Shown here: positions 1 to 64,000 of the stretch, piece by piece | Position numbering within the stretch: position 1 is the stretch's first letter | How the letters are laid out: each line of letters opens with the position of its first letter | NCBI GenBank assembly: GCA_020434345.1 | Contig: JAGRAZ010000001.1 | Location: 3,763 to 67,762, forward strand | Length of the DNA: 64,000 bases | From: Bdellovibrionales bacterium | GTDB lineage: Bacteria; Bdellovibrionota_G; JALEGL01; JAGRMV01 | Direction of reading: 5' to 3' | Made by a program: the position numbers and the translations under genes | Notes under the pieces: model-generated | Told to the model about the DNA's origin: nothing | Databases searched by the model: none | What the model saw: only the letters and a program-made list of their open reading frames with translations

Positions 1-1380
1 ACTTTCAGGAAGGCTTTTTACCCAAGAGACTAACGTTTCATGTGGAGTTGTTTCTACCCATTTGTATGAAAGCAAAAACAATGTCGAAGAATCAACATTT
101 GGTTTCTTTTCGAAATAATCTTTTGCTGAAATTTTTTGAAACACACTTTGGATATCTGAAAATTCGTTTTCCCCTTCATGATAAGAAAAAATACTTTTCT
201 GTGATTGATGAAATGCACGACGAAGTCGAAGAGAAAGAACTGGATGATCACTTTCAAGCTTTTCACCCAACACGGCAATGCTTTGGGCTTGGTCAAACGA
301 TTGCCCAAAAGTCAAAGAAGTAGATGGCAGTAAAGAGCGAAACGCTAGAAGTCGTGAAGAAAATGGTGCATAGACAGTTGCATTTGAATAATTGGCTAGC
401 TTTTTTGTAATATAAATTTCTTCATTGGTTGCAGACTGGTCCAAAACAAATGCCGGAGCTTTTGCGCTTTTTATGGTTTCAAATAACTTTTCAAAGACAT
501 CGGTCGCAACACGTTTATCAACTGGTTCTATTAATCTATCGCCTTCAGCGGGTAAATCATGAATACTGAATCGTCCTTTGTCACACAACCACCACTGATT
601 GACATCATGATTGACCCTTGGAGTTAAACGCAGTACTTCACCTGTTTTTTCTTTTCTCCAAGCTTGCATGTTGCAACCTACGCTACAACCTCCACAAACT
701 GTATCGACTGTACGCATCTCCCATGGACGCGCCTTAAAGCGGTATTCCAGTGTAGTAAGTGCACCCACAGGACAGAAATCTGCATAGTTCCCTGTAAAAC
801 CACTTGTAAGCGGTTGGTTGTCAGGCACATCAATTTCGTTGTGTGATCCACGATTGCGAATTGTAAGTTCTTCTTTACCAATAAAGTCACTGCCAAAGCG
901 TACACATCGATTACAAAGCACACATCTCTCTTTGTCTAGAATGATGTGATCACCAATAATTTTATGTTTATCTTTTTGCTCTTTTGCAAAATCAAAGCGA
1001 GATTCTGTTTGGTGTGCATCAATTGTATAATTCTGCAGAGGACATTCTCCACCCTTGTCACAAAACGGACAATCAAGCGGATGATTTAAAAGAAAAAATT
1101 CTAGCACATGTTTTCGTGCATCTTTGGCTACTTCTGATTGGGTTTGAATATCAAGACCCTCTTTAACTGTCATGGTACATGAAGTTGCCATTTTGGGTTG
1201 ACCTGTAACTTCTACCAAACACAACCTACAACTACCTTCTGGACCAATCCCCGGATGATAACAAAAATGAGGAATTTCAGTTTTTATATCTTCCATCAAC
1301 GCTTGAAGTAAATTTTTTCCTTCAGGAAGCATGACTTCCTGACCATTGACTTTCATTTTAACTAAGTTTGGTGTTGTCAT
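1..1380 (-). CDS. nuoG: NADH-quinone oxidoreductase subunit G (NuoG). Partial: N-terminal ~460 aa, 3' end runs off the window start.
   Basis: Hand translation from ATG at 1380-1378, which overlaps the TGA of the upstream gene as ATGA. It gives [58 protein letters not shown]...[20 protein letters not shown]...[10 protein letters not shown], the 2Fe-2S and 4Fe-4S cysteine motifs of NuoG/75 kDa subunit. The frame is open to position 1. It is absent from the ORF track because no stop falls in the window. Confidence 0.8.
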
Positions 1381-3140
1381 CGATCACATTCTCCCATGAC
1401 AGGGTCTATACTTGAGATTGCTGTCACTACATCTGCAATTTTGTACCCGGGTAAAATTTCAGGCAACACTTGAATATTGGTAAATGAAGGAGACTTAATA
1501 CGCATGCGATATGCATTCGGCCCACCATCTGAAACAATGTAAAATCCAAGTTCTCCTTTGGGAGACTCGATGCTGCTATAGCTATCCCCAACAGGTGGAT
1601 GAAATCCTTCACTTATAATTTTAAAATGATTGATGAGTTCTTCCATGTTTTCATACACTTTTTGTTGTGAAGGAAGCACAACGCCGGGTACCTCTGCCTG
1701 AATAGGCCCTTGTGGAACTTGGGCAAGTGCTTGACGAAGAATTTTAATCGATTCACGGATTTCCATCACACGAATCATATAACGGTCGTATGCATCTCCA
1801 CATGTTCCAACAGGAATATCAAAATCAAATCGATCGTACACTAGGTATGGATGTTCTTTTCGAATGTCATATGAATCACCTGTTGCGCGCAAAATAGGGC
1901 CTGTTAATCCATATTGCTGACACAAATGTTTATCGATGACTAAGATATCTTTGGTACGATCTACCCAAATAGGATTTTTATTGAGAAGTCTTTCAACATC
2001 ATCAATGACAGGCTCAAGATCACGCAATACTTTCTCTACGCTTTCATTCCACATTTCTGGAAGGTCTCTTGCCAAACCACCAATACGTGTATAACTGGTT
2101 GTCATGCGCGTTCCAGTCAGCGCTTCATGTAAGTTATAAATCATTTCACGTTGTTGGAATGTGTGAAAGAAAATGGTCATGGCACCCAAATCCATGGCAA
2201 AAGTGCCAAGACTTAGAAGGTGTCCTGAAATACGAGAAAGTTCACAACACATAACACGAATGTATTTTGCTCTTTCAGTGATCTCTATACCCATGAGTTT
2301 TTCTACAGCTTGTGCGTACGCGACATTGTTTGAAAGCGGTGCAAGGTAATCCAAACGATCTGTATACGTGATGTATTGATGATACGTTCGATACTCACCT
2401 AGTTTTTCAAATCCACGATGCAAATAACCAACATGCGGATAGGCTTTAACAATATCTTCGCCATCAATTTCTAAAACAAGTCGTAGCACTCCATGTGTGC
2501 TAGGGTGCTGAGGTCCCATGTTCAGCATCATGGTTCGTTCTTGTGTCGGTTTTTCCTCTGTGGGTACAGGTTGCAATTTTTGATCTGGCGCATAAGTAAG
2601 CGCACGCGAAACAGGAAAAATTTTACCAGACTCTTGAGCCTTCTTTTGAATTTGCATCAATGCCCATAACAAACCTTCGGGACGAGGTGGACAACCGGGA
2701 ACATACACATCCACTGGCACAATGTGATCAAGTCCTTGTACAACAGGATACGAATCAAACATTCCTCCTGTCGTTAAGCACGCACCCATTGCAATGACCC
2801 ATTTTGGTTCTGGCATCTGGTCGTAGACACGTCGAACTACAGGTGCCATTTTGTGGGTTAATGTGCCTGCGACAATCATCAAGTCTGCTTGTCGTGGAGA
2901 AAATCGAAAAACTTCTGCACCAAATCGTGCAATATCAAAACGAGATCCAGCAACCGCCATCATTTCGATCGCACAACATGAAATACCCATGGGCATCGGC
3001 CACAAAGAATGCTTCCGCGCCATATTGATCATGTGCGAAAGACTGGTGGTAATAAGTTCAACACCCCCTTCTTGCGCTTTAGACGCTTTGGAAGGATCGG
3101 GTTGAGAAAGGTTCTGATGATTCGGTAATGCGCTCCCCAT
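1377..3140 (-). CDS. nuoBD: Fused NADH-quinone oxidoreductase subunits B and D (NuoB domain ~1-185, NuoD domain ~200-587). No NuoC domain.
   Basis: The N-terminal half carries the NuoB signature [10 protein letters not shown]...[11 protein letters not shown]. The C-terminal part carries NuoD signatures [25 protein letters not shown] and a C-terminal ...DPVMGECDR. It is one continuous 587-aa ORF. Confidence 0.9.
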
Positions 3141-3222
3141 ATTCGCGGGCCAACATACTTGATTTATTGCGTTTAGACAAACTCTTGCAGGGATTATTGA
3201 ACACTTGTAAGTAGGTTATTTT

Positions 3223-3654
3223 TCAATAGGAATACATGAGCGTTTTATCGCTTTGTGTCGAATCCAATTGATACATTACACCAGTAGAGCCGATCACTCC
3301 CTGTGGTTCATGCCATATCTCATCTACATGAGGAATGGCAACACCACAAACATTGGCTTTTTGAGCCATTTGAGGCAAAAATTGAAGTTTGGGCAGAAAA
3401 AACTCATGCGTTATAAACAGCGCCCCTACTTCATGCTTTAGTTCAGATAATCTAGCACAAGTATTTAAATTTACTTGTGTAATTACTATAATAATTCTCT
3501 GGTTTTCTAATAAAGAAAGCTCTTTAGCACAAAAAAAACCCGGATCCGTAACGACTGTGGTTTTAGTGTCCGTGTTCCTGTACATCACTGTTTTATGCCC
3601 TGCTTTTGGGTGAATTTGCGTAACTTTTTGGATGTTTGGCTTGCCTATTGACAT
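3223..3654 (-). CDS. Hypothetical cytoplasmic protein, function unknown. The likely start is the internal M of MSIGKPNIQK, because a TATAAT box lies inside the longer N-terminal extension.
   Basis: ORF 3223..3732 in the track. No recognisable family. A TATAAT sits about 17 nt upstream of the internal ATG. Confidence 0.35.
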   Translation of the reverse strand: MSIGKPNIQKVTQIHPKAGHKTVMYRNTDTKTTVVTDPGFFCAKELSLLENQRIIIVITQVNLNTCARLSELKHEVGALFITHEFFLPKLQFLPQMAQKANVCGVAIPHVDEIWHEPQGVIGSTGVMYQLDSTQSDKTLMYSY

Positions 3655-3686
3655 ATTGCGTTGTTTTGTATTATAAGTATCGAACC

Positions 3687-4913
3687 ATGAACCGTGCATA
3701 CATATATATCGCATTCCTGATGACATTACCACTGCTTGGTTTTACAGTTGGATGCTCTTCTCCAGAATCACCTCAGGTCAAAGTAGAAAAGAAGGACCAA
3801 AAAGGTACAGACGGTGAAGAAGAACCATCAGAAACCATCTCAGCCAAAGAAATTCAAAAAGAAGACATCACCGTCACCACTACACTCTCAAGTGAAGGTA
3901 AAGAAGACCAAACGGAGGTTACTTTTGATATTGCACTGGCAAAATCGGTCAAAGAACCAAATTATCAAATTCGTCTTACGCCTCAACAAGCAGAAGATGC
4001 AGAAACAAAGGTAGCTGCACTAGAACTTTCTCCTAGCGCAGAAGCTTCTCAAAAACAAACAATGCCTTTGCTTCCTGAAAAAATGACATACAAAATTGAA
4101 GTTAAGGTTACTGATGGAGACAAAAACGAGAGCCAGTGGATTGAGGCTGGTACAGTTGAAGTACCGAGTCTTGATGATCCAACACCAGAACCCATTCAAA
4201 AATCAGCTCTTTCTCAACTCACACAAGAACAACTTCAAGCTACTTTTGTACAAAAAGAAGTGTCTGATGAGATGACACAACTTGAAGTTGCTATTGCTAT
4301 CAGTGTTGAACTTGAAAAGCCTGTGTTTGAAATTGAACTCTTGAACAAAGAAAATGAAGAGCAAATTTCTTCAACAAGCACACCTGATTTAACTGCGTAC
4401 CTTGATATTCCTAAAATTACAAAGGACACACTGTGTATCGTGAAAATCACAATTTCTAATGAAGATCATTCTGAAACAAGTTCAACTTTTGAATTTGAAA
4501 CAACACTTTTAGCTCAAAAAGAAGAACCTGTTGTAACAACACCACTTGATGTAACTTCGATGAATGCACAAAACATCAAAGTCATAAAAACTATTGTTCC
4601 AAGTCCAAATGAAACCAGAGCAAAATATAATTTACACTTCCTTCATGTAGGTGAAGACCAACAAGAAACGGAACTCAAAGACTTTGTCTTTGCCGTACGC
4701 TTGGTGGATCACGAAACGCAAGAAATCATTCTTGAACAAGAAGAGAACGAACACGTAGATCTTGATCTTCTACGCCAAGATCATGCATGTGATTTAGACC
4801 TTATCTTGATTATCAAATCAGAAAATGCACAAAGTGAAGAAATCGCTTTCCCGTCCGAAATTAAGGTCGTTGCAGCCCCTACTACAGAAGAAGCACAAGA
4901 CGTTACTTTATAA
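3687..4913 (+). CDS. Acidic Glu/Thr/Gln-rich low-complexity lipoprotein, unknown function.
   Basis: Internal start MNRAYIYIAFLMTLPLLGFTVGCSS is a signal peptide with a lipobox-like Cys. The rest is highly acidic and repetitive. Confidence 0.5.
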   Translation: MNRAYIYIAFLMTLPLLGFTVGCSSPESPQVKVEKKDQKGTDGEEEPSETISAKEIQKEDITVTTTLSSEGKEDQTEVTFDIALAKSVKEPNYQIRLTPQQAEDAETKVAALELSPSAEASQKQTMPLLPEKMTYKIEVKVTDGDKNESQWIEAGTVEVPSLDDPTPEPIQKSALSQLTQEQLQATFVQKEVSDEMTQLEVAIAISVELEKPVFEIELLNKENEEQISSTSTPDLTAYLDIPKITKDTLCIVKITISNEDHSETSSTFEFETTLLAQKEEPVVTTPLDVTSMNAQNIKVIKTIVPSPNETRAKYNLHFLHVGEDQQETELKDFVFAVRLVDHETQEIILEQEENEHVDLDLLRQDHACDLDLILIIKSENAQSEEIAFPSEIKVVAAPTTEEAQDVTL

Positions 4914-4961
4914 AAGTCAAAACTCGCTTTTACCTTCAAGGTACGTTACAAATCATTTCTT

Positions 4962-5990
4962 GTGAAAGCGATTATCTACGACAAACTTGGTGGACCAGAA
5001 GTTCTTCAATACAAAGAAGTTGAAGCTCCTACAAAAAATGACGTCACCATCAAACTAGCCTTTGCAAGCATCAACCATACTGACATTCATTTTCGAAGAG
5101 GCTTGCCTGGGATGAAATCCCCTCTTCCACATATTCCCGGATGTGACGGTGCAGGTATTGTAGAAGAAGTTTCTTCTACAAGTACAGAGTTGCAAGTAGG
5201 AGACCGCGTTGCAATCAACCCCACCATCTACTGTTACAATTGTGAATTTTGCAAGCGTGGTGATTTGTACTTATGCAAAAATGAAAAGCTTGTAGGACGC
5301 GAAATTAGTGGAACCTATGCAGAATATATTTCTGTGCCCAAAGACAATGTCATTAAACTTCCCAAAAATTTCGATTTGCAAATTGCAGCCGCAAGCCCAC
5401 TTGTTTATCAAACCGCGTACGCGATGGTCGTAACCAAAGGCAAGCTTGAACAAAACCAAACCGTTTTAGTGATGGGTGCCGGAAGTGGTGTCGGCATGGC
5501 CGCCATTCAAATTGCAAAACATATAGGTGCTACTGTTATTACAACAGCGAGCACAGAAGATAAATGTGCCAAAGCGTTAGATGCTTTACATGCCGATCAT
5601 GTCATCCAGTACACAAAAGAAAATCTTAAAGAGCATGTTAAAGCGTTGACTGAAAAACAAGGTGTTGATGTAATCATTGACCATGTGGGTGGCAGCCAGT
5701 GGACTGATCTGCTCACGCTTCTTAAAAATGGTGGAAAACTTGTAACCTGTGGTGCTACCGCTGGATACAACCCCACAATTGATCTTCGCCATGTGTTTTT
5801 TCGGCAGTTACAAATTTTGGGTTCTACCATGGCCAGCCCCGAGGATATGCAAAAGGTCATGAATCTCATTTTTGAAAACAAAATTACACCTCATATCGAT
5901 CAAGTGTTTCCACTTGCGCAAGTCTACCAAGCCCATCAGCATATCGAAGACAGGCGAGTGTTTGGCAAAGTGCTCCTTGCGATTTCATAG
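4962..5990 (+). CDS. Zinc-binding dehydrogenase of the MDR superfamily (NADPH:quinone reductase / alcohol dehydrogenase-like).
   Basis: MKAIIYDKLGGPEVLQYKEVEAPTKNDVTIKLAFASINHTDIHFRRG...GAGSGVGMAAIQIAK is the Rossmann nucleotide-binding GxGxxG motif. Length 342 aa. Confidence 0.8.
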   Translation: MKAIIYDKLGGPEVLQYKEVEAPTKNDVTIKLAFASINHTDIHFRRGLPGMKSPLPHIPGCDGAGIVEEVSSTSTELQVGDRVAINPTIYCYNCEFCKRGDLYLCKNEKLVGREISGTYAEYISVPKDNVIKLPKNFDLQIAAASPLVYQTAYAMVVTKGKLEQNQTVLVMGAGSGVGMAAIQIAKHIGATVITTASTEDKCAKALDALHADHVIQYTKENLKEHVKALTEKQGVDVIIDHVGGSQWTDLLTLLKNGGKLVTCGATAGYNPTIDLRHVFFRQLQILGSTMASPEDMQKVMNLIFENKITPHIDQVFPLAQVYQAHQHIEDRRVFGKVLLAIS

Positions 5991-6112
5991 CTTCAGACTT
6001 GAATAACCCTTTATAATTGCTACTGTTTTCATAAAGTTTTCTTGACCCTTGGAAAACATGGATTGTTCGGAGTATAATAGATGCACTGCATTTTAAAGGG
6101 AGATTTGTAATT

Positions 6113-7315
6113 TTGCGCAGTTCTACAATTCAAAAGGGGCTTATTCTTTTGTTGTTTTGTGTGTCATGTACCCAAAATACAACAATCGATAACCAAGAAG
6201 GCGAAAACATCTATGTCAATCCTGATGCCTTGTCATTTAGTAATGAACATCGTGCCAAAATGTTGCGGATAACCTATCTTAATCTTGGATATACGTTTCC
6301 AGCAGATGAAGACATGAAAGAAATACTCGAAGCAGCCGATGAAGATGCTGCTCAACTTGCATACGAAGAAGCCATCGATACACTTTTAGAATCTGGAGTA
6401 ATGCATACACGTATGCTTGATTATTTTTTAAAAATGCTTGGCGTTGGCAATAAATACAGTGGAACAGCTCAAGCACGTTATCCTGCAAACTTAGGTGCCT
6501 ACGTTTTTATCAATAATCTTGCAATTGATGAGTTTTTAACGGCTGATTATGCAATCGATGATAACCAAAACGTGGTTTCACAAACCTATGCAGGTGGCCC
6601 ACCAACTTCGGATCAGGCTGGATATATCACCATGGAAGCCTATACGCAGAAATACATGAACACACGTTTCATGATGAAAATGATTCGTGAAATCTTTGGA
6701 TTAAACTTAAATGCCAAAGCACCATTTGCAGGTGTAACAATGTATCGTTGGGATGAAAATACAATTAACCCAAAATATACAGAACAACCAGATAACGAAA
6801 CAAGATGCATAGCTTGCCATGCTGCAATGAACCCTGCTCGCGGTGCTTTTCATCGTTACATGGGTGCGTACAATACTTACACTACCTCCCCTACACAAAG
6901 CACAAATCAGTATGGACAAGAAGACGATAGCGGCGGTGGATCCTTTGTACTTGAACCCCTTTCCGGAGGGTCTGCACTCTCTGTTTCACAAGCTGCACAA
7001 TACTATAAGATTGAAGAGGATGGTATTGAACTCCATACCCCAAAAGATTTGGCCAATGCACTCATTGTCCACCCAAATTTTTCCAAAGCTTGGACTGAGC
7101 GCTTTCTCACCATCATGTTAAATATTGACGAGGGTTCGCCCGGACAAGGCAATGTTGTGCCCAATCATTTCTCTTCCAATGAAGCAGAAGAATTGTTTTT
7201 GGAACATTGGGCAGAAGTTTTTGAATCTGTTGGACGAAAACCCAATGCATTTTTCAAAGCGTTTTTAAAAAGCAAAACTTATTTGGTGACTGGAGCCAAC
7301 CCTACGGATTCATAA
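6113..7315 (+). CDS. Secreted lipoprotein with a single CxxCH haem-binding motif followed by NP.RG.F. It resembles the Planctomycete-type DUF1588/DUF1592 cytochrome-like domain proteins.
   Basis: Signal plus lipobox LILLLFCVSCTQN. Motif NETRCIACHAAMNPARGAFHRYMG. TTG start with an AAGGGAG SD 9 nt upstream. Confidence 0.55.
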   Translation: MRSSTIQKGLILLLFCVSCTQNTTIDNQEGENIYVNPDALSFSNEHRAKMLRITYLNLGYTFPADEDMKEILEAADEDAAQLAYEEAIDTLLESGVMHTRMLDYFLKMLGVGNKYSGTAQARYPANLGAYVFINNLAIDEFLTADYAIDDNQNVVSQTYAGGPPTSDQAGYITMEAYTQKYMNTRFMMKMIREIFGLNLNAKAPFAGVTMYRWDENTINPKYTEQPDNETRCIACHAAMNPARGAFHRYMGAYNTYTTSPTQSTNQYGQEDDSGGGSFVLEPLSGGSALSVSQAAQYYKIEEDGIELHTPKDLANALIVHPNFSKAWTERFLTIMLNIDEGSPGQGNVVPNHFSSNEAEELFLEHWAEVFESVGRKPNAFFKAFLKSKTYLVTGANPTDS

Positions 7316-7851
7316 TGAAACACGTATTACAATATATTATTATTCTGATTGTCATTGCGGCTTTGAACGGATGTTCAAAATCATCGCTGGGTACAAAAAA
7401 CAACGGCGAAAACACCGACGTAGCATTTAACCCGACAGTCTCTGCAAGTTTAAATGCTCTTCACTACAATGCACATTACTATAGACTGGTTCATGATTTT
7501 GAACTTGATCCTGACACCTCATCAACCATTACCTACTTAGAAGCTAACAAACAAATCTTCGATACCAATGCGTACAGCTCACTGTATGCAACGAGTGTAT
7601 TCAATCTCTACTCTCAAGCATGCCGTGAAGTTGCAAATGATACAATTCTTTTTCCAGATGGCTCAACAATCGATTTTATCTGGAAAAAATTTACAGGCTT
7701 TGAACCTGACGAGGACGCCAAACAATTTGAAGCTGATTTACTTGCACAAACTGACGGGCAACCCAATGATGTAAAGAATTTTGCATTGTGCATGGGAACA
7801 GCGATCGATGCAAAATCTACTTTTACGAATTTTCAAACCACACAAGAGTAA
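7315..7851 (+). CDS. Small lipoprotein, unknown function, translationally coupled to the upstream gene.
   Basis: MKHVLQYIIILIVIAALNGCSKSS is a signal peptide with lipobox. The ATG overlaps the upstream stop as TAATG. Confidence 0.5.
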   Translation: MKHVLQYIIILIVIAALNGCSKSSLGTKNNGENTDVAFNPTVSASLNALHYNAHYYRLVHDFELDPDTSSTITYLEANKQIFDTNAYSSLYATSVFNLYSQACREVANDTILFPDGSTIDFIWKKFTGFEPDEDAKQFEADLLAQTDGQPNDVKNFALCMGTAIDAKSTFTNFQTTQE

Positions 7852-7858
7852 ATAAGAT

Positions 7859-9412
7859 ATGAAAAAGAAAGAAAAAACATACAAAGAACATCTTCATGAA
7901 GCAAGGCAACAAAAACAAGAATTGCCACTTCATAAAATGAACGATGTTTCACGAAGACAATTCATTCAAGGTGTAGGCTATTTTCTAACAGCATTATCTG
8001 TACCTTCACTTGTTCGTGTTGAAACTTTAAGCAAAATTTCAAAAAAGATTTTTGGGAACTCACTTGCGTTTGCGGCTGTTGGAGAATTTGAAACCAAACC
8101 TATCGTGATCAAACTTAACTTTCGTTCTGGCTACGCATACAGTCAATGGTTGATTGGGTGCTACAATGACAACGTCACAACAACGCCTGATCGAAATGTC
8201 CCATGGTCTTTTAATAATGTTGTTTCTGTACCTACTGCAACGGGTATTCCAACCATTATACCTCCTTCTAGTGCTGGACTTTTAAATAGTTATGCCAATG
8301 GCATTCAAAATTTTCTCACAATTGCAGGGCCTGGTGGGCACTTTCCTGAATTTAAAGGAAGTCATTATCCGACAAAAGGTGAGCTCACCACATGGAGAGC
8401 TGCAACTGAAATTAACTCGGGTTCAAATACTACACTAACGAGTCCCTTTGCCTTTGGCGATATTTCTTTGGTCGCGCTTCGAGATGTGCCTGCGTCACTC
8501 CAAGATTACGCACCTACGGTGTACACCAACATACAAAATGTTTATTCACAGTTTACGGCACCACAATTTCTTACCAACCAAGGCACCAATATTTCTAATA
8601 GCATTCAAGAAAATTTGTTTGCCGTTATGGCCAATAAATTTTCTGCTGATATAGAAAAGTCACTTTATAAAAAAGATGCGGATACACTTCGATCTGCAAA
8701 CACACAATCATTTCAAATATTAGCTACCAACTTTGCAGATGCACTCAACCCCAACCATCCTGATAATACAGCCACAATGGCAGCATTAACTGCAGGCCTA
8801 CCTGCGCAAATACGTTTGGATTGTCCTGTTTCACTACCACAAGCCATGTTTGTAGGTATTCAAGCTGCAAATTTGGGCATTACACCTCGTATTTTTGATC
8901 TCATCATTGATACGCAAGATTGGCATGAAACGGTCACACCACCGAGCAATTCATATACAACAGATCCACGATACCAAAGCGCAAGGTACTTGGCGCAATT
9001 GATTCGAAATGTATTTACTTTGCTTAATGATGGATCAACATGGCAAAATGCTATTACTTCAACCAATGAGGTAGCTAATGTGCTTTGTCTTTCAGAGTTT
9101 ACAAGAAGTGTTGGCTATGCACCTGCACCGTATGATCCAGACAATCCAGACAACTATACCAATGGTACATTGATCATTTCATCAGATAACGCCCAAAATG
9201 TTTTTAAGGCAGGAAGCTATGGTGGATATGCGACAAGCTACTATCCACTCCAAGTCTATAACCCCGGCACAGGCATGCATGCATCTCAATACAGCATTCC
9301 CAATTATCTGTACGGACTTACACACAATGCACAACTTTTGGGTGTGGACTTAGCAGATTTTGGAATTACAGATTCTGAAACCACCATTGGCCTTCCTTAC
9401 TTGTTTGTGTAA
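7859..9412 (+). CDS. Tat-signal secreted protein of unknown function (DUF1552/DUF1501-like partner of the upstream cytochrome-motif protein). The true start is probably the internal MNDVSRRQF.
   Basis: Twin-arginine motif SRRQFIQGVGYFLTALSVPSL followed by a hydrophobic stretch. Length 517 aa. Confidence 0.55.
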   Translation: MKKKEKTYKEHLHEARQQKQELPLHKMNDVSRRQFIQGVGYFLTALSVPSLVRVETLSKISKKIFGNSLAFAAVGEFETKPIVIKLNFRSGYAYSQWLIGCYNDNVTTTPDRNVPWSFNNVVSVPTATGIPTIIPPSSAGLLNSYANGIQNFLTIAGPGGHFPEFKGSHYPTKGELTTWRAATEINSGSNTTLTSPFAFGDISLVALRDVPASLQDYAPTVYTNIQNVYSQFTAPQFLTNQGTNISNSIQENLFAVMANKFSADIEKSLYKKDADTLRSANTQSFQILATNFADALNPNHPDNTATMAALTAGLPAQIRLDCPVSLPQAMFVGIQAANLGITPRIFDLIIDTQDWHETVTPPSNSYTTDPRYQSARYLAQLIRNVFTLLNDGSTWQNAITSTNEVANVLCLSEFTRSVGYAPAPYDPDNPDNYTNGTLIISSDNAQNVFKAGSYGGYATSYYPLQVYNPGTGMHASQYSIPNYLYGLTHNAQLLGVDLADFGITDSETTIGLPYLFV

Positions 9413-9500
9413 TTTTAGTTTTTTTTGCAATTGATCTTACGTATCTTATTGATATTATTTATTTATTTTGGATTGACGCCGCGCGGTTGATTGCACTACA

Positions 9501-10133
9501 ATGAGTGCAGGCAGTACTTTAATGGGGGCATTCAAAGAAATTCGTAATTTCAGCATGATCATTTGTTTGATCATAATGACTGGTTTTAATGCATTTGCAG
9601 ATGAGATCTCTGCTGATCTTTTATCAAAATCCCTTGAACTGCATCAAACATACGAATCCGATTCTAAAACAATTGCTATCATTGATTTACGTAAACCCTC
9701 TACAGAGAAGCGTCTTTGGGTTGTAGATGTCGATGCTCAAACAGTTGTTCTCAATACGCTTGTTGCACACGGTAGAAACAGTGGGGGAAACTATGCAACC
9801 TCATTTTCTAATACGGATGGATCTCATCAGACAAGCCTTGGTATGTATAAAGTTCTGGGATTGCATATGTCACCCAAACATGGACGTTCTCTTCTTTTAG
9901 AGGGGCTTGATCAAGGATTGAATCATCGCGCAAGGGCTCGTGAAATCATTATGCATGGCGCTTGGTATGTAAGCGATGCGTTTATTAAAGCCCATGGTCG
10001 ATTAGGCCGAAGCTTTGGTTGCCCTTCTGTGCCAAAAGATGAAATTGAACCCATGATTCGCCTTCTACCTAAGGGCTCTCTGCTCTACATCTACCACGCC
10101 CAGCTTGATGAAATAAGCACAAACCTGCCTTGA
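9501..10133 (+). CDS. L,D-transpeptidase catalytic-domain family protein (YafK/ErfK-like), secreted.
   Basis: Signal peptide MIICLIIMTGFNAFA. IIMHGAWYVSD...GRLGRSFGCPSVP resembles the His...S.GC catalytic motif of YkuD-fold L,D-transpeptidases. Confidence 0.5.
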   Translation: MSAGSTLMGAFKEIRNFSMIICLIIMTGFNAFADEISADLLSKSLELHQTYESDSKTIAIIDLRKPSTEKRLWVVDVDAQTVVLNTLVAHGRNSGGNYATSFSNTDGSHQTSLGMYKVLGLHMSPKHGRSLLLEGLDQGLNHRARAREIIMHGAWYVSDAFIKAHGRLGRSFGCPSVPKDEIEPMIRLLPKGSLLYIYHAQLDEISTNLP

Positions 10134-10261
10134 TTTTGCTCAAAGTAACGAAGGTTCCTACAATCAAAAAGAATGTAAAATTCGAATGATTTTGAATAAA
10201 AGTCTTGTCATAATGAAAGATGAAAACATAACCGTATGGGTACAAAAGGGACTTGGCAAAG

Positions 10262-10978
10262 ATGAATAATTACTCAAAACAACCGCGCTTTACTGCAGAG
10301 CTTCCGATTAAAATTTCAGGTCAATCTTCCATTGAAGGTAAAATCATCAACATCTCTAAATCGGGTGCTAAGATTAAACTTAACAGCAAAAGCTATAGAA
10401 GTTTAAACACGCTTTTATCTTTTTATATTTACATGGACGGACAAACACCAGAAACAATAAAAAAGGACAAAAAAGACATTGAAGCTCACCGCATTAAAGT
10501 CATCTCAAAAATCGTTCGATATGCGAATGAAAACAATGACGATTGCTTAGGTGTTGAAATCATCGCACCTGAGGGAGAAGACAAGACAAGATGGAACAAG
10601 TTTTTTCATCAGCTAGAACAAGATCAAAAACGAACGTTCGTCGAACCAAAAAAGTTAAACTTTACGTTACGCTTTAAAAACATCCGTGACTTGATTGACT
10701 TTCTTCCTGTTGCACCTGTCGACCCATTTTTTATCCCAACATTGAAACCAAGAATTGTTGGAACTGTTGTCACCATTACACTCATGCATCCAAGTAGAGA
10801 TGATGCTAAGCTAGACATACGTGCAAAAATAATTGCGTACGGTACACATCCAGAAAATGAATACCTTGGAGCCACATGCCAATTGGAAGACCTTGATGTT
10901 ATCACCAAAAACAAAATCAACGCATTTGTTGGACAGCGCCTGTACCCCATCATGATTCGAAGTTCAGATACACATTAA
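10262..10978 (+). CDS. PilZ-domain-like protein (possible c-di-GMP receptor).
   Basis: N-terminus QPRFTAELPIKISGQ...GKIINISKSGAKIKL resembles the PilZ RxxxR...D/NxSxxG pattern, though degenerate. Confidence 0.4.
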   Translation: MNNYSKQPRFTAELPIKISGQSSIEGKIINISKSGAKIKLNSKSYRSLNTLLSFYIYMDGQTPETIKKDKKDIEAHRIKVISKIVRYANENNDDCLGVEIIAPEGEDKTRWNKFFHQLEQDQKRTFVEPKKLNFTLRFKNIRDLIDFLPVAPVDPFFIPTLKPRIVGTVVTITLMHPSRDDAKLDIRAKIIAYGTHPENEYLGATCQLEDLDVITKNKINAFVGQRLYPIMIRSSDTH

Positions 10979-11040
10979 AAACACCTAATTAAAAAGAAAA
11001 GTGTTCAGTAGAAATTTTGTTTTGTTCTATTTTTAAGATT

Positions 11041-11550
11041 TTAGAAGTGAATACCTGCTGAGAAAAATACGTTCCAGAAATCTGTGGAAGTTGCTCCATC
11101 AAAATTAATATAATTATATACACCTTCAACACCCAACGTAATCACTGGAAGCACGATGTTTAAACCCAAGCCAGTATAAAAGCCGGGTGCACTTTGATCT
11201 GAGATTGGAGAATTGCTTGAGTAAAACAGCCAAGAATACGCAAATCCTGCTCGAACAAAAGGATGTAGAAGATTTGAATCAGGCGTAATTAAAGAATTAA
11301 AATCATACACTGGACCAAGATTGGCTTGTAGGTAAAACGAATTCACTACATCATTGTCATAGAAGCCAATTGCTTCAGCTTCTACTGCCAACCCAGATAC
11401 AGGAAGGGGTAAGCCAAACACCACACCGCCACCAATATTGGTAGATCCGTCCGACGTAAATGTTCCCACTTTTAAGCCTACATAGGCATTTGAAGAGGTT
11501 GAAAAAGCCAAAGCCGCCAAAAATACTAAAATCGAATATTGTAATCTCAT
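11041..11550 (-). CDS. Outer-membrane beta-barrel protein (OmpW/OmpA-like porin family).
   Basis: Internal start MRLQYSILVFLAALAFSTSSNA is a signal peptide. It has an alternating amphipathic pattern and a C-terminal ...SAGIHF with terminal Phe, typical of OMP barrels. Confidence 0.55.
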   Translation of the reverse strand: MRLQYSILVFLAALAFSTSSNAYVGLKVGTFTSDGSTNIGGGVVFGLPLPVSGLAVEAEAIGFYDNDVVNSFYLQANLGPVYDFNSLITPDSNLLHPFVRAGFAYSWLFYSSNSPISDQSAPGFYTGLGLNIVLPVITLGVEGVYNYINFDGATSTDFWNVFFSAGIHF

Positions 11551-11617
11551 ACAAAAAGTTATACAGAAAACACCCATAGAGTCACGAAAAACATCAAAAT
11601 CAAGGGGAAGAGCCACC

Positions 11618-12586
11618 ATGTCTCACATTCGTAAATTTATAGATACACATTTCCTTCACTTTAATGCAGCTTCACTCAAAGATGCTGCAACCGCCTATGA
11701 AAACCACCTACAAAAAGGTGGCAAAATGATGGTCACCCTTGCAGGTGCGATGAGTACTGCAGAGCTGGGCAAGTCTTTGGCCGAAATGATTCGCCAAGAC
11801 AAAGTCCATGCTATTACTTGCACTGGTGCCAACCTTGAAGAAGACATTTTCAACCTCGTTGCACACGATCACTATGAGCGAATTCCAAACTATCGTGATC
11901 TTCGTCCCGAAGATGAACAAGCGCTGCTTGATCGACACTTAAATCGTGTCACAGACACGTGTATTCCTGAAGAAGAAGCCATGCGAAAAATTGAAAACAT
12001 ACTTTGGGATGATTGGACAGGTTCTGATCAAAAAAAAGAACGCTACTTTCCACACCAATTTTTCTACCGCGGTATTCAAAAAGGTTTGTTTCAAAAACAA
12101 GCGCAAATCGATCCAAAAAATAGCTGGCTTGTGGCTGCCTGTGAAAAAAATCTACCCATTTTTGTCCCCGGTTGGGAAGATTCAACTTTAGGCAATATGT
12201 ATGCAGCTGCTTGCTTAAAAGAAGAAGTTAAAAACCCGATGACCATGCGTAGTGGCATTGAGTACATGATGGAACTGGCCAAGTGGTACCAAGCCACTTC
12301 ACAAAAATCTTCGATTGGTTTTTTCCAAATTGGTGGTGGTATTGCTGGAGATTTTCCCATTTGTGTTGTGCCCATGCTTGAGCAAGATATGGAAAGCAAC
12401 ACACCTCTTTGGGGATATTTCTGCCAAATTTCGGATTCAACGACAAGCTATGGTTCTTATTCTGGCGCTGTCCCGAATGAAAAAATCACATGGGGCAAAC
12501 TGGGTGTAAAGACACCCAAATTTGTCATCGAATCCGATGCCACAATTGTTGCACCTTTGATGTTTGCCTATATTTTGGGCTGGTAA
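11618..12586 (+). CDS. Deoxyhypusine synthase-like protein.
   Basis: GGKMMVTLAGAMSTAELGKSLAEMIRQDKVHAITCTGANLEEDIFNLV matches the deoxyhypusine synthase family. A GGGAAGAG SD precedes the ATG. Confidence 0.8.
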   Translation: MSHIRKFIDTHFLHFNAASLKDAATAYENHLQKGGKMMVTLAGAMSTAELGKSLAEMIRQDKVHAITCTGANLEEDIFNLVAHDHYERIPNYRDLRPEDEQALLDRHLNRVTDTCIPEEEAMRKIENILWDDWTGSDQKKERYFPHQFFYRGIQKGLFQKQAQIDPKNSWLVAACEKNLPIFVPGWEDSTLGNMYAAACLKEEVKNPMTMRSGIEYMMELAKWYQATSQKSSIGFFQIGGGIAGDFPICVVPMLEQDMESNTPLWGYFCQISDSTTSYGSYSGAVPNEKITWGKLGVKTPKFVIESDATIVAPLMFAYILGW

Positions 12587-12711
12587 CATTTTGTTCTTAC
12601 AATAAAATTTGGCTTGGATCATATGCATTTCGTATAAAGTCGTTTGTAGCGATTGTAACGAACGAAGTCGACTTTGATAGGAAGGCATATACGATCTAAC
12701 CTGTAAAAAAA

Positions 12712-13344
12712 TTACACTTCAGAACTTGGGCAAAGTGTGTGCAGTTCACATGCTCCGCAAAGTGGCTTTCGTGCTTTGCACGTAGCCCTTCCATGCATGA
12801 TCATACGATGAGAAATGACCGTCCAATCTTTTTGAGACACAAGCTTCATCAAATCTTTTTCTACTTTTACCGGATCTTTTTCTTTGGTGAAACCAAACCT
12901 TCGAGACAATCGCCCCACATGGGTATCCACAACCACACCAACATTTTTTCCAAACGCATTGCCCAGTACCACATTGGCAGTTTTCCTACCTACGCCTCGA
13001 AGTTTAATCAATTCATCCATCGATGCTGGTACCTTGCCACCATGTTTGGTGACAATATCTTCAGATGAACTTTTAAGTGATTTGGCTTTGGATCGAAAAA
13101 AACCTGTAGACTGAATAAGCTTTTCAATGGAAGACAAAGGGGCTTTGCTCATACTTGCTGCATCGGGATATTTTTGAAAAAGTGATGGCGTTACCTTATT
13201 GACACGTTCATCTGTACACTGGGCAGATAAAATGGTTGCTACCAAAAGCTGAAATGGATCATCATGGACAAGCGCGCAATTTGGATCTGGAAAAAGTTTC
13301 GCAAGTTTTTGCAAAATCTTCTTACTTCTTTCATCTTTTTTCAA
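12712..13344 (-). CDS. nth: Endonuclease III.
   Basis: LVATILSAQCTDERVNKVTPSLF is the HhH-GPD region. The C-terminal CKARKPLCGACELHTLC is the 4Fe-4S cluster loop. Confidence 0.9.
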   Translation of the reverse strand: MKKDERSKKILQKLAKLFPDPNCALVHDDPFQLLVATILSAQCTDERVNKVTPSLFQKYPDAASMSKAPLSSIEKLIQSTGFFRSKAKSLKSSSEDIVTKHGGKVPASMDELIKLRGVGRKTANVVLGNAFGKNVGVVVDTHVGRLSRRFGFTKEKDPVKVEKDLMKLVSQKDWTVISHRMIMHGRATCKARKPLCGACELHTLCPSSEV

Positions 13345-15055
13345 AAAACGCCTCTATTTCCTTGGCTGTTCTTGTATTAAGTACGTTTTGTTTTTCAAGC
13401 CCACCCTTTCGTGCCATGTTCACACCAAAGATTACATCTTCCAACCCCTCAATACTATGCGCATCTGGATTGATGGAAACGAGGCCTTTTTTCCGTTTAA
13501 GATACGGCAAAAGTCGCCAGTCTACATCCAGACGATATGGACTTGCATTAAGCTCAACAACCTTTCCAAGTTTTGCTGCATGTTCAATGATCTCATTCAT
13601 ATCAATCTCAAACGCATCCCTTCCTAGCAAAATTCGTCCCGTTGGGTGACCCAACATGGTCGTTGCGGGGTTCGAAAGTGCCTTTTTACAGCGCGTTGTC
13701 ATTTGCTGTTTACTCATACGAAAAGAAGAATGCACAGAAGCAATCACAAAATCAAAGTCCTTTAAAACTTTTTTGGGATAGTCCAACTCACCATCTTTTA
13801 AAATATCAGACTCGATGCCTTTAAAAATACGAATTGTAGGAAACTTTTTCTGAAGCTGATCGATCTCTTTATGTTGCTTGATAATATCTTTGGCGTTTAA
13901 GCCATGTGCATAAAACGCACTCTGACTATGGTCAGTAATACCAATATAATCATAACCCTTATCCACACAAGCCTGAACCATCTCAATCAAAGAATTTTTC
14001 CCATCGCTGTAGGTCGTATGCATATGAAAAATACCTTTGATATCTTTTTCTGAAATGAGATTGGGTAATTTTCCTTTTTCAGCAAGCTCTATTTCTTGCG
14101 TTCCTTCACGCATTTCCGGCTCAACGAATGCAAGATCAAGCGTTTGAAACAAATCTTTTTCTGATTGGATTTTTAATTTTCTTTCTCCCTTAAAAACACC
14201 CCACTCACTCACCTTTAAGCCCATTTTCTTGGCCCGAGAACGAATCAACGTATTATGCTCTTTGCTTCCAGTAAAATGATGAAGTGCGCTTGCAAACTCG
14301 TCGGGCTTTACAATTCGCAAATCGATCTGCAAACCTGTGTCCAAACGAACACTGATCTTAGTATCTCCTGCTGCAATGACTTCCTCTACATTTTTCATTG
14401 TTGAAAACTTTTTTCCAACACTTTCTGGAAGGATAGTAGAACACAAAATATCCGCATCTTTCACAATTTCTTTTTTTCGCCGAAGACTTCCTGCGATCGA
14501 GATTTCACTGACTTCCTTCATTGCAGACAAAATTTTTATAACACCTTCTACTTGTGCAAGTACATCCACATAACGAAAACGCCCTACATTCTTTTTGAGA
14601 TACTCGATGCCTTGAAGGATTTTGTCTTGTGTCTTCTCTCCAAAACCCTTGAGCTTTAAAAGACGATTTTCCTGACAAGCGTATTCAAGCGAAGTCAAAG
14701 AATCAATTCCCAATTCATTGTAAAGAACTTTAATTTTCTTAGGCCCCAATTGTGGAACCTTAAAAAGGTCAAACAATGTTTCTGGAAATTTCTTTTTCAG
14801 TGCATCAAAAACATCTAACTTTCCAGATTCACAATATGTCGTGATATCACTCGCAATCCCCTTACCTATGCCTTGAAGTTCTGTTAAACGATTTTCCCTT
14901 AAAAGTGTTTCAAAATCGTCGGACATTGTTTCTAGTGTTCGTGCAGCGTTTGAAAATGCACGAATCTTAAAAACATTTTCATCATTTAGTTCTAGCAATA
15001 TGGCCATCTCATGAAGAAGATCAATGACATCTTCTTTAGATTTTTTATTTTTCAT
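13331..15055 (-). CDS. polX: DNA polymerase/3'-5' exonuclease PolX (Pol beta-like N-terminus plus PHP domain).
   Basis: The N-terminal region (MKNKKSKEDVIDLLHEMAILLELNDENVFKIRAF...) resembles the PolX N-terminus. The C-terminal half has a histidine/aspartate-rich segment (GIFHMHTTYSDGK...GYDYIGITDHS) consistent with a PHP domain. Length 574 aa. Confidence 0.85.
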   Translation of the reverse strand: MKNKKSKEDVIDLLHEMAILLELNDENVFKIRAFSNAARTLETMSDDFETLLRENRLTELQGIGKGIASDITTYCESGKLDVFDALKKKFPETLFDLFKVPQLGPKKIKVLYNELGIDSLTSLEYACQENRLLKLKGFGEKTQDKILQGIEYLKKNVGRFRYVDVLAQVEGVIKILSAMKEVSEISIAGSLRRKKEIVKDADILCSTILPESVGKKFSTMKNVEEVIAAGDTKISVRLDTGLQIDLRIVKPDEFASALHHFTGSKEHNTLIRSRAKKMGLKVSEWGVFKGERKLKIQSEKDLFQTLDLAFVEPEMREGTQEIELAEKGKLPNLISEKDIKGIFHMHTTYSDGKNSLIEMVQACVDKGYDYIGITDHSQSAFYAHGLNAKDIIKQHKEIDQLQKKFPTIRIFKGIESDILKDGELDYPKKVLKDFDFVIASVHSSFRMSKQQMTTRCKKALSNPATTMLGHPTGRILLGRDAFEIDMNEIIEHAAKLGKVVELNASPYRLDVDWRLLPYLKRKKGLVSINPDAHSIEGLEDVIFGVNMARKGGLEKQNVLNTRTAKEIEAFFEKR

Positions 15056-15566
15056 CGTTGTAAAATCCGTACTCTCTCATCCATATGTCAATCACTGCGT
15101 CGATAAGCTCTTGAATATTTTCTTTGCAATGTTTCTCATCATAGAAAACAGTATGCGCATACTGAAATGATAACACTTGTTTGGCCATTTTATCGGCCAT
15201 CACTTCTTTGGGTAAATACAAATAAACCAATGCTGAGAGCTTCAAATGGCTAAATGAAGGGGTCGTAAATTCAAAAGATACCTCAGGATATTCACTAGGC
15301 CCTTTGTCACCCAGTGTAGGTGAAAGAGGATGTTGCAGCATCGCCCCCGTTATGAGCTTTGAAAACGTTTCCTGATCCATACAAGAGGCAATTTTATCCA
15401 TACCTGTAAAGCGAGCGATAAACTTGGTGGCCCCCTTCATCGAAGGACGGTACTCGGTAGGTTCCTCATAGAAACGCCCCAAACCATACGGAGAAAGGAC
15501 CTCATTGGTCGCTCCAAACACACTTGTTCCCATTAGAAACAGCAAAATAACCCACATATTCCTCAT
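15045..15566 (-). CDS. Secreted hypothetical protein.
   Basis: Internal start MRNMWVILLFLMGTSVFGATNE is a signal peptide. No family recognised. Confidence 0.4.
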   Translation of the reverse strand: MRNMWVILLFLMGTSVFGATNEVLSPYGLGRFYEEPTEYRPSMKGATKFIARFTGMDKIASCMDQETFSKLITGAMLQHPLSPTLGDKGPSEYPEVSFEFTTPSFSHLKLSALVYLYLPKEVMADKMAKQVLSFQYAHTVFYDEKHCKENIQELIDAVIDIWMREYGFYNDEK

Positions 15567-15635
15567 GGAAGCCAATGTATCACACTTTTTTAAGAGTTTG
15601 ACCCAAGTTGTAAAACATTTTACAAGAGGCAAAAG

Positions 15636-16433
15636 ATGACACAAAAACAAGAACTTCCACTGGGATTGTTTGCCTTTTCCCTCCTATTTTCTCTACTTCT
15701 TCATGGATTGTTATTTTTCATTTCACAGCACAGCTTTCATCATATCAGTGACGTCACACCTCCTCTTTCCAAAGATGTCGTGGAGTGGATTGATTTGTCA
15801 AAAAGTTTTCCAGACAGACAAATCGTTGATGTCATTGATCAAAAATCCCTAACCGATAAAACTGTGGACTCGCCATACCTTTCAGACGAAAACCGAAAAG
15901 TTACAACTTCAAGTGTAGCACCCGGCACATCTGGCCCCACGATGACAAAGCCTTCTCAAGCAGACGCAACCTCACTTGATCAAAACAAACTTAATTTATC
16001 AGATCAAAAGCTTTCACAGGTCCTTGCTCAAACGCAAACGCCATTTACAATTTCAGTCAATCCCAACAACTACCTACCTGAAATTCAAGTTGGCAATGAA
16101 ACCATGCTATCAACACAAAAGTTTGCATACGCATCGTATTTTACAAGAATGAAGCAAGCCATTGAGGTTTACTGGAAGCCTCCAGCTTCCTTGGTTGCGC
16201 ACAACCCATACAAAAAAACATGGATCACAACACTATTGATTGTTCTTGATGACGAAGGCAAATTAAACGAGAACCTCATAACAACAAGTTCTGGCGTTAC
16301 GGAATTAGATCAATTTGCACTTCGTGCTGTATCCAAAGCTGCCCCTTTTTATAATCCACCCGAAGTGCTCTTGGATGAGTCTGGGGAAATTCGGATGACC
16401 TGGAACTTCATTTTCGAAGCCTCCCGATTTTGA
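15636..16433 (+). CDS. TonB-family energy transducer-like protein.
   Basis: N-terminal TM segment LGLFAFSLLFSLLLHGLLFFI. Ser/Thr/Pro-rich linker. The C-terminal YWKPPASL...LIVLDDEGKLNENLITTSSGVTELDQFALRAVSKAAPFYNPP resembles the TonB C-terminal domain. Confidence 0.55.
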   Translation: MTQKQELPLGLFAFSLLFSLLLHGLLFFISQHSFHHISDVTPPLSKDVVEWIDLSKSFPDRQIVDVIDQKSLTDKTVDSPYLSDENRKVTTSSVAPGTSGPTMTKPSQADATSLDQNKLNLSDQKLSQVLAQTQTPFTISVNPNNYLPEIQVGNETMLSTQKFAYASYFTRMKQAIEVYWKPPASLVAHNPYKKTWITTLLIVLDDEGKLNENLITTSSGVTELDQFALRAVSKAAPFYNPPEVLLDESGEIRMTWNFIFEASRF

Positions 16434-16663
16434 TTTTTTTATATATGATGGATGGTTTCCTTTCATTTCATGGCTCGTTCATTGAAACATTTGTTTCAAT
16501 GAACTGTGCTTGACTTCCATTCAAGGAATCCATCCATCTTTCTAGCAACAAAATCGAGGCATACGACATGACTGAGATTGGAAATGGACACTTTTTTATA
16601 AAAAAGTGATTACTTTATATGTCGAGAAATGGGTGAGTTTGAGCAGTTTGATGCTGCTTACAT

Positions 16664-17434
16664 TTAAAATAAGTTTTTGTTGTCGTTGCAGGTTTGGCTG
16701 CGGATTTGTGTCGCACCTGTCACCTGACATCGATGCAGCTTTCCATGTTGAATCTTGATACTTCCATCAAGCGTTGAATGATCAATCACTGAATTGTCCA
16801 AAACAAATGTAGAGCCAGAAATTGTAGATGCAATCACTTCGCTGTTTTTGATTTCGACGGCACCACTAATATTTGAATCTTCTTTAATTTTACCTTGCGT
16901 AACTTTAGAAGCGCCCGATATTGTAGAGTTTTCAATTTCACTCGAAAAAGCAGAAGAAGCGCCTAAAATTTTAGCATTTTTAATTTTTGACCCATGAACA
17001 ATCGAAGCACCTGACACTTCAGAGTTTACAACCTCTGAACTCCCAATCACCATCACTGATCCAAGCAGTTTGGATGCCCCTGTAATTTTTGCGTTGCCTT
17101 TGATTACACTTGTACCGCATACAATTGATTCTTTATCTATGTGGGCTGCCTTGTTGATGTTCGCTCGAACTGATCTGAGACCACCACCATTATCATGCGT
17201 GACAACTTGTTCATTGCCACAAACTGTTTCTTCATTGGACATCCACCAATTTTCACTTACATTTTTTAGCACCTGATCATCACACGTAAGTGTACCCTTT
17301 TCAAATGTAAGTTTGGTTTTGCATTCCAACTCTTTTCCATCCACAACAATTGTGTGGGTCGCAAAAGCACTGGTAGACAAAAATAGAACGCATAAAAGTG
17401 TGTAGTTTCTGATCATGGTTTGTTGTTTTTCCAT
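16664..17434 (-). CDS. Secreted protein built from ~18-residue Gly/Ser-rich beta-strand repeats (beta-helix/bactofilin-like repeat architecture), unknown function.
   Basis: Signal peptide MIRNYTLLCVLFLSTSAFA. Tandem repeats ...SGASIVHGSKIKNAKILGASSAFSSEIENSTISGASKVTQGKIKEDSNISGAVEIKNSEV... Confidence 0.45.
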   Translation of the reverse strand: MEKQQTMIRNYTLLCVLFLSTSAFATHTIVVDGKELECKTKLTFEKGTLTCDDQVLKNVSENWWMSNEETVCGNEQVVTHDNGGGLRSVRANINKAAHIDKESIVCGTSVIKGNAKITGASKLLGSVMVIGSSEVVNSEVSGASIVHGSKIKNAKILGASSAFSSEIENSTISGASKVTQGKIKEDSNISGAVEIKNSEVIASTISGSTFVLDNSVIDHSTLDGSIKIQHGKLHRCQVTGATQIRSQTCNDNKNLF

Positions 17435-17464
17435 ATTTTTAGACCAAGCGCAAGGACTTTGCCG

Positions 17465-17932
17465 TTATCTTTTGCGTACTGATTTATGAGGGGTGACAAC
17501 CAAACGTGCTGGCTGATCCGTATAGTTTTTGGAAGCCAAAATTGTCCACTCGTACTCCCCCGCCTGAAGAAACAGATACTGTTTGATGCATTTTCCACCT
17601 GCTTGAGGTTCAAAGCGTGAAAATAACCCACTATTACATGCACGGGTGCTTTGGTCGGCATCAGGTCCATAGCAAACAGGCATTGCGTATTGAAAATGAA
17701 GTTTGTATTTAGGGTCTGTGGCGGTACTTGAAGAGCGCGAGTAAATTATCTGATTCATACAAAAAACAACCCAAGCACCACTTAATTTATCGCCTTCACC
17801 AATAGATTTTGCAAAATGATCTGAGTACGTTACTGACTCCAAACATAAATCAGGATAATTTGAAAAACATTCTGATGCATTTGCCAACTGAGATACACAT
17901 ATAAAAAAAATAATAAGCAGACGACTATTCAT
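17465..17932 (-). CDS. Secreted Cys-containing hypothetical protein.
   Basis: Signal peptide MNSRLLIIFFICVSQLANA. Several Cys. No family recognised. Confidence 0.4.
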   Translation of the reverse strand: MNSRLLIIFFICVSQLANASECFSNYPDLCLESVTYSDHFAKSIGEGDKLSGAWVVFCMNQIIYSRSSSTATDPKYKLHFQYAMPVCYGPDADQSTRACNSGLFSRFEPQAGGKCIKQYLFLQAGEYEWTILASKNYTDQPARLVVTPHKSVRKR

Positions 17933-18461
17933 GTTGTTCTACAACCTTAACTGGAACAAGTGCTTGATCAATAAGTTGATCACCATCATAAAAAGCAACA
18001 AAAACATTCCATTTGCCCGGCATCATGAATGAAATATCTTGAATAAGCACGGTTTGCTCATCAAGATAACTTGTACCAAAAATAATTCTTCCGTGATCAT
18101 GCTTTTGCATGGTTGCAAAAACCAAAAGCTCTAATCCTTCAATCGCATCCAATGCATTTTCATTCCAAGTAAGTTTGGCTTCATCTAAGGCGTTGGATAC
18201 AAAGGTGCGATCAAACCCTTTGATATCTGCAACAAAACCAAGCTTGTCAAAATTTGCAGCACAACAGCCACCCTCTTCACATGCATCATCTTTTTCTTTT
18301 GCATCATCGGGGGTTGCACCATCAGTTTTGGGGGTTTTGTCTTTGGATTGATTTTTTGCCGGCGGCACGGGTGTCATTTCTTTTTGATTGCTTGAATTGT
18401 TCTTGGAAGGCGAACTACACGCAATCAACGCTAACATCAGAATTGTTAATAAGCCACGCAT
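17925..18461 (-). CDS. Lipoprotein with an acidic Cys-rich linker, unknown function.
   Basis: MRGLLTILMLALIACSSPSKNN is a lipobox. The run DDACEEGGCCAANFD is unusual. Its start overlaps the downstream gene. Confidence 0.4.
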   Translation of the reverse strand: MRGLLTILMLALIACSSPSKNNSSNQKEMTPVPPAKNQSKDKTPKTDGATPDDAKEKDDACEEGGCCAANFDKLGFVADIKGFDRTFVSNALDEAKLTWNENALDAIEGLELLVFATMQKHDHGRIIFGTSYLDEQTVLIQDISFMMPGKWNVFVAFYDGDQLIDQALVPVKVVEQHE

Positions 18462-18518
18462 GGTGCCGCTTAACTAGCATATGGATGCAATAAACTCAAT
18501 GCTTGGGTAGGAGGACAA

Positions 18519-20015
18519 CTAAGAGTGATTCTGATTCCAAGTCAGAACTGGATTGCGCGCCGCTTGGGTTTCGTTGAGCCGTTTGATACCTGTTCGGTGA
18601 GGTGCGGTTTTGACAACCTCTGGCGTTTCTTTGGCTTCATGTGCTACTTGCTTCATCACTTGAATAAATCGATCAAGTTCTGTTTTGGATTCAGATTCTG
18701 TAGGTTCGATCATGAGCGCACCTTCTACCACGAGCGGGAAATATACTGTAGGAGGATGGTAGCCAAAATCCATTAAGCGCTTGGCAATATCATGTGTTTT
18801 GACTTTACTTGTTTTCTGCTGCCATCTATCTGTGAACACAGCCTCATGAAGTGTTTTACTTTCAAACGGTAAATCATATGAATCTCTTAATTGAGACTTG
18901 ATGTAATTGGCATTTAAAACTGCTGTTTGACTAATTTGTGAAAGTTTTTCTTTACCAAAAGCATAGATATAACAAAGTGCACGAATAAACATACCAAAGT
19001 TTCCATAAAAACCTCGATACTTACCTACAGTTTGTTCTACATGTTGCAATTCAAAAGTGCCGTCTGATTTTTGAACCACTTGTGGCGTGGGAAGAAATGG
19101 AAGTAGTCTCTCGGAAACAACGACTGGACCTGATCCCGGCCCTCCTCCACCATGTGGCGTTGAAAAAGTTTTGTGTAAGTTAATATGCATAACATCTACA
19201 CCCATATTGTAGATATGCACTTGTCCCACCATTGCATTTAAATTGGCCCCATCACAATACAAAAGCGCATCTTGTGCGTGAAGAAAATCTGCGATCTCTT
19301 TGATTTCTTTTTCAAAAATGCCCAGCGTATTGGGCACAGTGATCATCAAGCCAGCAACAGTTTCATCCATTTTTGATTTGAGCTCATTGAGCGTAATGAT
19401 TCCATGTTCATTGGATGTAAGCGTTCGAACTGTAAAGCCACTCAATGCTGCAGTCGCAGGATTGGTACCATGGGCTGAATCGGGTACCAAAATCACTGTC
19501 TTATGCGTATTATTCTTGATCTGATGATATTTACGAATCATCTTAACACCGGCAAGTTCCCCTTGGGCACCAGCTGCGGGGTGCAAGCTACACCCTTTCA
19601 TGCCTGTAATTTCTTTCAGCGCTTCTTGTAACAAATACATCACCTCAAGGCTGCCTTGCACATCTACCTCAGGCATATAGGGGTGCATGTAAGAAAATCT
19701 TTGCATACCTGCAACCTCTTCATTGATACGCGGATTGTATTTCATTGTGCATGATCCCAACGGATACATACCGCCATCTATAGAATGATTTAACTGTGAA
19801 AGTTTTGTAAAGTGTCGAAGCACTTCAAACTCAGAAAGTTGTGGGAAATTTGAAATTTGTTTTCGCGTCCACGCTGGTGCTTCCGGTAAATTCACTGCAG
19901 GTAAATATTCATTAACGCGGCCTTTAACTGCATGTGTTTTTTCCAAAAGATCTGTAACAGGATGAAATGCGCGCTGAATTTCTGTAACAACACTCATAAC
20001 ACACCCTTCATACAT
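18519..20015 (-). CDS. gcvPB: Glycine dehydrogenase (decarboxylating) subunit 2.
   Basis: The conserved GcvPB PLP-binding region (...YCDGANLNAMVGQVHIYNMGVDVMHINLHKTFSTPHGGGGPGSGPV...) and a 498-aa length match the family. It lies in gcvT-H-PA-PB order. Confidence 0.9.
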   Translation of the reverse strand: MYEGCVMSVVTEIQRAFHPVTDLLEKTHAVKGRVNEYLPAVNLPEAPAWTRKQISNFPQLSEFEVLRHFTKLSQLNHSIDGGMYPLGSCTMKYNPRINEEVAGMQRFSYMHPYMPEVDVQGSLEVMYLLQEALKEITGMKGCSLHPAAGAQGELAGVKMIRKYHQIKNNTHKTVILVPDSAHGTNPATAALSGFTVRTLTSNEHGIITLNELKSKMDETVAGLMITVPNTLGIFEKEIKEIADFLHAQDALLYCDGANLNAMVGQVHIYNMGVDVMHINLHKTFSTPHGGGGPGSGPVVVSERLLPFLPTPQVVQKSDGTFELQHVEQTVGKYRGFYGNFGMFIRALCYIYAFGKEKLSQISQTAVLNANYIKSQLRDSYDLPFESKTLHEAVFTDRWQQKTSKVKTHDIAKRLMDFGYHPPTVYFPLVVEGALMIEPTESESKTELDRFIQVMKQVAHEAKETPEVVKTAPHRTGIKRLNETQAARNPVLTWNQNHS

Positions 20016-21328
20016 GACACAAACTGCTCAATGTCTTCTTCAGTCTTGGTTTCAGTCACTGTAATCAATAATTCATGTGTACGTTTTGGATCAAAGGATG
20101 ACAAAGCAATACCCGGATGAATTGCATGCTGAGAAAATTTCTCAATGACTTTGGTTGCTTCCATCGGAAGTGTAATGACAAACTCATTAAAAAATTCACC
20201 CGCATAGGATTTTTTTATACTTGGAATCGAAGTTAGCCCTTCAGACAACTGATGTGCACGCACATAATTGGTATGGGCAACCTCCATCAATCCCTTTTCG
20301 CCCATGCATGCCATGTAAATACATGCTTTAAGTGCACAGAGCGCGTTGTTGGTGCAAATATTAGAAGTCGCTTTCTCACGACGGATATGCTGTTCACGTG
20401 TGGAAAGTGTGAGTACGTATCCCGGTAGACCTGCTTCATCAACAGTTTTTCCAACAAGTCGTCCCGGCATTTGACGAACATACTTTTGCTTGGTTGCAAA
20501 AAGGCCTACATGGGGTCCGCCATAATTCATTTCAACACCAAGTGATTGACCTTCTCCAGCAAATATATCTGCTCCTGCATAGCCGGGTGGTTCAATCATC
20601 GCCAATGAAAGTGCTTCTTGGGTCGCAACTACAAACAACGCTTGTTGCCCGTGAATGGATTGCTCTAATTCTTTAAGAGATTCAATCACTCCATAAAAAT
20701 TAGGCTGACCAATTACAACACAAGAAGTCTCTGGCAAAAAATCATGAACTTTTGTTTGTCCGTTTGTATCGATTTCTAATTCATGAATTTCAACATCATA
20801 ATCAGACAAATACGAAATAACAGTCAGTCGATAATCAGGGTGCAATGCCTTTGAAAGGTACACATGTTTTCCGGGGTTTACACGAAGGGACATCAGCACA
20901 GCTTCTGCACAAGCGGACGCACCATCATACATTGAAGCATTGGCGACTTCCATGCCAGAAAGATTGGCAATCATGGACTGAAATTCAAAAATTGCTTGGA
21001 GCGTGCCTTGGCTGATTTCTGCTTGATAGGGTGTGTATGAGGTTAAAAACTCTCCCCTTGTCACAAGTGGATTAATGATAGAGGGAATGTAATGGTCGTA
21101 ACATCCTGCACCCAAATAGGATTTCCAAAGCAGAGGATCAACATTTTTTTGTGAGGTCTTGTGAAAAAAAGAACGCAATTCATATTCAGATTTTTGAGAA
21201 GGAAGGGCTGCCATTTCCCCTCTGCGAATTGCTGAAGGAATATCAGAAAACAACTCTTCAACAGAAGAAGCCCCAATGGCTTCTAGCATTTCTTTTTGGT
21301 CTTTTTGCGTAAGAGGAATGTACCGCAA
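19994..21328 (-). CDS. gcvPA: Glycine dehydrogenase (decarboxylating) subunit 1.
   Basis: 444 aa, N-terminal MRYIPLTQKDQKEMLEAIG... typical of GcvPA. Adjacent to gcvH and gcvPB. Confidence 0.9.
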   Translation of the reverse strand: MRYIPLTQKDQKEMLEAIGASSVEELFSDIPSAIRRGEMAALPSQKSEYELRSFFHKTSQKNVDPLLWKSYLGAGCYDHYIPSIINPLVTRGEFLTSYTPYQAEISQGTLQAIFEFQSMIANLSGMEVANASMYDGASACAEAVLMSLRVNPGKHVYLSKALHPDYRLTVISYLSDYDVEIHELEIDTNGQTKVHDFLPETSCVVIGQPNFYGVIESLKELEQSIHGQQALFVVATQEALSLAMIEPPGYAGADIFAGEGQSLGVEMNYGGPHVGLFATKQKYVRQMPGRLVGKTVDEAGLPGYVLTLSTREQHIRREKATSNICTNNALCALKACIYMACMGEKGLMEVAHTNYVRAHQLSEGLTSIPSIKKSYAGEFFNEFVITLPMEATKVIEKFSQHAIHPGIALSSFDPKRTHELLITVTETKTEEDIEQFVSCMKGVL

Positions 21329-21338
21329 AGGTTCTACC

Positions 21339-21731
21339 CTATTCTAACTCTTCTAGGTATGCCTCATAGGCACTTGCATCCATAAGAGATTCAAGCTCTG
21401 AAGTATCTTTGACAGAAAGCATGACCATCCAACCCTCGCTATAAGGATCTTCATTGATCATTTCTGGGCCATCAAGCACAGTCTCATTGACTTCCAAAAC
21501 CTTACCGCTAATCGGAGTGTAAATGTCAGAAACAGCTTTTACTGATTCTACAGAACCAAAAGTATCATGTGCATTAAAGGTGTCACCCTCTTCTGGCAAA
21601 TCAATGTGGACAATATCACCGAGTTTATCCTGTGCGTATTCAGTAATTCCAATTTTTGCTGTCTTGTTTTTTGGATCAAATTCGACCCATTCGTGTTCTT
21701 TTGTGTATCTAAGATTATCTGGAATTTCCAT
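21339..21731 (-). CDS. gcvH: Glycine cleavage system H protein.
   Basis: 130 aa with the lipoyl-lysine motif ...FGSVESVKAVSDIYTPISG. Confidence 0.9.
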   Translation of the reverse strand: MEIPDNLRYTKEHEWVEFDPKNKTAKIGITEYAQDKLGDIVHIDLPEEGDTFNAHDTFGSVESVKAVSDIYTPISGKVLEVNETVLDGPEMINEDPYSEGWMVMLSVKDTSELESLMDASAYEAYLEELE

Positions 21732-21807
21732 TGTGTCCTCCGATATATAGTGCAGTTACCAACCCACGTATGGGCGATGTATCATCTTTTGTATGCACCT
21801 CAAAATT

Positions 21808-22902
21808 TTATTTTTTTACAGACCCCTCCACAAAAGGCGTCTTTGTAATCTTTGCATTGTATTTTTTCCCACGCACATCAACTTGCACAATTGAACCAAT
21901 TTTTGATTTTGTTTTGATATGCGCAAGTGCAATTCCTTTTTTTAACGTGGGGGAATACGTTCCACTGGTGACAAAACCAATTTTTTCATCATTTTCAAAC
22001 ACTTCGTATCCAGGACGCGGAATACCCTTTTCTAAAAAAACAAGCCCTCTTACTTTTGCAAAATCAGATTTTTCAAGTTGATCTTTAAGGGCATGATGAC
22101 CTGTGAAGCTTCCTTTATGCAAATCCACAATCCACGAAAGGCCTGCTTCAAGCGGTGTTGTTTTTTCACTCATATCATTACCATACAAGCGATATCCCAT
22201 TTCCAAACGAAGTGTGTCTCTAGCGCCTAAACCAATGGGCGCAATACCTTTAGACTGACCCAATTCAAGCAATGCTTTCCAAACGTTTTTCACAATCGAG
22301 ATTGGAATATAAATTTCAAAACCATCTTCACCTGTGTAGCCTGTGCGAGAAACAATAATCGCTTGATCAAAAACATTACATACCTGAAATTCATAGTACG
22401 TTATGGTTTGAACATCGCGCGCGATTAAATCAGAAACGATATTTGATGATTCAGGACCTTGCACTGCAATCAATGCATAATCTTGGCTTCGATCTCTAAT
22501 TTCAACTTGATCAACTTGTTGCATGTAAAGCCAATTTAAAACATTTTCTTTTCGAGAAGCATTGATCACAAACATGAAATGTTCAGGGTGAAACATATAG
22601 ACTGTGCAGTCATCAATCATGCCACCATCTTCATTTAAAATAGCAGTATATTGCACTTTTCCGGGTTTAAGTTTGGTGATGTCGTTGCAGGTAACTTTTT
22701 GGCAGAAATCACTGGCGCCAGCGCCGTGAATTTCGATTTCTCCCATGTGAGATACGTCAAAAAGTCCAACAGCAGATCGAACTTTCAAATGTTCTTCTAC
22801 AATGCCTTTATATTGAATGGGCATTTCCCAGCCCGCGAAATTCACAAAGGTTGCCCCAAGCTTTTGATGTTCTTCATAAAGAGGGGTTTGCTTTAGATTC
22901 AT
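21808..22902 (-). CDS. gcvT: Aminomethyltransferase (glycine cleavage T protein).
   Basis: MNLKQTPLYEEHQKLGATFVNFAGWEMPIQYKG is the canonical GcvT N-terminus. Length 364 aa. Confidence 0.9.
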   Translation of the reverse strand: MNLKQTPLYEEHQKLGATFVNFAGWEMPIQYKGIVEEHLKVRSAVGLFDVSHMGEIEIHGAGASDFCQKVTCNDITKLKPGKVQYTAILNEDGGMIDDCTVYMFHPEHFMFVINASRKENVLNWLYMQQVDQVEIRDRSQDYALIAVQGPESSNIVSDLIARDVQTITYYEFQVCNVFDQAIIVSRTGYTGEDGFEIYIPISIVKNVWKALLELGQSKGIAPIGLGARDTLRLEMGYRLYGNDMSEKTTPLEAGLSWIVDLHKGSFTGHHALKDQLEKSDFAKVRGLVFLEKGIPRPGYEVFENDEKIGFVTSGTYSPTLKKGIALAHIKTKSKIGSIVQVDVRGKKYNAKITKTPFVEGSVKK

Positions 22903-22956
22903 ATTGTGGCTCTACATATCAAAAGTACACAACACTTCCAGCCTTTTAGCGAAAAA

Positions 22957-23790
22957 TCAGGTAATTTTTTTGCAAGCCTTAACCGTGTTTTGAAGCAACA
23001 CTGCAATGGTTAGGGGGCCAACTCCACCGGGGACAGGCGTAAGATACCCTGCTTTTGTTTTACAGTCCTCAAAATCAACATCCCCTACAAGTTTGCCGTC
23101 GTTTAGACGATTGATGCCCACATCCACAATACAGGCGCCCGGCTTGATCCAGCTAGCTTTTACCAATTGGGCAATGCCCACTGCGGCCACTACAATATCG
23201 GCTTTTTGGCAAAATTTTTCAATGTCCTTGGTTTTTGAATGACAAATCGTAACCGTTGCATTTTGCCCTAACAATAGATGCGCCATAGGCTTACCCACAA
23301 TATTGCTTCGACCGATCACAACTGCGTTGGCACCTTGCATGTTGATGTCATATTCCTTGAGCAGTCGAATCACACCGGTGGGCGTACACGGTGTTAGCGC
23401 GTCTTGACCTCGAAAAAGCTTTCCCGTATTGATCAAGTGAAATCCATCTACGTCTTTATTTTCATCAACGGCACGCAAAATTACTTCTTCATCAAGGTGT
23501 TTAGGAAGTGGCAATTGAACCAGTATGCCGTGAATATCTTTTCGTTGATTGAGGTCCTCAATCAACACCAACACTTCTTCTTGCGTGACGTTAGCATTTT
23601 TACGAATCACTTCTGAGTACATCCCTACTTTTTGACAGGTTTTATGTTTTCGATTCACATAAACTTGTGAGGCTGGGTCATCACCAATCAGAATGACAGC
23701 CAATCCCGGTTTTACTTCCATGGTAGCAATATCGTTCTGGACTTCTTGCAGAATTTTCTCTGCGACCTTTTTCCCGTCAAGTAGTTGCAT
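22957..23790 (-). CDS. folD: Bifunctional methylenetetrahydrofolate dehydrogenase/cyclohydrolase.
   Basis: MQLLDGKKVAEKILQEVQND...AVILIGDDPASQVYV...VIGRSNIVGKPMAHLL are FolD signatures. Length 277 aa. Confidence 0.9.
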   Translation of the reverse strand: MQLLDGKKVAEKILQEVQNDIATMEVKPGLAVILIGDDPASQVYVNRKHKTCQKVGMYSEVIRKNANVTQEEVLVLIEDLNQRKDIHGILVQLPLPKHLDEEVILRAVDENKDVDGFHLINTGKLFRGQDALTPCTPTGVIRLLKEYDINMQGANAVVIGRSNIVGKPMAHLLLGQNATVTICHSKTKDIEKFCQKADIVVAAVGIAQLVKASWIKPGACIVDVGINRLNDGKLVGDVDFEDCKTKAGYLTPVPGGVGPLTIAVLLQNTVKACKKIT

Positions 23791-23851
23791 GAGCTATGTC
23801 ATACCTGAAGATACAAATTGTGTATAGCTTGCTTTTGCGCTGTTTGTATCA

Positions 23852-23900
23852 ATCTTAAGATACTTTGGGAAGAATGCCGATGTTCTCAATCTGCACAAGC
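23852..23900. repeat. Direct repeat, copy A: a remnant copy of the last ~14 codons plus stop of divIVA, lying after the stop of the cargo gene and upstream of folD.
   Basis: By hand count, 43/49 nt are identical to 24948..24996. On the minus strand it encodes LVQIENIGILPKVS*, against LVQIENVGILPKVS* at the real divIVA end. Most of the differences are synonymous. Confidence 0.8.
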
Positions 23901-23911
23901 ACATGATTTGT

Positions 23912-24790
23912 TTAGTCAATTGTTTTTGGATCGTGAGGATTCACTGCAGGTAAAATATCTGCAATTTCTAAAAGTGTTGCTAGCGCATAAACTCTTTTAG
24001 CATTTTTGAATGCATTTCGACTCGAAGTATTTTTTGTATCAACATCAAAAATATTTTTTCCATCGCCCTTGAGGACATTGATACCATTGTTTTGCAATAG
24101 TCTTTTTCCCCCGCCACTTCCAGCGTTATAAAATATATAAGACCATGCAGCAATCAGTGGATTATCATTGGGCAATTGAATATGTAATGCTTTGGCTGCT
24201 TCAACAAACTTGTCATGCGAGTATTGATAACGAGCGGCAAAAAACTCTGTATAAGCATCAAGACTTTCAAATGCACCAAGTACATATTCATCATTTGCTT
24301 CGTTTCTAACCTTGATGGGAGAACCATCTTGCGTAAGCTCTGGTTGTAAACCAGTATAATCTTGTCGCAAATACCCTTCTCTTTTTAATTTATCTTGAAT
24401 GAAAATTCCATCATCCATACCGTCGCTGGAAGTAGAAAGATCATCAAATAGAGGATCATATCCATACTCACAAATAGCATCAGCACAAAGTAATATATTG
24501 ATCATTGACTCTTGCATGATTGAAGCAACAAAACCTGAAGGAGAAAGACCTGCTGTAACATCATTTGCATGATCAAGTGAGTCCAAAATATCAAAAGAGT
24601 TTTTTGACAGCCACCCCATGATTCCAGGCACCCTCATACCAGCAACCAACCCAGCTTTTCTTTTTAGTTGGTCGTATAGCTCAGTATCATCAACAAGTTT
24701 CTGCGCTTGCGACTCTGCTTTTTTTACGTCAAAAGCATGCGTTGAAAATGGAAGTAAAAAAAATAAAAAGGCATATAGATAGATTTTCAT
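23912..24790 (-). CDS. Secreted hypothetical protein (292 aa). It is the cargo gene of a small islet inserted between divIVA and folD.
   Basis: Signal peptide MKIYLYAFLFFLLPFSTHA. No family recognised. A strong AAGGAG SD lies close to the ATG. The gene is bracketed by the 49-bp direct repeat. Confidence 0.5.
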   Translation of the reverse strand: MKIYLYAFLFFLLPFSTHAFDVKKAESQAQKLVDDTELYDQLKRKAGLVAGMRVPGIMGWLSKNSFDILDSLDHANDVTAGLSPSGFVASIMQESMINILLCADAICEYGYDPLFDDLSTSSDGMDDGIFIQDKLKREGYLRQDYTGLQPELTQDGSPIKVRNEANDEYVLGAFESLDAYTEFFAARYQYSHDKFVEAAKALHIQLPNDNPLIAAWSYIFYNAGSGGGKRLLQNNGINVLKGDGKNIFDVDTKNTSSRNAFKNAKRVYALATLLEIADILPAVNPHDPKTID

Positions 24791-24947
24791 ACTCCTTACT
24801 TAGCAACGAACATGCCAAAGTATTTTCACATTTTTACTTTCATATCAATAACTTAAATACACCTATTACTTCTTGTATAGGGACAAGGGACACTTATAAC
24901 CAAGCAAAGTTGACCAGAAATATAAGTGTTTGGTGACTGTGTAGACT

Positions 24948-24996
24948 TCTTACGAAACCTTAGGAAGGATGCCGACGTTCTCAATCTGCACAAGCA
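24948..24996. repeat. Direct repeat, copy B: the functional 3' end of divIVA.
   Basis: Partner of 23852..23900. It contains the divIVA stop (TAA, minus strand, 24950-24952). Confidence 0.8.
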
Positions 24997-25450
24997 TCTC
25001 TTTGTCTGAATCCTGATCTAACAATTTAAGATGTGTTTCGATGATACCTTTGACCTGCCCATAAAACTCAGCTTTTTGCTTTTTCATACCATTGATCTGA
25101 CCAATGATTTCCGTCAATCGATCATGGGCTTGCTTAAGCACTTTTTCAGCCTGCATCTCCGCTTGCTGAATAATGAGTTGAGATTCTTTTTGCGCATTGG
25201 CATTCATTTGCTCTGTCATTTTTTGCGCGGTTTTCATGGTTTCTTTGATTTCACGTTCGTTACGCTCAAGCTCTTCAATACGTTGGGTCTGATTTTCTGT
25301 AAGCATGGTTAATTCAACCAACTTTTTGTTTAACTCTTCAGTATACTCAACCACATCCCGCAAAAAGGATCGAACCTGTTCCACATCAAATCCACGGAAT
25401 TTTTTATCAAAATCTTTGTGCTGAATATCTAACGGTGTCATCTTCTTCAT
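24950..25450 (-). CDS. divIVA: DivIVA-domain cell-division protein.
   Basis: MKKMTPLDIQHKDFDKKFRGFDVEQVRSFLRDVVEYTEELNKK is the DivIVA N-terminal signature. The remainder is coiled-coil. Confidence 0.75.
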   Translation of the reverse strand: MKKMTPLDIQHKDFDKKFRGFDVEQVRSFLRDVVEYTEELNKKLVELTMLTENQTQRIEELERNEREIKETMKTAQKMTEQMNANAQKESQLIIQQAEMQAEKVLKQAHDRLTEIIGQINGMKKQKAEFYGQVKGIIETHLKLLDQDSDKEMLVQIENVGILPKVS

Positions 25451-25520
25451 ACTCTCTCCTTGGCGCTGTCTCTACATTATACGCTTCTTGGTCTAAATTT
25501 TCAAAAAGAACTGCAGGAAA

Positions 25521-26189
25521 CTACCGTTCGCCAAACAGAATGGTTCCCAAACGCACGTGGGTGGCCCCCTCCTCGATGGCGACCTCAAAATCATTGGATA
25601 CCCCTTGAGACAACGCGACGCATGGTAGTCGCGGATGCTGCAACATCTGAATTCTTGTTTGAAGCGCTTTGGCTTGAGAAAAAAAAGCGCGATTTTCTTG
25701 TGCGTCTTTTGCGTTTGGTGGAAATACCATAAGGCCATTTAGTACAAGATCCGTCTGAAGTATTTTTTGTAAAAATGCTTCCACCTCATCTGGCATAACA
25801 CCTGATTTTGTTTCTTCTTTGGACAAATTCACTTGTAATAACAACAAGGGTCTCTTTTCTTTCTCGATCGATACCCACTTTTCAAGCTGACTTTCCCTAT
25901 CTAATGAATGGACCATGTAAACTGTTCCTGCAATCTTGGGGATTTTTCTCGATTGCGTATCACCAATAAAATGCCACCTAATATCTTTTGGCAGTTGCTC
26001 TTTTTTTACCAACAGCTCTTGCACATAATTTTCGCCAAAATTCCGAATACCAAGATCATAGGCTTTTTTTATTCTTTCTACGCTTTGCTTTTTGCTCACA
26101 GCAACAAGCGTTACATCCTGAAAAGCACGGTCAGCACTTACACAAGCTTGATCAATCCGCTTACAAATCTCTTCATATTGTTTTTTCAT
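25521..26189 (-). CDS. yggS: YggS-family pyridoxal-phosphate homeostasis protein.
   Basis: GENYVQELLVKKEQLPKDIRWHFIGDTQSRKIPKIAG...MVHSLDRESQ matches the UPF0001/YggS family. Confidence 0.8.
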   Translation of the reverse strand: MKKQYEEICKRIDQACVSADRAFQDVTLVAVSKKQSVERIKKAYDLGIRNFGENYVQELLVKKEQLPKDIRWHFIGDTQSRKIPKIAGTVYMVHSLDRESQLEKWVSIEKEKRPLLLLQVNLSKEETKSGVMPDEVEAFLQKILQTDLVLNGLMVFPPNAKDAQENRAFFSQAKALQTRIQMLQHPRLPCVALSQGVSNDFEVAIEEGATHVRLGTILFGER

Positions 26190-26764
26190 TTTGAAATGAT
26201 CGCAAGTGATTCTAAATCCTGAAAAATCTCATACAGCGGTAGACCGATTACGTTGGTGAGCGAGCCTTCAATGGACTCAACAAAAAACCCTGCATGTTCT
26301 TGAATACCGTATGCACCAGCTTTATCTAAAACTTGAGCTTGTTGAAGATAGAGCTCCAATAAACTTGCATCAATCGTTTTCATATGAACTTTGGTTTGAA
26401 CCACACGACTGATTTGTTTTTTGTACTGAATGACATACGCTGTAGAAACATAGTGCGACGTGCCTGATAACATTTGCATCATCTTTTTTGCATCTTGTAC
26501 GTCTTTAGGTTTTCCCAGAATGTTTTGATCAAGATGAACAATGGTATCTGCTGTAACGCATGCCGCATCTTGTGGAATTTTCTCTTGCAATGAATCCATC
26601 TTGGCTTGTGCAATTTCAAGTACAAACTTTGAAGGATCATTTGTACTTGCAGTTTCGGGTTCAACAGGTTCCATGGTTTTAACCAAAAGTCCCCAAGACA
26701 TCAAAAGCTCTTTCCTACGCGGCGACTTTGATCCCAAAATCACTGTACAATGCTGTTTCATCAA
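26186..26764 (-). CDS. maf: Maf-like nucleoside-triphosphate pyrophosphatase (septum formation protein Maf).
   Basis: TVILGSKSPRRKELL... is the Maf N-terminal motif. Length 192 aa. Its start overlaps the yggS stop. Confidence 0.8.
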   Translation of the reverse strand: MMKQHCTVILGSKSPRRKELLMSWGLLVKTMEPVEPETASTNDPSKFVLEIAQAKMDSLQEKIPQDAACVTADTIVHLDQNILGKPKDVQDAKKMMQMLSGTSHYVSTAYVIQYKKQISRVVQTKVHMKTIDASLLELYLQQAQVLDKAGAYGIQEHAGFFVESIEGSLTNVIGLPLYEIFQDLESLAIISK

Positions 26765-26781
26765 GCTAGATTATACACAAA

Positions 26782-27839
26782 TCATGAGCAAAAACGACAA
26801 ACAACTCACACTTGAAAACCGTATCGAACGGTTGGTTGTACTATCTGATTTGGGTAAAACATTTACCTCCACAATAGATTTTGAAGACCTTTTAAAAACA
26901 ATTCTTAAAAAAATCTCTGAAATCCTTGAGCCCCAATCATGGCAACTTCTTTTGAAACATCCCTCTCAGGATGCTCTTGAGTATAAAATTTTAATCAATG
27001 ACCCATCGGTCAATCGGTCACAACTCGTATACTTTGGCGAAGGTTGTTCAGGATGGGTAGCCAAAACCAAAACACCAATCCTCTGGTCTCAAAACATCAA
27101 AATCCCTGAAAGCTCACAGATTCCTCCGCAAATTCAAAAAGAGTTTCAAAACGCTTCATACCTATGTGTGCCACTTCAAAACAGAAACACTGTGCTGGGT
27201 GTAATATTTTTAAAACATGCGGACCCAGATTTTTTTACACAAGATGACCTTATAACCGTAACAACCATTTCAGACTTCGCAGCGATTGCCATTGAAAATG
27301 CCATTAACTATGAACGTATTGAAGAATTAACCATACGTGACGATTTAACAACCCTGTACAATCAACGCTACCTCCACCAAATTTTGGATCAAGAGGTAGA
27401 GCGTGCCAGTCGTTATTTCAAAGAATTTTCTATGGTCTTTATTGATTTAGATAAATTTAAAAATGTTAACGACACGTACGGACATATTTACGGATCTGAG
27501 CTATTGCAAGAAACTGCGAATGTGCTCTTGCAAAACACACGTGAGGTTGATCACTGTGCAAGGTATGGTGGTGATGAATTTGTAATTGTTCTTCCTGAGA
27601 CAGGAAAAAAAGAAGCAATTTATTCTGCTGAACGTATCAGACAAGCCATCGAGTCCCATGTATTTTTAGAAAGAAAGGGTATCAACGCCAAGTTTACAGC
27701 CAGTTTTGGAGTTGCTACGTTTCCAACCGATGCGCAATCTAAAAACGACCTAATCAAAATGGCAGATGAAGCCATGTATGAGGCAAAACACAAAAACCGA
27801 AATGCTGTTCAAGGATATGAAAAAGGCAATGATGCGTAA
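26782..27839 (+). CDS. GAF-domain diguanylate cyclase (GGDEF).
   Basis: RYLHQILDQEVERASRY...FIDLDKFKNVNDTYGH...RYGGDEFVIVLPETG is the GGDEF active site. The upstream region is GAF-like. The start is reassigned to MSKNDKQLT, because the longer track ORF overlaps maf on the opposite strand. Confidence 0.8.
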
Positions 27840-28695
27840 ATCATCCATTGAGGAAAAACTTACCACCTACCCCTATGAGCTTTTTGAAAAGTTTCTTTCA
27901 CCTTTACTCAAAGAGCTTCCATCCAAACCGTTGTATGTTGTGGGATATGGCTCATGCTTAAGCCAAACAACACAAAGTGCGACTTCAACACCGGATTTTT
28001 ATGTCGTTGTTGATGATTATGAAACGTTTTATGCGTCTAAAAAAGCGCAAAAACTCAATCCCATATTACCTCCCAATATTTATCATTTTCATTTGGATTC
28101 AATGATTATTAAATATTCAGTTATTTCACAATCAGATTTAAACCGAGAGGTTTCCCTGAACGCATCAGATGTGTACCATCTGGGTAGATTTTCTAAGCGC
28201 ATTGCCCTTGTACATGCAGAGCAAACAAATGCTCTTGAAACTCTTATCAACGTACATGAAGAAGCTGCCAAAACTGCGTTTATCTTGAGCCATCGATTGC
28301 ATGGCCCCTCTTCTACGCTTGAAGAAGCTGTTCTAAAAGCCCTTCGCTTAAGTTACGAGGGAGACGTTCGAATTGAAGCAGATGATAAAGTGCAAAAGCT
28401 TTATCTTGCAGAATCTGATTATTACCAAGCACTCTATCAACCGATTTTTGAAGAGCATGGCAAAACAAGCAGTGAAACTTCTATAAAATTCTGGATCAAA
28501 AAAAGTCGAATTCGTGCACAGTTACGTTGGCTCAAAAATATACTTACAGCAACATCATGGATTGATTACATGATATTTAAAATTGAACGAACCAAAGGTA
28601 TCAAGATTGAATTAACCGAAACACAAAAAAAGTTTTGGTTTATTCACATTTGGCCTATCCTGTGGCGCCTCTACAGAGAAAATGCGATTAAGTAA
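27829..28695 (+). CDS. Tam41/Mmp37-like nucleotidyltransferase (putative phosphatidate cytidylyltransferase-type protein).
   Basis: LYVVGYGSCLSQT...PDFYVVVDDYETFY...IKYSVISQSDLNREVS...YHLGRFSKRIALV parallels the Mmp37 motifs YGSGVF / IDFIFAV / KYGVIS...LYLaGRLQKP. The start overlaps the GGDEF stop. Confidence 0.45.
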   Translation: MMRKSSIEEKLTTYPYELFEKFLSPLLKELPSKPLYVVGYGSCLSQTTQSATSTPDFYVVVDDYETFYASKKAQKLNPILPPNIYHFHLDSMIIKYSVISQSDLNREVSLNASDVYHLGRFSKRIALVHAEQTNALETLINVHEEAAKTAFILSHRLHGPSSTLEEAVLKALRLSYEGDVRIEADDKVQKLYLAESDYYQALYQPIFEEHGKTSSETSIKFWIKKSRIRAQLRWLKNILTATSWIDYMIFKIERTKGIKIELTETQKKFWFIHIWPILWRLYRENAIK

Positions 28696-28722
28696 TCTAG
28701 AAAAAAGAACTCACTTCTAAAA

Positions 28723-29691
28723 TCACATTTTTTTACATTTTATAGATGATGGAATCCATGGATTGATTAATTCAGAAGACTGTTGATATCTACAAATACC
28801 TTTTGAAAAAAGAGAATCATAATGTCGAGAAAAGCTAAGTTGAGAAACTGTACAACCTCTTTCGCCCATCTCGCAAAGCTCTAATAAACCGCTATCTAGC
28901 GTAAAGTCTTCTCCATATTTTTTGATAAATTTTTTATCAATTTCCTCAAGGTTTATTTTCTCAGGCGCACCAAAAACTCTTGCTATGAAAGGGGCCCCTG
29001 TTCTGATTTCATGGTACTCATCATCGTATTTACCGTTAAAATACTGAATAGGCTGCATTAATTCTTCAAAACTCAAAACTGTTTTTGCAGTATCAGGATT
29101 AGTTACCAAGAAGGAAGTTGTATGATTATCACGAATTAACGTTATCGTACCAGGTAGAATATCATGCAAGACTCTCAATGCAGCTTGCTCTTGATTTGTT
29201 ACAGCGCCATAAGAACCATTTATGGGAAACGTCATTCCTAGCATTCTTTCATAAGAATCTTTTACCAACTTATGAAAGTCTATCACCGTTTTCTTTCTTG
29301 CTTCAGCTGGATTGAGTTTATCTTTTTCAATGTAGTTGCGAAATGTTTGTACCAGCGCCTGTGTAATCGTATAAACAGGTGCATTCTCAGAGTTCTTTTT
29401 GTTTCCACCCAGTTCCCATTGTTTTATGGCATACCACTGATCACCGTTTGTTAAATACCCATTTTCATCAGCATCAAAAATTGTACTTAAATCAAGTCGT
29501 CCATTTTCTTTGCTCATTTCATTTTCGTGATCCCATGCAAACAAATCATGCGATGCCAAACCCAACACACCTATGTCTTTCACTAGAATATTTTGCGTCT
29601 TATCTGCATGATCATATGCAGAAACAAATGAAGTAGAAAAAACAGAACAAATTATAAAAACAGCCACATGTATACAACCTCTATACGTCAT
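28723..29691 (-). CDS. Secreted hypothetical protein (322 aa).
   Basis: Signal peptide ...IHVAVFIICSVFSTSFVSA. No family recognised. Confidence 0.45.
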   Translation of the reverse strand: MTYRGCIHVAVFIICSVFSTSFVSAYDHADKTQNILVKDIGVLGLASHDLFAWDHENEMSKENGRLDLSTIFDADENGYLTNGDQWYAIKQWELGGNKKNSENAPVYTITQALVQTFRNYIEKDKLNPAEARKKTVIDFHKLVKDSYERMLGMTFPINGSYGAVTNQEQAALRVLHDILPGTITLIRDNHTTSFLVTNPDTAKTVLSFEELMQPIQYFNGKYDDEYHEIRTGAPFIARVFGAPEKINLEEIDKKFIKKYGEDFTLDSGLLELCEMGERGCTVSQLSFSRHYDSLFSKGICRYQQSSELINPWIPSSIKCKKM

Positions 29692-30013
29692 ACGAACCTC
29701 TTTTATCTATCAAACTAGATGTACTATTTTGGACCCCCCAAAATGAGCTGTATTTGAATTAACCAATCGCATCAATCTTGTCAATATCAAAAATGATAAT
29801 AATTCTCATTTTCATAAAAAGTGTGTATCATGGACTGTATGAGCACATCTGAAAAAGAGGTTATGGTTCAAAAAGGCCCCTGTGGCTACATTGCTGTGAA
29901 TTTTGGGTTGGGCACCTTCTACATCCCTAGAAAGCTTGCAGAAAGCCTTTGTAAGCACCTGCAAATCTGTCTAGAGGAAAAGGCAACCAGACCGTCAAAA
30001 GTCGCGTAATGCT

Positions 30014-30523
30014 TTAGGGCCGCATTGTCATGCGCTCAAACAGAACATCAAGAAGCGCATCCTTTTGACCATCCGTTAATAGATCCAATCTTGGGTCACC
30101 CATGCGAACTTTTGTAAGCACGACATCTTTTTTCATAGGCGCACTTAATCGACCCAAAGGTACAGCATCTACAAGTCCAAAATCTTTCAATCGAAACTGT
30201 TGGTGGTGCCCCTCTTCTTTCATTTGAGAAGTATAGGTTTTAGACATTAACAAAAAATGTGCATGCAAATCACTTGTAGGAAGCCCCAGATAGGATTGAA
30301 AATTTTCACAGTCCTGACAAACTTCTTTGTAGTGTTGATAAGCAAAAACAAATTTGACGGGTTCATTTCTGACATTGTGTTCTTGGTTTGTTCTAACCCA
30401 AATTTGTACCGGGCCTTGGTTTTCAAACTCGCCAACAATTTGTAACACAACTGAAACACGATCTTCTGCAACAGCACATGCAAAAACAATACAACCTAAT
30501 AAAAAAATAGAAATGAATTTCAT
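30014..30523 (-). CDS. Small secreted hypothetical protein.
   Basis: MKFISIFLLGCIVFACAVAEDR is a signal peptide. First of three tandem small secreted genes. Confidence 0.4.
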   Translation of the reverse strand: MKFISIFLLGCIVFACAVAEDRVSVVLQIVGEFENQGPVQIWVRTNQEHNVRNEPVKFVFAYQHYKEVCQDCENFQSYLGLPTSDLHAHFLLMSKTYTSQMKEEGHHQQFRLKDFGLVDAVPLGRLSAPMKKDVVLTKVRMGDPRLDLLTDGQKDALLDVLFERMTMRP

Positions 30524-30543
30524 ATACAACCTTTTTTACACTT

Positions 30544-31017
30544 TTATTTTACTTCATCTACGGCAATGAATGCTTCAATTGATTCTTCTAAAAATTCCAT
30601 TTTCATACTCAACTCATCAACATCAACTTTGCGAACTTTACCGTTCCATGATCGTGTAAAGCCTTTGGTTGAATATCGATAGGCTTTTTGTATACACGCA
30701 TCCGCTGTCATATTGGTAACTGTGTAAGTATATCGCGCATTTGATTCTGTATCCTCATACACACCGTCTGCCGACAAAGTACATTTTACGCTTTGGCCTT
30801 TGTAGCTTAAATCAAATCTTAGCAGTGAATCAAGATACATCGCGGTAAGACATGCATTGTATGCCTCATGTGTATTTGAAAAAAGTCTTCTGTCATGAAG
30901 AAATTCTAACTTTGTTTCTCCATCAATTTTCACAAAACCTTTACATTGCCAAAGTCGATTTTCCGCAAATACATTTGAAGATACAACCAACACCAATCCA
31001 ACAATCCATAATTTCAT
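30544..31017 (-). CDS. Small secreted hypothetical protein.
   Basis: MKLWIVGLVLVVSSNVFAEN is a signal peptide. Confidence 0.4.
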   Translation of the reverse strand: MKLWIVGLVLVVSSNVFAENRLWQCKGFVKIDGETKLEFLHDRRLFSNTHEAYNACLTAMYLDSLLRFDLSYKGQSVKCTLSADGVYEDTESNARYTYTVTNMTADACIQKAYRYSTKGFTRSWNGKVRKVDVDELSMKMEFLEESIEAFIAVDEVK

Positions 31018-31041
31018 ATACAACTCCTGCCTTAATACATT

Positions 31042-31383
31042 TTAAAAATGTGCAAAAAAGCCCCAATCACAAGACTCTACATACTCAATGAAAAAACGTT
31101 TGGTAACCGTGTGTACAACACCAAGTCTTCCCATTTTTTCTTTGATATCCACATACTCTTTGTTTTCGTAAGAGTCACAAAATGCATTGCACTGTGCTTC
31201 CGTAAGACCATTTTTACTAAAATTACGCTCATTATGATCATCATGTCGATCTACAATGGTGAGCCCGTTGGCATTGGGACCATAATGACCGACAAGTTCA
31301 ACCTGACACAATCCTGTCTCTTCCGCAAAACCGAGATTCACAAAACACAGTATTGTTACAACAATCCACCCTAATCTTTTCAT
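31042..31383 (-). CDS. Small secreted Cys-containing hypothetical protein.
   Basis: MKRLGWIVVTILCFVNLGFAEE is a signal peptide. Six Cys. Confidence 0.4.
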   Translation of the reverse strand: MKRLGWIVVTILCFVNLGFAEETGLCQVELVGHYGPNANGLTIVDRHDDHNERNFSKNGLTEAQCNAFCDSYENKEYVDIKEKMGRLGVVHTVTKRFFIEYVESCDWGFFAHF

Positions 31384-31427
31384 AGTGACGCTTGATATCA
31401 GTATTGATAATGAAAATCAATAGCGAA

Positions 31428-32177
31428 TTATAAGTCTTCGTACCGCACATCCCACAGGAATAAGCCCTGCGCTGGGGCTGTTTCTCCTGCCTGACTTCGA
31501 TCCTGACTTTGTAAAATCTTTTGAAATACATCCGGATTCTTTTTTCCGGTACCAATCTCCATCAACGTGCCCATGATACTTCGAATCATATGGCGCAGAA
31601 AACCACTTCCTGAGAATTCAACATAATCTACGCCCGCCTCAGTCTTACCAAACGTTACTTCAAATATGGTTCTAACTGTAGATTTGGTGACAACACCGTG
31701 TGTTGCAAAGCATGCAAAATCATGTTCACCAAGCAGCGCCTTCGAGGCTTGCTCCATCAAAGTCACATCGAACGGTGTAAAAACATGCCACGTGTAACGT
31801 GCTTGAAACACATCAGGGACTTTTTGATAGGAAAAAAAATACCGATACACTTTGCTTTTTACATGACGAATGACATGAAAATCTTGATCAACCTCTTTAG
31901 CCTCAAACACGCGAATATCTTGTGGAAGCAGTGAGTTGGTTCCACGAATAAAAGCCTCTGTTGGCGTTGTGGATGTTTGCAAAAAGAAGTTTGCAACTTG
32001 CTTTCTTGCATGCACGCCTGCATCCGTTCGACCTGAACCCAAAAGTACAACGGATTCATTCGCAACGATTGATAGTGCATTCTCTACAAGTTCTTGCACG
32101 GTCTCATGATTGGGTTGTTTTTGCCAACCCACATAATTGGTTCCGTCATATGCAATATAAATACAAATGTTTCTCAT
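31428..32177 (-). CDS. truA: tRNA pseudouridine(38-40) synthase.
   Basis: MRNICIYIAYDGTNYVGWQKQPN...GRTDAGVHA is the TruA catalytic Asp motif. Confidence 0.85.
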   Translation of the reverse strand: MRNICIYIAYDGTNYVGWQKQPNHETVQELVENALSIVANESVVLLGSGRTDAGVHARKQVANFFLQTSTTPTEAFIRGTNSLLPQDIRVFEAKEVDQDFHVIRHVKSKVYRYFFSYQKVPDVFQARYTWHVFTPFDVTLMEQASKALLGEHDFACFATHGVVTKSTVRTIFEVTFGKTEAGVDYVEFSGSGFLRHMIRSIMGTLMEIGTGKKNPDVFQKILQSQDRSQAGETAPAQGLFLWDVRYEDL

Positions 32178-32283
32178 GAAAAACCCAAGCCCTCTTTGGC
32201 ATTGTTTTTAAAAAAAATCAAAACAATGCCAAGAAAGCATTTTTCATACAAAAGTTTCTATTTTTTCTGATATAATAGTAGAG

Positions 32284-32775
32284 ATGCGCAAGCTGTTGTT
32301 TTTTATATATATTTCTGCTTTCATGAGCACAACCTCATGCCAGCTACCCCCGATCCTTGCGCAAATGCAGGCCAATATTAATATTTCTTCTCAAACACAA
32401 AGCTCTCAAAACTCCGTCGCCAACGTCAACTTCACAGCCGTCAACAGAGAGGTCATCAGCGGACAAACGATCATTTCGTTTTCAAATTCTGATGGTTATA
32501 CAATTCAGTTTCAACTTTTGGGCGCAAATGTTGGCGCTGGCACTTACGACATGGGCTCAGGCAATTCATTGACGGGTTCATTTACACTGACCAACAATGG
32601 ACAAGCTTTTGTTGTAAATGTGGTGAGCACAAGCCTTGGCGAGCTAGTCATCAACAGCATCAATGCATCGGATTCAACGATTTCTAGTATGGTTGGATCA
32701 TTTGAAGTCAATATTACTTCAGGAGATCCAGAGCAAGACGCCGATGGCGTATTGGTTGGAACAATTAGTTTTTAA
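32284..32775 (+). CDS. Lipoprotein, unknown function.
   Basis: MRKLLFFIYISAFMSTTSCQ is a lipobox. Ser/Thr/Asn-rich. Confidence 0.4.
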   Translation: MRKLLFFIYISAFMSTTSCQLPPILAQMQANINISSQTQSSQNSVANVNFTAVNREVISGQTIISFSNSDGYTIQFQLLGANVGAGTYDMGSGNSLTGSFTLTNNGQAFVVNVVSTSLGELVINSINASDSTISSMVGSFEVNITSGDPEQDADGVLVGTISF

Positions 32776-33808
32776 ACCAATTCTTTTCAATAACATCTTC
32801 CAGAATTTGTACTGCATTGAGCGCTGCACCTTTACGCAAGTTGTCTGATACAACCCACATGTTTACTGAGCTTTCATTCAAACCATGCCGAACACGCCCA
32901 ACGTATACATCATCTTTGGCCTGACAATCCGTAAGAATAGGATAAATATTATGTTCAGGTGCATCTAAAAGTTTCACTCCTTTTGCAGACGCAAGCAATT
33001 CACGCACCTCATTAATCACGACCGGGCTTTTCATTTGCAAGGTGAGAGACAAACCGTGCCCAACAAAAGTAGGTACACGTACACATGTTGAAGATACGTT
33101 GATGTTTTGATCTAAAATCTTTTTCGTTTCGTTCTTCATTTTGTTTTCTTCTTCTGAATATCCATCTTCATCCAGTGCTCCTATGACTGGAATACAATTG
33201 AACGCAATTCGATGTGAAAACACTTTATTGGTTGATTCACCCATCTGAAAAATGGTTTGCACCTGCATCGATAGTTCTTCGATGCCTTTTTGTCCTGCAC
33301 CCGAAACAGATTGATAGGATGAACAAATCACAGACTCAATAGGCATGCTTTTGTGGATCGGGGCAATGGCCATAAGCATTGCAATTGTTGTGCAGTTTGG
33401 GTTCGCTATAATATTCTTAGGTGGCTTCTGGCTCAAAACTTCGCCGTTAATTTCAGGAATAATTAAAGGAACATCTTTGTTCATTCGAAAATAGCTGCAA
33501 TTATCGATTGCAACGACTTTTGAAAGATTTTTTTGATTCAAAAATGTTTGACTCATTTTTGAACCTGCTGAACAAATCACAACATCAACTTCTTCAAAAA
33601 AATCATCCGTAAGCTCTACTACATCAAGTGTTTCCCCCATAAATTCTAGGGTTTCTCCTACCGATTTTTTACTCGCAGCCAAATGAATGGATCGAGGAAC
33701 AAGCTCTCTTTGTGATAGAATTTCTAACACTTGCTTACCTACAACACCTGTTGCACCAATAATACCTACTCTTACATTTGAAATATCCATTAAAGATTCC
33801 TTTCTCAC
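32765..33808 (-). CDS. asd: Aspartate-semialdehyde dehydrogenase.
   Basis: VRVGIIGATGVVGKQVLEIL is the NAD(P)-binding N-terminus. Length 347 aa. Confidence 0.9.
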   Translation of the reverse strand: MRKESLMDISNVRVGIIGATGVVGKQVLEILSQRELVPRSIHLAASKKSVGETLEFMGETLDVVELTDDFFEEVDVVICSAGSKMSQTFLNQKNLSKVVAIDNCSYFRMNKDVPLIIPEINGEVLSQKPPKNIIANPNCTTIAMLMAIAPIHKSMPIESVICSSYQSVSGAGQKGIEELSMQVQTIFQMGESTNKVFSHRIAFNCIPVIGALDEDGYSEEENKMKNETKKILDQNINVSSTCVRVPTFVGHGLSLTLQMKSPVVINEVRELLASAKGVKLLDAPEHNIYPILTDCQAKDDVYVGRVRHGLNESSVNMWVVSDNLRKGAALNAVQILEDVIEKNWFKN

Positions 33809-34683
33809 AAATCAATTTCAGGAAGCAAGTCCATCATCAACCTTGTCATGATCAACAAAGATTTTTTAGAAACCAAGTCCATATTGTCTTTTTCAGTATG
33901 CCAGTAATATCCCGGAGTCTGGCGACCTCCAAACGTAAAGTCCATGAGGTGTAACGATGCAATTCCCTTTTGAATAAATGGGATATGATCATCCTCAACA
34001 TACGACCATTTTTCATCTAGCAAATGCTGCATATTGTTTTCTTTTAAAACTCTTTCCAAAATCTGTAAAAGTTTTGCATCTGAACCACGTGATCGAATAA
34101 GCTGTAGATCTTCATCACTGATCATATCCAATACAACCACAGCCTGAATTAAAGAAGGGTCAGAAATTTGATCTGCATACGCTTTTGACCCGTACAAACT
34201 ATCATTACGTGACCAATGCATAAAAGCTTCTTCACCATCAACCAACAACACACGAATGGTATGCGTAAATTGCTGACTTTTTATCCAAGGGCTTAATGCA
34301 AGCAAGAGCCCCACACTGGAAGCGGCATCATTGGCTCCTACAAATGTAATCTTATCAATTTTTTTACTGTCGTAGTGTGCTACCAAAAGAATTTGCTTTG
34401 TGCTTTTACCTTGAATATCAAAGTAAAGATTTTTCATTTGGATTTTGCCTACTGGTGTTGTGGACTCAAAATGCTGTTCTTGTAACACCCAACCCATTTT
34501 TGAGACCTGTCCTCGAATGTAGTTTTGAACTTTTTCAATACCCTTTGATCCGGGATCACGAGGCCCTATTTTTACGATATTTTCAGTCTGCTGATAGGCT
34601 TGATCAGCGACTTCTTGAACTTGAGGATCATTGCATCCCCATAGGCCCAAAAGTAGAACAACTGTTAATCTGCGAAGGAGCAT
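33805..34683 (-). CDS. M28-family peptidase (aminopeptidase / glutaminyl-cyclase-like), secreted.
   Basis: LLVAHYDSKKI...FVGANDAASSVGLLLAL...LLVDGEEAFMHW are the M28 zinc-ligand motifs. Signal peptide. Confidence 0.6.
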   Translation of the reverse strand: MLLRRLTVVLLLGLWGCNDPQVQEVADQAYQQTENIVKIGPRDPGSKGIEKVQNYIRGQVSKMGWVLQEQHFESTTPVGKIQMKNLYFDIQGKSTKQILLVAHYDSKKIDKITFVGANDAASSVGLLLALSPWIKSQQFTHTIRVLLVDGEEAFMHWSRNDSLYGSKAYADQISDPSLIQAVVVLDMISDEDLQLIRSRGSDAKLLQILERVLKENNMQHLLDEKWSYVEDDHIPFIQKGIASLHLMDFTFGGRQTPGYYWHTEKDNMDLVSKKSLLIMTRLMMDLLPEIDL

Positions 34684-34710
34684 GAAAAAGGCTATATCAC
34701 ATTGATTAAA

Positions 34711-34750
34711 AAAAAGGACGTGAAAGCATGAAAACTTTCACGTCCTTTTT
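34711..34750 (-). terminator. Rho-independent terminator after the DUF465 gene: perfect 16-bp stem, 8-nt loop, then a U-run on the minus strand.
   Basis: aaaaaggacgtgaaag-catgaaaa-ctttcacgtccttttt. It lies 25 bp downstream of the stop at 34776. Confidence 0.65.
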
Positions 34751-34775
34751 GGACAGTTTTACAAATAATGTTTAA

Positions 34776-35009
34776 CTATGCGAGCGCCTCAAACTTCGCG
34801 ATGATTTTCTTTTCCATGATATCTCGACCGCTGAGCTTCTTTTTTTGTAATTCTTTTCGAAGTCTCTCCTCTTCCAAACTCAAATACTTTTGTTTATCCA
34901 GCTCTGCCAAACGCTCCTCTAGATCTTGATGCTCTTCAAACAACCTTTTGTACTCAAAATCAGATTTGATAAGGTCTGAAATAATGTTTTGTCTTTTTTG
35001 TGTATCCAT
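34776..35009 (-). CDS. DUF465 (YdcH-like) family small protein.
   Basis: 77-aa coiled-coil protein ...DLIKSDFEYKRLFEEHQDLEERLAELDK... matching the DUF465 pattern. Confidence 0.55.
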   Translation of the reverse strand: MDTQKRQNIISDLIKSDFEYKRLFEEHQDLEERLAELDKQKYLSLEEERLRKELQKKKLSGRDIMEKKIIAKFEALA

Positions 35010-35258
35010 AGGACTCCTTTTCTTTCAAAATGATGTTTGATTCTAGTTCACTTGAATGTAACACAAGATCCAAAATGAAAAAAAGAGGAAAAAAAATTTC
35101 CACTTAATGCTTTGTTCCAAGAACTTTCATATACAGTTTTACAGCAGTATAAGGCCAGATTTAAAATAATATACAGTATTTTCAATAGGTTAACATTTCC
35201 AAAAGTTGGTCCAATCTTTGCTATAGATAAGGTATAATACTGGGAGGAGATACTTTCA

Positions 35259-36314
35259 TTGGAAATTTTATGTCAAAACTGTGGTTTTGCCTTTGATTCT
35301 CCGCTCGAGAACATTGGCAAGATTGGCTATACGCAATGCGAAAACGTATTTCGTATGGAGTATGGCATTAAAATTCCTTGTCCATCCTGTAAGGAAATCC
35401 TCAAAGTTTTACCAGACCAATCCATGTTTGTGGGCATTCCAATTTCGACTTTTTCAAAAGCTACAAAAAGCCCAGAACTGGGTGATAGCGACAATACAAT
35501 TCGTGATGAACCCAAAATCATCACATTTTCTGTAAAGGTTGATGAAGATAGAACTGTCGTTCGATCCAAGCCTTTTGTAGAAAAAAAGAAAACATCAAAG
35601 TCCTTTTTCTCATCTACTGAAAATTTACAAAAAATTTCACTTGCCGCCTCTTGCTGTCTTTTTACGTTAAGTATTTTTTTTATTTTTAAAAACGAGAAAA
35701 CCATCTCTTCTGTAGAAAAGAAAGTTGATATTGTTTCAAAATATTATGAAGAAGAATATGCCGATGCACTTTCTGACATAGACGATTATCATGTCCACGA
35801 AGATTACTCTCTTGAAGAGTCAACAGACTCAATGGGTGGCCTTAAAGATGAAGCTACAACCCAACTGAGCATGACAGAAGAACAACTTTTAAACGTCAAA
35901 AAAACAAAATCTGATCTACAACTTTTGTACCTTCCTTCCTTAAGCAAGGTTACATCCAGCTATGGCGTAAGACTAGACCCGTTCACGCGAAAACTTGCAT
36001 TTCATGGTGGTGTAGATTTCAAAGCTGAAGAAGGAACCAACGTTCATGCTGCACTTGATGGCGTTGTTGAATACGCGGGACGTAAAGGGCTATTCGGTAA
36101 TGTTGTAATCCTCAAGCACAAAAAGGGATACAAAACACTATATGCGCACCTACAAAAGACACTCGTGAAAAAGGGCCAAGAAGTAACACGCAAAGACATT
36201 ATCGGACTAGCAGGATCTACAGGAAGATCAACAGGATCACATCTACACTTTGAGCTTCATTATAAAGGAAAAAAGAAAGATCCACTTCAAGCTGACTTGA
36301 TACCCAAAGGTTAA
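35259..36314 (+). CDS. M23-family peptidoglycan metalloendopeptidase with an N-terminal zinc-ribbon and a TM segment.
   Basis: The C-terminal FHGGVDFKAEEGTNVHA...GNVVILKHKKGYKTLYAHL...GSTGRSTGSHLHFELH are M23 motifs. N-terminal CQNCGF...CPSCKE. TTG start after a GGGAGGAG SD. Confidence 0.8.
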   Translation: MEILCQNCGFAFDSPLENIGKIGYTQCENVFRMEYGIKIPCPSCKEILKVLPDQSMFVGIPISTFSKATKSPELGDSDNTIRDEPKIITFSVKVDEDRTVVRSKPFVEKKKTSKSFFSSTENLQKISLAASCCLFTLSIFFIFKNEKTISSVEKKVDIVSKYYEEEYADALSDIDDYHVHEDYSLEESTDSMGGLKDEATTQLSMTEEQLLNVKKTKSDLQLLYLPSLSKVTSSYGVRLDPFTRKLAFHGGVDFKAEEGTNVHAALDGVVEYAGRKGLFGNVVILKHKKGYKTLYAHLQKTLVKKGQEVTRKDIIGLAGSTGRSTGSHLHFELHYKGKKKDPLQADLIPKG

Positions 36315-36871
36315 TCAGCCATACTTTTCTCAGCACTTTCTAAAAGCGCAACACCATGATTGTGATTTAACGTCTGATCGAAAAATGTATAAAAGTGCGA
36401 AAGCAGATCACGATCTTCAAACTCTTGGCGAAGTTCTTTTAAAGCAAAAAGACGGTGCTCTTGATTTTCACTTTGCATAATAATTTTCTTCATCAAATGA
36501 AACCGAGATCCCTCCGCCTCATAACGCTCTTTCTTCATACCCAAAAGACGATAAAGATGCACAAGCATGGTTGCACAGAATATTGCTTCTGGTGTGAGTG
36601 AATACTCATCAACCGTTTTCTTGCAGTAATAGATTGAATACTGATATTGCTTTTCATAGAAGTATACAAAAGAAAGGGACGTCCAAACCAAGGGCATCAT
36701 CTCTACTGGTGCCATGGTGAGCATATTCTTAAGCGCTTTAAGAGACTTAGAACGTGTTTTATCACGGTCCATTTGAAGCAAGATACGGCGTAGCTTTATT
36801 TCAAAAATTTCAATCTCGATTTTTTTGGAATGACTTTTTTTGCGCTTCTGCATACCCCCATTATACAACAC
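36311..36871 (-). CDS. Hypothetical cytoplasmic protein.
   Basis: ORF of 186 aa. No family recognised. The real start may be the internal MQKRKK. Confidence 0.35.
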   Translation of the reverse strand: MLYNGGMQKRKKSHSKKIEIEIFEIKLRRILLQMDRDKTRSKSLKALKNMLTMAPVEMMPLVWTSLSFVYFYEKQYQYSIYYCKKTVDEYSLTPEAIFCATMLVHLYRLLGMKKERYEAEGSRFHLMKKIIMQSENQEHRLFALKELRQEFEDRDLLSHFYTFFDQTLNHNHGVALLESAEKSMAD

Positions 36872-36903
36872 ACACCCAAAGCAAAGAGAAAAAAAGTAAC
36901 TTT

Positions 36904-38355
36904 TTATTTTGGAATTTTTATTTTTTTACTTTGATTTTCGAGAAACAAATACGTTATAATAATGCTTCCTAAAACAAGCCATATCACTTCATTCGGCACC
37001 CAACCCATTTCAATTGGCTTATACCCCTCTCTTAAAAACGTATCGGAAAAATCAATAAAAACAGAGGTAACTTCGGTTTGCACCCTTGCTGCCACAGTTA
37101 TAACCATTGGTATGGAAACACATAAGGCTAAAAGCAAAATAAAAGAAGTCATAATCATCACCATGCCAAAGGTAGGAACAATAAATATATTGTACACAAA
37201 TGATAGTGGATTCCATTGATCAAAAAATAAAATTAAAAAAGGCGAAGTCCATAGATATGCCGCCATGCAAACAAGAAAATGTATCCACACTTTCTGTTTC
37301 CATAAATGTGTTTTTATATTTTCTCTTTGATACAAAAGTAGCGTCCATATTATGCCTACAACAGCTGAAAAGCTCAGAACAGACGATATAGACAAAATCT
37401 CAAATGGAAACAGAATCATTGTTGCCCACAATGTTACAATAAGAACAAAAAGAAAACTTCTTCGAAAGCCGATAGATGTTTGAAAAAGATAGATTGTAAT
37501 AAATGCCCACGCACGAAATGTTGGAACCGTAACTTCAAGCCATTTCCATAGAAATAGCGTTACAAAAAGCCAAGAACAAAAAGAGACAAGTATCTGAAAA
37601 TTTCGTTGATGATGTATCCAACAACAAAAGGCAAAAGAAAAAATAAACATCGCAAATCCATAAAGAAGCGCCACATGAAAACCAGAAAAAACAAACAAAT
37701 GAATGATCCCAACATCTCTCCATATATTCTTGATCGAAGAATCAACAAACCTTGATTTACCCTCTACAAGCGCTTGGAATATTTGATAGGACGGTACGGG
37801 TAAAAGTATTTTCGCCCTTTGCATAATTTTTTGTTTGTACGTTGGCGCATGCTTGGAAACATAACTCCACTTTTGATCACTACGAATCACCGTTGTCCAC
37901 GCATTGAGCTTATCATCGAATTTGATTTTGCTTTGAAAGCGAATAATATCGCCCTCTTTTGGATAGACAAACGTATACATTCGGGCCGTGACTCTCTGAG
38001 AGAGACTTTCCCAGAGATTACCATTACGCACGCCTTCAACACACAAATCTAAACTATACATTTGATCTGTTGGAATAACTGCCGAACAAACCCTTGCCTC
38101 ATATAGATTCTGCTTATTTTCAATGGCGATCACGGAAGGATTATAGACAAATCGACTTACCCCATGATGAAACATAAAACTTACGGCCACCACTGCGCCC
38201 ATAAGACCGATCCAACGATTTTTTTCACTCGTGCTCAAAAGCAAACAGACAAGACAACTTACAAAAAGGATTCCCCCGATCCACCACGCAATATGCGCGT
38301 AAGAAAATGCAATTCTACCTAGAGCGAATGCCAGAAAAAGATGAAGAAGTCGCAC
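36904..38355 (-). CDS. comEC: ComEC/Rec2-family competence membrane protein (DUF4131 plus competence domain; no beta-lactamase domain).
   Basis: Polytopic membrane protein. GDIIRFQSKIKFDD is the OB-like N-terminal part. IGIIHLFVFSGFHVALLYGF resembles the competence-domain LLAISGLHV motif. Confidence 0.55.
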   Translation of the reverse strand: MRLLHLFLAFALGRIAFSYAHIAWWIGGILFVSCLVCLLLSTSEKNRWIGLMGAVVAVSFMFHHGVSRFVYNPSVIAIENKQNLYEARVCSAVIPTDQMYSLDLCVEGVRNGNLWESLSQRVTARMYTFVYPKEGDIIRFQSKIKFDDKLNAWTTVIRSDQKWSYVSKHAPTYKQKIMQRAKILLPVPSYQIFQALVEGKSRFVDSSIKNIWRDVGIIHLFVFSGFHVALLYGFAMFIFSFAFCCWIHHQRNFQILVSFCSWLFVTLFLWKWLEVTVPTFRAWAFITIYLFQTSIGFRRSFLFVLIVTLWATMILFPFEILSISSVLSFSAVVGIIWTLLLYQRENIKTHLWKQKVWIHFLVCMAAYLWTSPFLILFFDQWNPLSFVYNIFIVPTFGMVMIMTSFILLLALCVSIPMVITVAARVQTEVTSVFIDFSDTFLREGYKPIEMGWVPNEVIWLVLGSIIITYLFLENQSKKIKIPK

Positions 38356-38360
38356 AAGGA

Positions 38361-40223
38361 TTACTCCTCATCAAGAGTGACATTTTGATTGCTCAAGAAA
38401 TATTGCAAAACAGAAGTCGCTGTTACATCATTCATTCCTGTAACACGTAAGAGTTCTTCTTTGGTTGCGCGTTGAATGTGATCAATGGATCCAAAGTGAG
38501 ACAAAAGACGTTTTTGCCTTGTAGTGCCAATACCCGGAATCTGCGTCAGCATAGAACTCAATGTCTGCTTACTTCGTTGATTACGGTGATGCTTGAGTCC
38601 AAAACGATGCGCTTCATCCCGCACTCGCTGAAACAGCTGCAATATGGGTGACTGTATTGGAAATACAACCGAATTTTTCTGACCCGGTATATAAATTCTT
38701 TCTGGAGCATATTTGATACCACTTTTGGTTTTTAGCTCCTTTTCCTTGGCGATAGAAAGTACAGGTATATTGAGCTCTAACTTTGAAAGCACTTCCACAG
38801 CCTGCGCCAGTTGACCTTTCCCTCCATCGATAAGTAAAAGGTCAGGTTTTTGATGATCTTGAAGTTTTTTTAATCTTCTTGTCAGCACTTCCCGCAAAGA
38901 GGCAAAATCATCCGGACCCTTGACTGTTTTGATGCTGTAGATTCGATACTGATTTGTGTCTTTCTCACCATTTGTAAATACAACTTGAGAACCAAACGAT
39001 TGCATGCCCTGAAAATTTGAGATGTCATAGCCTTCTATTCTTTTTGGAAGCGTTGGAAGTTGGAATTTTTTTTGTATGTCTTCTAATGTTTGAAGTGTTT
39101 TTGTACTCTGCCGCTTTTTTTCTAAGAAAATAACTTCAGCATTTTTGGTTGCAAGATCAACATATTTTTTCTTTTTGCCTTTTTGTGGAATACGAATGTG
39201 AAGCGCATGTTTTGCTTTATCCGCAAGCAATTCTTCCATGGCATGTGCGTCTTCAAAGGAAAATGGAAGAAGTATCTCTTTCGGAAAGGTTCTTTGGGAA
39301 AAATCTTCAAGATAGTACAATTGCATAAAGGACCGCAAAACATCTTCTTTAAAACGAATAGATTCATCCAAGTAGTATTCGTCTGCATCTACAAGTGTAC
39401 CAGCACGTATCTTGACCAGTTTAATCAATGTGGCTTGTTCATCACCTGTTATACCTACAACATCCAAATGATCTTGAAATGCTTCTCTTGACTCTGCCTT
39501 TTGAGGTGTCAGTGTTTCTTCAATGGCCAGTATTTGATCACGATAATGTGCAGCCTGCTCATACTGCATGTCCACAGAGGCTTTTTTCATTTTGTCCTCT
39601 AACATACCCACAATGCTCTTGTAATCACCCTTCATGAAATCTTGGATTTGCAAAACCTGTTCCATATACTCATCTTGTGAAACCTTTTTTACACATGGCG
39701 CACTACAAAGATGAATTTGGTAACGTAAACAAGGTCTTATCCGCGTTTTAAAGAAATAATCTGTGCAGTCACGAACCTGAAAAATTTTTTGCAAAAGTTT
39801 AAGCGTATGATTAACGGACGATACCGATGAGAAGGGTCCAAAGTATGTACCACCATCATGCATAATATTTCTGGTTTTATACAGACGTGGGTACACATGC
39901 TTGGTCAACTTTAAGCTTAGGTATGTTTTATCATCCCGATACATAATGTTGTATTTGGGGCGATAGGTTTTAATCAGGTTGTTTTCAAGAATCAGTGCTT
40001 CTTTTTCATTGTCTGTGACAAACCATTCTACGGTATCAACTTTGGGTACCATCAACGCAATGGATGGACGAGAATCGGACTGGGGATTGATATAAGACCT
40101 GAGCCGATCTTTCAGGCGTATGGCCTTACCCACATAAAGATATGCCCCTGCAGCGTTTTTAAAAATATAGACGCCGGGCTGTTTCGGCGCGCGGGATATT
40201 TGTTCTTTGACCTGTTCTTTCAT
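38361..40223 (-). CDS. uvrC: Excinuclease ABC subunit C.
   Basis: The GIY-YIG N-terminus GVYIFKNAAGAYLYVGKAIRLKDRLRSY, a 620-aa length, and a C-terminal HhH. Confidence 0.9.
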   Translation of the reverse strand: MKEQVKEQISRAPKQPGVYIFKNAAGAYLYVGKAIRLKDRLRSYINPQSDSRPSIALMVPKVDTVEWFVTDNEKEALILENNLIKTYRPKYNIMYRDDKTYLSLKLTKHVYPRLYKTRNIMHDGGTYFGPFSSVSSVNHTLKLLQKIFQVRDCTDYFFKTRIRPCLRYQIHLCSAPCVKKVSQDEYMEQVLQIQDFMKGDYKSIVGMLEDKMKKASVDMQYEQAAHYRDQILAIEETLTPQKAESREAFQDHLDVVGITGDEQATLIKLVKIRAGTLVDADEYYLDESIRFKEDVLRSFMQLYYLEDFSQRTFPKEILLPFSFEDAHAMEELLADKAKHALHIRIPQKGKKKKYVDLATKNAEVIFLEKKRQSTKTLQTLEDIQKKFQLPTLPKRIEGYDISNFQGMQSFGSQVVFTNGEKDTNQYRIYSIKTVKGPDDFASLREVLTRRLKKLQDHQKPDLLLIDGGKGQLAQAVEVLSKLELNIPVLSIAKEKELKTKSGIKYAPERIYIPGQKNSVVFPIQSPILQLFQRVRDEAHRFGLKHHRNQRSKQTLSSMLTQIPGIGTTRQKRLLSHFGSIDHIQRATKEELLRVTGMNDVTATSVLQYFLSNQNVTLDEE

Positions 40224-40293
40224 TTTTCTTCACTTTTACCATCAAATCGTTATCTTACATACCATCATCATGTAACAATAAAGGAGGCTTTCT

Positions 40294-40959
40294 ATGCACG
40301 CACTCGATCAAGTTGTTCAACAAAAACATCTACTTTCTCACCCTTTTTATCAACGCTGGATGCAAGGTACACTTTCAAAAAGCGAACTCCAAACCTATGT
40401 CAAAAATTACCAACCCCATGTAGAGGCATTTCCACGATATGTTTCTGCTGTGCATGCACAATGTGAGAGTGTTCAAACACGAAAAGCACTTTTAGATAAT
40501 CTTATCGAAGAAGAACATGGTAGCGAAAACCATCCGGAACTTTGGCTTCGTTTTGGTGAGGCGCTAGACCTTTCTCGAGAAAATATTGTTTCTTGTGCAA
40601 AGTTACCACAAGCAAAAGTATTGATGGATACATTCCTTGCACTTACACAAAAAAGTTTTGCCTCAGGATTGGGTGCATTGTACGCCTATGAATCCCAAGT
40701 GCCTGACGTGGCCAAACAAAAGATCGAAGGATTACAAAAACATTACGGCATTGACCAACCTCGTGGACTTGCTTTTTTCGAGGTACACTTGCAAGCAGAT
40801 GAATATCACGCACAATCTGAAAAAGATGCGTTTGATCAACTTACCGATGCGCAGAAAAAAGAAGCAATAGAAGCTGCCTCGATTGCATGCGATACATTAT
40901 GGAATTTCTTAAGTGCCATTGATGAAGCCCATGGCATAACATCAACAATGCATTGCTAG
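40294..40959 (+). CDS. TenA/PqqC/CADD-family haem-oxygenase-like-fold protein.
   Basis: HPFYQRWMQGTLSKSELQTYVKNYQPHVEAFPRYVSAVHAQC...LIEEEHG...HPELWLRF resembles PqqC/CADD di-iron family motifs. Confidence 0.55.
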   Translation: MHALDQVVQQKHLLSHPFYQRWMQGTLSKSELQTYVKNYQPHVEAFPRYVSAVHAQCESVQTRKALLDNLIEEEHGSENHPELWLRFGEALDLSRENIVSCAKLPQAKVLMDTFLALTQKSFASGLGALYAYESQVPDVAKQKIEGLQKHYGIDQPRGLAFFEVHLQADEYHAQSEKDAFDQLTDAQKKEAIEAASIACDTLWNFLSAIDEAHGITSTMHC

Positions 40960-40963
40960 GGAT

Positions 40964-41431
40964 TTATTCACGCTCTCTGGCAGCATCAATGATAGATTCA
41001 TCGGACGCTTTACCCCAAAAGGTAAAATGAATGTCTGTGCCAATTCGAACCATCATACCATCCAGAGGATTGACGTAGTTATGAAACTGGGATGTTATAA
41101 TTGGAGCATCCCACAATTTTGCAACCTCTTCTATCACTTTGTTAGATTCAACAAGAATTTTTGAACGGACTTGATTTTCTTGATCCTTGTTTGGCGCTTT
41201 AACAAAAAATTCAATATGATCCGCTTTATATTGCAAGCGATCTGTACTGTGATCCAGTCTCAAATGAAAAATAGCCAAGTAGTTGTACGTAGAATGCACA
41301 CTTGCATGCAAGTACACATCCGCACCCTTTGTTTCTTCTTTTACAATTTCAACATCCAATGCATGCGCATTCAAAGTCAACGCTTGTAGAATCAATGTTA
41401 GACCCAAAAAGAACAATCCAAATTTTTTCAT
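40964..41431 (-). CDS. Secreted hypothetical protein.
   Basis: MKKFGLFFLGLTLILQALTLNAHA is a signal peptide. Confidence 0.4.
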   Translation of the reverse strand: MKKFGLFFLGLTLILQALTLNAHALDVEIVKEETKGADVYLHASVHSTYNYLAIFHLRLDHSTDRLQYKADHIEFFVKAPNKDQENQVRSKILVESNKVIEEVAKLWDAPIITSQFHNYVNPLDGMMVRIGTDIHFTFWGKASDESIIDAARERE

Positions 41432-41552
41432 AAAAATCCCCCCAATTGATTTTGGAATTCACAGTACCAAAAAGACTCATGCTCAATCAAGTATATAAAT
41501 ACGAGTTATATTATATGGTTATAAGGCTTCATCGGCAGGCCTAGATTGCTCA

Positions 41553-42149
41553 CTATGTATTACGTCCCAAAAAGCTATCGATCAACCTCTTGGTAGACCC
41601 AATAAAGAAATGATCTGCAGCCTTGATTTCAATCCAACTTTTAGGATCGCGCAATTGATCTACATAAGCCTTAGCATGATGCATATCCGTATGTTCATCT
41701 TGTTCGGGCATGTACACTTCCACTGGGTATATGCCTTTAAGCTTGGGAAATGTAAACCACTGGGTTGGAGGTGCGATCAAGGAAAGTTTAGCAACATTAT
41801 TAATGTGACCTGCACACATGGCAGAAACATAAGATCCAAAAGAATAACCAATCAAATGAATATTGGAATTTTCTATACCATGGGTATCTGCAAGGTATGC
41901 AAGAACACGCTGGAGATCTTCTTGTTCCCCTTGTCCATGATCAAATGTTCCTTCGCTTTGCCCAACACCACGAAAATTATAGCGCACAACAAAAATATTT
42001 CTCTCAACAGCTCTTTTATAAAGCTGATCAATAATTTTATTTTGCATGGTTCCGCCATATTGCGGATGAGGATGAGACAGCACCCAAACAGGGCGCTGAC
42101 CAGAAACATGGATTTGGGCCTCAATAAGATGTGGCCCTTTTATCATCAT
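41553..42149 (-). CDS. Alpha/beta-hydrolase-fold serine hydrolase.
   Basis: Nucleophile elbow LIGYSFGSY (GxSxG). Length 198 aa. Confidence 0.65.
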   Translation of the reverse strand: MMIKGPHLIEAQIHVSGQRPVWVLSHPHPQYGGTMQNKIIDQLYKRAVERNIFVVRYNFRGVGQSEGTFDHGQGEQEDLQRVLAYLADTHGIENSNIHLIGYSFGSYVSAMCAGHINNVAKLSLIAPPTQWFTFPKLKGIYPVEVYMPEQDEHTDMHHAKAYVDQLRDPKSWIEIKAADHFFIGSTKRLIDSFLGRNT

Positions 42150-42157
42150 AAAAACTA

Positions 42158-42265
42158 CTTAGATTTTTTGCTGCTTGCTTTTTTGCGCGCAATACGGGTC
42201 TTCTTTTTTGCCTGACCTTTTTTCTGTTTTACTTTACGCGTTTTACGATTATCGCCTTTTCCCAT
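42158..42265 (-). CDS. Small, highly basic 35-aa protein (MGKGDNRKTRKVKQKKGQAKKKTRIARKKASSKKSK). Not in the ORF track because it is under 60 aa.
   Basis: The ATG is preceded by a GAGAGGAAG SD. The stop abuts the start of the hydrolase gene. Composition is reminiscent of small ribosome-associated basic proteins, but there is no firm match. Confidence 0.35.
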
Positions 42266-42279
42266 AACAAACTTCCTCT

Positions 42280-42852
42280 CTATATTGTTGTCTGCAACCA
42301 TTTATTGTTTTCAAAAGTAAAAACTTTTGGCGTTGCATTTTCAATTTCAAACGTAAAAAACTCCTCAATCGGCACAGGTACCATTTGGCACATCATTGCC
42401 TTGAGCACATCCATGTGACTTACACATACGATACACCCTTGCTCTTTGACAAGTTCTGTAAGCAAATGCTTGGTTCTTTCAAAAAGCTCCAGAACCGTTT
42501 CCACCTCTGGGTGAGGTTTCATAAAAGGATTCTGACGACGCTCCTTATACACTGGATCGCCCTTGATTTCATTAAAATCTTTGCCTTCCCATCGATCAAA
42601 TCTCATCTCGGAAAGACGCTCTTCGATACCAATGGGCAGATTCAATCGTGTTGCAATCGGCTGTGCGGTTTCAAGTGCGCGCAGTTGCGGACTCGATATA
42701 ATTTTGGATACGGGATAAGCTTTAAGCTTTTCTGCACTCACTTGGACTTGCTTTTGACCTGTATCGTTGAGCGGAATGTCCAATCGACTCATGACACGCC
42801 CGTCTTTGTTCCACTGGGTTTGGCCATGACGAAGTAAAATAAGGGTTAGCAT
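42280..42852 (-). CDS. Histidine phosphatase family protein (phosphoglycerate-mutase-like).
   Basis: MLTLILLRHGQTQWNKDGRVMSRLDIPLNDTGQKQ is the RHG catalytic motif. Confidence 0.75.
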   Translation of the reverse strand: MLTLILLRHGQTQWNKDGRVMSRLDIPLNDTGQKQVQVSAEKLKAYPVSKIISSPQLRALETAQPIATRLNLPIGIEERLSEMRFDRWEGKDFNEIKGDPVYKERRQNPFMKPHPEVETVLELFERTKHLLTELVKEQGCIVCVSHMDVLKAMMCQMVPVPIEEFFTFEIENATPKVFTFENNKWLQTTI

Positions 42853-42867
42853 AGAAGAAGGATCGTT

Positions 42868-43194
42868 CTATACGCTAAAGGATAAGCCACAGCCGCACGT
42901 TGCTTTTGCGTTGGGATTTTTTACGGTAAAGCCAGCTTGTCGAAAATCTTCCACATAATCAATGGTCGCATTTTGAACATAGGTAGCGCTGAAAGGATCA
43001 ATGATAAGTTCAATCTCACCAAATTGTAATCGGTAGTCGTTGTCGGTGGCGTGATCAAACGAAAAGCCGTATTCAAAACCTGAACACCCTCCACCTTGTA
43101 CATAAATTCGAAAAACTTGCTCTGGTTTGGCCTCTGACACTGCAAAATCTTTAACCTTTTTTTGCGCTTTATCTGTAAAAGTGAGTTCTATCAT
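42868..43194 (-). CDS. erpA: HesB/IscA/ErpA-family iron-sulfur cluster insertion protein.
   Basis: FRIYVQGGGCSGFEYGFSFD...ATCGCGLSFSV carries the three conserved Cys. The start is probably MIELTFTDKAQ. Confidence 0.8.
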   Translation of the reverse strand: MIELTFTDKAQKKVKDFAVSEAKPEQVFRIYVQGGGCSGFEYGFSFDHATDNDYRLQFGEIELIIDPFSATYVQNATIDYVEDFRQAGFTVKNPNAKATCGCGLSFSV

Positions 43195-43359
43195 GAGGTC
43201 ATCCTTATACTTTTGAGTGTATAAAAAATCAAAGTGATTTTCAAGCGCGCCTTTTTTACCCACATCGACTCAAGATAACCTACTAATATCATAAGGATAT
43301 TTTTGTTTTTCCAAGAATTCGATATCCAAAAAAGCCAAACTATGATTTAAAAGAGTGAA

Positions 43360-43647
43360 ATGGCCATCACGCAAGTGCGCCTATTGATTTCGGGACGTGT
43401 ACAAGGTGTGTTTTACCGTCAAAGCGCAAAACGAAGCGCCGAGTCCCTGAATCTACAAGGTTTTGTACGAAATTTACCCAACGGGTGCGTAGAGCTGATT
43501 GCCCAAGGAGAAAAAGAACAATTACAGGCGATGATTCAGTGGTGCCAACAGGGCCCTCCCATGGCATCCGTAGAAAAAGTAGACTTACAATGGATAGACG
43601 AACAACAACACTTTCAAACATTCGAAATTCTCGATACACCCATTTAA
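43360..43647 (+). CDS. acyP: Acylphosphatase.
   Basis: [45 protein letters not shown] are the acylphosphatase signatures. Length 95 aa. Confidence 0.8.
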
Positions 43648-43683
43648 ACACTGAACTCGCCCCATACAACAAAGGGGATTTTC

Positions 43684-45261
43684 ATGAATACCAAATTGCT
43701 TTTCAACGTATCTTCACACGAAATTCGTGTGGCGATTTTAGAAAATAATAAACTCGCCGAAATTTTCATACAGAACAAAACTGAAAAAAGTTACGTCGGT
43801 AATATTTACAAAGGCAAAGTCACACGCGTACTACCCGGCATGCAAGCTGCCTTTGTTGATATTGGACTAGAACGTGCGGCATTTCTGTACGTTACAGAAT
43901 TTTTTGATGAATACGGAGATTCTTTTCACCCTCGTGAAGTCGCAGAAGAGAAAAAGCGACGTAAACGAGGCAAAGTACAAATTCAAGATTTGCTTAAAGA
44001 AGGTCAAGATGTTGTCGTGCAGGTAGCCAAAGACCCTATTGGTACCAAAGGTGCTCGTCTAACATCACACGTTTCTCTTCCAGGGCGTCACCTTGTATAT
44101 ATGCCCACTGTAGCGCACACGGGTGTTTCCAGAAAGATTGCAGACGAAGACGAACGTCGTCGCTTGCGTGAAATTGTTCGAGAAACGCAAAAAATGGAAG
44201 GTGGATTCATCATTCGCACAGCCGCTGACAAACAGCCTGCAAACAACATCATACGCGATATTGAACACTTGGAATTCCAATGGAAAAAAATCATGGACAC
44301 CATGGACCAAGTCAAAGCACCAAGTATTATTCACGAAGATCTTGATCTTGTACTACGTGCGGTGCGTGACTTCTTTACCGAAGAAATTGAAGAGCTCATT
44401 GTGGATGATCATGAGTGCTATAGAAAAATAAAACAATTTACCACAACTGGCCTACCCAAAGGACGTAGAAAAATTACGCATCATGAAGGCCCGGATACAC
44501 TTTTTAACACATTTGAAATTGATAAACAGATTGACCGCGCACTTGGTCGTCGCGTGTGGCTCAAATCTGGTGGGTACTTAATTTTTGACCACGCAGAAGC
44601 CCTAACCGCAATTGATGTAAACACAGGAAGATTTGTAGGTAAAAAAAGCAGAAGTTTGGAAGATACGATTTTGCAAACAAACCTTGAAGCCGTAAAGGAA
44701 ATCGGCACACAACTTCGTCTTCGAAATATTGGTGGCTTGATCATTCTAGACTTTATCGACATGGAACGAAAATCAAGTCGAATCAAAGTTTTTCAAGCAC
44801 TTGAAAAAGAATTAGAAAATGACAAAGCCAAAACCAACGTTCTTAAAATGTCGGATCTTGGCCTTATTGAGATGACACGAAAAAGAACACGTGAAAATCT
44901 TACGCAGCAACTTTGTGATGTTTGTGAATATTGCGATGGTAAAGGCTTCCACAAGTCAGCAAGAACAATGGCTTATGCAATCATGAGAAAAGTACTTCAA
45001 GAAATTCACTTGGATTCTTCTTCACATCACAACATTGAGATTGTTGCACATCATAAAGTAGCATCTATTTTGAAAAATGAAGAATACAAGGCCTTTTTGG
45101 AATTTGAAAAGAAGACCGGTCGAAGAGTGGTCATTCGTGAGCAAGCAACGTTCCATCCAGAAAATTTTCAAATCAATCTCACTGGCCGTGGAGAATCAAA
45201 AGCAATTGTTCAGTCTATGCCTTCTGAAGTAAAGCAAGTTGAAACAAGCGAAGAAGAATAA
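43684..45261 (+). CDS. rng: Ribonuclease G (RNase E/G family).
   Basis: S1 domain YVGNIYKGKVTRVLPGMQAAFVDIG. Catalytic-domain motifs ...AIDVNTGRFVGK...LRNIGGLIILDFIDM. Length 525 aa. Confidence 0.85.
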   Translation: MNTKLLFNVSSHEIRVAILENNKLAEIFIQNKTEKSYVGNIYKGKVTRVLPGMQAAFVDIGLERAAFLYVTEFFDEYGDSFHPREVAEEKKRRKRGKVQIQDLLKEGQDVVVQVAKDPIGTKGARLTSHVSLPGRHLVYMPTVAHTGVSRKIADEDERRRLREIVRETQKMEGGFIIRTAADKQPANNIIRDIEHLEFQWKKIMDTMDQVKAPSIIHEDLDLVLRAVRDFFTEEIEELIVDDHECYRKIKQFTTTGLPKGRRKITHHEGPDTLFNTFEIDKQIDRALGRRVWLKSGGYLIFDHAEALTAIDVNTGRFVGKKSRSLEDTILQTNLEAVKEIGTQLRLRNIGGLIILDFIDMERKSSRIKVFQALEKELENDKAKTNVLKMSDLGLIEMTRKRTRENLTQQLCDVCEYCDGKGFHKSARTMAYAIMRKVLQEIHLDSSSHHNIEIVAHHKVASILKNEEYKAFLEFEKKTGRRVVIREQATFHPENFQINLTGRGESKAIVQSMPSEVKQVETSEEE

Positions 45262-45291
45262 ATGAAAAATTACAAATAGAATGGACTTACA

Positions 45292-45798
45292 CTACTCGTT
45301 GCAGGTGACGCTTGTGATGCCTTCACAACATCCAAACGATGTTGTACCACCACAAAGTGGATTTCCACCCCCTGCTGTCCCAAAACACAGGGTAATTGGC
45401 TGCGATTGAAGATCTACAAAAATTGGACAATCACTTGTACCAATATGTGTTTGATTGCCATTGATATCAAATGCCACCATACGCAAGCGATATTTTACAC
45501 CTTGACTCAACAAAGATGGATCAATGGTAAAACTATCCTGTAACGGATCCATACCCAACCCAGATAAACTTGGACTTTCAATTGTTGTACCCGTTGTATC
45601 ATTGATTCCATTTGGACTTGAACTTAATGGATCAAGCAAAAAATATACGCCTCGAGATTGACCTGCTTCAAAAGCAGAAGAAATATCAAGCATAGGATTG
45701 GTGTTTTGATTGGCCGCAATGACAATATCAACTTCAAATAACGGCGAAGTTGAGCAGGCCATCATCCAAACAAGTGTTCCTAGTAAGATTTTTTTCAT
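45292..45798 (-). CDS. Cys-rich lipoprotein (third of a tandem trio).
   Basis: MKKILLGTLVWMMACSTS is a lipobox. The start overlaps the upstream stop. Confidence 0.45.
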   Translation of the reverse strand: MKKILLGTLVWMMACSTSPLFEVDIVIAANQNTNPMLDISSAFEAGQSRGVYFLLDPLSSSPNGINDTTGTTIESPSLSGLGMDPLQDSFTIDPSLLSQGVKYRLRMVAFDINGNQTHIGTSDCPIFVDLQSQPITLCFGTAGGGNPLCGGTTSFGCCEGITSVTCNE

Positions 45799-46265
45799 GA
45801 ACAGTTTCCTGAAGCAATCGTCACAGTAACAGCATTGGCACCTGATTCATTATTAAACTCTTGTTTTCCACAATACAAAATAGTTCCTGAAGCGTCTCGA
45901 AACTCTGCTCTTACCTCAAAACGAAAATCAAGTGGGACTTGGCCAAGCGTTATCTGTCCTGAATCTCCAACATCAAAACCACATCCAGCAGGCTTTGCAT
46001 TGGAACAACTTGCGACATTTCCACAGGCGTTGGGATAGACAAACAAGTCAGGCATACCATTGTTATCTTCATCTAAGCCTTGCCCACCTACAGGTACATT
46101 GCGTACGCAGTACACAATGTCGTTAACACTCGCATCAGAAAACGCATTGGATCCAGTATAAAAAATTTCCAATGTTTGGTCTGTAGACCCACAGGATTGC
46201 ATCAGCACGAAAACAACCAAAGCCAGACTAAATCTTACGGACATATGTTTGGTAATCCTGTACAT
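45795..46265 (-). CDS. Cys-rich lipoprotein (middle of the trio; paralogue of the first gene at 46235..46681).
   Basis: Lipobox LMQSCGST. YPNACGNVASCSNAKPAGCGFDVGDS aligns with YPSNCLSADGNNACIEENCGFGRDES of the first gene at 46235..46681. Confidence 0.45.
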   Translation of the reverse strand: MYRITKHMSVRFSLALVVFVLMQSCGSTDQTLEIFYTGSNAFSDASVNDIVYCVRNVPVGGQGLDEDNNGMPDLFVYPNACGNVASCSNAKPAGCGFDVGDSGQITLGQVPLDFRFEVRAEFRDASGTILYCGKQEFNNESGANAVTVTIASGNCS

Positions 46266-46681
46266 GTATTGCCTTGACTCATTGTAATGGTTGCGGATTG
46301 TCCATCCGAGTTAGAAACTTGGGCTGACCCTGCTGCCACCTCATTACTTGCCTCATCCAAAGCGCAAGCTGTAACCGTAAGTGTTGCATCTTTATCAAAA
46401 TCATCAAAATTGATGCCAGGGTCAAATGTACTTTCATCACGACCAAAACCACAATTTTCCTCTATACAAGCGTTATTACCATCTGCAGACAAACAATTCG
46501 ATGGATACAAAACACTGGTTTGACCAGAGGTTACAATGAAAATAAAATTCTCAATGGAGTCTTGCTCTCCTGAACTCAACGCATCCACATTCAACGTAGC
46601 TGTTATGGTTCCGCTAGAGCCGCTGCCACACGAAATACTAAAAAAAACAAAAAGCATCATGATCATTTGAAAAAAACGCAT
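46235..46681 (-). CDS. Cys-rich lipoprotein (first of the trio).
   Basis: Internal start MRFFQMIMMLFVFFSISCGSG is a lipobox. Both this protein and the middle one end in a GNxC motif. Confidence 0.45.
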   Translation of the reverse strand: MRFFQMIMMLFVFFSISCGSGSSGTITATLNVDALSSGEQDSIENFIFIVTSGQTSVLYPSNCLSADGNNACIEENCGFGRDESTFDPGINFDDFDKDATLTVTACALDEASNEVAAGSAQVSNSDGQSATITMSQGNTCTGLPNICP

Positions 46682-46725
46682 AAATTCATTGTACCTCACC
46701 TTGATTTTCATTTACAACAATTTCG

Positions 46726-47421
46726 ATGACACAAAACACCGGAAAACTACTGGTCGTCGCCAGTCCGATTGGAAACTTACAGGACCTTACGCCTCGCATG
46801 CACCAATCTCTACAAGAAGCAGATATTATTGCAGCGGAGGACACCCGCCGGACCAAAATCCTTTGCACGCACCTACACATTGAAAAACCCCATCTTATTC
46901 GATGTGATGAAATGAAAGAGCAACAAGTAACAAAAGGCCTTATCGACAAGCTTCAATCAGGGCAAACTGTGGCGCTGATCTCAGATGCAGGTACACCATG
47001 CATCTCTGATCCGGGTTGGAGACTGGTTTTCGAAGCTAGAAAAAGTGACATTCCTGTCATTCCCATTGTGGGCCCTTCAGCAATTACAGCAGCTTTGAGT
47101 GTTTCTGGTTTTCCAGCTACACCTTTTACGTTTTACGGCTTTCTGGATAAGAAGAAAACCCGATCACTACAAACCCTGACAGAGATGTTTGCATCAAATC
47201 ATACAAGTGTCTTTTTTGAATCCCCTTATCGAATAGAAAAAACGCTACATCAACTGCTTGAAATTGAACCTACACGCTTGATCCTTATGATTCGTGAGAT
47301 AAGCAAAAAATTTGAAGAATCTCTGTTTGGCACCGTTACACAGGTTAAAGAAAGGATTTCGACCACTAAAGGTGAATGGACCATTGTGATTTCCCCCAAT
47401 CATGATAGATTTAAAGGGTGA
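46726..47421 (+). CDS. rsmI: 16S rRNA (cytidine1402-2'-O)-methyltransferase.
   Basis: LLVVASPIGNLQDLTPRMHQSLQEADIIAAEDTRRT is the RsmI N-terminal signature. Confidence 0.85.
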   Translation: MTQNTGKLLVVASPIGNLQDLTPRMHQSLQEADIIAAEDTRRTKILCTHLHIEKPHLIRCDEMKEQQVTKGLIDKLQSGQTVALISDAGTPCISDPGWRLVFEARKSDIPVIPIVGPSAITAALSVSGFPATPFTFYGFLDKKKTRSLQTLTEMFASNHTSVFFESPYRIEKTLHQLLEIEPTRLILMIREISKKFEESLFGTVTQVKERISTTKGEWTIVISPNHDRFKG

Positions 47422-47615
47422 ATCAGAAAATCGCACTCTGGATTGCACTTTCATTTTTAGGCTTTGTCTTTTTGTATCACCTAGCCTTTGTCATTTCGAA
47501 TTTTAACAACCGAAAAGTACCAAGAAAGTGGATCTGGGTTCGAGCAACATTTTCTTTTGTTTGTATTTTGGGGTTAGGGTTTTTTGTTTATTTCTTTTTT
47601 GGGAGCCAATCATGA
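47418..47615 (+). CDS. Small two-TM membrane protein.
   Basis: 65 aa with two hydrophobic helices. Overlaps the rsmI stop and the CPBP gene start. Confidence 0.35.
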   Translation: MNQKIALWIALSFLGFVFLYHLAFVISNFNNRKVPRKWIWVRATFSFVCILGLGFFVYFFFGSQS

Positions 47616-48259
47616 GGACTAAATGTGAAAATAAAATTTTATATCAATGTTTCGTTGTGCTTGTTGCCTTTACTGTATTTTTCTTTCGTCCTTTAAAAAG
47701 TTGGATTGAGATGAACCAACTTACAGCCATTCTATACACACCCCAACTTTTATTTTTACTAGGTTCAATTTGGATTTATTTTTCAAACAAATTAAAACCT
47801 CAAGATATTGGATTAATCAAATCTTCGGTAGCCTACTACCATTATGTACTTGCCTTGGCTGCAATCATCTTTATCTGGATGAGTGCATTGCACGGTATGA
47901 TCGAACCAACCCCCCTTCGTTTTTCAGACCTCAAGGTAAGTATGATCTCGCTTGTGGGACTCCTTATTATTGCCCCTATAACTGAAGAGGTTTTTTTTCG
48001 AGGCATTTTATTTCAACAGTTTTTGAAAAAATATCCATTACGTACGTCAATGATTGTATCAAGCGCTGTTTTCATGTGCACACACCACCAATTGTGGCTG
48101 GGTGCATTTATACTTGGTCTGATTACGTCTTTTGCGACATACAAATCTAAATCGATTTTTCCAGGTATCGTTTTTCATTGCATCAGCAATACATTTGTAC
48201 TCTACGCACACAACGTAGCGCCTAATTTGGGTGTTCTACGAAAAGTTTTATTCTTCTAA
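47612..48259 (+). CDS. CPBP-family (CAAX/Abi) intramembrane metalloprotease.
   Basis: ITEEVFFRGILFQQF is the EExxxR motif. FHCISN is the second His motif. Multi-TM. The start is reassigned to MRTKCEN. Confidence 0.6.
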   Translation: MRTKCENKILYQCFVVLVAFTVFFFRPLKSWIEMNQLTAILYTPQLLFLLGSIWIYFSNKLKPQDIGLIKSSVAYYHYVLALAAIIFIWMSALHGMIEPTPLRFSDLKVSMISLVGLLIIAPITEEVFFRGILFQQFLKKYPLRTSMIVSSAVFMCTHHQLWLGAFILGLITSFATYKSKSIFPGIVFHCISNTFVLYAHNVAPNLGVLRKVLFF

Positions 48260-48263
48260 AAAA

Positions 48264-49751
48264 CTACAACGTTTCTACAAATCGGATAAATGTGCGCGTC
48301 GGCACCCCAGACCCACCTTTAGGTATTGTATCAAATTCTCTAGAAGCCCTTGCTGGTCCAGCAACATCTAAATGCGCCCATGCAGTTTTTTCAACAAAAT
48401 TGCTTAAAAACAATGCTGCCGTAATACTGCCGCCTTCTCTGCCGCCAACATTTTTCATATCAGCAACATCAGATTTCAATTGCGATTTGTACGACTCTTC
48501 TAAAGGCATTCTCCAACCTTTATCCCCAACATCGCTTGCTGCATTTTCAATCAGTGATGCCAGCTTTGCGTCTTTACTATAGATGGCAAATATTTCGTCA
48601 CCCAGTGCAATCACACAAGCACCTGTTAGAGTGGCTGCATCGACGATATAATCAACACCAAGGTTTTCGGCGTAGTGTAATGCGTCTGCAAGAACCAAAC
48701 GTCCTTCTGCATCTGTATTTTCAATTTCAACGGTTTTACCATTTCGTGCTCGAACTACATCATCGGGTCTCGTTGCATTGCCATTCACCGCATTTTCTGC
48801 CAAGGCCATGATGCCATGAACCTCAACAGGTAGTGCAAGGTCAGCAATTGCTGTCATTGCAGCCAGAACGCCCGCAGCACCAGCCATATCTGTTTTCATG
48901 GAAACCATATAGGTCGGTGGTTTTAAAGAAAGACCACCTGTATCAAAAGTAATTCCTTTTCCAACCAACGCCACTTTCTTTTTTGCTTTCTTGGTTGGTT
49001 TGTAATGTAGATGCACCAAGCAAGGTTGCTTGTCACTTGCTTGACCTACAGCCAAATGTAAATTGAAGTTTTGTTTTTTAAGTTCAGCTGCAGACAAAAC
49101 CTTATAAGTGATCTTTCTTTTTGCAGTTTCATTTTTTGCAATTGAAGCAAATGATTCTGGATAAACCACATTGCCCGGTTCATTGACCAAATCTCTTGCA
49201 AGAAAAATTGCACGTGTTGTGGCACATGTATGAGAAAGATGTTTTTCATATGTTTTTTTATTTTTGTGAGATGTTGCAAATATAAAAGTTTGCAAACTTT
49301 GGGATTGCTTAACATCCTCTTTGTACTTAGAAAATCTGTATGACCCAAGCAAGAAACCATCCATTGCATATTCAAATGGAATTTTTTCATCTCCGTGCAC
49401 AACAGCAACACTCTTGTAACCACGTTGAGAAATCAACTTTGAAGCTTTACCAAATGCGTTTCGAATTTCGTTTTGACCTGCTTTTTTTGCATCGCCCAAT
49501 GAGATAACCAAAAAATCTTTGAAAGCAAGATCGCCTTTATTGACAAAAAACATGCTTTTTTCACGATCCTCACCAACATAGGAAGATTCCAACCACGAGG
49601 ATATGATTCCATCGTGTGCCTTATCAATTGCCTGAACCCAAGGGCTTACTTTTTTTTGTGCATATACAGGGATAACGCAAACATCTGCCTTCAGAGGTCC
49701 TTTATCCATTGCAGCGAGTGATACATTCCATTGATCAAATAGGTTTTTCAT
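48264..49751 (-). CDS. pepA: Leucyl aminopeptidase (M17).
   Basis: NTDAEGRLVLADAL is the M17 signature. Length 495 aa. Confidence 0.85.
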   Translation of the reverse strand: MKNLFDQWNVSLAAMDKGPLKADVCVIPVYAQKKVSPWVQAIDKAHDGIISSWLESSYVGEDREKSMFFVNKGDLAFKDFLVISLGDAKKAGQNEIRNAFGKASKLISQRGYKSVAVVHGDEKIPFEYAMDGFLLGSYRFSKYKEDVKQSQSLQTFIFATSHKNKKTYEKHLSHTCATTRAIFLARDLVNEPGNVVYPESFASIAKNETAKRKITYKVLSAAELKKQNFNLHLAVGQASDKQPCLVHLHYKPTKKAKKKVALVGKGITFDTGGLSLKPPTYMVSMKTDMAGAAGVLAAMTAIADLALPVEVHGIMALAENAVNGNATRPDDVVRARNGKTVEIENTDAEGRLVLADALHYAENLGVDYIVDAATLTGACVIALGDEIFAIYSKDAKLASLIENAASDVGDKGWRMPLEESYKSQLKSDVADMKNVGGREGGSITAALFLSNFVEKTAWAHLDVAGPARASREFDTIPKGGSGVPTRTFIRFVETL

Positions 49752-49839
49752 TCTGACTCCTTATGTGGTAGAAACCATGCAACGTAACGCATTTGTCAAA
49801 CGCGTCATTTGGGTGTAAATCGTAGGTTTTATACGTTAA

Positions 49840-50763
49840 TTGTTGAATTTTTCAAGGTTTATGGAGTACAGACAACACACATATCGCTTGCTTGTTCTAT
49901 GCGCTATTTTTGGCGTGGGTGCTTGCCAATCAAAAGGGACTGACCAGTCCAATGCATCTCAAAATACCGACAAACCTATACCCGGAATCGTCAAATTAAC
50001 GCACGAAGAACCGGACGACACGAAGAAAAAGGAGCAATGCAAATGCGGCGGTACGCTCCAAGATGTATCATCTGAACAACTTCAAGGGCTTACCTTTCCA
50101 CTCATCGGAATCACACTTGCCCCATCCTATCTTTCATTTTCAAATGACCCTTCGCCTCGCGGACTTTTTGTTGAAGGACCCGGCGTACAAGAAATTCCTT
50201 CAGATCAGGAGCTAGAATTTCCTGACGATATCCAAATTCAAACAAATACATCTTGCAATATCGGCATTTACACAGCCTTCCCCAAAGAAGAAGTTCGGCA
50301 ACAGTTAATGAGTTGTGGGCCAGATTCCACCAGCACGTGCAATCTAGACCCTGTAAGCCAAACAATGGTTAACATCAAAACGCTACTTCCATTTACTGAA
50401 CAACCACACCTTAATTGTACTTGGAACGAGGAAGTCTCACAAAAATGGAACATCTACGCGCTTACAAAAGAAGGACACTTTGCCAATGTAAGCTCTTCAA
50501 AAAGCTTTGGCTTATTCACACTCGACACCAAAACACTTCAGGCTACACTTACAATTGATTTTGTGATTGGGTCTGAGCAAACATTACAAGCAAATGATTT
50601 CAGCGTAAGCGAGCCAATTACCTTTGAAGACAAAGATACATTAACCAAAGCTCGAATAAGTACATACAGTGAAGACGGAAAAAAAATTACGCACATTGCA
50701 GGCACACTCTCTCAAGACAAGCAAACTTGGGTGATCATTGGCATACCCTCAGCCGCGTTATAA
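49840..50763 (+). CDS. Lipoprotein, unknown function.
   Basis: LVLCAIFGVGACQSKG is a lipobox. No family recognised. Confidence 0.4.
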   Translation: MLNFSRFMEYRQHTYRLLVLCAIFGVGACQSKGTDQSNASQNTDKPIPGIVKLTHEEPDDTKKKEQCKCGGTLQDVSSEQLQGLTFPLIGITLAPSYLSFSNDPSPRGLFVEGPGVQEIPSDQELEFPDDIQIQTNTSCNIGIYTAFPKEEVRQQLMSCGPDSTSTCNLDPVSQTMVNIKTLLPFTEQPHLNCTWNEEVSQKWNIYALTKEGHFANVSSSKSFGLFTLDTKTLQATLTIDFVIGSEQTLQANDFSVSEPITFEDKDTLTKARISTYSEDGKKITHIAGTLSQDKQTWVIIGIPSAAL

Positions 50764-50768
50764 ATTCT

Positions 50769-52091
50769 CTATTTTTGACGAAACTTAACATCAATCGGAA
50801 CACCCCGAAGACCAAAGTAGTCGGTTAGTGCATTGATCCAATACTTTTTATATGAATCTGTTATCAATTTGGGTTGATTGCATTTGAGTTTAAAGACCGG
50901 AGATTGCTTGTTTCGCAGATCAACAGTTAATCGCTTCAATTGCAGAAAATGCCCCTGCTTTCCAACTTGATGATGATAGCTAGAAATTGCTTTATATGCC
51001 TGTACCAAATCCTGTTCATCAAAACCTTGAAATATCTTTTGATGCAAATGTTTTGCTTGAACAAATATTTTATGAAGCCCTGTTTTGTTTTTTGCTGAGA
51101 TAAAAAACACATCTACAAACGATAAAAACGCTGCCTTGTGATAAAGATCAAGACGAAACTCGTTTTTAACTTGATCACTTTTTTCACACAAATCCCATTT
51201 GTTTACAAAAATACTACAAGCTTTATTATTTTTGATAATTTGTGCTGCAATTTTTTCTTCCTGTGTCGTTAAGCCTTCGGGCCCTGAAATCACCAGCATC
51301 ACAACATCTGCGCGATCTATAGCCTCCATTGCTCGCTTGACACTGAAATACTCAACATCATCTTGAACTTTTCGTTTGTACCGCATCCCCGCAGTATCTA
51401 AAAAGACATATTTCTGACCTTCATGCTCAAATTCTATATCTACAGCATCTCGTGTTGTCCCTGCGATTTCTGACACTGCCAATCTTTCTTGATCAATAAT
51501 GGCATTGATCAAAGAAGATTTACCTACATTGGGTCGTCCAACGATTGCAATATGAATGGCATCACTTGAGGGCGTTGGCGGTTGTTCTACAGTTTCTTCA
51601 GAAATATGTGCAACAATTTGCTCTTGAAGTGCTTCCATGCCCAGTCCATGCTCAGCAGAGACTTCAACATGATTTTTCAAACCTAGCTTATGAAACTCCC
51701 AAGAGGCATTTTGTTTTTGCCCGGGATCGACTTTATTTAACACAAGAATAGTTGGTTTATTGAGCTTACGTAAAATTTTTGAGAGCCTTTCGTCTTCCGA
51801 ATGAAGACCTTTTTTTACGTCTACAACCCATAGCAATACTTTTGCTTCATCAACGGCTTTTTGAATTTGTGAAGTTGTTTCGCGATCAATGATATCCTTA
51901 CTATCAAACGCAAATCCACCTGTGTCAATCAAGGTAAAAGTTTTCCCCAAACAAGTAATATCTTCCTGTATACGATCTCTGGTTACACCAGGGCGGTCAT
52001 ATACAATCGCCTTTCTGTACCCTACAAACCGATTAAACAGCGTTGATTTACCTACGTTAGGTCGTCCTACAATAACTACTTTGTCATTCAT
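50769..52091 (-). CDS. der: Ribosome-associated GTPase Der/EngA.
   Basis: Two G domains, VVIVGRPNVGKSTLFN and IAIVGRPNVGKSSLIN, plus a KH-like C-terminus. Confidence 0.9.
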   Translation of the reverse strand: MNDKVVIVGRPNVGKSTLFNRFVGYRKAIVYDRPGVTRDRIQEDITCLGKTFTLIDTGGFAFDSKDIIDRETTSQIQKAVDEAKVLLWVVDVKKGLHSEDERLSKILRKLNKPTILVLNKVDPGQKQNASWEFHKLGLKNHVEVSAEHGLGMEALQEQIVAHISEETVEQPPTPSSDAIHIAIVGRPNVGKSSLINAIIDQERLAVSEIAGTTRDAVDIEFEHEGQKYVFLDTAGMRYKRKVQDDVEYFSVKRAMEAIDRADVVMLVISGPEGLTTQEEKIAAQIIKNNKACSIFVNKWDLCEKSDQVKNEFRLDLYHKAAFLSFVDVFFISAKNKTGLHKIFVQAKHLHQKIFQGFDEQDLVQAYKAISSYHHQVGKQGHFLQLKRLTVDLRNKQSPVFKLKCNQPKLITDSYKKYWINALTDYFGLRGVPIDVKFRQK

Positions 52092-52795
52092 ACACTTTCT
52101 CGTTCTTGAATTTTAAGAAGCGCTTGATGAGCTGCACTCTGCTCGGAGTCTTTTTTTGAGCGTCCTTGCCCCTTACCCATAAGTTCATCTTTAATAATCA
52201 CTTGTGTTTCAAAAAGTTTGAAATGATCAGGTCCCTTTTGATTTACAAGAATATATCTTGGCGTACACTTAAATTCCTTTAGCGTATATTCCTGTAATTT
52301 AGATTTGTAATCCAATACATCAACATACTTTTGCACCTGATCGATCCATGATTCCATATTGAACAAAACAAATTTCTGTGCACATGCAAAACCATTGGAT
52401 AAATAAATGGCACCTATTAACGCTTCAAATGCATTGGCCATGATCGATGTTTTCTTTCTACCAGCGTTTTTTTCTTCGCCCTTACCAAGAAACAAATACT
52501 GATTGATATCCATTGATAGCGCAACTTTACCCAAAACCCTTTCGTTAACTAGACTTGAACGGTATTTCGACAAAACCCCTTCTTTTTCTTCTGGATATCT
52601 TCTCATCAATTCACTACTTACAACCAAACCCAGTACCGAGTCTCCCAAAAACTCTAATCTTTCATTGTCCGTACCAACACCTTCTTCAGATTCATTGATA
52701 AATGATCGATGTGTCAGCGCAATAAAAATATGTTCTGGATGCGTAAGTTTCTCTCCAATCATGCTTTCAATATGTGTGATAAAATTTTCCATCAC
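52088..52795 (-). CDS. rnc: Ribonuclease III.
   Basis: ERLEFLGDSVLGLVVS is the RNase III signature. The C-terminus is a dsRBD. Confidence 0.9.
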   Translation of the reverse strand: MMENFITHIESMIGEKLTHPEHIFIALTHRSFINESEEGVGTDNERLEFLGDSVLGLVVSSELMRRYPEEKEGVLSKYRSSLVNERVLGKVALSMDINQYLFLGKGEEKNAGRKKTSIMANAFEALIGAIYLSNGFACAQKFVLFNMESWIDQVQKYVDVLDYKSKLQEYTLKEFKCTPRYILVNQKGPDHFKLFETQVIIKDELMGKGQGRSKKDSEQSAAHQALLKIQERESV

Positions 52796-54066
52796 AAAAC
52801 TCTTCCTACAAAGTAAGGATCGTCTTTGGTGTCAAATGCCATGGACGCCAAGTTAACTTCTATCTCCTTGGCCATCAGTCGATCATCACCCTTAAATCGA
52901 ACACTAATCCAATGCGGAGAAACTCCCTTGAGATATCCATCCTCAGTTCTTTTCTTTTCAACAATGACGGTTGTATTTTTTTGATCAAATCCTGATAAAA
53001 AATGCATTTTCTTCTTTTTAGATAATGCCAGCAAGCGCTGAACGCGTTCTTTTTTCTCTTCTGGAGATACTGTTTCTTCAAAACTTGCCGACTTTGTTCC
53101 AGGTCTGCTTGAATAAGGAAAAACATGCAAATACGAAAGCGGAAGATTTTGAATAAACGAGAAAGTCTCTTCAAAGTCATCCTTTGTCTCTCCCGGGAAA
53201 CCAACAATCACATCTGTACCAATACTAACAGCATCATTTGTCGCATGAAGCTTTTTAATTCGCTCTTGGTAATGCTTTGTTTTGTACTTTCTGTTCATGG
53301 CTTTTAAAATTTTGTCACATCCGCTTTGGAGTGGAATATGAAAATGAGGTCTGATCGTTGGGATTTGTTTAACTGCTTTAATAAAATCAGGGGTTACACC
53401 CACAGGTTCTAAAGAACTCACACGAATCCAAAGTTTTGGAAAAGTTTGATAAATTGCATAAAGCAAATCTGACAAACGTTTTCTTTCTGTAAAATCTCGG
53501 CCATACCCAGCAATATGCGTACCTGTAACAATAATTTCTTGATGCCCTTCTTCTACAAAAGATGCGACCTGCTTGATGATATGATCCATTTGTATAGAAC
53601 GGCTTTTGCCACGCACGTACGGTAAAATGCAGTAGGTACAGTAGGCTTGACATCCATCTTGAATTTTTACGTTGGCACGCGTTCTATGTGTAGTAACAAT
53701 AGGAAGTGTAAGACTTGTTCTTGCTTTGGCCCAACCAATTTTGGAAGGCATCTGCAATTGATCTTTCATATCAACAATGACATCAATCTCTTGCATGGAA
53801 GCAAGCTGATGATCTTTTTGCTGTGTATAACACCCAGTCACTACAATTTGTGCTTGAGGGTGTTCTTTTTTAAGCTTTCGAATGAGTTGATTGGCTTGTT
53901 TATCTGCACTTTCAGTCACTGTACAAGTATTTACAACAATTGTATCTGGAGATTTTTGACGTGCGTGATCAACAACAGCCCCGCTGTTTTCTAAAACAGC
54001 TTCGAGCTGTGTTGTATCAAAGTAGTTTACTTTGCATCCAAACGTATAGGTATGCACATTTTTCAT
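52792..54066 (-). CDS. MiaB/RimO-family radical-SAM methylthiotransferase (MtaB-like).
   Basis: N-terminal MKNVHTYTFGCKVNYFDT (MTTase N-domain Cys). A radical-SAM CxxxCxxC is implied by CQAYCTYCILP. C-terminal TRAM domain. The track's TTG-initiated N-terminal extension is rejected. Confidence 0.8.
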   Translation of the reverse strand: MKNVHTYTFGCKVNYFDTTQLEAVLENSGAVVDHARQKSPDTIVVNTCTVTESADKQANQLIRKLKKEHPQAQIVVTGCYTQQKDHQLASMQEIDVIVDMKDQLQMPSKIGWAKARTSLTLPIVTTHRTRANVKIQDGCQAYCTYCILPYVRGKSRSIQMDHIIKQVASFVEEGHQEIIVTGTHIAGYGRDFTERKRLSDLLYAIYQTFPKLWIRVSSLEPVGVTPDFIKAVKQIPTIRPHFHIPLQSGCDKILKAMNRKYKTKHYQERIKKLHATNDAVSIGTDVIVGFPGETKDDFEETFSFIQNLPLSYLHVFPYSSRPGTKSASFEETVSPEEKKERVQRLLALSKKKKMHFLSGFDQKNTTVIVEKKRTEDGYLKGVSPHWISVRFKGDDRLMAKEIEVNLASMAFDTKDDPYFVGRVL

Positions 54067-54162
54067 GACATTTCTTTTTTTAAAGGGGAAGTTCAAGGAA
54101 GGTGGGGGCCCATTGCATCCAAGAGGGACCTCATCTCCACTGAAATTTCATCTCTTGTAAGG

Positions 54163-54192
54163 CTTATACATGGAAGGCGCTACCTTCGTCAA
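54163..54192 (-). promoter_or_regulatory. Candidate sigma70-type promoter for the MtaB-like gene (TTGACG, 18-nt spacer, TATAAG).
   Basis: Read on the minus strand: ttgacg aaggtagcgccttccatg tataag. Confidence 0.3.
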
Positions 54193-54242
54193 TAGCCATT
54201 GATACTTGTTAAACCACCCTTCCTGAGATACACGAGATACCT

Positions 54243-54779
54243 ATGAAGATTGGTTTTTTTGGCGGTACATTCAACCCTCCTCATTTGGGGCACCTGCTTG
54301 CTGCAACATATGCGCTAAAAACCTTTGATTTAGATCAGGTATGGTTTGCGCCCGTTTTTCATCACCCTTTTGGCAAGCATAGCATTCCTTTTGAACATCG
54401 TCTGGCCATGTGCAAGCTGTTAATTGCCGAGCTCTCTCCTCCATTTCTTGTGACGGATATTGAAAAAGAGATAGCGCATGAAGGCAAAACGTATTTTACA
54501 TTAAAAGAGCTTCAAAAACGCTTTCCAGAAAACACATTCAGCTTGGTGATTGGATCGGACCTACAGGAACAAATTAAAAAATGGAGCCACTATAACGAAT
54601 TGCAAGAAGAGTTTACCATTCACTTTGTACCGCGCGGTGAAAAGGACAATCCAACTTCTATTCCCAACATTTCAAGTACGAACGTACGTGCTGATGCATA
54701 CGATACTGAAATTATCAAAAATGTTGTAACACCTGAAATCCATGCATACATGGAAAAGAATAAATTTTACGACAAATAA
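54243..54779 (+). CDS. nadD: Nicotinate-nucleotide adenylyltransferase.
   Basis: MKIGFFGGTFNPPHLGHL is the (H/T)xGH motif. Confidence 0.85.
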   Translation: MKIGFFGGTFNPPHLGHLLAATYALKTFDLDQVWFAPVFHHPFGKHSIPFEHRLAMCKLLIAELSPPFLVTDIEKEIAHEGKTYFTLKELQKRFPENTFSLVIGSDLQEQIKKWSHYNELQEEFTIHFVPRGEKDNPTSIPNISSTNVRADAYDTEIIKNVVTPEIHAYMEKNKFYDK

Positions 54780-54780
54780 A

Positions 54781-54816
54781 AAAGGCCGAAAACAATGTCT
54801 TGTTTCCGACCTTTTT
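54781..54816. terminator. Bidirectional rho-independent terminator between the convergent nadD and RRM genes.
   Basis: ggccgaaaacaa-tgtc-ttgtttccgacc is an imperfect hairpin, flanked by an A-run on one side and a T-run on the other. Confidence 0.5.
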
Positions 54817-54838
54817 CTAAACTTTTTTTTATAAAAAG

Positions 54839-55180
54839 TTAGTAACGGTTTCCGCGACCACCGCCACTGCGGTTGCCACCAAAGCCACCACGACCACCAC
54901 GGTTACCACCGCCGAAGCCGCCAGAGCGAGGCTCTTGAGGACGTGCTTCGTTAACTTTTAATGCACGACCTTCAACTTCTTGGCCATTGAATTTTTCAAT
55001 TGCTGTTTTTGCTTCATCATCTGAAGACATTTCAACAAATCCAAAACCTTTGCTACGACCGCTGTCACGATCTGTAATGATTTTTGCAGATGTAACTGTA
55101 CCAGCTTCAGCAAATAAGTTTTGTAATGATGTTTCATCCATCGAAAACGATAGATTACCTACGTAAAGTTTATTACCCAT
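54839..55180 (-). CDS. RRM-domain RNA-binding protein with a Gly/Arg-rich tail.
   Basis: KLYVGNLSF is RNP2. KGFGFVEM is RNP1. C-terminal GGFGGGNRGGRGGFGGNRSGGGRGNRY. An AGGAGG SD is present. Confidence 0.8.
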   Translation of the reverse strand: MGNKLYVGNLSFSMDETSLQNLFAEAGTVTSAKIITDRDSGRSKGFGFVEMSSDDEAKTAIEKFNGQEVEGRALKVNEARPQEPRSGGFGGGNRGGRGGFGGNRSGGGRGNRY

Positions 55181-55383
55181 GATACCTCCTAATTTGACCA
55201 GGGTGTCGTTTTAGAGGACATGAGCACCATGCTCGAAAGACTCATAAAGGACGACTAACTAACTTTCCAGTTTCCGCTTATATCACAACACAAATTCATT
55301 GTCGATGGGACACAAAAACCCCACTTTTAAACTGGCGCTTCCAGCCTATTTTGCTACAAAAGGGGCTTTGAAAGGACATCCCC

Positions 55384-55908
55384 ATGAATACAACCGTACT
55401 CTTTGAAACCCTTCAACAATTTAGCCGTATGCTAACCCATATGTCTGCTTTCATTGAGAAGGCCAACAGCCACATGCAAAAGTTCAAAACCACCAATATC
55501 GACCAAGCCCTTCAATTGCGTCTGGTTGTGGACCAATTCCCTCTTTCAAAACAAATTCAGTCCAGCTGCGATATTGCCAAGCTCTTTGCAGCCCGTTTGA
55601 CTGGCAAAGAAGCCCCAGTGTATCAAGATACAGAAACCACCTATGGACAAATCCAAGAGCGCATTCAGAACACTTTGACCTATCTTAAAACAATTGAAGA
55701 AAAGGACTTCACAGGCTGGGAAGAAAAAACCATCAGCTTTCCATGGATGCCCGGACAGTATCTAAAAGCCAAAGACTATATTGAAAAGCACGCCATCCCG
55801 AATTTCTACTTTCACTTGACCACTGCATATGCAATTCTTCGCGCCAACGGTGTTGAATTGGGCAAAGGCGATTTTCTAGGAGCACTTCCCTTTATTAAGA
55901 ATAACTAA
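55384..55908 (+). CDS. DUF1993-family protein.
   Basis: 174 aa. ...ISFPWMPGQYLKAKDYIEKHAIPNFYFHLTTAYAILRANGVELGKGDFLG matches DUF1993. Confidence 0.65.
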   Translation: MNTTVLFETLQQFSRMLTHMSAFIEKANSHMQKFKTTNIDQALQLRLVVDQFPLSKQIQSSCDIAKLFAARLTGKEAPVYQDTETTYGQIQERIQNTLTYLKTIEEKDFTGWEEKTISFPWMPGQYLKAKDYIEKHAIPNFYFHLTTAYAILRANGVELGKGDFLGALPFIKNN

Positions 55909-55915
55909 AAGCTTT

Positions 55916-56110
55916 TTACTTTTTAGAGAGTTCGCAGGTGTTAATGCCCAACAGTTGGTACGGGGGACACCAACCTATAAGACCAGTTGCAAGGGGCACG
56001 ATACCTAATAAAAACCACATGTTTTTAGGACCAACAAAGGCTAGGCTAATCAACACCAAACCAACACCTACACGAACAGCTCTTTCGATTGGATGAATAT
56101 TTTTTTTCCT
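55916..56110 (-). CDS. DUF2892 (YgaP-like) small membrane protein. No in-frame ATG is present, so this is either a rare or alternative start codon or a 5'-disrupted pseudogene.
   Basis: Hand translation gives ...KKNIHPIERAVRVGVGLVLISLAFVGPKNMWFLLGIVPLATGLIGWCPPYQLLGINTCELSKK*, a close match to the DUF2892 consensus (..DR.iR...G......G...W..LiG..Pl.TG..G.CP.Y.llGinTC). Confidence 0.4.
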   Translation of the reverse strand, partial: RKKNIHPIERAVRVGVGLVLISLAFVGPKNMWFLLGIVPLATGLIGWCPPYQLLGINTCELSKK

Positions 56111-56186
56111 AATGCTTCTCCTTCTATATGAAACGTAAGACTTTCAACAAAAAATGTAAACTTTTTACCACGTTCTATGCAGATCA

Positions 56187-56227
56187 CACTATTACATCTT
56201 GATGCAATTGGAGTACAGACCTAGCAG
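56187..56227. repeat. Direct repeat, copy C1: a remnant copy of the marC 3' end, downstream of the multicopper-oxidase gene.
   Basis: By hand count, 32/41 nt are identical to 58531..58571. On the minus strand it encodes LLGLYSNCIKM* followed by TAG, against VLGLYSNYIKI* TAG at the real marC end. Confidence 0.75.
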
Positions 56228-56246
56228 GGCGCTGCGAATCTTGAAT

Positions 56247-58490
56247 CTAATAGGTTAATGTCATACCTAACCCCCACCCCATATCGCTATCATAATGCGT
56301 TGAAGCAGAAATATATTTGGAAAGAATGTAACGAAACCCAGCCATATATTCCTTGTCAGTATTAAGCATTAGATTCATACGAAGTCTTTTTGAGATGGAT
56401 ATATCTTCTCGTCCCAATTGAAATCGAAGTTTCGCATCTGAATCCAAACGTAAATCTGCCACAAACAGCATGGGCAAAATATACTGTAAACCCATTACGG
56501 CTGTTTTTCGATTGTCTTTGTTACTCTTTTGACCAAACCATGTTTGGCTTTCATCTCCAAAAATATTACCCGGCCCTCCAGGCTTCTTATAATGCAAATC
56601 AAAACCAACATACGGATACCACCACTGCATTTTTCCCAAATAACGACCTAATGTCGTTTCACTCTCATAACCATGCATATCGTGAAATCCCAAATGCCAA
56701 AGCGTACCCATCTTCCAACGAGTATTTGCAAGCATCGCTTCCCCATCACTACCGTTGCTTTCAATTCCGATCGTAGCCATAGCATGAAACATTTGATCTT
56801 CTTTATATAGTTTTTTGAGTGCTGATTCAGGGTTGGGTAAATCTGGATTTGGCGGTGAATCTTCATAGTGAAAGATCCGACCCATGCCACTCATCATGTG
56901 ATACAAAATATGACAATGAAAAAACCAATCGCCTTCAGCATTGGCTGCAAACTCAATAACATCTGTCTCCATGGGCATAATATCAATCACGTTTTTCATA
57001 GGAGAAAAATCTCCATGCTTATTGATCAAACGAAAATCATGACCGTGGAGATGCATAGGATGTCGCATCATTGAATTGTTATAAATTGTTATACGGAGGT
57101 TTTCGCCCTTTTTGATCAGAATTTTTTCGCTTTCAGAAATAGTTCGATTGTTCAGTGTCCAAACATACCGGTTCATATTTCCAGTTAGCTCAAAATGTAG
57201 TTCCCTTACCGAACCAGTTGGCAATACCGTGCTCTCAGGTGAACGCAACATGCCATAATTCAATGTAACAATTTTACCTTTCTCAATTTCAGGATACATC
57301 ACACGATTCATATCCATTTGTTGATTTTGCATTTTCATTTCATGCATTGGTTTCATATTGCCTGATACATCCATCATACCGTTCATCATTTTCATGCCTT
57401 CAAAATATTTAAGTCGTGGAAGATTTTGCGCAAAAACCTTTTGTCCAATCCCCAACCAAAGCGAAGCTGACTTGGTTCGATCCTCAGGCGTGATCAAAAA
57501 TTCAAAACTCTTATTCTCAGGAATTTCTACAATGACATCATAAGTTTCTGAAACGGTTATCAGTAATCGATCCACATCAACTGGAACTACATCATTCCCA
57601 TCAGAAGCAACAACAGTGATTTTTCCACCTGCGTATGTGAGCCAAAAGTTATCTGAAGCGCCCGCATTGATTAAGCGTAGTCTGACGCGATCCCCTGATT
57701 TGAAATCATGATATTGAACTTGATTTTTTCCATTGATGAGAAACGTGTCGTAATACACGTCACTAACATCCATGGCGGACATACGCTTCCATTCATTGAT
57801 TATTTTGGTCCAAAAATGACCATGTCGAATCGCTTCCCAATAACTTTGAGTACTACCTTTCTGAATACCAAACCAATCTGAAGCACTATGCAATCTCCGA
57901 TCAACCTCCTGTGGCTTAACATCCGTCCACTCACTTATTACAACTGGAATAGTAGGGATTGCAGGCTCATCACGCTTAAGTAAAACCATTGCTCCATACA
58001 TACCAATCTGTTCCTGAAGCCTAGAATGACTGTGATACCAATGCGTTCCATGTTGAACGATTGGGAAACGATAGACATGCTCAGAATGTGGAGGAATTGG
58101 TAATTGAGTTAAATTTGGTACGCCATCATAGCGATTTGGTAAAAACAAACCATGCCAATGCAAAGAAGTGTCTTCATCCAAATCATTAAAAACATGGATC
58201 TCAGCCATGTCTCCTTCTGTAAAAGTCAGTGTCGGCATAGGCAATTGGCCATTGACGCCAATAGCTTTTTTCGTTTTGCCAGAAAAGTTCACATTCATTG
58301 GATGAATATGTAAATCGTATCGTACTGTCTTGGGAGAGTTTATATTTGCAACTGTCTTTTGGTCCTCTTGAACTTCTTTGCCAGATTGATTTTGGTGGAT
58401 TGACTGCTGATAATCCAAATACTCTTGGGCACTTATGTTTTGGAAAACAAAGAAAATAATCAAAAAGAATATTCTTATAGCCAACACCAT
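56247..58490 (-). CDS. copA: Multicopper oxidase (CopA/CueO-like) fused to a C-terminal CopB-like outer-membrane domain (the last ~205 aa, encoded at 56247..56865).
   Basis: Signal peptide. Copper-ligand motifs HWHGLFLP, HWYHSH, HPMHLHGH and HCHILYHMMSGMG. A Met-rich segment MKMMNGMMDVSGNMKPMHEMKM. The C-terminal ...LQYILPMLFVADLRLDSDAKLRFQLGREDISISKRLRMNLMLNT...YDSDMGWGLGMTLTY resembles CopB/PcoB. Confidence 0.8.
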   Translation of the reverse strand: MVLAIRIFFLIIFFVFQNISAQEYLDYQQSIHQNQSGKEVQEDQKTVANINSPKTVRYDLHIHPMNVNFSGKTKKAIGVNGQLPMPTLTFTEGDMAEIHVFNDLDEDTSLHWHGLFLPNRYDGVPNLTQLPIPPHSEHVYRFPIVQHGTHWYHSHSRLQEQIGMYGAMVLLKRDEPAIPTIPVVISEWTDVKPQEVDRRLHSASDWFGIQKGSTQSYWEAIRHGHFWTKIINEWKRMSAMDVSDVYYDTFLINGKNQVQYHDFKSGDRVRLRLINAGASDNFWLTYAGGKITVVASDGNDVVPVDVDRLLITVSETYDVIVEIPENKSFEFLITPEDRTKSASLWLGIGQKVFAQNLPRLKYFEGMKMMNGMMDVSGNMKPMHEMKMQNQQMDMNRVMYPEIEKGKIVTLNYGMLRSPESTVLPTGSVRELHFELTGNMNRYVWTLNNRTISESEKILIKKGENLRITIYNNSMMRHPMHLHGHDFRLINKHGDFSPMKNVIDIMPMETDVIEFAANAEGDWFFHCHILYHMMSGMGRIFHYEDSPPNPDLPNPESALKKLYKEDQMFHAMATIGIESNGSDGEAMLANTRWKMGTLWHLGFHDMHGYESETTLGRYLGKMQWWYPYVGFDLHYKKPGGPGNIFGDESQTWFGQKSNKDNRKTAVMGLQYILPMLFVADLRLDSDAKLRFQLGREDISISKRLRMNLMLNTDKEYMAGFRYILSKYISASTHYDSDMGWGLGMTLTY

Positions 58491-58530
58491 CTCTTACCTA
58501 TAAGCAATTTTATGGTTTGTAAAAATTAAA

Positions 58531-58571
58531 CTCTATTATATCTTTATATAGTTGGAATACAGACCTAGTAC
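58531..58571. repeat. Direct repeat, copy C2: the functional 3' end of marC.
   Basis: Partner of 56187..56227. It contains the marC stop (TAA, minus strand, 58536-58538) followed by TAG. Confidence 0.75.
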
Positions 58572-59180
58572 ACCAGTAATAAACATTTGTGCTGCTAAGG
58601 AACCTACAACCAGCCCCATCAAACGACTAAACACACGTATACCATTTTCGCCAAGTCTCTCTTTGATGCGTGGCATGTTACGTAGAATCAAATAATTGCT
58701 CACCGAGCATAAAATAATAGCGACAGTTACAGACAAATACGATTGCCAGCTCTTATGAACAAGACTAAGGTTAATAAGCGTGGTTGTAAGCCCCGGGCCA
58801 GCGATAATGGGAATAGAAAGCGGCACGATACTGATATCACTTTGCTGCCTTGCAGCCTCGTGCTCCGTAGATTGGTGGTTTGTTTTTTTGCCTTTACCTT
58901 GAACCATATCAAAGCCCATGATCAAAAGAATAATTCCACCAAAAATTCGCAGCCCATCTGGCTTGATTCCAAAAAAATTAAAAATATATGTACCACTTAA
59001 AAACAATATCAACATCGTAATGAATACTGTTTTCGTACATCTTCTTGCGATGGTTTCAATTTCTTGCTTTGTGACAGATTCGCTGACAAGCGAAAGCATA
59101 ATGACCCCTGCAGACAAGGTATTCATGATGGTAAAAATCGAAATGGTGTTACCAAGGATGCTTTTAAGTAGTTCAATCAT
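58536..59180 (-). CDS. marC: MarC-family (UPF0056) integral membrane protein.
   Basis: Six predicted TM segments. The N-terminal region resembles the MarC family. Confidence 0.7.
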   Translation of the reverse strand: MIELLKSILGNTISIFTIMNTLSAGVIMLSLVSESVTKQEIETIARRCTKTVFITMLILFLSGTYIFNFFGIKPDGLRIFGGIILLIMGFDMVQGKGKKTNHQSTEHEAARQQSDISIVPLSIPIIAGPGLTTTLINLSLVHKSWQSYLSVTVAIILCSVSNYLILRNMPRIKERLGENGIRVFSRLMGLVVGSLAAQMFITGVLGLYSNYIKI

Positions 59181-59219
59181 GGTTTAGTTTTCAAGTATAA
59201 AATATATCAGAGTTGTAAT

Positions 59220-60296
59220 CTATGCAACTACTTGATCAATCCAACCGCCGCCCACGACCGTGTCGCCTTGATAAATTACGGCAGCTTGTCCGGGTGTGAT
59301 GGATTTTTGTGGTTCAACAAAGCTAAGTGTAACTGTCTCTCCTACTTTTTTGACTACTGCTTTTGCAGGTTCAAAGCGTGAACGAATTTTAACATCATAG
59401 GTTTGATCAATTTGCACAGGTTTGTCAGTATACCGAAGCTCTTTAATCACAAATTCTTTTTTCATGAGCGATGCTTCGTCACCAACAGTAATATTGCCCG
59501 TTGTTTTATCGATGTTGGAAACATACATAGGAAGGGTTGTTGGAATTTCAATACCTCGACGCTGCCCAATGGTGTACTCATGAATACCCTCATGTTTACC
59601 TAAAACTTTGCCTGTTTCATCTACCAAGTTTCCCTTGATAATATTTTTTTCATCGATGCGATCACGAACAAACTTTTTATAATCTGTAGGAACAAAACAG
59701 ATTTCCTGTGAATCTTTCTTTTGGGACGTAAGAATACCTGCCTTTTCGCCAATGGCGCGTACTTCAGGCTTGGTCATGTCGCCAAGGGGAAACATAAGTT
59801 TGTCAAGTTGCTCTTGGTTCATCCCAAAAAGGAAATAAGATTGGTCTTTTTGCAAATCAACCGCTCTTTTAAGGTGAATGATTCCTTGATCATCTTTGAT
59901 CAAACGAGCGTAGTGACCTGTGGCCAAAAAGTCAGCACCCAATTCTTCTGCACGTTGAAGTAACAAATCAAATTTAATATCGATATTACATCGAACACAT
60001 GGATTGGGTGTTTCACCTACGCGATAACTTTCAATAAACTGATCGACAACAGCCCCTTCAAATTTTTGCTCAAAATTAAATACGTAATAAGGAATTTGCA
60101 GTTGATCAGCTACACGACGTGCATCATATAAATCATCAGGCGTACAACATCCGTGTGTTGTATCAGGATCATACGACCATAGACGCATTGAAATACCCAC
60201 AACATCGTACCCTTGTTCTTTTAATAGGTACGCTGCTACAGAGGAATCCACCCCTCCGCTCATGGCAATTACGACTCTTTTATTTTTTGTCTCCAT
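59220..60296 (-). CDS. mnmA: tRNA-specific 2-thiouridylase.
   Basis: VVIAMSGGVDSSVAAYLL is the PP-loop SGGxDS motif. Length 358 aa. Confidence 0.9.
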   Translation of the reverse strand: METKNKRVVIAMSGGVDSSVAAYLLKEQGYDVVGISMRLWSYDPDTTHGCCTPDDLYDARRVADQLQIPYYVFNFEQKFEGAVVDQFIESYRVGETPNPCVRCNIDIKFDLLLQRAEELGADFLATGHYARLIKDDQGIIHLKRAVDLQKDQSYFLFGMNQEQLDKLMFPLGDMTKPEVRAIGEKAGILTSQKKDSQEICFVPTDYKKFVRDRIDEKNIIKGNLVDETGKVLGKHEGIHEYTIGQRRGIEIPTTLPMYVSNIDKTTGNITVGDEASLMKKEFVIKELRYTDKPVQIDQTYDVKIRSRFEPAKAVVKKVGETVTLSFVEPQKSITPGQAAVIYQGDTVVGGGWIDQVVA

Positions 60297-60762
60297 TGGG
60301 GTTCCTTACTACTACAAAAGGCTGCAACTGATCAAGTAGGCGTTGTGAGATGCCTCGAATTTCTGCAAGTTGGGCAAGATTTTCAAATCCACCCGTCCTT
60401 TTCCTCATTTCTAGGATCTTTTTTGCCCTAGATGGCCCAATGCCGGGTAGAGCCATAAGCGCATGACGACTTGCCGTATTTAGGTCGATTCTGCCTCCTT
60501 GCAACAAGTATCTAGAGGTCAGAATTTCTTGATATTCAGGCAGGTTACCCACACGTCTTTGGCCATGCATCATGGAACATAGGGTTTTTACGCTCAAAAT
60601 AATGCATAGCATTGCAATAAAACCAACTTCCCACTTTTTTTGATTATCTAATGATTTTAACAAGTTATTAACCTTCGATGTGCTTGACAGCCCCTCTTTT
60701 TCGATGGTAGCTGTAAAAGAAAAGTGGCTTTGCCATTTTTTCTCCTGTGTGCCAGTGACCAT
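60280..60762 (-). CDS. comEA: ComEA-family helix-hairpin-helix DNA-binding protein.
   Basis: IDLNTASRHALMALPGIGPSRAKKILEMRKRTGGFENLAQLAEIRGIS is the HhH motif. N-terminal TM segment. The exact start is uncertain. Confidence 0.6.
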   Translation of the reverse strand: MVTGTQEKKWQSHFSFTATIEKEGLSSTSKVNNLLKSLDNQKKWEVGFIAMLCIILSVKTLCSMMHGQRRVGNLPEYQEILTSRYLLQGGRIDLNTASRHALMALPGIGPSRAKKILEMRKRTGGFENLAQLAEIRGISQRLLDQLQPFVVVRNPNGDKK

Positions 60763-60797
60763 TTGAATTCCCGAATCCCTACTAAATGGTCACTGGC
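60751..60797. repeat. Perfect 14-bp inverted repeat (gccagtgaccattt ... aaatggtcactggc) with a 19-nt loop, overlapping the annotated comEA ATG.
   Basis: Seen directly. The start codon at 60762-60760 lies in one arm of the repeat. A T-run follows on the plus strand. Confidence 0.6.
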
Positions 60798-60882
60798 CAT
60801 TTTATTTTGTGATGGGGGAAACGCTTCCATTTCCCAAAAAGGTTAATTCAATTTTTGTACCAAGATAGGACCTGCTGATCGT

Positions 60883-62061
60883 TTAGTTGGGTTCTTTTTC
60901 AAGATGAAAATGCTCATGAAGAACACGTACAGCCTGGTTGGATTGTTCTACCGAAATGATCAATGAAAGCGCGGCATCTTCTAAATACGATCCAAAGACT
61001 TCTATATTCTTTTTGCAAAGAGCTTCTTGCACATCAAAAAACAACTCTTCTTGAATCATCAAACCAGAACCAACAATAGCTACGCAGGCTGCATTTCGCT
61101 GGTGGACAACCGTCACATCGGAAATCTCTTTCAATCTTTTAGTAATCTCGTTTTCATGATCAAATGCCAAATCAAAATATGCTTGCGCGTTTTGCGAGCG
61201 AAATGAAAGAACATGGCAACTTGCACCCTGAAGCGCTTGTTTCATATTCAAGATCTGATCTTGTGGAAGTTGAATCGAAACAATTGTTTGTTTATTTTTA
61301 ACCGCCACCCCTGAAATTCTTTGTCTTTCCACTTTATGTTCCTTTCCAACCCAGGTACCTGGACCTTCTTCAAAACTCGACTTTACAACTATGGGCATTC
61401 CGTATCGTTTTGCAAGCACGACACATCTTGCCTGAAGCACTTTGGCCCCTGCATATGAAAATGCAATCATTTCATCATACCCAAGATGTTTGAGCATACG
61501 AGGCTCATCATACAACTTTGGATCCGTTGTCATCACACCTGGAACATCTGTATAAATTTCACAATACTCGGCACCAAGACAAACACTCAGGGCTACTGCT
61601 GTTAGGTCAGATCCACCCCTTCCCAAAGTTGTAATGTGATTTTCATACACACCTTGAAAACCCGGCACGACAACAACATCAACATTTTCAAATGCATTTG
61701 TAATATTATGTGGATTGATGGTTTGTATGAGTGCAGACCCAAAATTTGCATTGGTTCGGATAGGCACTTCATGCCCCAAAAGTACACAAGCAGAGACTCC
61801 CATGCTTTTAAGAACTTCACAAAATGTGTTTGCAGAAATATTTTCTCCTTGTGCAACAAAAGCATCTAAATCTTTTGCATTTGTAATTTTCTTATCTTGG
61901 GCTTGCGCAAGTAGTTGGTCTGTTGTTTTCCCCATCGCAGATACAACAACAACAATACGATGCTTTAGTATCAATGGTTTGATACTCCTTGCAATGGTTT
62001 GCATCAGTGCTGGACTTGCAACAGATGTTCCACCATATTTTTGAACCAAAATAGATTTCAT
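60883..62061 (-). CDS. lysC: Aspartate kinase.
   Basis: ILVQKYGGTSVASPALMQTIARSI is the aspartokinase N-terminus. ACT domains in the C-terminal part. Confidence 0.9.
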   Translation of the reverse strand: MKSILVQKYGGTSVASPALMQTIARSIKPLILKHRIVVVVSAMGKTTDQLLAQAQDKKITNAKDLDAFVAQGENISANTFCEVLKSMGVSACVLLGHEVPIRTNANFGSALIQTINPHNITNAFENVDVVVVPGFQGVYENHITTLGRGGSDLTAVALSVCLGAEYCEIYTDVPGVMTTDPKLYDEPRMLKHLGYDEMIAFSYAGAKVLQARCVVLAKRYGMPIVVKSSFEEGPGTWVGKEHKVERQRISGVAVKNKQTIVSIQLPQDQILNMKQALQGASCHVLSFRSQNAQAYFDLAFDHENEITKRLKEISDVTVVHQRNAACVAIVGSGLMIQEELFFDVQEALCKKNIEVFGSYLEDAALSLIISVEQSNQAVRVLHEHFHLEKEPN

Positions 62062-62508
62062 TTACAGCACCTTTGCAAATCTCATTTGGTCTTCTATTGA
62101 AAGCCTTGCAAGATTGAAAGACAACTCTCTATCTTGGTCATTTAGAATTTCAATTTGAATTTCAAGATACGATCCAAACGCATCTGGATACAATTCCATC
62201 CATTCAACGAATGTGACGTCGTTTCCTTGCGCAAATGAAACCAAATCCAGACTTTGTAAAATATCTTCACTTTCAATTCGATAAAGATCCATATGATGGA
62301 CTTTGATTTTTCCCTCATAAATATGATGATATACATACGTTGGGCTTGTCACTTCATCCGTTGGAATGTCCCAATGGGAACATAAAGCTTTAATTAACGT
62401 TGTTTTTCCGGCACCCAACGGTCCATTAATTCCGATGATATCTTTAGGTGCAATAACACTTGTAAGTTTTTGAGTTACAGATTGCAATTCATCCAATGAA
62501 TATTTCAT
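62062..62508 (-). CDS. tsaE: tRNA threonylcarbamoyladenosine biosynthesis protein TsaE.
   Basis: GPLGAGKTTLIKAL is a Walker A. VTSPTYVYHHIYEG is the TsaE motif. Confidence 0.8.
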   Translation of the reverse strand: MKYSLDELQSVTQKLTSVIAPKDIIGINGPLGAGKTTLIKALCSHWDIPTDEVTSPTYVYHHIYEGKIKVHHMDLYRIESEDILQSLDLVSFAQGNDVTFVEWMELYPDAFGSYLEIQIEILNDQDRELSFNLARLSIEDQMRFAKVL

Positions 62509-64000
62509 TTTGCTTTTTCCATATACAAAGACTCAATCAAAGGTAGAAGTTCAGAAGCTACAATTGCTTTGTTTTTTGTTTTCTGACCACGCAGTTCACC
62601 TATTTTTCCATGAAACCAAACTGCTTGGGCCAGTGCTTCGTCTACATCTATACCCTGCGCCAAAAAGCTTACAACAAGACCAGCAAGAACATCACCTGTT
62701 CCACCCACAGATAAGGTTTCATTGCCAGTTGGGTTGATCATGACCTGTCCGTCAGGTGATGCAATCAATGTCATCTCACCTTTAAGCACCACCCACACAT
62801 GATGTTTTGTTGCAAAATCAATTGCAATCTTTGTACGATGTTTTTGCACAAAAAGAATGTCTTTACCGATAAGTTTTGCCATTTCCCCCGGATGAGGCGT
62901 GATGATAATTGCAGAAGGGTAATCTTTGACTTTTTCAAGGTGCACCTGCAAGCTCGAAAGTGCGCCAGCATCAACAACCAACGGAACACTGGCATACTGA
63001 AGAACCCAGCTCAGCAATTCGTTCGTCCAAGCAGTTTCTTCAAGACCGGGCCCTATCAAAATTGCTGATTTTTTGTCGAATAAATTTGTTTTTTTACCTG
63101 CAAAATCATCGGACCATGTTTTTGGAAGTTCAAATGACATAACATCGATGAGCTGCGCTTTGACAATGTCATGTACGTCTTCCTTGATGGCAAGGGTTGT
63201 TAAACCCGTGTTGCTTTTTTGGCAGGCAAGTGAACTTAATACAGCGGCACCTGAATAAGCTTTGGAACCAGCAAAGATAAGCGCATGCCCTTTGTCACCT
63301 TTATGGGCAACATGTAATGGAGCAAAGACGTCTGCATCCTGAAGTTGTAAAAGGTATGTATCAATATCTGCATTCGGATAAACAATGGTAGAAGGAATAT
63401 AAAAAACCTCACCAGAAACTGTTGGGCCTTCTTGCACAAAAAATCCCTTTTTTAAAAAAGAAAAACTTACTGTCACGTCACATAGTATGGCATCGCCCAA
63501 CACTTCTCCAGAATCTGCATCAAGACCTGAAGCAATATCCAATGCAAAAACGCCAAATTTCTTTTTGACTCTTTTGACATCCTTAACCACTTCGAGAAAC
63601 AATCCCTCAAGCGGTTTTGAAAGCCCAACACCAAACATGGCATCAATGATCCAATCATTGGCAATAATTTCATTTTTCTTTCGATTCCATGCAGCCGATG
63701 TTTCAACACACTCAAACTCACCACCAAGCTTTTGATACACTTGCAACATCAACTGTGACTCAATGGTTTTCATAGAAGTTGCGCCGATAAGTAGAACTTT
63801 GACTTCAATCCCCGAAAGAAGCGCATACCGAGCAAACACCAATCCATCCCCGCCGTTATTGCCGGGTCCACAAAGCACAAGCACACGCCCCTGCTTTTCA
63901 AAACCTTGAAACAGCGCAAAAGCAGATTGCCCAGCAGATTCCATCAGTGTTTCAGCACGAATGCGAAGTGTCTCTATTGTATATTTTTCAGCAAGCGCAA
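62505..64000 (-). CDS. nnr: Bifunctional NAD(P)H-hydrate repair enzyme Nnr (YjeF N- plus C-domains). 5' end beyond the window.
   Basis: LVLCGPGNNGGDGLVFARYA is the epimerase domain. GGTGDVLAGL is in the dehydratase domain. The frame is open to position 64000 (...ALAEKYTIETLRIRAETLMESAG). Confidence 0.8.
   Translation of the reverse strand, partial: ALAEKYTIETLRIRAETLMESAGQSAFALFQGFEKQGRVLVLCGPGNNGGDGLVFARYALLSGIEVKVLLIGATSMKTIESQLMLQVYQKLGGEFECVETSAAWNRKKNEIIANDWIIDAMFGVGLSKPLEGLFLEVVKDVKRVKKKFGVFALDIASGLDADSGEVLGDAILCDVTVSFSFLKKGFFVQEGPTVSGEVFYIPSTIVYPNADIDTYLLQLQDADVFAPLHVAHKGDKGHALIFAGSKAYSGAAVLSSLACQKSNTGLTTLAIKEDVHDIVKAQLIDVMSFELPKTWSDDFAGKKTNLFDKKSAILIGPGLEETAWTNELLSWVLQYASVPLVVDAGALSSLQVHLEKVKDYPSAIIITPHPGEMAKLIGKDILFVQKHRTKIAIDFATKHHVWVVLKGEMTLIASPDGQVMINPTGNETLSVGGTGDVLAGLVVSFLAQGIDVDEALAQAVWFHGKIGELRGQKTKNKAIVASELLPLIESLYMEKAK

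Follow-up and report, generated by a model that had tools for sequence, protein, structure and literature searches.

A single-gene islet behind divIVA in a Bdellovibrionales genome resembles the footprint of integration at a gene 3′ end

In a Bdellovibrionales genome, one gene for a secreted protein lies directly behind divIVA, and the 3′ end of divIVA is found twice, once on either side of it. This arrangement raises the question of how the gene arrived there and which of the two divIVA tails is the native one. All coordinates refer to the window, i.e. the whole stretch of 64 kb that was analysed, and the features of both islets and their neighbours described below lie on the minus strand. 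The target gene divIVA (24950..25450; Pfam DivIVA, E = 1.2e-31) is intact and encodes 166 aa, and the orthologues P0003 (75% identity) and P0004 (56%) retain its C-terminal tail. A repeat search recovered an ungapped direct repeat, 23853-23901 and 24948-24996, with an identity of 43/49, which spans the last 14 codons, the stop codon and 2 further nt of divIVA. A preliminary description of this DNA had given the same identity, which was confirmed, but had set the distal copy one base too low (23852..23900).

This pair is the top-scoring direct repeat of the entire window. In 10 shuffled windows, the best match between 49-mers within 5 kb reached 31-33 positions, and a scan for at least 29/36 matches within 8 kb returned exactly two pairs in 64 kb, one at divIVA and one at marC, while the same scan on 5 shuffles returned no pair. 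These controls rule out a chance origin of the repeat, in line with the preliminary description. A longer repeat was also rejected, as gapped local alignment ends at 49 nt; the flanks past the two stops, compared with each other, show no significant similarity (p = 0.68 and 0.95). When the four tail-plus-flank regions were folded, z ranged from -1.6 to +0.7 with none outstanding, and a role of the repeats in RNA structure was dismissed. An assembly artefact is unlikely, because both proximal junctions recur in the independent assemblies L017 and L014; the distal junctions are present in this assembly only.

The proximal, attL-like copy (24948..24996) ends divIVA and encodes LVQIENVGILPKVS followed by the stop, and the distal, attR-like copy (23853..23901) is an orphan tail that encodes LVQIENIGILPKVS, likewise followed by a stop. 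Both translate as LVQIEN(V/I)GILPKVS, and their six differences comprise five synonymous changes at third codon positions and a single first-position change (V/I), which bears out the earlier statement that the copies differ mostly synonymously. At the gene-internal end, a block of 20 nt (24977..24996, partner 23882-23901) is identical in both copies, and the six differences are confined to the sequence 3′ of it. Within the block 0/6 third positions differ, compared with 5/8 outside (p = 0.028), and the block is a candidate crossover core. The distal copy begins 10 nt past the stop codon of the 292-aa open reading frame, and its stop triplet is situated 64 nt upstream of the folD start codon (ATG at 23790). 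A folD promoter within the orphan tail was considered as well, and a consensus scan reported none.

In relatives, divIVA is followed directly by folD after a gap of 37 nt (L002) or 58 nt (L003-L006), with a single copy of the tail. Since such unoccupied sites were found in two relative lineages, the 1.1-kb segment is an insertion. It interrupts the conserved block maf-yggS-divIVA-folD-gcvTHP, in which folD (22957..23790; Pfam THF_DHG_CYH domains) is the next gene after divIVA in relatives; the relatives with one tail copy thus support the insertion into this block that had been proposed beforehand. As DivIVA of the available relatives is only 56-75% identical, this comparison is a distant one for the origin of both copies from one target. 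No similar tail-duplication islet was present on the contigs of the relatives L002, L003 and L007. A search of metagenome contigs with a DivIVA alignment re-found the contig of L003 and nothing else, and a search of genome contigs with MnmA gave one match, which was irrelevant. A third lineage-specific insertion in the window, at truA|Tam41, has no tail repeat.

The sequences that flank the two tails were compared with the native divIVA-folD intergenic region of the relatives. The spacer right after the divIVA stop (24919..24947) resembles this region, with local alignments to the intergenic sequences of L003 (p = 0.02) and L002 (p = 0.04) scored against shuffles. Judged from the alignments, this resemblance fits an element whose tail copy may once have been captured from a related chromosome. 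On the other side, the native-type intergenic region from the orphan tail to the folD start codon (23791..23852) aligns loosely with the L003 intergenic sequence near the folD start (p = 0.11 against shuffles).

The gene carried by the islet (23912..24790) encodes a secreted protein of 292 aa and is preceded by an AAGGAG Shine-Dalgarno sequence read from the sequence (~24796-24801) and a promoter-like site, TTGATA-18 nt-AATACT (24819..24848), which a consensus scan alone picked out with 9/12 matches. A first structure model, built from 2 sequences, had a pLDDT of 41.6 and was unusable. The predicted structure shows a lysozyme-like fold with a catalytic glutamate, and the protein is therefore predicted to be a secreted cell-wall-cutting enzyme of lytic-transglycosylase fold. 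The closest known systems for the protein are the family 1 lytic transglycosylases and the goose-type lysozyme fold (Slt70, MltC, MltE), but at the sequence level no curated SLT/GH23 model matched, and Pfam SLT, NCBIfam and PDB sequences gave nothing. Only 13 relatives were detected among 1.84 billion representatives; in one of these, a protein of 2624 aa, the cargo-type domain is C-terminal and follows a pretoxin-HINT domain. The gene is a near-orphan with a GC3 of 0.24. In L001, the one place besides the window where the cargo family occurs, DNA similarity to the islet is restricted to the coding sequence, so conserved element ends were rejected; the 40 nt that remain past the stop of the homologue contain no divIVA tail, and no flanking DNA is common to L001 and the window. 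Read-through from the cargo into the orphan tail was rejected: the divIVA orphan is in frame with the cargo gene, which we regard as a coincidence, and the marC orphan is out of frame with the multicopper oxidase gene.

The second pair of repeats flanks an islet of the same layout and polarity at marC (58536..59180; Pfam MarC, E = 8.6e-46), as the preliminary description had noticed. Here the proximal repeat (58530..58568) comprises the last 10 codons, the stop codon and 6 nt of marC, and matches the distal repeat (56186..56224) at 32/39 positions. The distal copy is an orphan tail, LGLYSNCIKM with two stop triplets, and lies 22 nt past the stop of a multicopper oxidase gene. On the gene-internal side, the two copies agree over a block of 11 nt (58558-58568), and both MarC tails are far closer to each other than to any other MarC tail. 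The oxidase (56247..58490; Pfam Cu-oxidase, Cu-oxidase_2 and Cu-oxidase_3) consists of 747 aa, including a signal peptide and an extension at the C terminus. Along its entire length it shares ~57% identity with multicopper oxidases encoded by Bacteroidota plasmids, which belong to copper/heavy-metal clusters in the two contexts inspected. From GC3 and near-orphan status in the first case and the kinship with Bacteroidota plasmid genes in the second, both cargo genes look foreign. No empty marC site was seen among four MarC homologue contexts, all of which are non-syntenic and three of Bacteroidota type. By eye rather than by formal alignment, the repeat pairs at divIVA and marC (tails TGCTTGTGCAGATTGAGAAC... 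and CTAGGTCTGTA...) have no evident sequence similarity. The recurrence of the architecture that had been taken to indicate a recurring mechanism is real, but given these dissimilar repeats a single shared site-specific mechanism looks unlikely.

Both orphan tails retain the reading frame and the stop codon. When the two pairs are pooled, 10/12 coding differences fall at third codon positions, and for these 12 differences, the whole basis of the statistics, a binomial test gives p = 5e-4 for an expected share of 1/3 and p = 0.019 for 1/2, the value for free drift of an orphan. In both pairs, every difference is located 3′ of the identical block on the gene-internal side (combined p = 0.016). 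With so many third-position differences, the tails resemble a pair of alleles that were both shaped by evolution as coding sequence, one of them native and displaced and the other brought in. The distal copy is consequently allele-like in both pairs, and the earlier view of it as a decayed duplicate was abandoned.

A known insertion at a gene 3′ end was then taken as the positive control. In E. coli K-12, icd extends into e14, and icdC is the orphan C-terminal fragment (PMC13626634). The signature of this e14/icd-icdC junction matches that of the divIVA islet. Its repeat of 165 nt has a sharp inner edge, where the copies agree over a block of 11 nt. Of the 12 differences, 11 affect third positions, and a weak resemblance continues slightly beyond the stop. 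The same edge, identical block and third-position differences speak for the footprint of 3′-end integration that the preliminary description had seen in the divIVA locus.

Genes for mobility were sought throughout the window. A six-frame motif screen of the 64 kb gave no credible integrase, transposase or excisionase, and Pfam scans of 20 further large open reading frames gave no recombinase. Each islet has room for a single gene and holds one open reading frame, which does not encode a recombinase, just as first described for the divIVA islet. The ends of the islets showed no terminal inverted repeats in a repeat search. A transposon or insertion sequence was rejected on these grounds (no terminal inverted repeats, no transposase) and because the duplication is 39-49 nt instead of a few bp. 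An integron cassette was rejected because each repeat consists of the tail of the adjacent gene, no shared site is evident by eye, and no integrase was found in the window. Among viral contigs, exact searches with the two inner blocks gave 0 hits, and the cargo genes had no match either.

Because a displaced tail is what integrase-type elements at gene 3′ ends leave behind, the islet may be the relic of such an element or a non-autonomous derivative with att flanks, which brought its own replacement tail, and we regard the chances of this reading as about even. The 1.1-kb segment would have been acquired horizontally through Campbell-type recombination of a circle into the chromosome, with the exchange point within the coding part of divIVA, in the 20-bp block whose start lies 49 nt short of the repeat end. 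The incoming DNA would have brought its own last 14 codons and stop of divIVA, which would now complete the gene (24948-24996), and the original tail would have been displaced downstream of the cargo, where it would persist as the orphan upstream of folD (23853-23901). We thus infer that the distal copy is the displaced native 3′ end. Later, the recombinase module would have been lost and one selected cargo gene left. The marC/multicopper-oxidase islet would have arisen independently, by the same type of event at another site. As no recombinase was found in the window, the integrative element, together with a site-specific recombinase as the agent, is what we infer from this footprint. Given the dissimilar repeats at divIVA and marC, two recombinase specificities would probably have been needed, both since lost.

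Several observations count against this reading. No recombinase was found in the window and no attP-bearing element in the viral contigs, L001 has no divIVA tail in the 40 nt past the stop, no empty site was seen for marC, and the statistics draw on 12 differences. Furthermore, the cargo genes stop 10 nt (divIVA) and 22 nt (marC) short of the orphan tail, which is remarkably tidy for a larger element that decayed at random.

The lack of a recombinase in the window and the dissimilarity of the repeat pairs leave room for routes that need no integrase. Recombination with DNA of a related strain, taken up by natural transformation, is a rather unlikely candidate, though the likeliest of the alternatives. 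It could have proceeded through a circularised fragment of tail and cargo that entered by one RecA-dependent crossover within the short stretch of identity, or through homology-facilitated illegitimate recombination, in which a donor divIVA allele plus cargo would replace the native sequence up to 49 nt before the stop and leave the native tail behind. Such an exchange would agree with tails that look like alleles of close relatives, with coding-type differences and MarC tails that are mutually closest, and with the proximal flank that resembles the intergenic region of a relative. It would also explain the unrelated site sequences by general recombination without two integrases, and the window encodes ComEC and a ComEA-like protein (ORF 60280-60762). 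However, perfect identity extends over only 20 nt at divIVA and 11 nt at marC, which is less than homologous recombination usually needs to be efficient, and illegitimate joining alone does not explain why both repeats have an identical block on their inner side. Nor would it be expected to produce, twice over, a remnant of less than 50 nt and an end 10-22 nt past the cargo stop.

Insertion with long target duplication, of the type described by Kobayashi and colleagues, would have produced two copies that were identical at first and diverged later. It has been reported for restriction-modification genes, with duplications of 30-500 bp, no mobility gene and an unknown mechanism, mostly in naturally competent species, and in H. 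influenzae with 46-bp repeats that overlap gene 3′ ends (PMC2853133). The repeats of 49 and 39 nt, their overlap with gene 3′ ends and the lack of mobility genes match these published cases, and ComEC in the window is in keeping with competence. Nevertheless, we consider this origin improbable, and less probable than recombination with transformed DNA. Free drift predicts that about half of the differences fall at third positions, against the 10/12 observed (p = 0.019), and the polarity, with all differences 3′ of the identical block in both pairs (p = 0.016), is not expected. In addition, the published repeats are near-identical (44-47 of 46-47), and the islets carry no restriction-modification system. 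Alternatively, divIVA and, in a separate event, marC may have been duplicated in tandem long ago, with the second copy later overwritten by an incoming gene except for its last codons. This would account for the coding-type divergence of the tails and the native-like sequence past both stops. No relative has tandem divIVA copies, though, and two long-lived paralogue pairs would be required, each overwritten to less than 50 nt, with the identical block at the inner edge left unexplained; we hold this to be very improbable indeed.

A more far-reaching thought is that the islets belong to a working single-gene cassette system of this uncultured Bdellovibrionales lineage, either independent of an integrase or mobilised in trans, which appears distinctly improbable, ahead of the tandem duplication only. 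Each cassette may combine a conserved gene's tail with a short spacer and a single open reading frame, and may loop out by recombination between the tails and, after DNA uptake, re-enter a related genome at the same gene end. If this were true, secreted-enzyme genes would spread without damage to the target gene. The divIVA islet is a synteny-dated example of the gain of a single secreted-enzyme gene in a little-known lineage of predatory type. Its predicted wall-cleaving enzyme and the copper oxidase at marC were added with the conserved target genes undamaged by either insertion, and the orphan tails would be small molecular fossils of the alleles before insertion. Two one-gene, recombinase-free footprints within 64 kb raise the question of whether they are debris of larger elements or still mobile. 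The predicted lytic-transglycosylase fold, which also occurs C-terminal to a pretoxin-HINT module, provides a first functional lead for a near-orphan family.

Among known systems, the closest are integrase-type elements that insert at the 3′ ends of protein genes, with e14 or phage 21 at icd as the type case. These share with the islets a repeat of the gene tail through the stop, an intact target and an orphan tail at the far end, and e14 also shares the identical block at the inner edge and differences that are nearly all synonymous. The islets accordingly display the tail repeat, the allele-like copies with a core at the inner edge and, at divIVA only, the empty site, and lack a recombinase gene inside the element. 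In contrast, e14 is 15 kb long with its own integrase and excisionase and a repeat of 165 nt, whereas the islets are about 1.05 and 2.3 kb, carry one gene and no recombinase, and have repeats of 49 and 39 nt. Cis-mobilizable elements (CIMEs), like further att-flanked islands that are decayed or non-autonomous, consist of att-like direct repeats around cargo without recombination or transfer genes; the CIMEs described usually measure several kilobases and adjoin or derive from known ICEs. The likeness to the islets, att-like repeats around cargo without recombination genes, is structural only, and unlike for CIMEs, a search of viral contigs gave the islets no autonomous partner element that uses their site (0 matches). 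Insertion with long target duplication is reportedly also attributed to Nobusato et al. 2000. In the form given by Furuta, Abe and Kobayashi 2010, it has in common with the islets a duplication of more than 30 bp (49 and 39 nt here) at a gene 3′ end, a small insert without mobility genes and recurrence within one genome. Its repeats are nearly identical and enclose restriction-modification genes, whereas the islet copies differ by 12-18%, with coding-type differences and polarity, and enclose genes for secreted enzymes.

On the minus strand of the window, maf (26186-26764), a YggS-type gene (25521-26189), divIVA (24950-25450), the ORF of a 292-aa cargo protein (23912-24790) and folD (22957-23790) follow one another, and gcvT, gcvH and two gcvP genes come after folD on the same strand. 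A repeat search confirmed the direct repeat that the preliminary description had proposed around the cargo: positions 23853-23901 and 24948-24996 are identical at 43 of 49 nt without gaps, and this pair is the strongest direct repeat of the whole 64-kb window. The proximal copy lies where first described, while the distal copy had been placed one base too low. In ten shuffled windows, the best 49-mer match at a distance of at most 5 kb reached 31-33 identities; with at least 29/36 identities required within 8 kb, the window yielded exactly two pairs and five shuffles yielded none. Gapped local alignment did not extend the divIVA repeat past 49 nt. In gene orientation, the proximal copy comprises the final 14 codons of divIVA, the stop codon and 2 nt. 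A gap of 10 nt separates the cargo stop codon from the distal copy, an orphan tail whose own stop triplet precedes the folD ATG by 64 nt. The two copies encode LVQIENVGILPKVS and LVQIENIGILPKVS, each followed by the stop; five of the six differences are synonymous at third positions, and the remaining one is a V/I exchange at a first position.

The closest DivIVA relatives were then followed back to their contigs, which confirmed that the segment between divIVA and folD in the window is an insertion, as had been claimed. The contig of relative L002 (75% identity) carries maf, yggS, divIVA, folD, gcvT, gcvH and gcvP in the same order with only 37 nt between divIVA and folD, and this gap is 58 nt in L003-L006 (56% identity), compared with 1159 nt from the divIVA stop to the folD start in the window. 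Each of these relatives possesses a single tail at the empty site, the peptide of which is kept across the clade, and no comparable tail repeats were found on the contigs L002, L003 and L007. In L017, which was assembled independently from the same strain, the divIVA-to-cargo junction matches base for base; the cargo-to-folD junction is known only from the present assembly. The 29 nt 3' of the proximal divIVA stop resemble the native intergenic sequence of relatives (p = 0.02 versus L003, 0.04 versus L002), as they should if the incoming tail had at some time been acquired from a related chromosome. Separately, L002 has a folD-gcvT gap of 405 nt (5534-5938), compared with 54 nt in the window and 74 nt in L003, and a 168-nt unit is tandemly repeated at one end of L003 (1-500).

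A second islet with the same architecture had been proposed at marC and was likewise found. Here, marC (58536-59180, minus strand) is followed by a multicopper oxidase of 747 aa (56247-58490, minus), beyond which an orphan copy of the last 10 marC codons and stop is situated (56186-56224 versus 58530-58568, 32/39 identical). Six coding differences separate the copies, five of them at third positions and the sixth at a second position. The marC-to-oxidase junction recurs in L014, an assembly from another sample. Among the best MarC homologues (65-71% identity) no empty site was seen, their contexts being unrelated and mostly of Bacteroidota type, and the two MarC tails of the window are far closer to each other than to any other MarC tail. 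Full-length identity between the oxidase and multicopper oxidases of Bacteroidota plasmids is about 57%; in the two plasmid contexts inspected, the gene belongs to a copper/heavy-metal cluster and marC is absent from the surroundings. The best matches of both MarC and the oxidase are from Bacteroidota, where the two genes are not neighbours, although the MAG carries the label Bdellovibrionales; possibly marC was itself acquired at an earlier time. Downstream of the orphan marC tail, at a distance of about 75 nt, lies a small membrane ORF (55916-56112, minus) that by eye resembles a DUF2892/YgaP-type protein. It has no ATG, GTG or TTG before 56059, upstream of which a conserved-looking N-terminus (NIHPIERAVRVG...) is encoded; a GAAGGAG site preceding an ATT, together with a stretch of eight A's, suggests an ATT start, a frameshift or an assembly error.

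When both pairs are taken together, 10 of 12 coding differences fall on third codon positions (binomial p = 5e-4 versus a uniform expectation). The excess persists (p = 0.019) against an expectation of about one-half, which applies when the copies start identical, the orphan drifts freely and the functional copy takes silent changes only. Since the frame and stop are also intact in both orphan tails, simple decay of a duplicate, as the preliminary description had it, does not account for the orphan, and "displaced native tail" is proposed instead. Judged by this codon pattern, the copies resemble a pair of alleles, each shaped within a working gene. In addition, both pairs are polar: all differences lie 3' of an identical block at the gene-internal repeat edge (20 nt in divIVA, 11 nt in marC), upstream of which similarity breaks off abruptly. 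Third-position differences inside versus outside the block number 0/6 versus 5/8 for divIVA and 0/3 versus 5/7 for marC (combined p = 0.016). By eye, the two repeats share no sequence similarity. Other roles for the tails were rejected: folding of the four tail regions was unremarkable, a promoter scan found no site in the orphan tail, and the in-frame position of the divIVA orphan tail, which would allow read-through from the cargo, is not repeated at marC.

Database records list the cargo as a hypothetical protein from a Bdellovibrionales MAG. Its N-terminus is signal-peptide-like, its GC3 is 0.24 (neighbours, 0.30-0.43), and it has no sequence match in Pfam, NCBIfam or PDB. A single close homologue was found among 5.8 billion proteins (contig L001, 66% identity), and when 1.84 billion representatives were searched exhaustively with a profile, 13 proteins matched at E ≤ 0.001, the query's own among them. 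A structure model from two sequences was useless (pLDDT 41.6); the model from a nine-sequence alignment reached a pLDDT of 75.6 and a pTM of 0.77. Across this alignment E94, part of a QES triplet, and the YNAG residues do not vary; they resemble two motifs of family 1 lytic transglycosylases, E-S and AYNAG. From this likeness and the predicted structure, we interpret the cargo as a putative peptidoglycan-cleaving enzyme that is secreted and highly divergent. One of the 13 proteins, the 2624-aa P0143, contains a pretoxin-HINT domain (residues 2186-2318) and then a C-terminal match to the cargo profile (2470-2608, E = 5e-4), so that the family may also serve as a polymorphic-toxin tip. The homologue in L001 has a different context, with DNA similarity to the window confined to the coding sequence and no divIVA tail in the remaining 40 nt after its stop. 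Just upstream of it, a perfect 21-nt inverted repeat (ATGTATCAAATTTGGTACATG; 103-123 and 841-861) brackets a 144-aa gene with a weak, sub-threshold match to the immunity protein Imm40; the segment so bracketed might be invertible or a miniature mobile unit.

How could such islets, each with the capacity for a single gene, arise? A circle carrying a copy of the target's tail would recombine into the chromosome and leave the observed structure, and the identical inner block would be the place of exchange. Three routes fit this geometry. We favour a site-specific recombinase, the gene of which would since have been lost or would act from elsewhere, and rate its chances as about even: no other route explains the identical inner block of both pairs, and this one also accounts for a replacement tail in coding condition and agrees with the e14 control. 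Against it, the cargo ORFs stop 10 and 22 nt short of the orphan tails, and the searches found no recombinase: a six-frame motif screen of the window gave no credible tyrosine or serine recombinase hallmarks, and 20 further large ORFs scanned against Pfam returned housekeeping functions only. Neither inner block had an exact match in viral contigs. The integrative element of the preliminary description is the best available reading and is not proven.

General recombination with DNA of a related strain, by RecA crossover or homology-facilitated illegitimate joining, requires no recombinase and accommodates two unrelated sites, but identities of 20 and 11 nt are very short for RecA, and illegitimate joining does not predict the block and the tidy ends; we consider it rather unlikely. 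DNA uptake is conceivable given ComEC (36904-38355) and a ComEA-like helix-hairpin-helix protein (60280-60762), which, together with a PolX-type polymerase (13331-15055), possibly form an uptake and repair toolkit bearing on foreign-gene entry. A Kobayashi-type event, in which a long stretch of target is simply duplicated, agrees in size, position and absence of mobility genes (PMC2853133), but not with the codon-position bias and polarity, which leaves it unlikely. That cargo later overwrote part of a tandem gene duplication seems very improbable. A third lineage-specific insertion (28696-31427) places three small secreted proteins (322, 171 and 159 aa) between a Tam41-like gene and truA, the stops of which are 7 nt apart in relative L007; this insertion has no flanking tail repeat.

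As a positive control for an integrase-type element in a gene 3' end, the end of icd was compared with the orphan icdC in the e14 region of E. coli K-12, where icd reaches into e14 and its C-terminal fragment icdC lies at the opposite end (PMC13626634). This repeat of 165 nt has a sharp inner edge with an identical 11-nt block, and 11 of its 12 differences are at third positions, with two conservative D/E replacements; weak similarity runs about 20 nt beyond the stop. Apart from scale, the two pairs in the window carry the same signature. The islets at divIVA and marC belong to a known kind of phenomenon, unusual in their minimal size and in the occurrence of two so close together.

Follow-up and report, generated by a model that had tools for sequence, protein, structure and literature searches.

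Minimal mobile elements of Neisseria and the flexible islands of Alteromonas are regions of replaceable content between conserved flanking genes. They move by double crossover in those flanks, leaving no internal gene-tail duplicates. CIMEs (cis-mobilizable elements) are what remains of decayed ICEs or IMEs whose attL and attR persist at a target gene's 3' end (PMC5704250). Experimentally, single crossover of a recircularised molecule carrying a partial gene end has yielded the order gene, insert, partial gene-end duplicate (PMC3240628). Homology-facilitated illegitimate recombination (HFIR) has likewise been documented in competent bacteria, with an insertion accompanied by a deletion as its usual product (PMC3240628).

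We analysed a 64,000-nucleotide stretch of Bdellovibrionales DNA (hereafter the window), in which a multicopper oxidase gene lies between two copies of the 3' end of marC. The islet neatly exemplifies an event of a known kind and does not constitute a new system.

Duplicated gene tails at marC and divIVA

The functional tail of marC, comprising 11 codons, the stop codons TAA TAG and 2 further nucleotides (copy A; 58531..58571, minus strand), recurs on the same strand at 56187..56227 as a displaced, non-functional remnant (copy B). Aligned without gaps and in register, 32 of the 41 bases are identical, and the two copies are 2344 nt apart, start to start. A first-pass annotation had proposed the duplication from a count of 32/41, which we confirmed. 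When both strands of the window (128,000 positions) are searched, the next-best ungapped match to the marC end reaches 24/41, and self-blastn of the whole window gives the pair an E value of 7e-3. A repeat finder run on the window returned the same pair as an 82% direct repeat (56186-56224 and 58530-58568). Read on the minus strand, copy A encodes VLGLYSNYIKI and copy B LLGLYSNCIKM, each followed by TAA-TAG, just as the annotation had translated them.

The similarity has sharp limits on both sides, with no significant alignment upstream of the marC repeat or more than 2 nt past the stop codons, and no further repeats were found in the block from marC to the RRM gene or in the corresponding loci of relatives. 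At its 5' edge, copy A carries an 11-nt core, CTAGGTCTGTA (58558-58568), that is identical in copy B (56214-56224). A 19-nt spacer (56228..56246, minus strand) separates the oxidase stop codon from the remnant. The junction between remnant and oxidase was recovered in independent assemblies, at 100% identity in L029/L043 and at 1504/1505 positions in L044, and the junction between marC and oxidase was recovered in L033 at 98.6%. With three independent assemblies in agreement, the sequence is not an assembly artefact.

Among the ORFs scanned, only one other gene shows such a duplication. When the tails of 66 ORFs were each scanned against their own 6 kb downstream, divIVA (35/42) and marC (32/42) were the sole outliers, the background maximum being 26 downstream and 28 upstream. 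These two tails also form the two best direct repeats of the window in self-blastn. The divIVA islet (23853..24996, minus strand; 88% identity over 49 nt, E 6e-10) consists of the divIVA tail (24948-24996), a 159-nt leader, one ORF for a secreted protein of 292 aa (23912-24790), a 10-nt spacer and the tail remnant (23853-23901). Its repeat has an identical core of 20 nt at the 5' edge, and its cargo has no Pfam or NCBIfam match. None of the loci compared from relatives includes divIVA, folD or yggS. The two islets thus share, as had been claimed, the order gene, repeat, one ORF, repeat on the same strand. In both, the cargo is exactly one ORF with a 3' flank of 10-19 nt, as would be expected of a defined unit more than of a random fragment. 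Read-through fusion of cargo and remnant was rejected as a general feature, because the remnant is in frame at divIVA and out of frame at marC.

The differences between the copies are those expected of coding sequence. Six of the eight coding differences in the marC repeat fall at third codon positions, and five of the six in the divIVA repeat are synonymous third-position changes. Pooled over both islets (11/14), this bias has P = 7e-4 against random placement and P = 0.017 against a model in which the copies are identical at birth and the remnant decays neutrally. Both repeats are free of indels and retain their frames and stop codons. This combination of third-position bias with intact frames and stops implies that the two copies evolved apart, each as coding sequence in its own lineage, before a recent event joined them. 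The remnants are accordingly true gene tails that stem from diverged alleles and came together fairly recently. Both repeats, moreover, open at the 5' edge with an unbroken run of identity (11 and 20 nt) and continue into a tail diverged by 21-26%, a pattern whose statistical support is weak and partly post hoc. In each case the diverged tail ends 2 nt after the stop codon, and similarity is absent past either end.

Beyond the marC remnant lies a YgaP-like/DUF2892 gene (55916..56113, minus strand; PF11127, E 1.1e-20), which the first-pass annotation described as lacking a start codon, perhaps through damage by the insertion. There is indeed no ATG, GTG or TTG at the expected N-terminus, where AGG replaces the initiator ATG of homologues that begin MKKNIH or MKQNIH. 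Damage by the insertion does not account for this change, since it is an ATG-to-AGG substitution located 74 nt from the remnant junction. An in-frame ATT (56113-56111) occurs 4 nt after a good Shine-Dalgarno sequence, AAGGAG, and the sequence is identical in L044.

The oxidase cargo and the variable mnmA-nadD slot

The cargo between the marC tails is a single 2.24-kb ORF with minimal flanks (56247..58490, minus strand), whose product comprises a signal peptide, a multicopper oxidase of three domains and, at its C-terminus, a further domain of about 190 aa. The leader that connects the marC stops to the ATG of the oxidase (58491..58530, minus strand) contains no terminator, and co-transcription with marC is therefore likely. 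Indeed, as the oxidase has neither a terminator of its own nor an obvious promoter, it would probably be read through from marC. All three Pfam multicopper oxidase domains pass, and the HxH motifs are invariant in the alignment. The gene had been annotated as a copA-copB fusion. The C-terminal 190 aa have no CopB match among Pfam or PDB sequences and model as a 12-strand outer-membrane barrel, with NanC and KdgM matched slightly better than PcoB. This architecture is the norm for this very large family.

The protein departs from the PcoA/CopA and PcoB/CopB copper-resistance systems in several ways. A single polypeptide contains both parts, the TIGR01480 score of the oxidase does not reach the cutoff (352.7 against 478.95 bits), and the predicted barrel lacks a CopB signature and is at least as near to the NanC/KdgM porins. 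Moreover, no copCD, copRS or CsoR genes lie beside the oxidase. The protein would provide periplasmic or outer-membrane copper detoxification. Its closest homologues are found in cop clusters with CsoR, P-type ATPase and RND genes or on Bacteroidota plasmids, and marC adjoins none of them at the four oxidase loci. The oxidase shows no foreign composition (GC about 0.39, GC3 z 0.1, codon-usage z +0.8), so that either the donor was compositionally similar or the gene has long been in the lineage.

The marC gene itself (58536..59180, minus strand) is intact and codes for a NAAT/MarC family membrane protein. It matches PF01914 (E 8.6e-46) over positions 2-202 of 203, and its TIGR00427 score of 137.7 bits exceeds the cutoff of 99.2. 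The closest homologues, 70-72% identical, occur in unrelated contexts. To the left lies mnmA (59220..60296, minus strand), whose product is 71-81% identical to MnmA of the syntenic loci L038-L042. To the right, after the DUF2892 gene, come a DUF1993 gene (55384-55908, plus strand) and a gene for an RRM RNA-binding protein (54839-55180, minus strand), both absent from the relatives' slot, and then nadD (54243..54817, plus strand; NadD 45-80% identical in L038-L041), with a bidirectional terminator at 54778-54817. Relatives keep the order AK-ComEA-MnmA-slot-NadD-MiaB, with mnmA and nadD as conserved borders, where the slot is empty (L038) or holds an ORF of 207 aa (L039) or an M74 peptidase with a small ORF (L040/41). 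From these differences we conclude that the block of marC, oxidase, DUF2892, DUF1993 and RRM genes is specific to this lineage and that the islet is nested in a variable slot.

The expectation that the oxidase is not ancestral at this site was borne out by its absence from the locus in three related lineages (four loci). The assumption that marC was the resident target gene did not survive the same comparison, because marC too is absent from the relatives' slot and so is not ancestral here. Nor did the predicted empty site, with marC directly followed by the DUF2892 gene, turn up at any of 28 MarC loci from other genomes (GTDB), none of which had neighbour genes of the window. An empty-site search of JGI metagenomes by MnmA had a best match of only 33%, and look-ups of exact proteins returned only contigs of the same species with the site filled.

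Within the species, marC has been subject to exchange. All 15 SNPs that distinguish the strain contig L033 from the window fall in one 505-nt stretch of marC, the remaining 562 nt being free of them, a mosaic indicating that the marC locus is recombinationally active through allelic exchange. The window also encodes ComEC and ComEA.

Origin of the islet

The annotation had found no integrase or transposase with the cargo, and our scan of 20 uncharacterised ORFs of the window agrees, revealing no integrase, transposase or recombinase. Terminal inverted repeats are lacking at the cargo termini. We therefore rejected insertion of a transposon or IS, for which the repeats (41-49 nt and diverged) are also unsuitable. 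An integron gene cassette was rejected likewise: no integrase was seen, the repeats form no hairpin or attC-like fold (folding z +0.4 to +0.7), and an Rfam scan of 54600-59400 gave no match, only sub-threshold noise in the RRM gene. Neither marC-tail copy contains a terminator, and no carrier of the tail motifs was found among phage or viral contigs.

The account we favour, tentatively and at a little under even confidence, is that a compact cassette carrying a mimic of the marC tail integrated by single crossover to give an integrase-less, CIME-like islet. One reciprocal crossover of the Campbell type, which we place in the short identity block CTAGGTCTGTA, would have brought a single-ORF oxidase cassette of about 2.3 kb into the 3' end of marC. 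The incoming DNA would have brought its own diverged marC tail, which now completes marC and keeps the gene intact, while the previous tail would have been pushed downstream of the cargo to become the 41-nt dead copy at 56187-56227. The outcome would be an islet flanked by att-like repeats, without an integrase, and nested between the convergent core genes mnmA and nadD. We infer the circular intermediate, the position of the crossover in the core, the parent of each copy and the machinery, which may be RecA acting on short homology or a recombinase encoded elsewhere. This account is favoured because the repeat greatly exceeds chance expectation and, across 66 ORFs, gene tails are duplicated in just one further case. 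Also in its favour are the coding-type differences, the shared anatomy and single-ORF cargos of the two islets, the experimental product of the same layout (PMC3240628) and the recombinational activity of the locus. The oxidase, in addition, is foreign to the locus, given that the slot is empty or different in relatives and that its homologues reside in cop clusters or on plasmids. Against it stand the lack of a recombinase among the scanned ORFs and the use of unrelated sequences by the two islets, which makes one site-specific enzyme unlikely. Nor do 11 and 20 nt of identity exceed what RecA usually needs. The contigs found, all of the same species and with the same arrangement, showed neither an excised circle nor an empty site, and no other cargo. 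The host-like GC3 and codon usage of the oxidase also weigh against it, as does the weak support for a core followed by a diverged tail.

The chief competitor, possible but rather unlikely in our view, is HFIR during natural transformation. A linear fragment carrying a donor marC and the oxidase would have been anchored by homology in or upstream of marC, and an illegitimate joint would have linked its other end to the resident marC 36 nt short of the stop, so that most of the old gene was replaced and only the tail was left. Tails that differ in the manner of coding sequence are consistent with two alleles of separate lineages, the window encodes ComEC, ComEA and a PolX, the SNP mosaic shows allelic exchange at marC, and the process is known in competent bacteria (PMC3240628). 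However, both islets would need the joint to lie in the final 36-46 nt of the old gene, a coincidence whose probability for randomly placed joints is about 0.01, and both donors would need it no farther than 10-19 nt from the stop codon of the cargo. Among the relatives found there is no parental sequence, donor or recipient, against which to recognise the homologous junction, the illegitimate junction with 3-10 bp of microhomology and the loss of recipient DNA that mark an HFIR product. The adjacency of marC and oxidase that such a donor calls for is absent from all 28 MarC and 4 oxidase loci, and the typical result is an insertion plus deletion rather than a short duplication (PMC3240628). 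Third-position-biased differences would be expected as well if an old tandem or second marC paralogue had been nearly all deleted or overwritten by the oxidase. We consider this improbable, as divIVA would require the same unlikely history, the gap between oxidase stop and remnant is only 19 nt with no marC-like sequence upstream of the remnant, and marC is wholly absent from the locus in relatives.

Duplicative insertion, in which 41-49 nt of target were copied as in a long target-site duplication or staggered-break fill-in and diverged only afterwards, possibly helped by allelic replacement, would explain why direct repeats flank the insert exactly, and allelic replacement inside marC does occur. 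It is nonetheless improbable as well: third-position bias exceeds that of neutral remnant decay (P about 0.02), transposase and terminal inverted repeats are missing, and the two repeats differ in length. To our knowledge, 41-49 nt is far longer than any known target duplication. As for chance similarity, a shared functional motif (terminator, RNA element or attC-like hairpin) or metagenome misassembly, the points in their favour are the AT-richness of the region and the TAATAG with which each copy closes. These ideas are effectively refuted by the match of 32/41 against a background maximum of 24, by the lack of a hairpin, Rfam family or terminator, and by the concordant assemblies.

Comparison with known systems

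The integration by single crossover that we favour for the marC islet admits a bolder extension, which we rate as a long shot: the marC and divIVA islets may represent a class, so far undescribed, of single-gene cassettes without a recombinase. Each would carry a mimic of the last 12-16 codons of a host gene, and crossover in short homologies at gene tails would spread them among related Bdellovibrionales with natural competence. If so, gene tails in general could be portable attachment sites, each restored when a cassette enters. Were gene-tail mimicry a regular route of gene gain in this lineage, single useful genes such as the copper oxidase could enter compact genomes without mobility genes or target damage, and a gene-tail duplicate with synonymous divergence would serve as a signature of such events in metagenome-assembled genomes. 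At present there are two well-documented examples in one 64-kb window, together with a mapped variable mnmA-nadD slot in an uncultured Bdellovibrionales group.

Among known systems, the islets resemble CIMEs in that the direct repeats include the 3' end of the target gene and marC is left full length, its end presumably supplied by the element. They also have no integrase or transfer genes, and accretion at a hot spot is possible. In contrast to CIMEs, they are single-ORF units of 0.9-2.3 kb, their repeats are 78-88% identical with coding-type divergence, and their targets are protein genes (marC and divIVA) of unrelated sequence. They have no known cognate integrase or parent ICE. Like minimal mobile elements and flexible islets, the mnmA-nadD slot varies in content by lineage and has no mobility genes. 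As in HFIR, one-sided homology would place foreign DNA beside a conserved gene in a genome that has competence genes, although HFIR does not predict short, similar-sized tail duplications and single-ORF cargos. Campbell-type insertion-duplication provides the remaining comparison: the duplications made experimentally were identical over 109-950 bp (PMC3240628), whereas those described here are diverged, span 41-49 nt and include only 11-20 nt of perfect identity, but the layout of the product is the same.

A duplicated gene tail beyond a multicopper oxidase gene

On the minus strand, mnmA (59220-60296) is followed by marC (58536-59180), a gene for a 747-aa multicopper oxidase (56247-58490), a displaced copy of the marC tail that we call the remnant (56187-56227), and a YgaP-like/DUF2892 gene (55916-56113). 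Past these lie a DUF1993 gene on the plus strand, a gene for an RRM protein, and then the convergent nadD gene. The first-pass annotation had proposed that the end of marC is duplicated beyond the oxidase gene, and our comparisons agree: without gaps, 32 of 41 positions of the marC end (58531-58571) are identical in the remnant, and the runner-up match to this 41-mer in the window, with both strands searched, reaches 24/41. In a self-comparison of the 64-kb window, the two top direct repeats are the tail pairs of divIVA (88% over 49 nt, E 6e-10) and marC (82% over 39 nt, E 7e-3), which bears out the further proposal of a similarly arranged islet at divIVA (23853-24996, minus strand; tail 24948-24996, remnant 23853-23901). 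When the final 42 nt of each of 66 ORFs were compared with their own 6 kb downstream, divIVA (35/42) and marC (32/42) were the only outliers from a background maximum of 26-28.

Independent assemblies of the same species contain the two junctions of the marC islet as well. From DUF2892 through the remnant to the oxidase 3′ end, one contig (L029/L043) is 100% identical and another (L044) matches at 1504 of 1505 positions; from mnmA through marC to the oxidase 5′ end, a third (L033) is 98.6% identical. The duplication stands confirmed, and an assembly artefact can be rejected.

Damage from the insertion had been suspected in the DUF2892 gene, and this we reject. Homologues start MKKNIH or MKQNIH, and the window gene reads ATT AGG AAA AAA AAT ATT CAT, with AGG at the Met position and an in-frame ATT located 4 nt past an AAGGAG Shine-Dalgarno sequence (region 56096-56125). 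The AGG change, which an independent assembly shares, lies 74 nt away from the remnant. To judge from the sequence, the defect is a point substitution unrelated to the junction, and the gene may be a fresh pseudogene or may use a non-canonical ATT start.

Divergence and anatomy of the tail copies

The marC tail reads, in frame, GTA CTA GGT CTG TAT TCC AAC TAT ATA AAG ATA TAA TAG, and the remnant reads CTG CTA GGT CTG TAC TCC AAT TGC ATC AAG ATG TAA TAG. Third codon positions hold six of the eight coding differences in this pair. The divIVA pair has six differences, five of them synonymous changes at third positions and one V/I. The pooled excess (11/14) has P = 7e-4 against random placement and P = 0.017 against copies identical at birth with neutral decay of the remnant, and neither remnant carries an indel or a lost stop codon. 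This third-position bias, together with the intact frames and stops, indicates that each remnant is a genuine gene tail, that it and its partner were both coding, in different lineages, as they diverged, and that in both islets the diverged copies were joined fairly recently.

Each pair begins at its 5′ edge with an uninterrupted identical block, which is CTAGGTCTGTA (11 nt) at marC and TGCTTGTGCAGATTGAGAAC (20 nt) at divIVA, beyond which the tail is 21-26% diverged and ends 2 nt past the stop. Neither pair shows significant similarity upstream of the block or downstream of this end. No terminal inverted repeats, hairpin potential in the repeats or Rfam element were found, nor any terminator between marC, the oxidase gene and DUF2892.

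Each cargo is a single ORF. The oxidase gene has a leader of ~45 nt and a trailer of 19 nt, and the gene for the 292-aa secreted protein in the divIVA islet has flanks of 159 and 10 nt, respectively. At divIVA (23853-23915), the remnant shares the reading frame of the cargo ORF, with one TAA between them, such that read-through would append TNHVLVQIENIGILPKVS. The marC remnant is not in frame with its cargo, and thus the divIVA arrangement is probably a coincidence.

A lineage-specific block and its cargo

The oxidase had been called a copA-copB fusion. All three Pfam multicopper-oxidase domains are indeed present, but the copB label seems to reflect fold-level resemblance only, and the protein falls short of the cutoff for TIGR01480, the CopA subfamily model. 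It belongs to a very large family, with 65-76% identity across Bdellovibrionales, Bacteroidota, Ignavibacteria and Dependentiae MAGs, and full-length relatives are carried by Bacteroidota plasmids. The closest relatives reside in cop clusters that also encode CsoR-type repressors, P-type ATPase, RND efflux or YHS proteins; unlike these, the window gene stands alone. GC, GC3 and codon usage are host-like, and therefore the donor is compositionally similar or the gene has long been resident in the lineage. At the locus of the closest homologue (L036), a 30-nt direct repeat (5573-5602 and 9027-9056, 28/30, the second copy at the contig end) surrounds a CsoR-oxidase-YHS/MauE module in phage/defence-like surroundings.

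Four syntenic loci, recovered from MnmA homologues at 71-81% identity, all keep the backbone aspartate kinase-ComEA-MnmA-[slot]-NadD (convergent)-MiaB-like-RNase III-Der. The slot is empty in L038 (16 nt, 11045-11059), holds one 207-aa ORF in L039 (9886-10545) and, in L040/L041 (L040 11078-12300), an M74 peptidase together with a 114-aa ORF, and in the window spans 4.4 kb with marC, oxidase, DUF2892, DUF1993 and RRM genes (54780-59219). Because slot content differs among relatives, the whole block, including marC, is lineage-specific, with the marC/oxidase islet nested in a variable slot; marC is not an ancestral resident here. A search for an empty marC-DUF2892 site in relatives found none, and no neighbours of the window marC are present in 28 MarC loci. 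In an 81%-MnmA relative (L042), the sequence formed by the final bases of mnmA with its stop and 8 nt more (GCTAATCTTTTTC, 7179-7191) is found again exactly 130 nt farther downstream, at the end of the contig (7309-7321), which may be another, very short gene-tail duplication.

Besides the 99% identical MarC of the same-species contig (P0001/L033), the nearest relatives are 70-72% identical and occur in three MAGs in three unrelated contexts; the MAG with the empty slot has a 70% MarC elsewhere (L002). The next homologues, at 55-66%, are from Flavobacteriales (Owenweeksia, Cryomorphaceae, Schleiferiaceae), which hints that marC itself was transferred between phyla. The codon-usage fit of marC is the poorest of the block (z -1.8). 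Adjoining a marC homologue in a Bacteroidia MAG (L001) is a 904-aa type II restriction-modification-like gene with 30-67-nt direct repeats (86-96%) around it (1753-1787, 2587-2621, 2642-2708, 3164-3230, 6970-7001).

The 15 SNPs that separate L033 from the window all fall within a 505-nt patch (58599-59103, marC codons 26-194), and none is in the other 562 bases of the alignment (mnmA end, marC ends, oxidase start). By its SNP pattern, this patch looks like a homologous-recombination tract.

Possible routes of insertion

Any explanation must account for juxtaposed tail alleles, for tails that are short and of similar length although the two genes are unrelated, for the identical block at the repeat edge nearest the cargo end, for single-ORF cargos with minimal flanks, and for the absence of mobility genes among the window ORFs scanned. 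A single reciprocal crossover fits all these facts, and we regard it, tentatively, as close to an even prospect. A resident gene tail would recombine with a small circular molecule carrying the cargo and a diverged copy of that tail, restoring an intact gene and pushing the old tail away; the same repeats could drive excision, closing the life cycle. Experiments with recircularised DNA that carries part of a gene's end document the same single-crossover outcome (PMC3240628). The weak points of the model are that no recombinase was found in the scan of window ORFs and that an identity of 11-20 nt is borderline for RecA; moreover, two unrelated targets argue against one site-specific enzyme.

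The main rival, rather unlikely in our judgment, couples one-sided homologous with illegitimate recombination during transformation; the apparent recombination tract in marC speaks for it and the window encodes ComEC (36904-38355), ComEA (60280-60762) and PolX (13331-15055; a pol beta-like plus PHP polymerase), DNA-uptake and end-processing functions that would suit such acquisition. However, this route needs a double coincidence: both illegitimate joints would have to lie ≤36-46 nt from the old stop codon, and both donor ends within 10-19 nt of the cargo stop. Less likely are an old tandem paralogue, a long target duplication that later diverged, and chance, a shared motif or misassembly.

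Taken together, these observations support part of the original interpretation, namely a small insertion bracketed by a duplicated gene tail, with a twin at divIVA and free of mobility genes: the islet had been described as lacking an integrase or transposase, and no mobility genes were found among 20 uncharacterised window ORFs scanned. Elsewhere in the window, three small genes with lipoprotein/signal-peptide-like N-termini stand in tandem in each of two places (45292-46711 and 30014-31383), and these sets may be paralogue arrays. The main value of the islet is a clean sequence signature that could be looked for genome-wide. Cis-mobilizable elements (CIMEs) are integrase-less elements that retain attL and attR, which take in the target gene's end (PMC5704250), and the marC islet shares this structure, with repeats that include the target gene's end and no integrase. 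We conclude that the islet is a variant of known phenomena, namely CIME-like islets and insertion-duplication, and not a new system.
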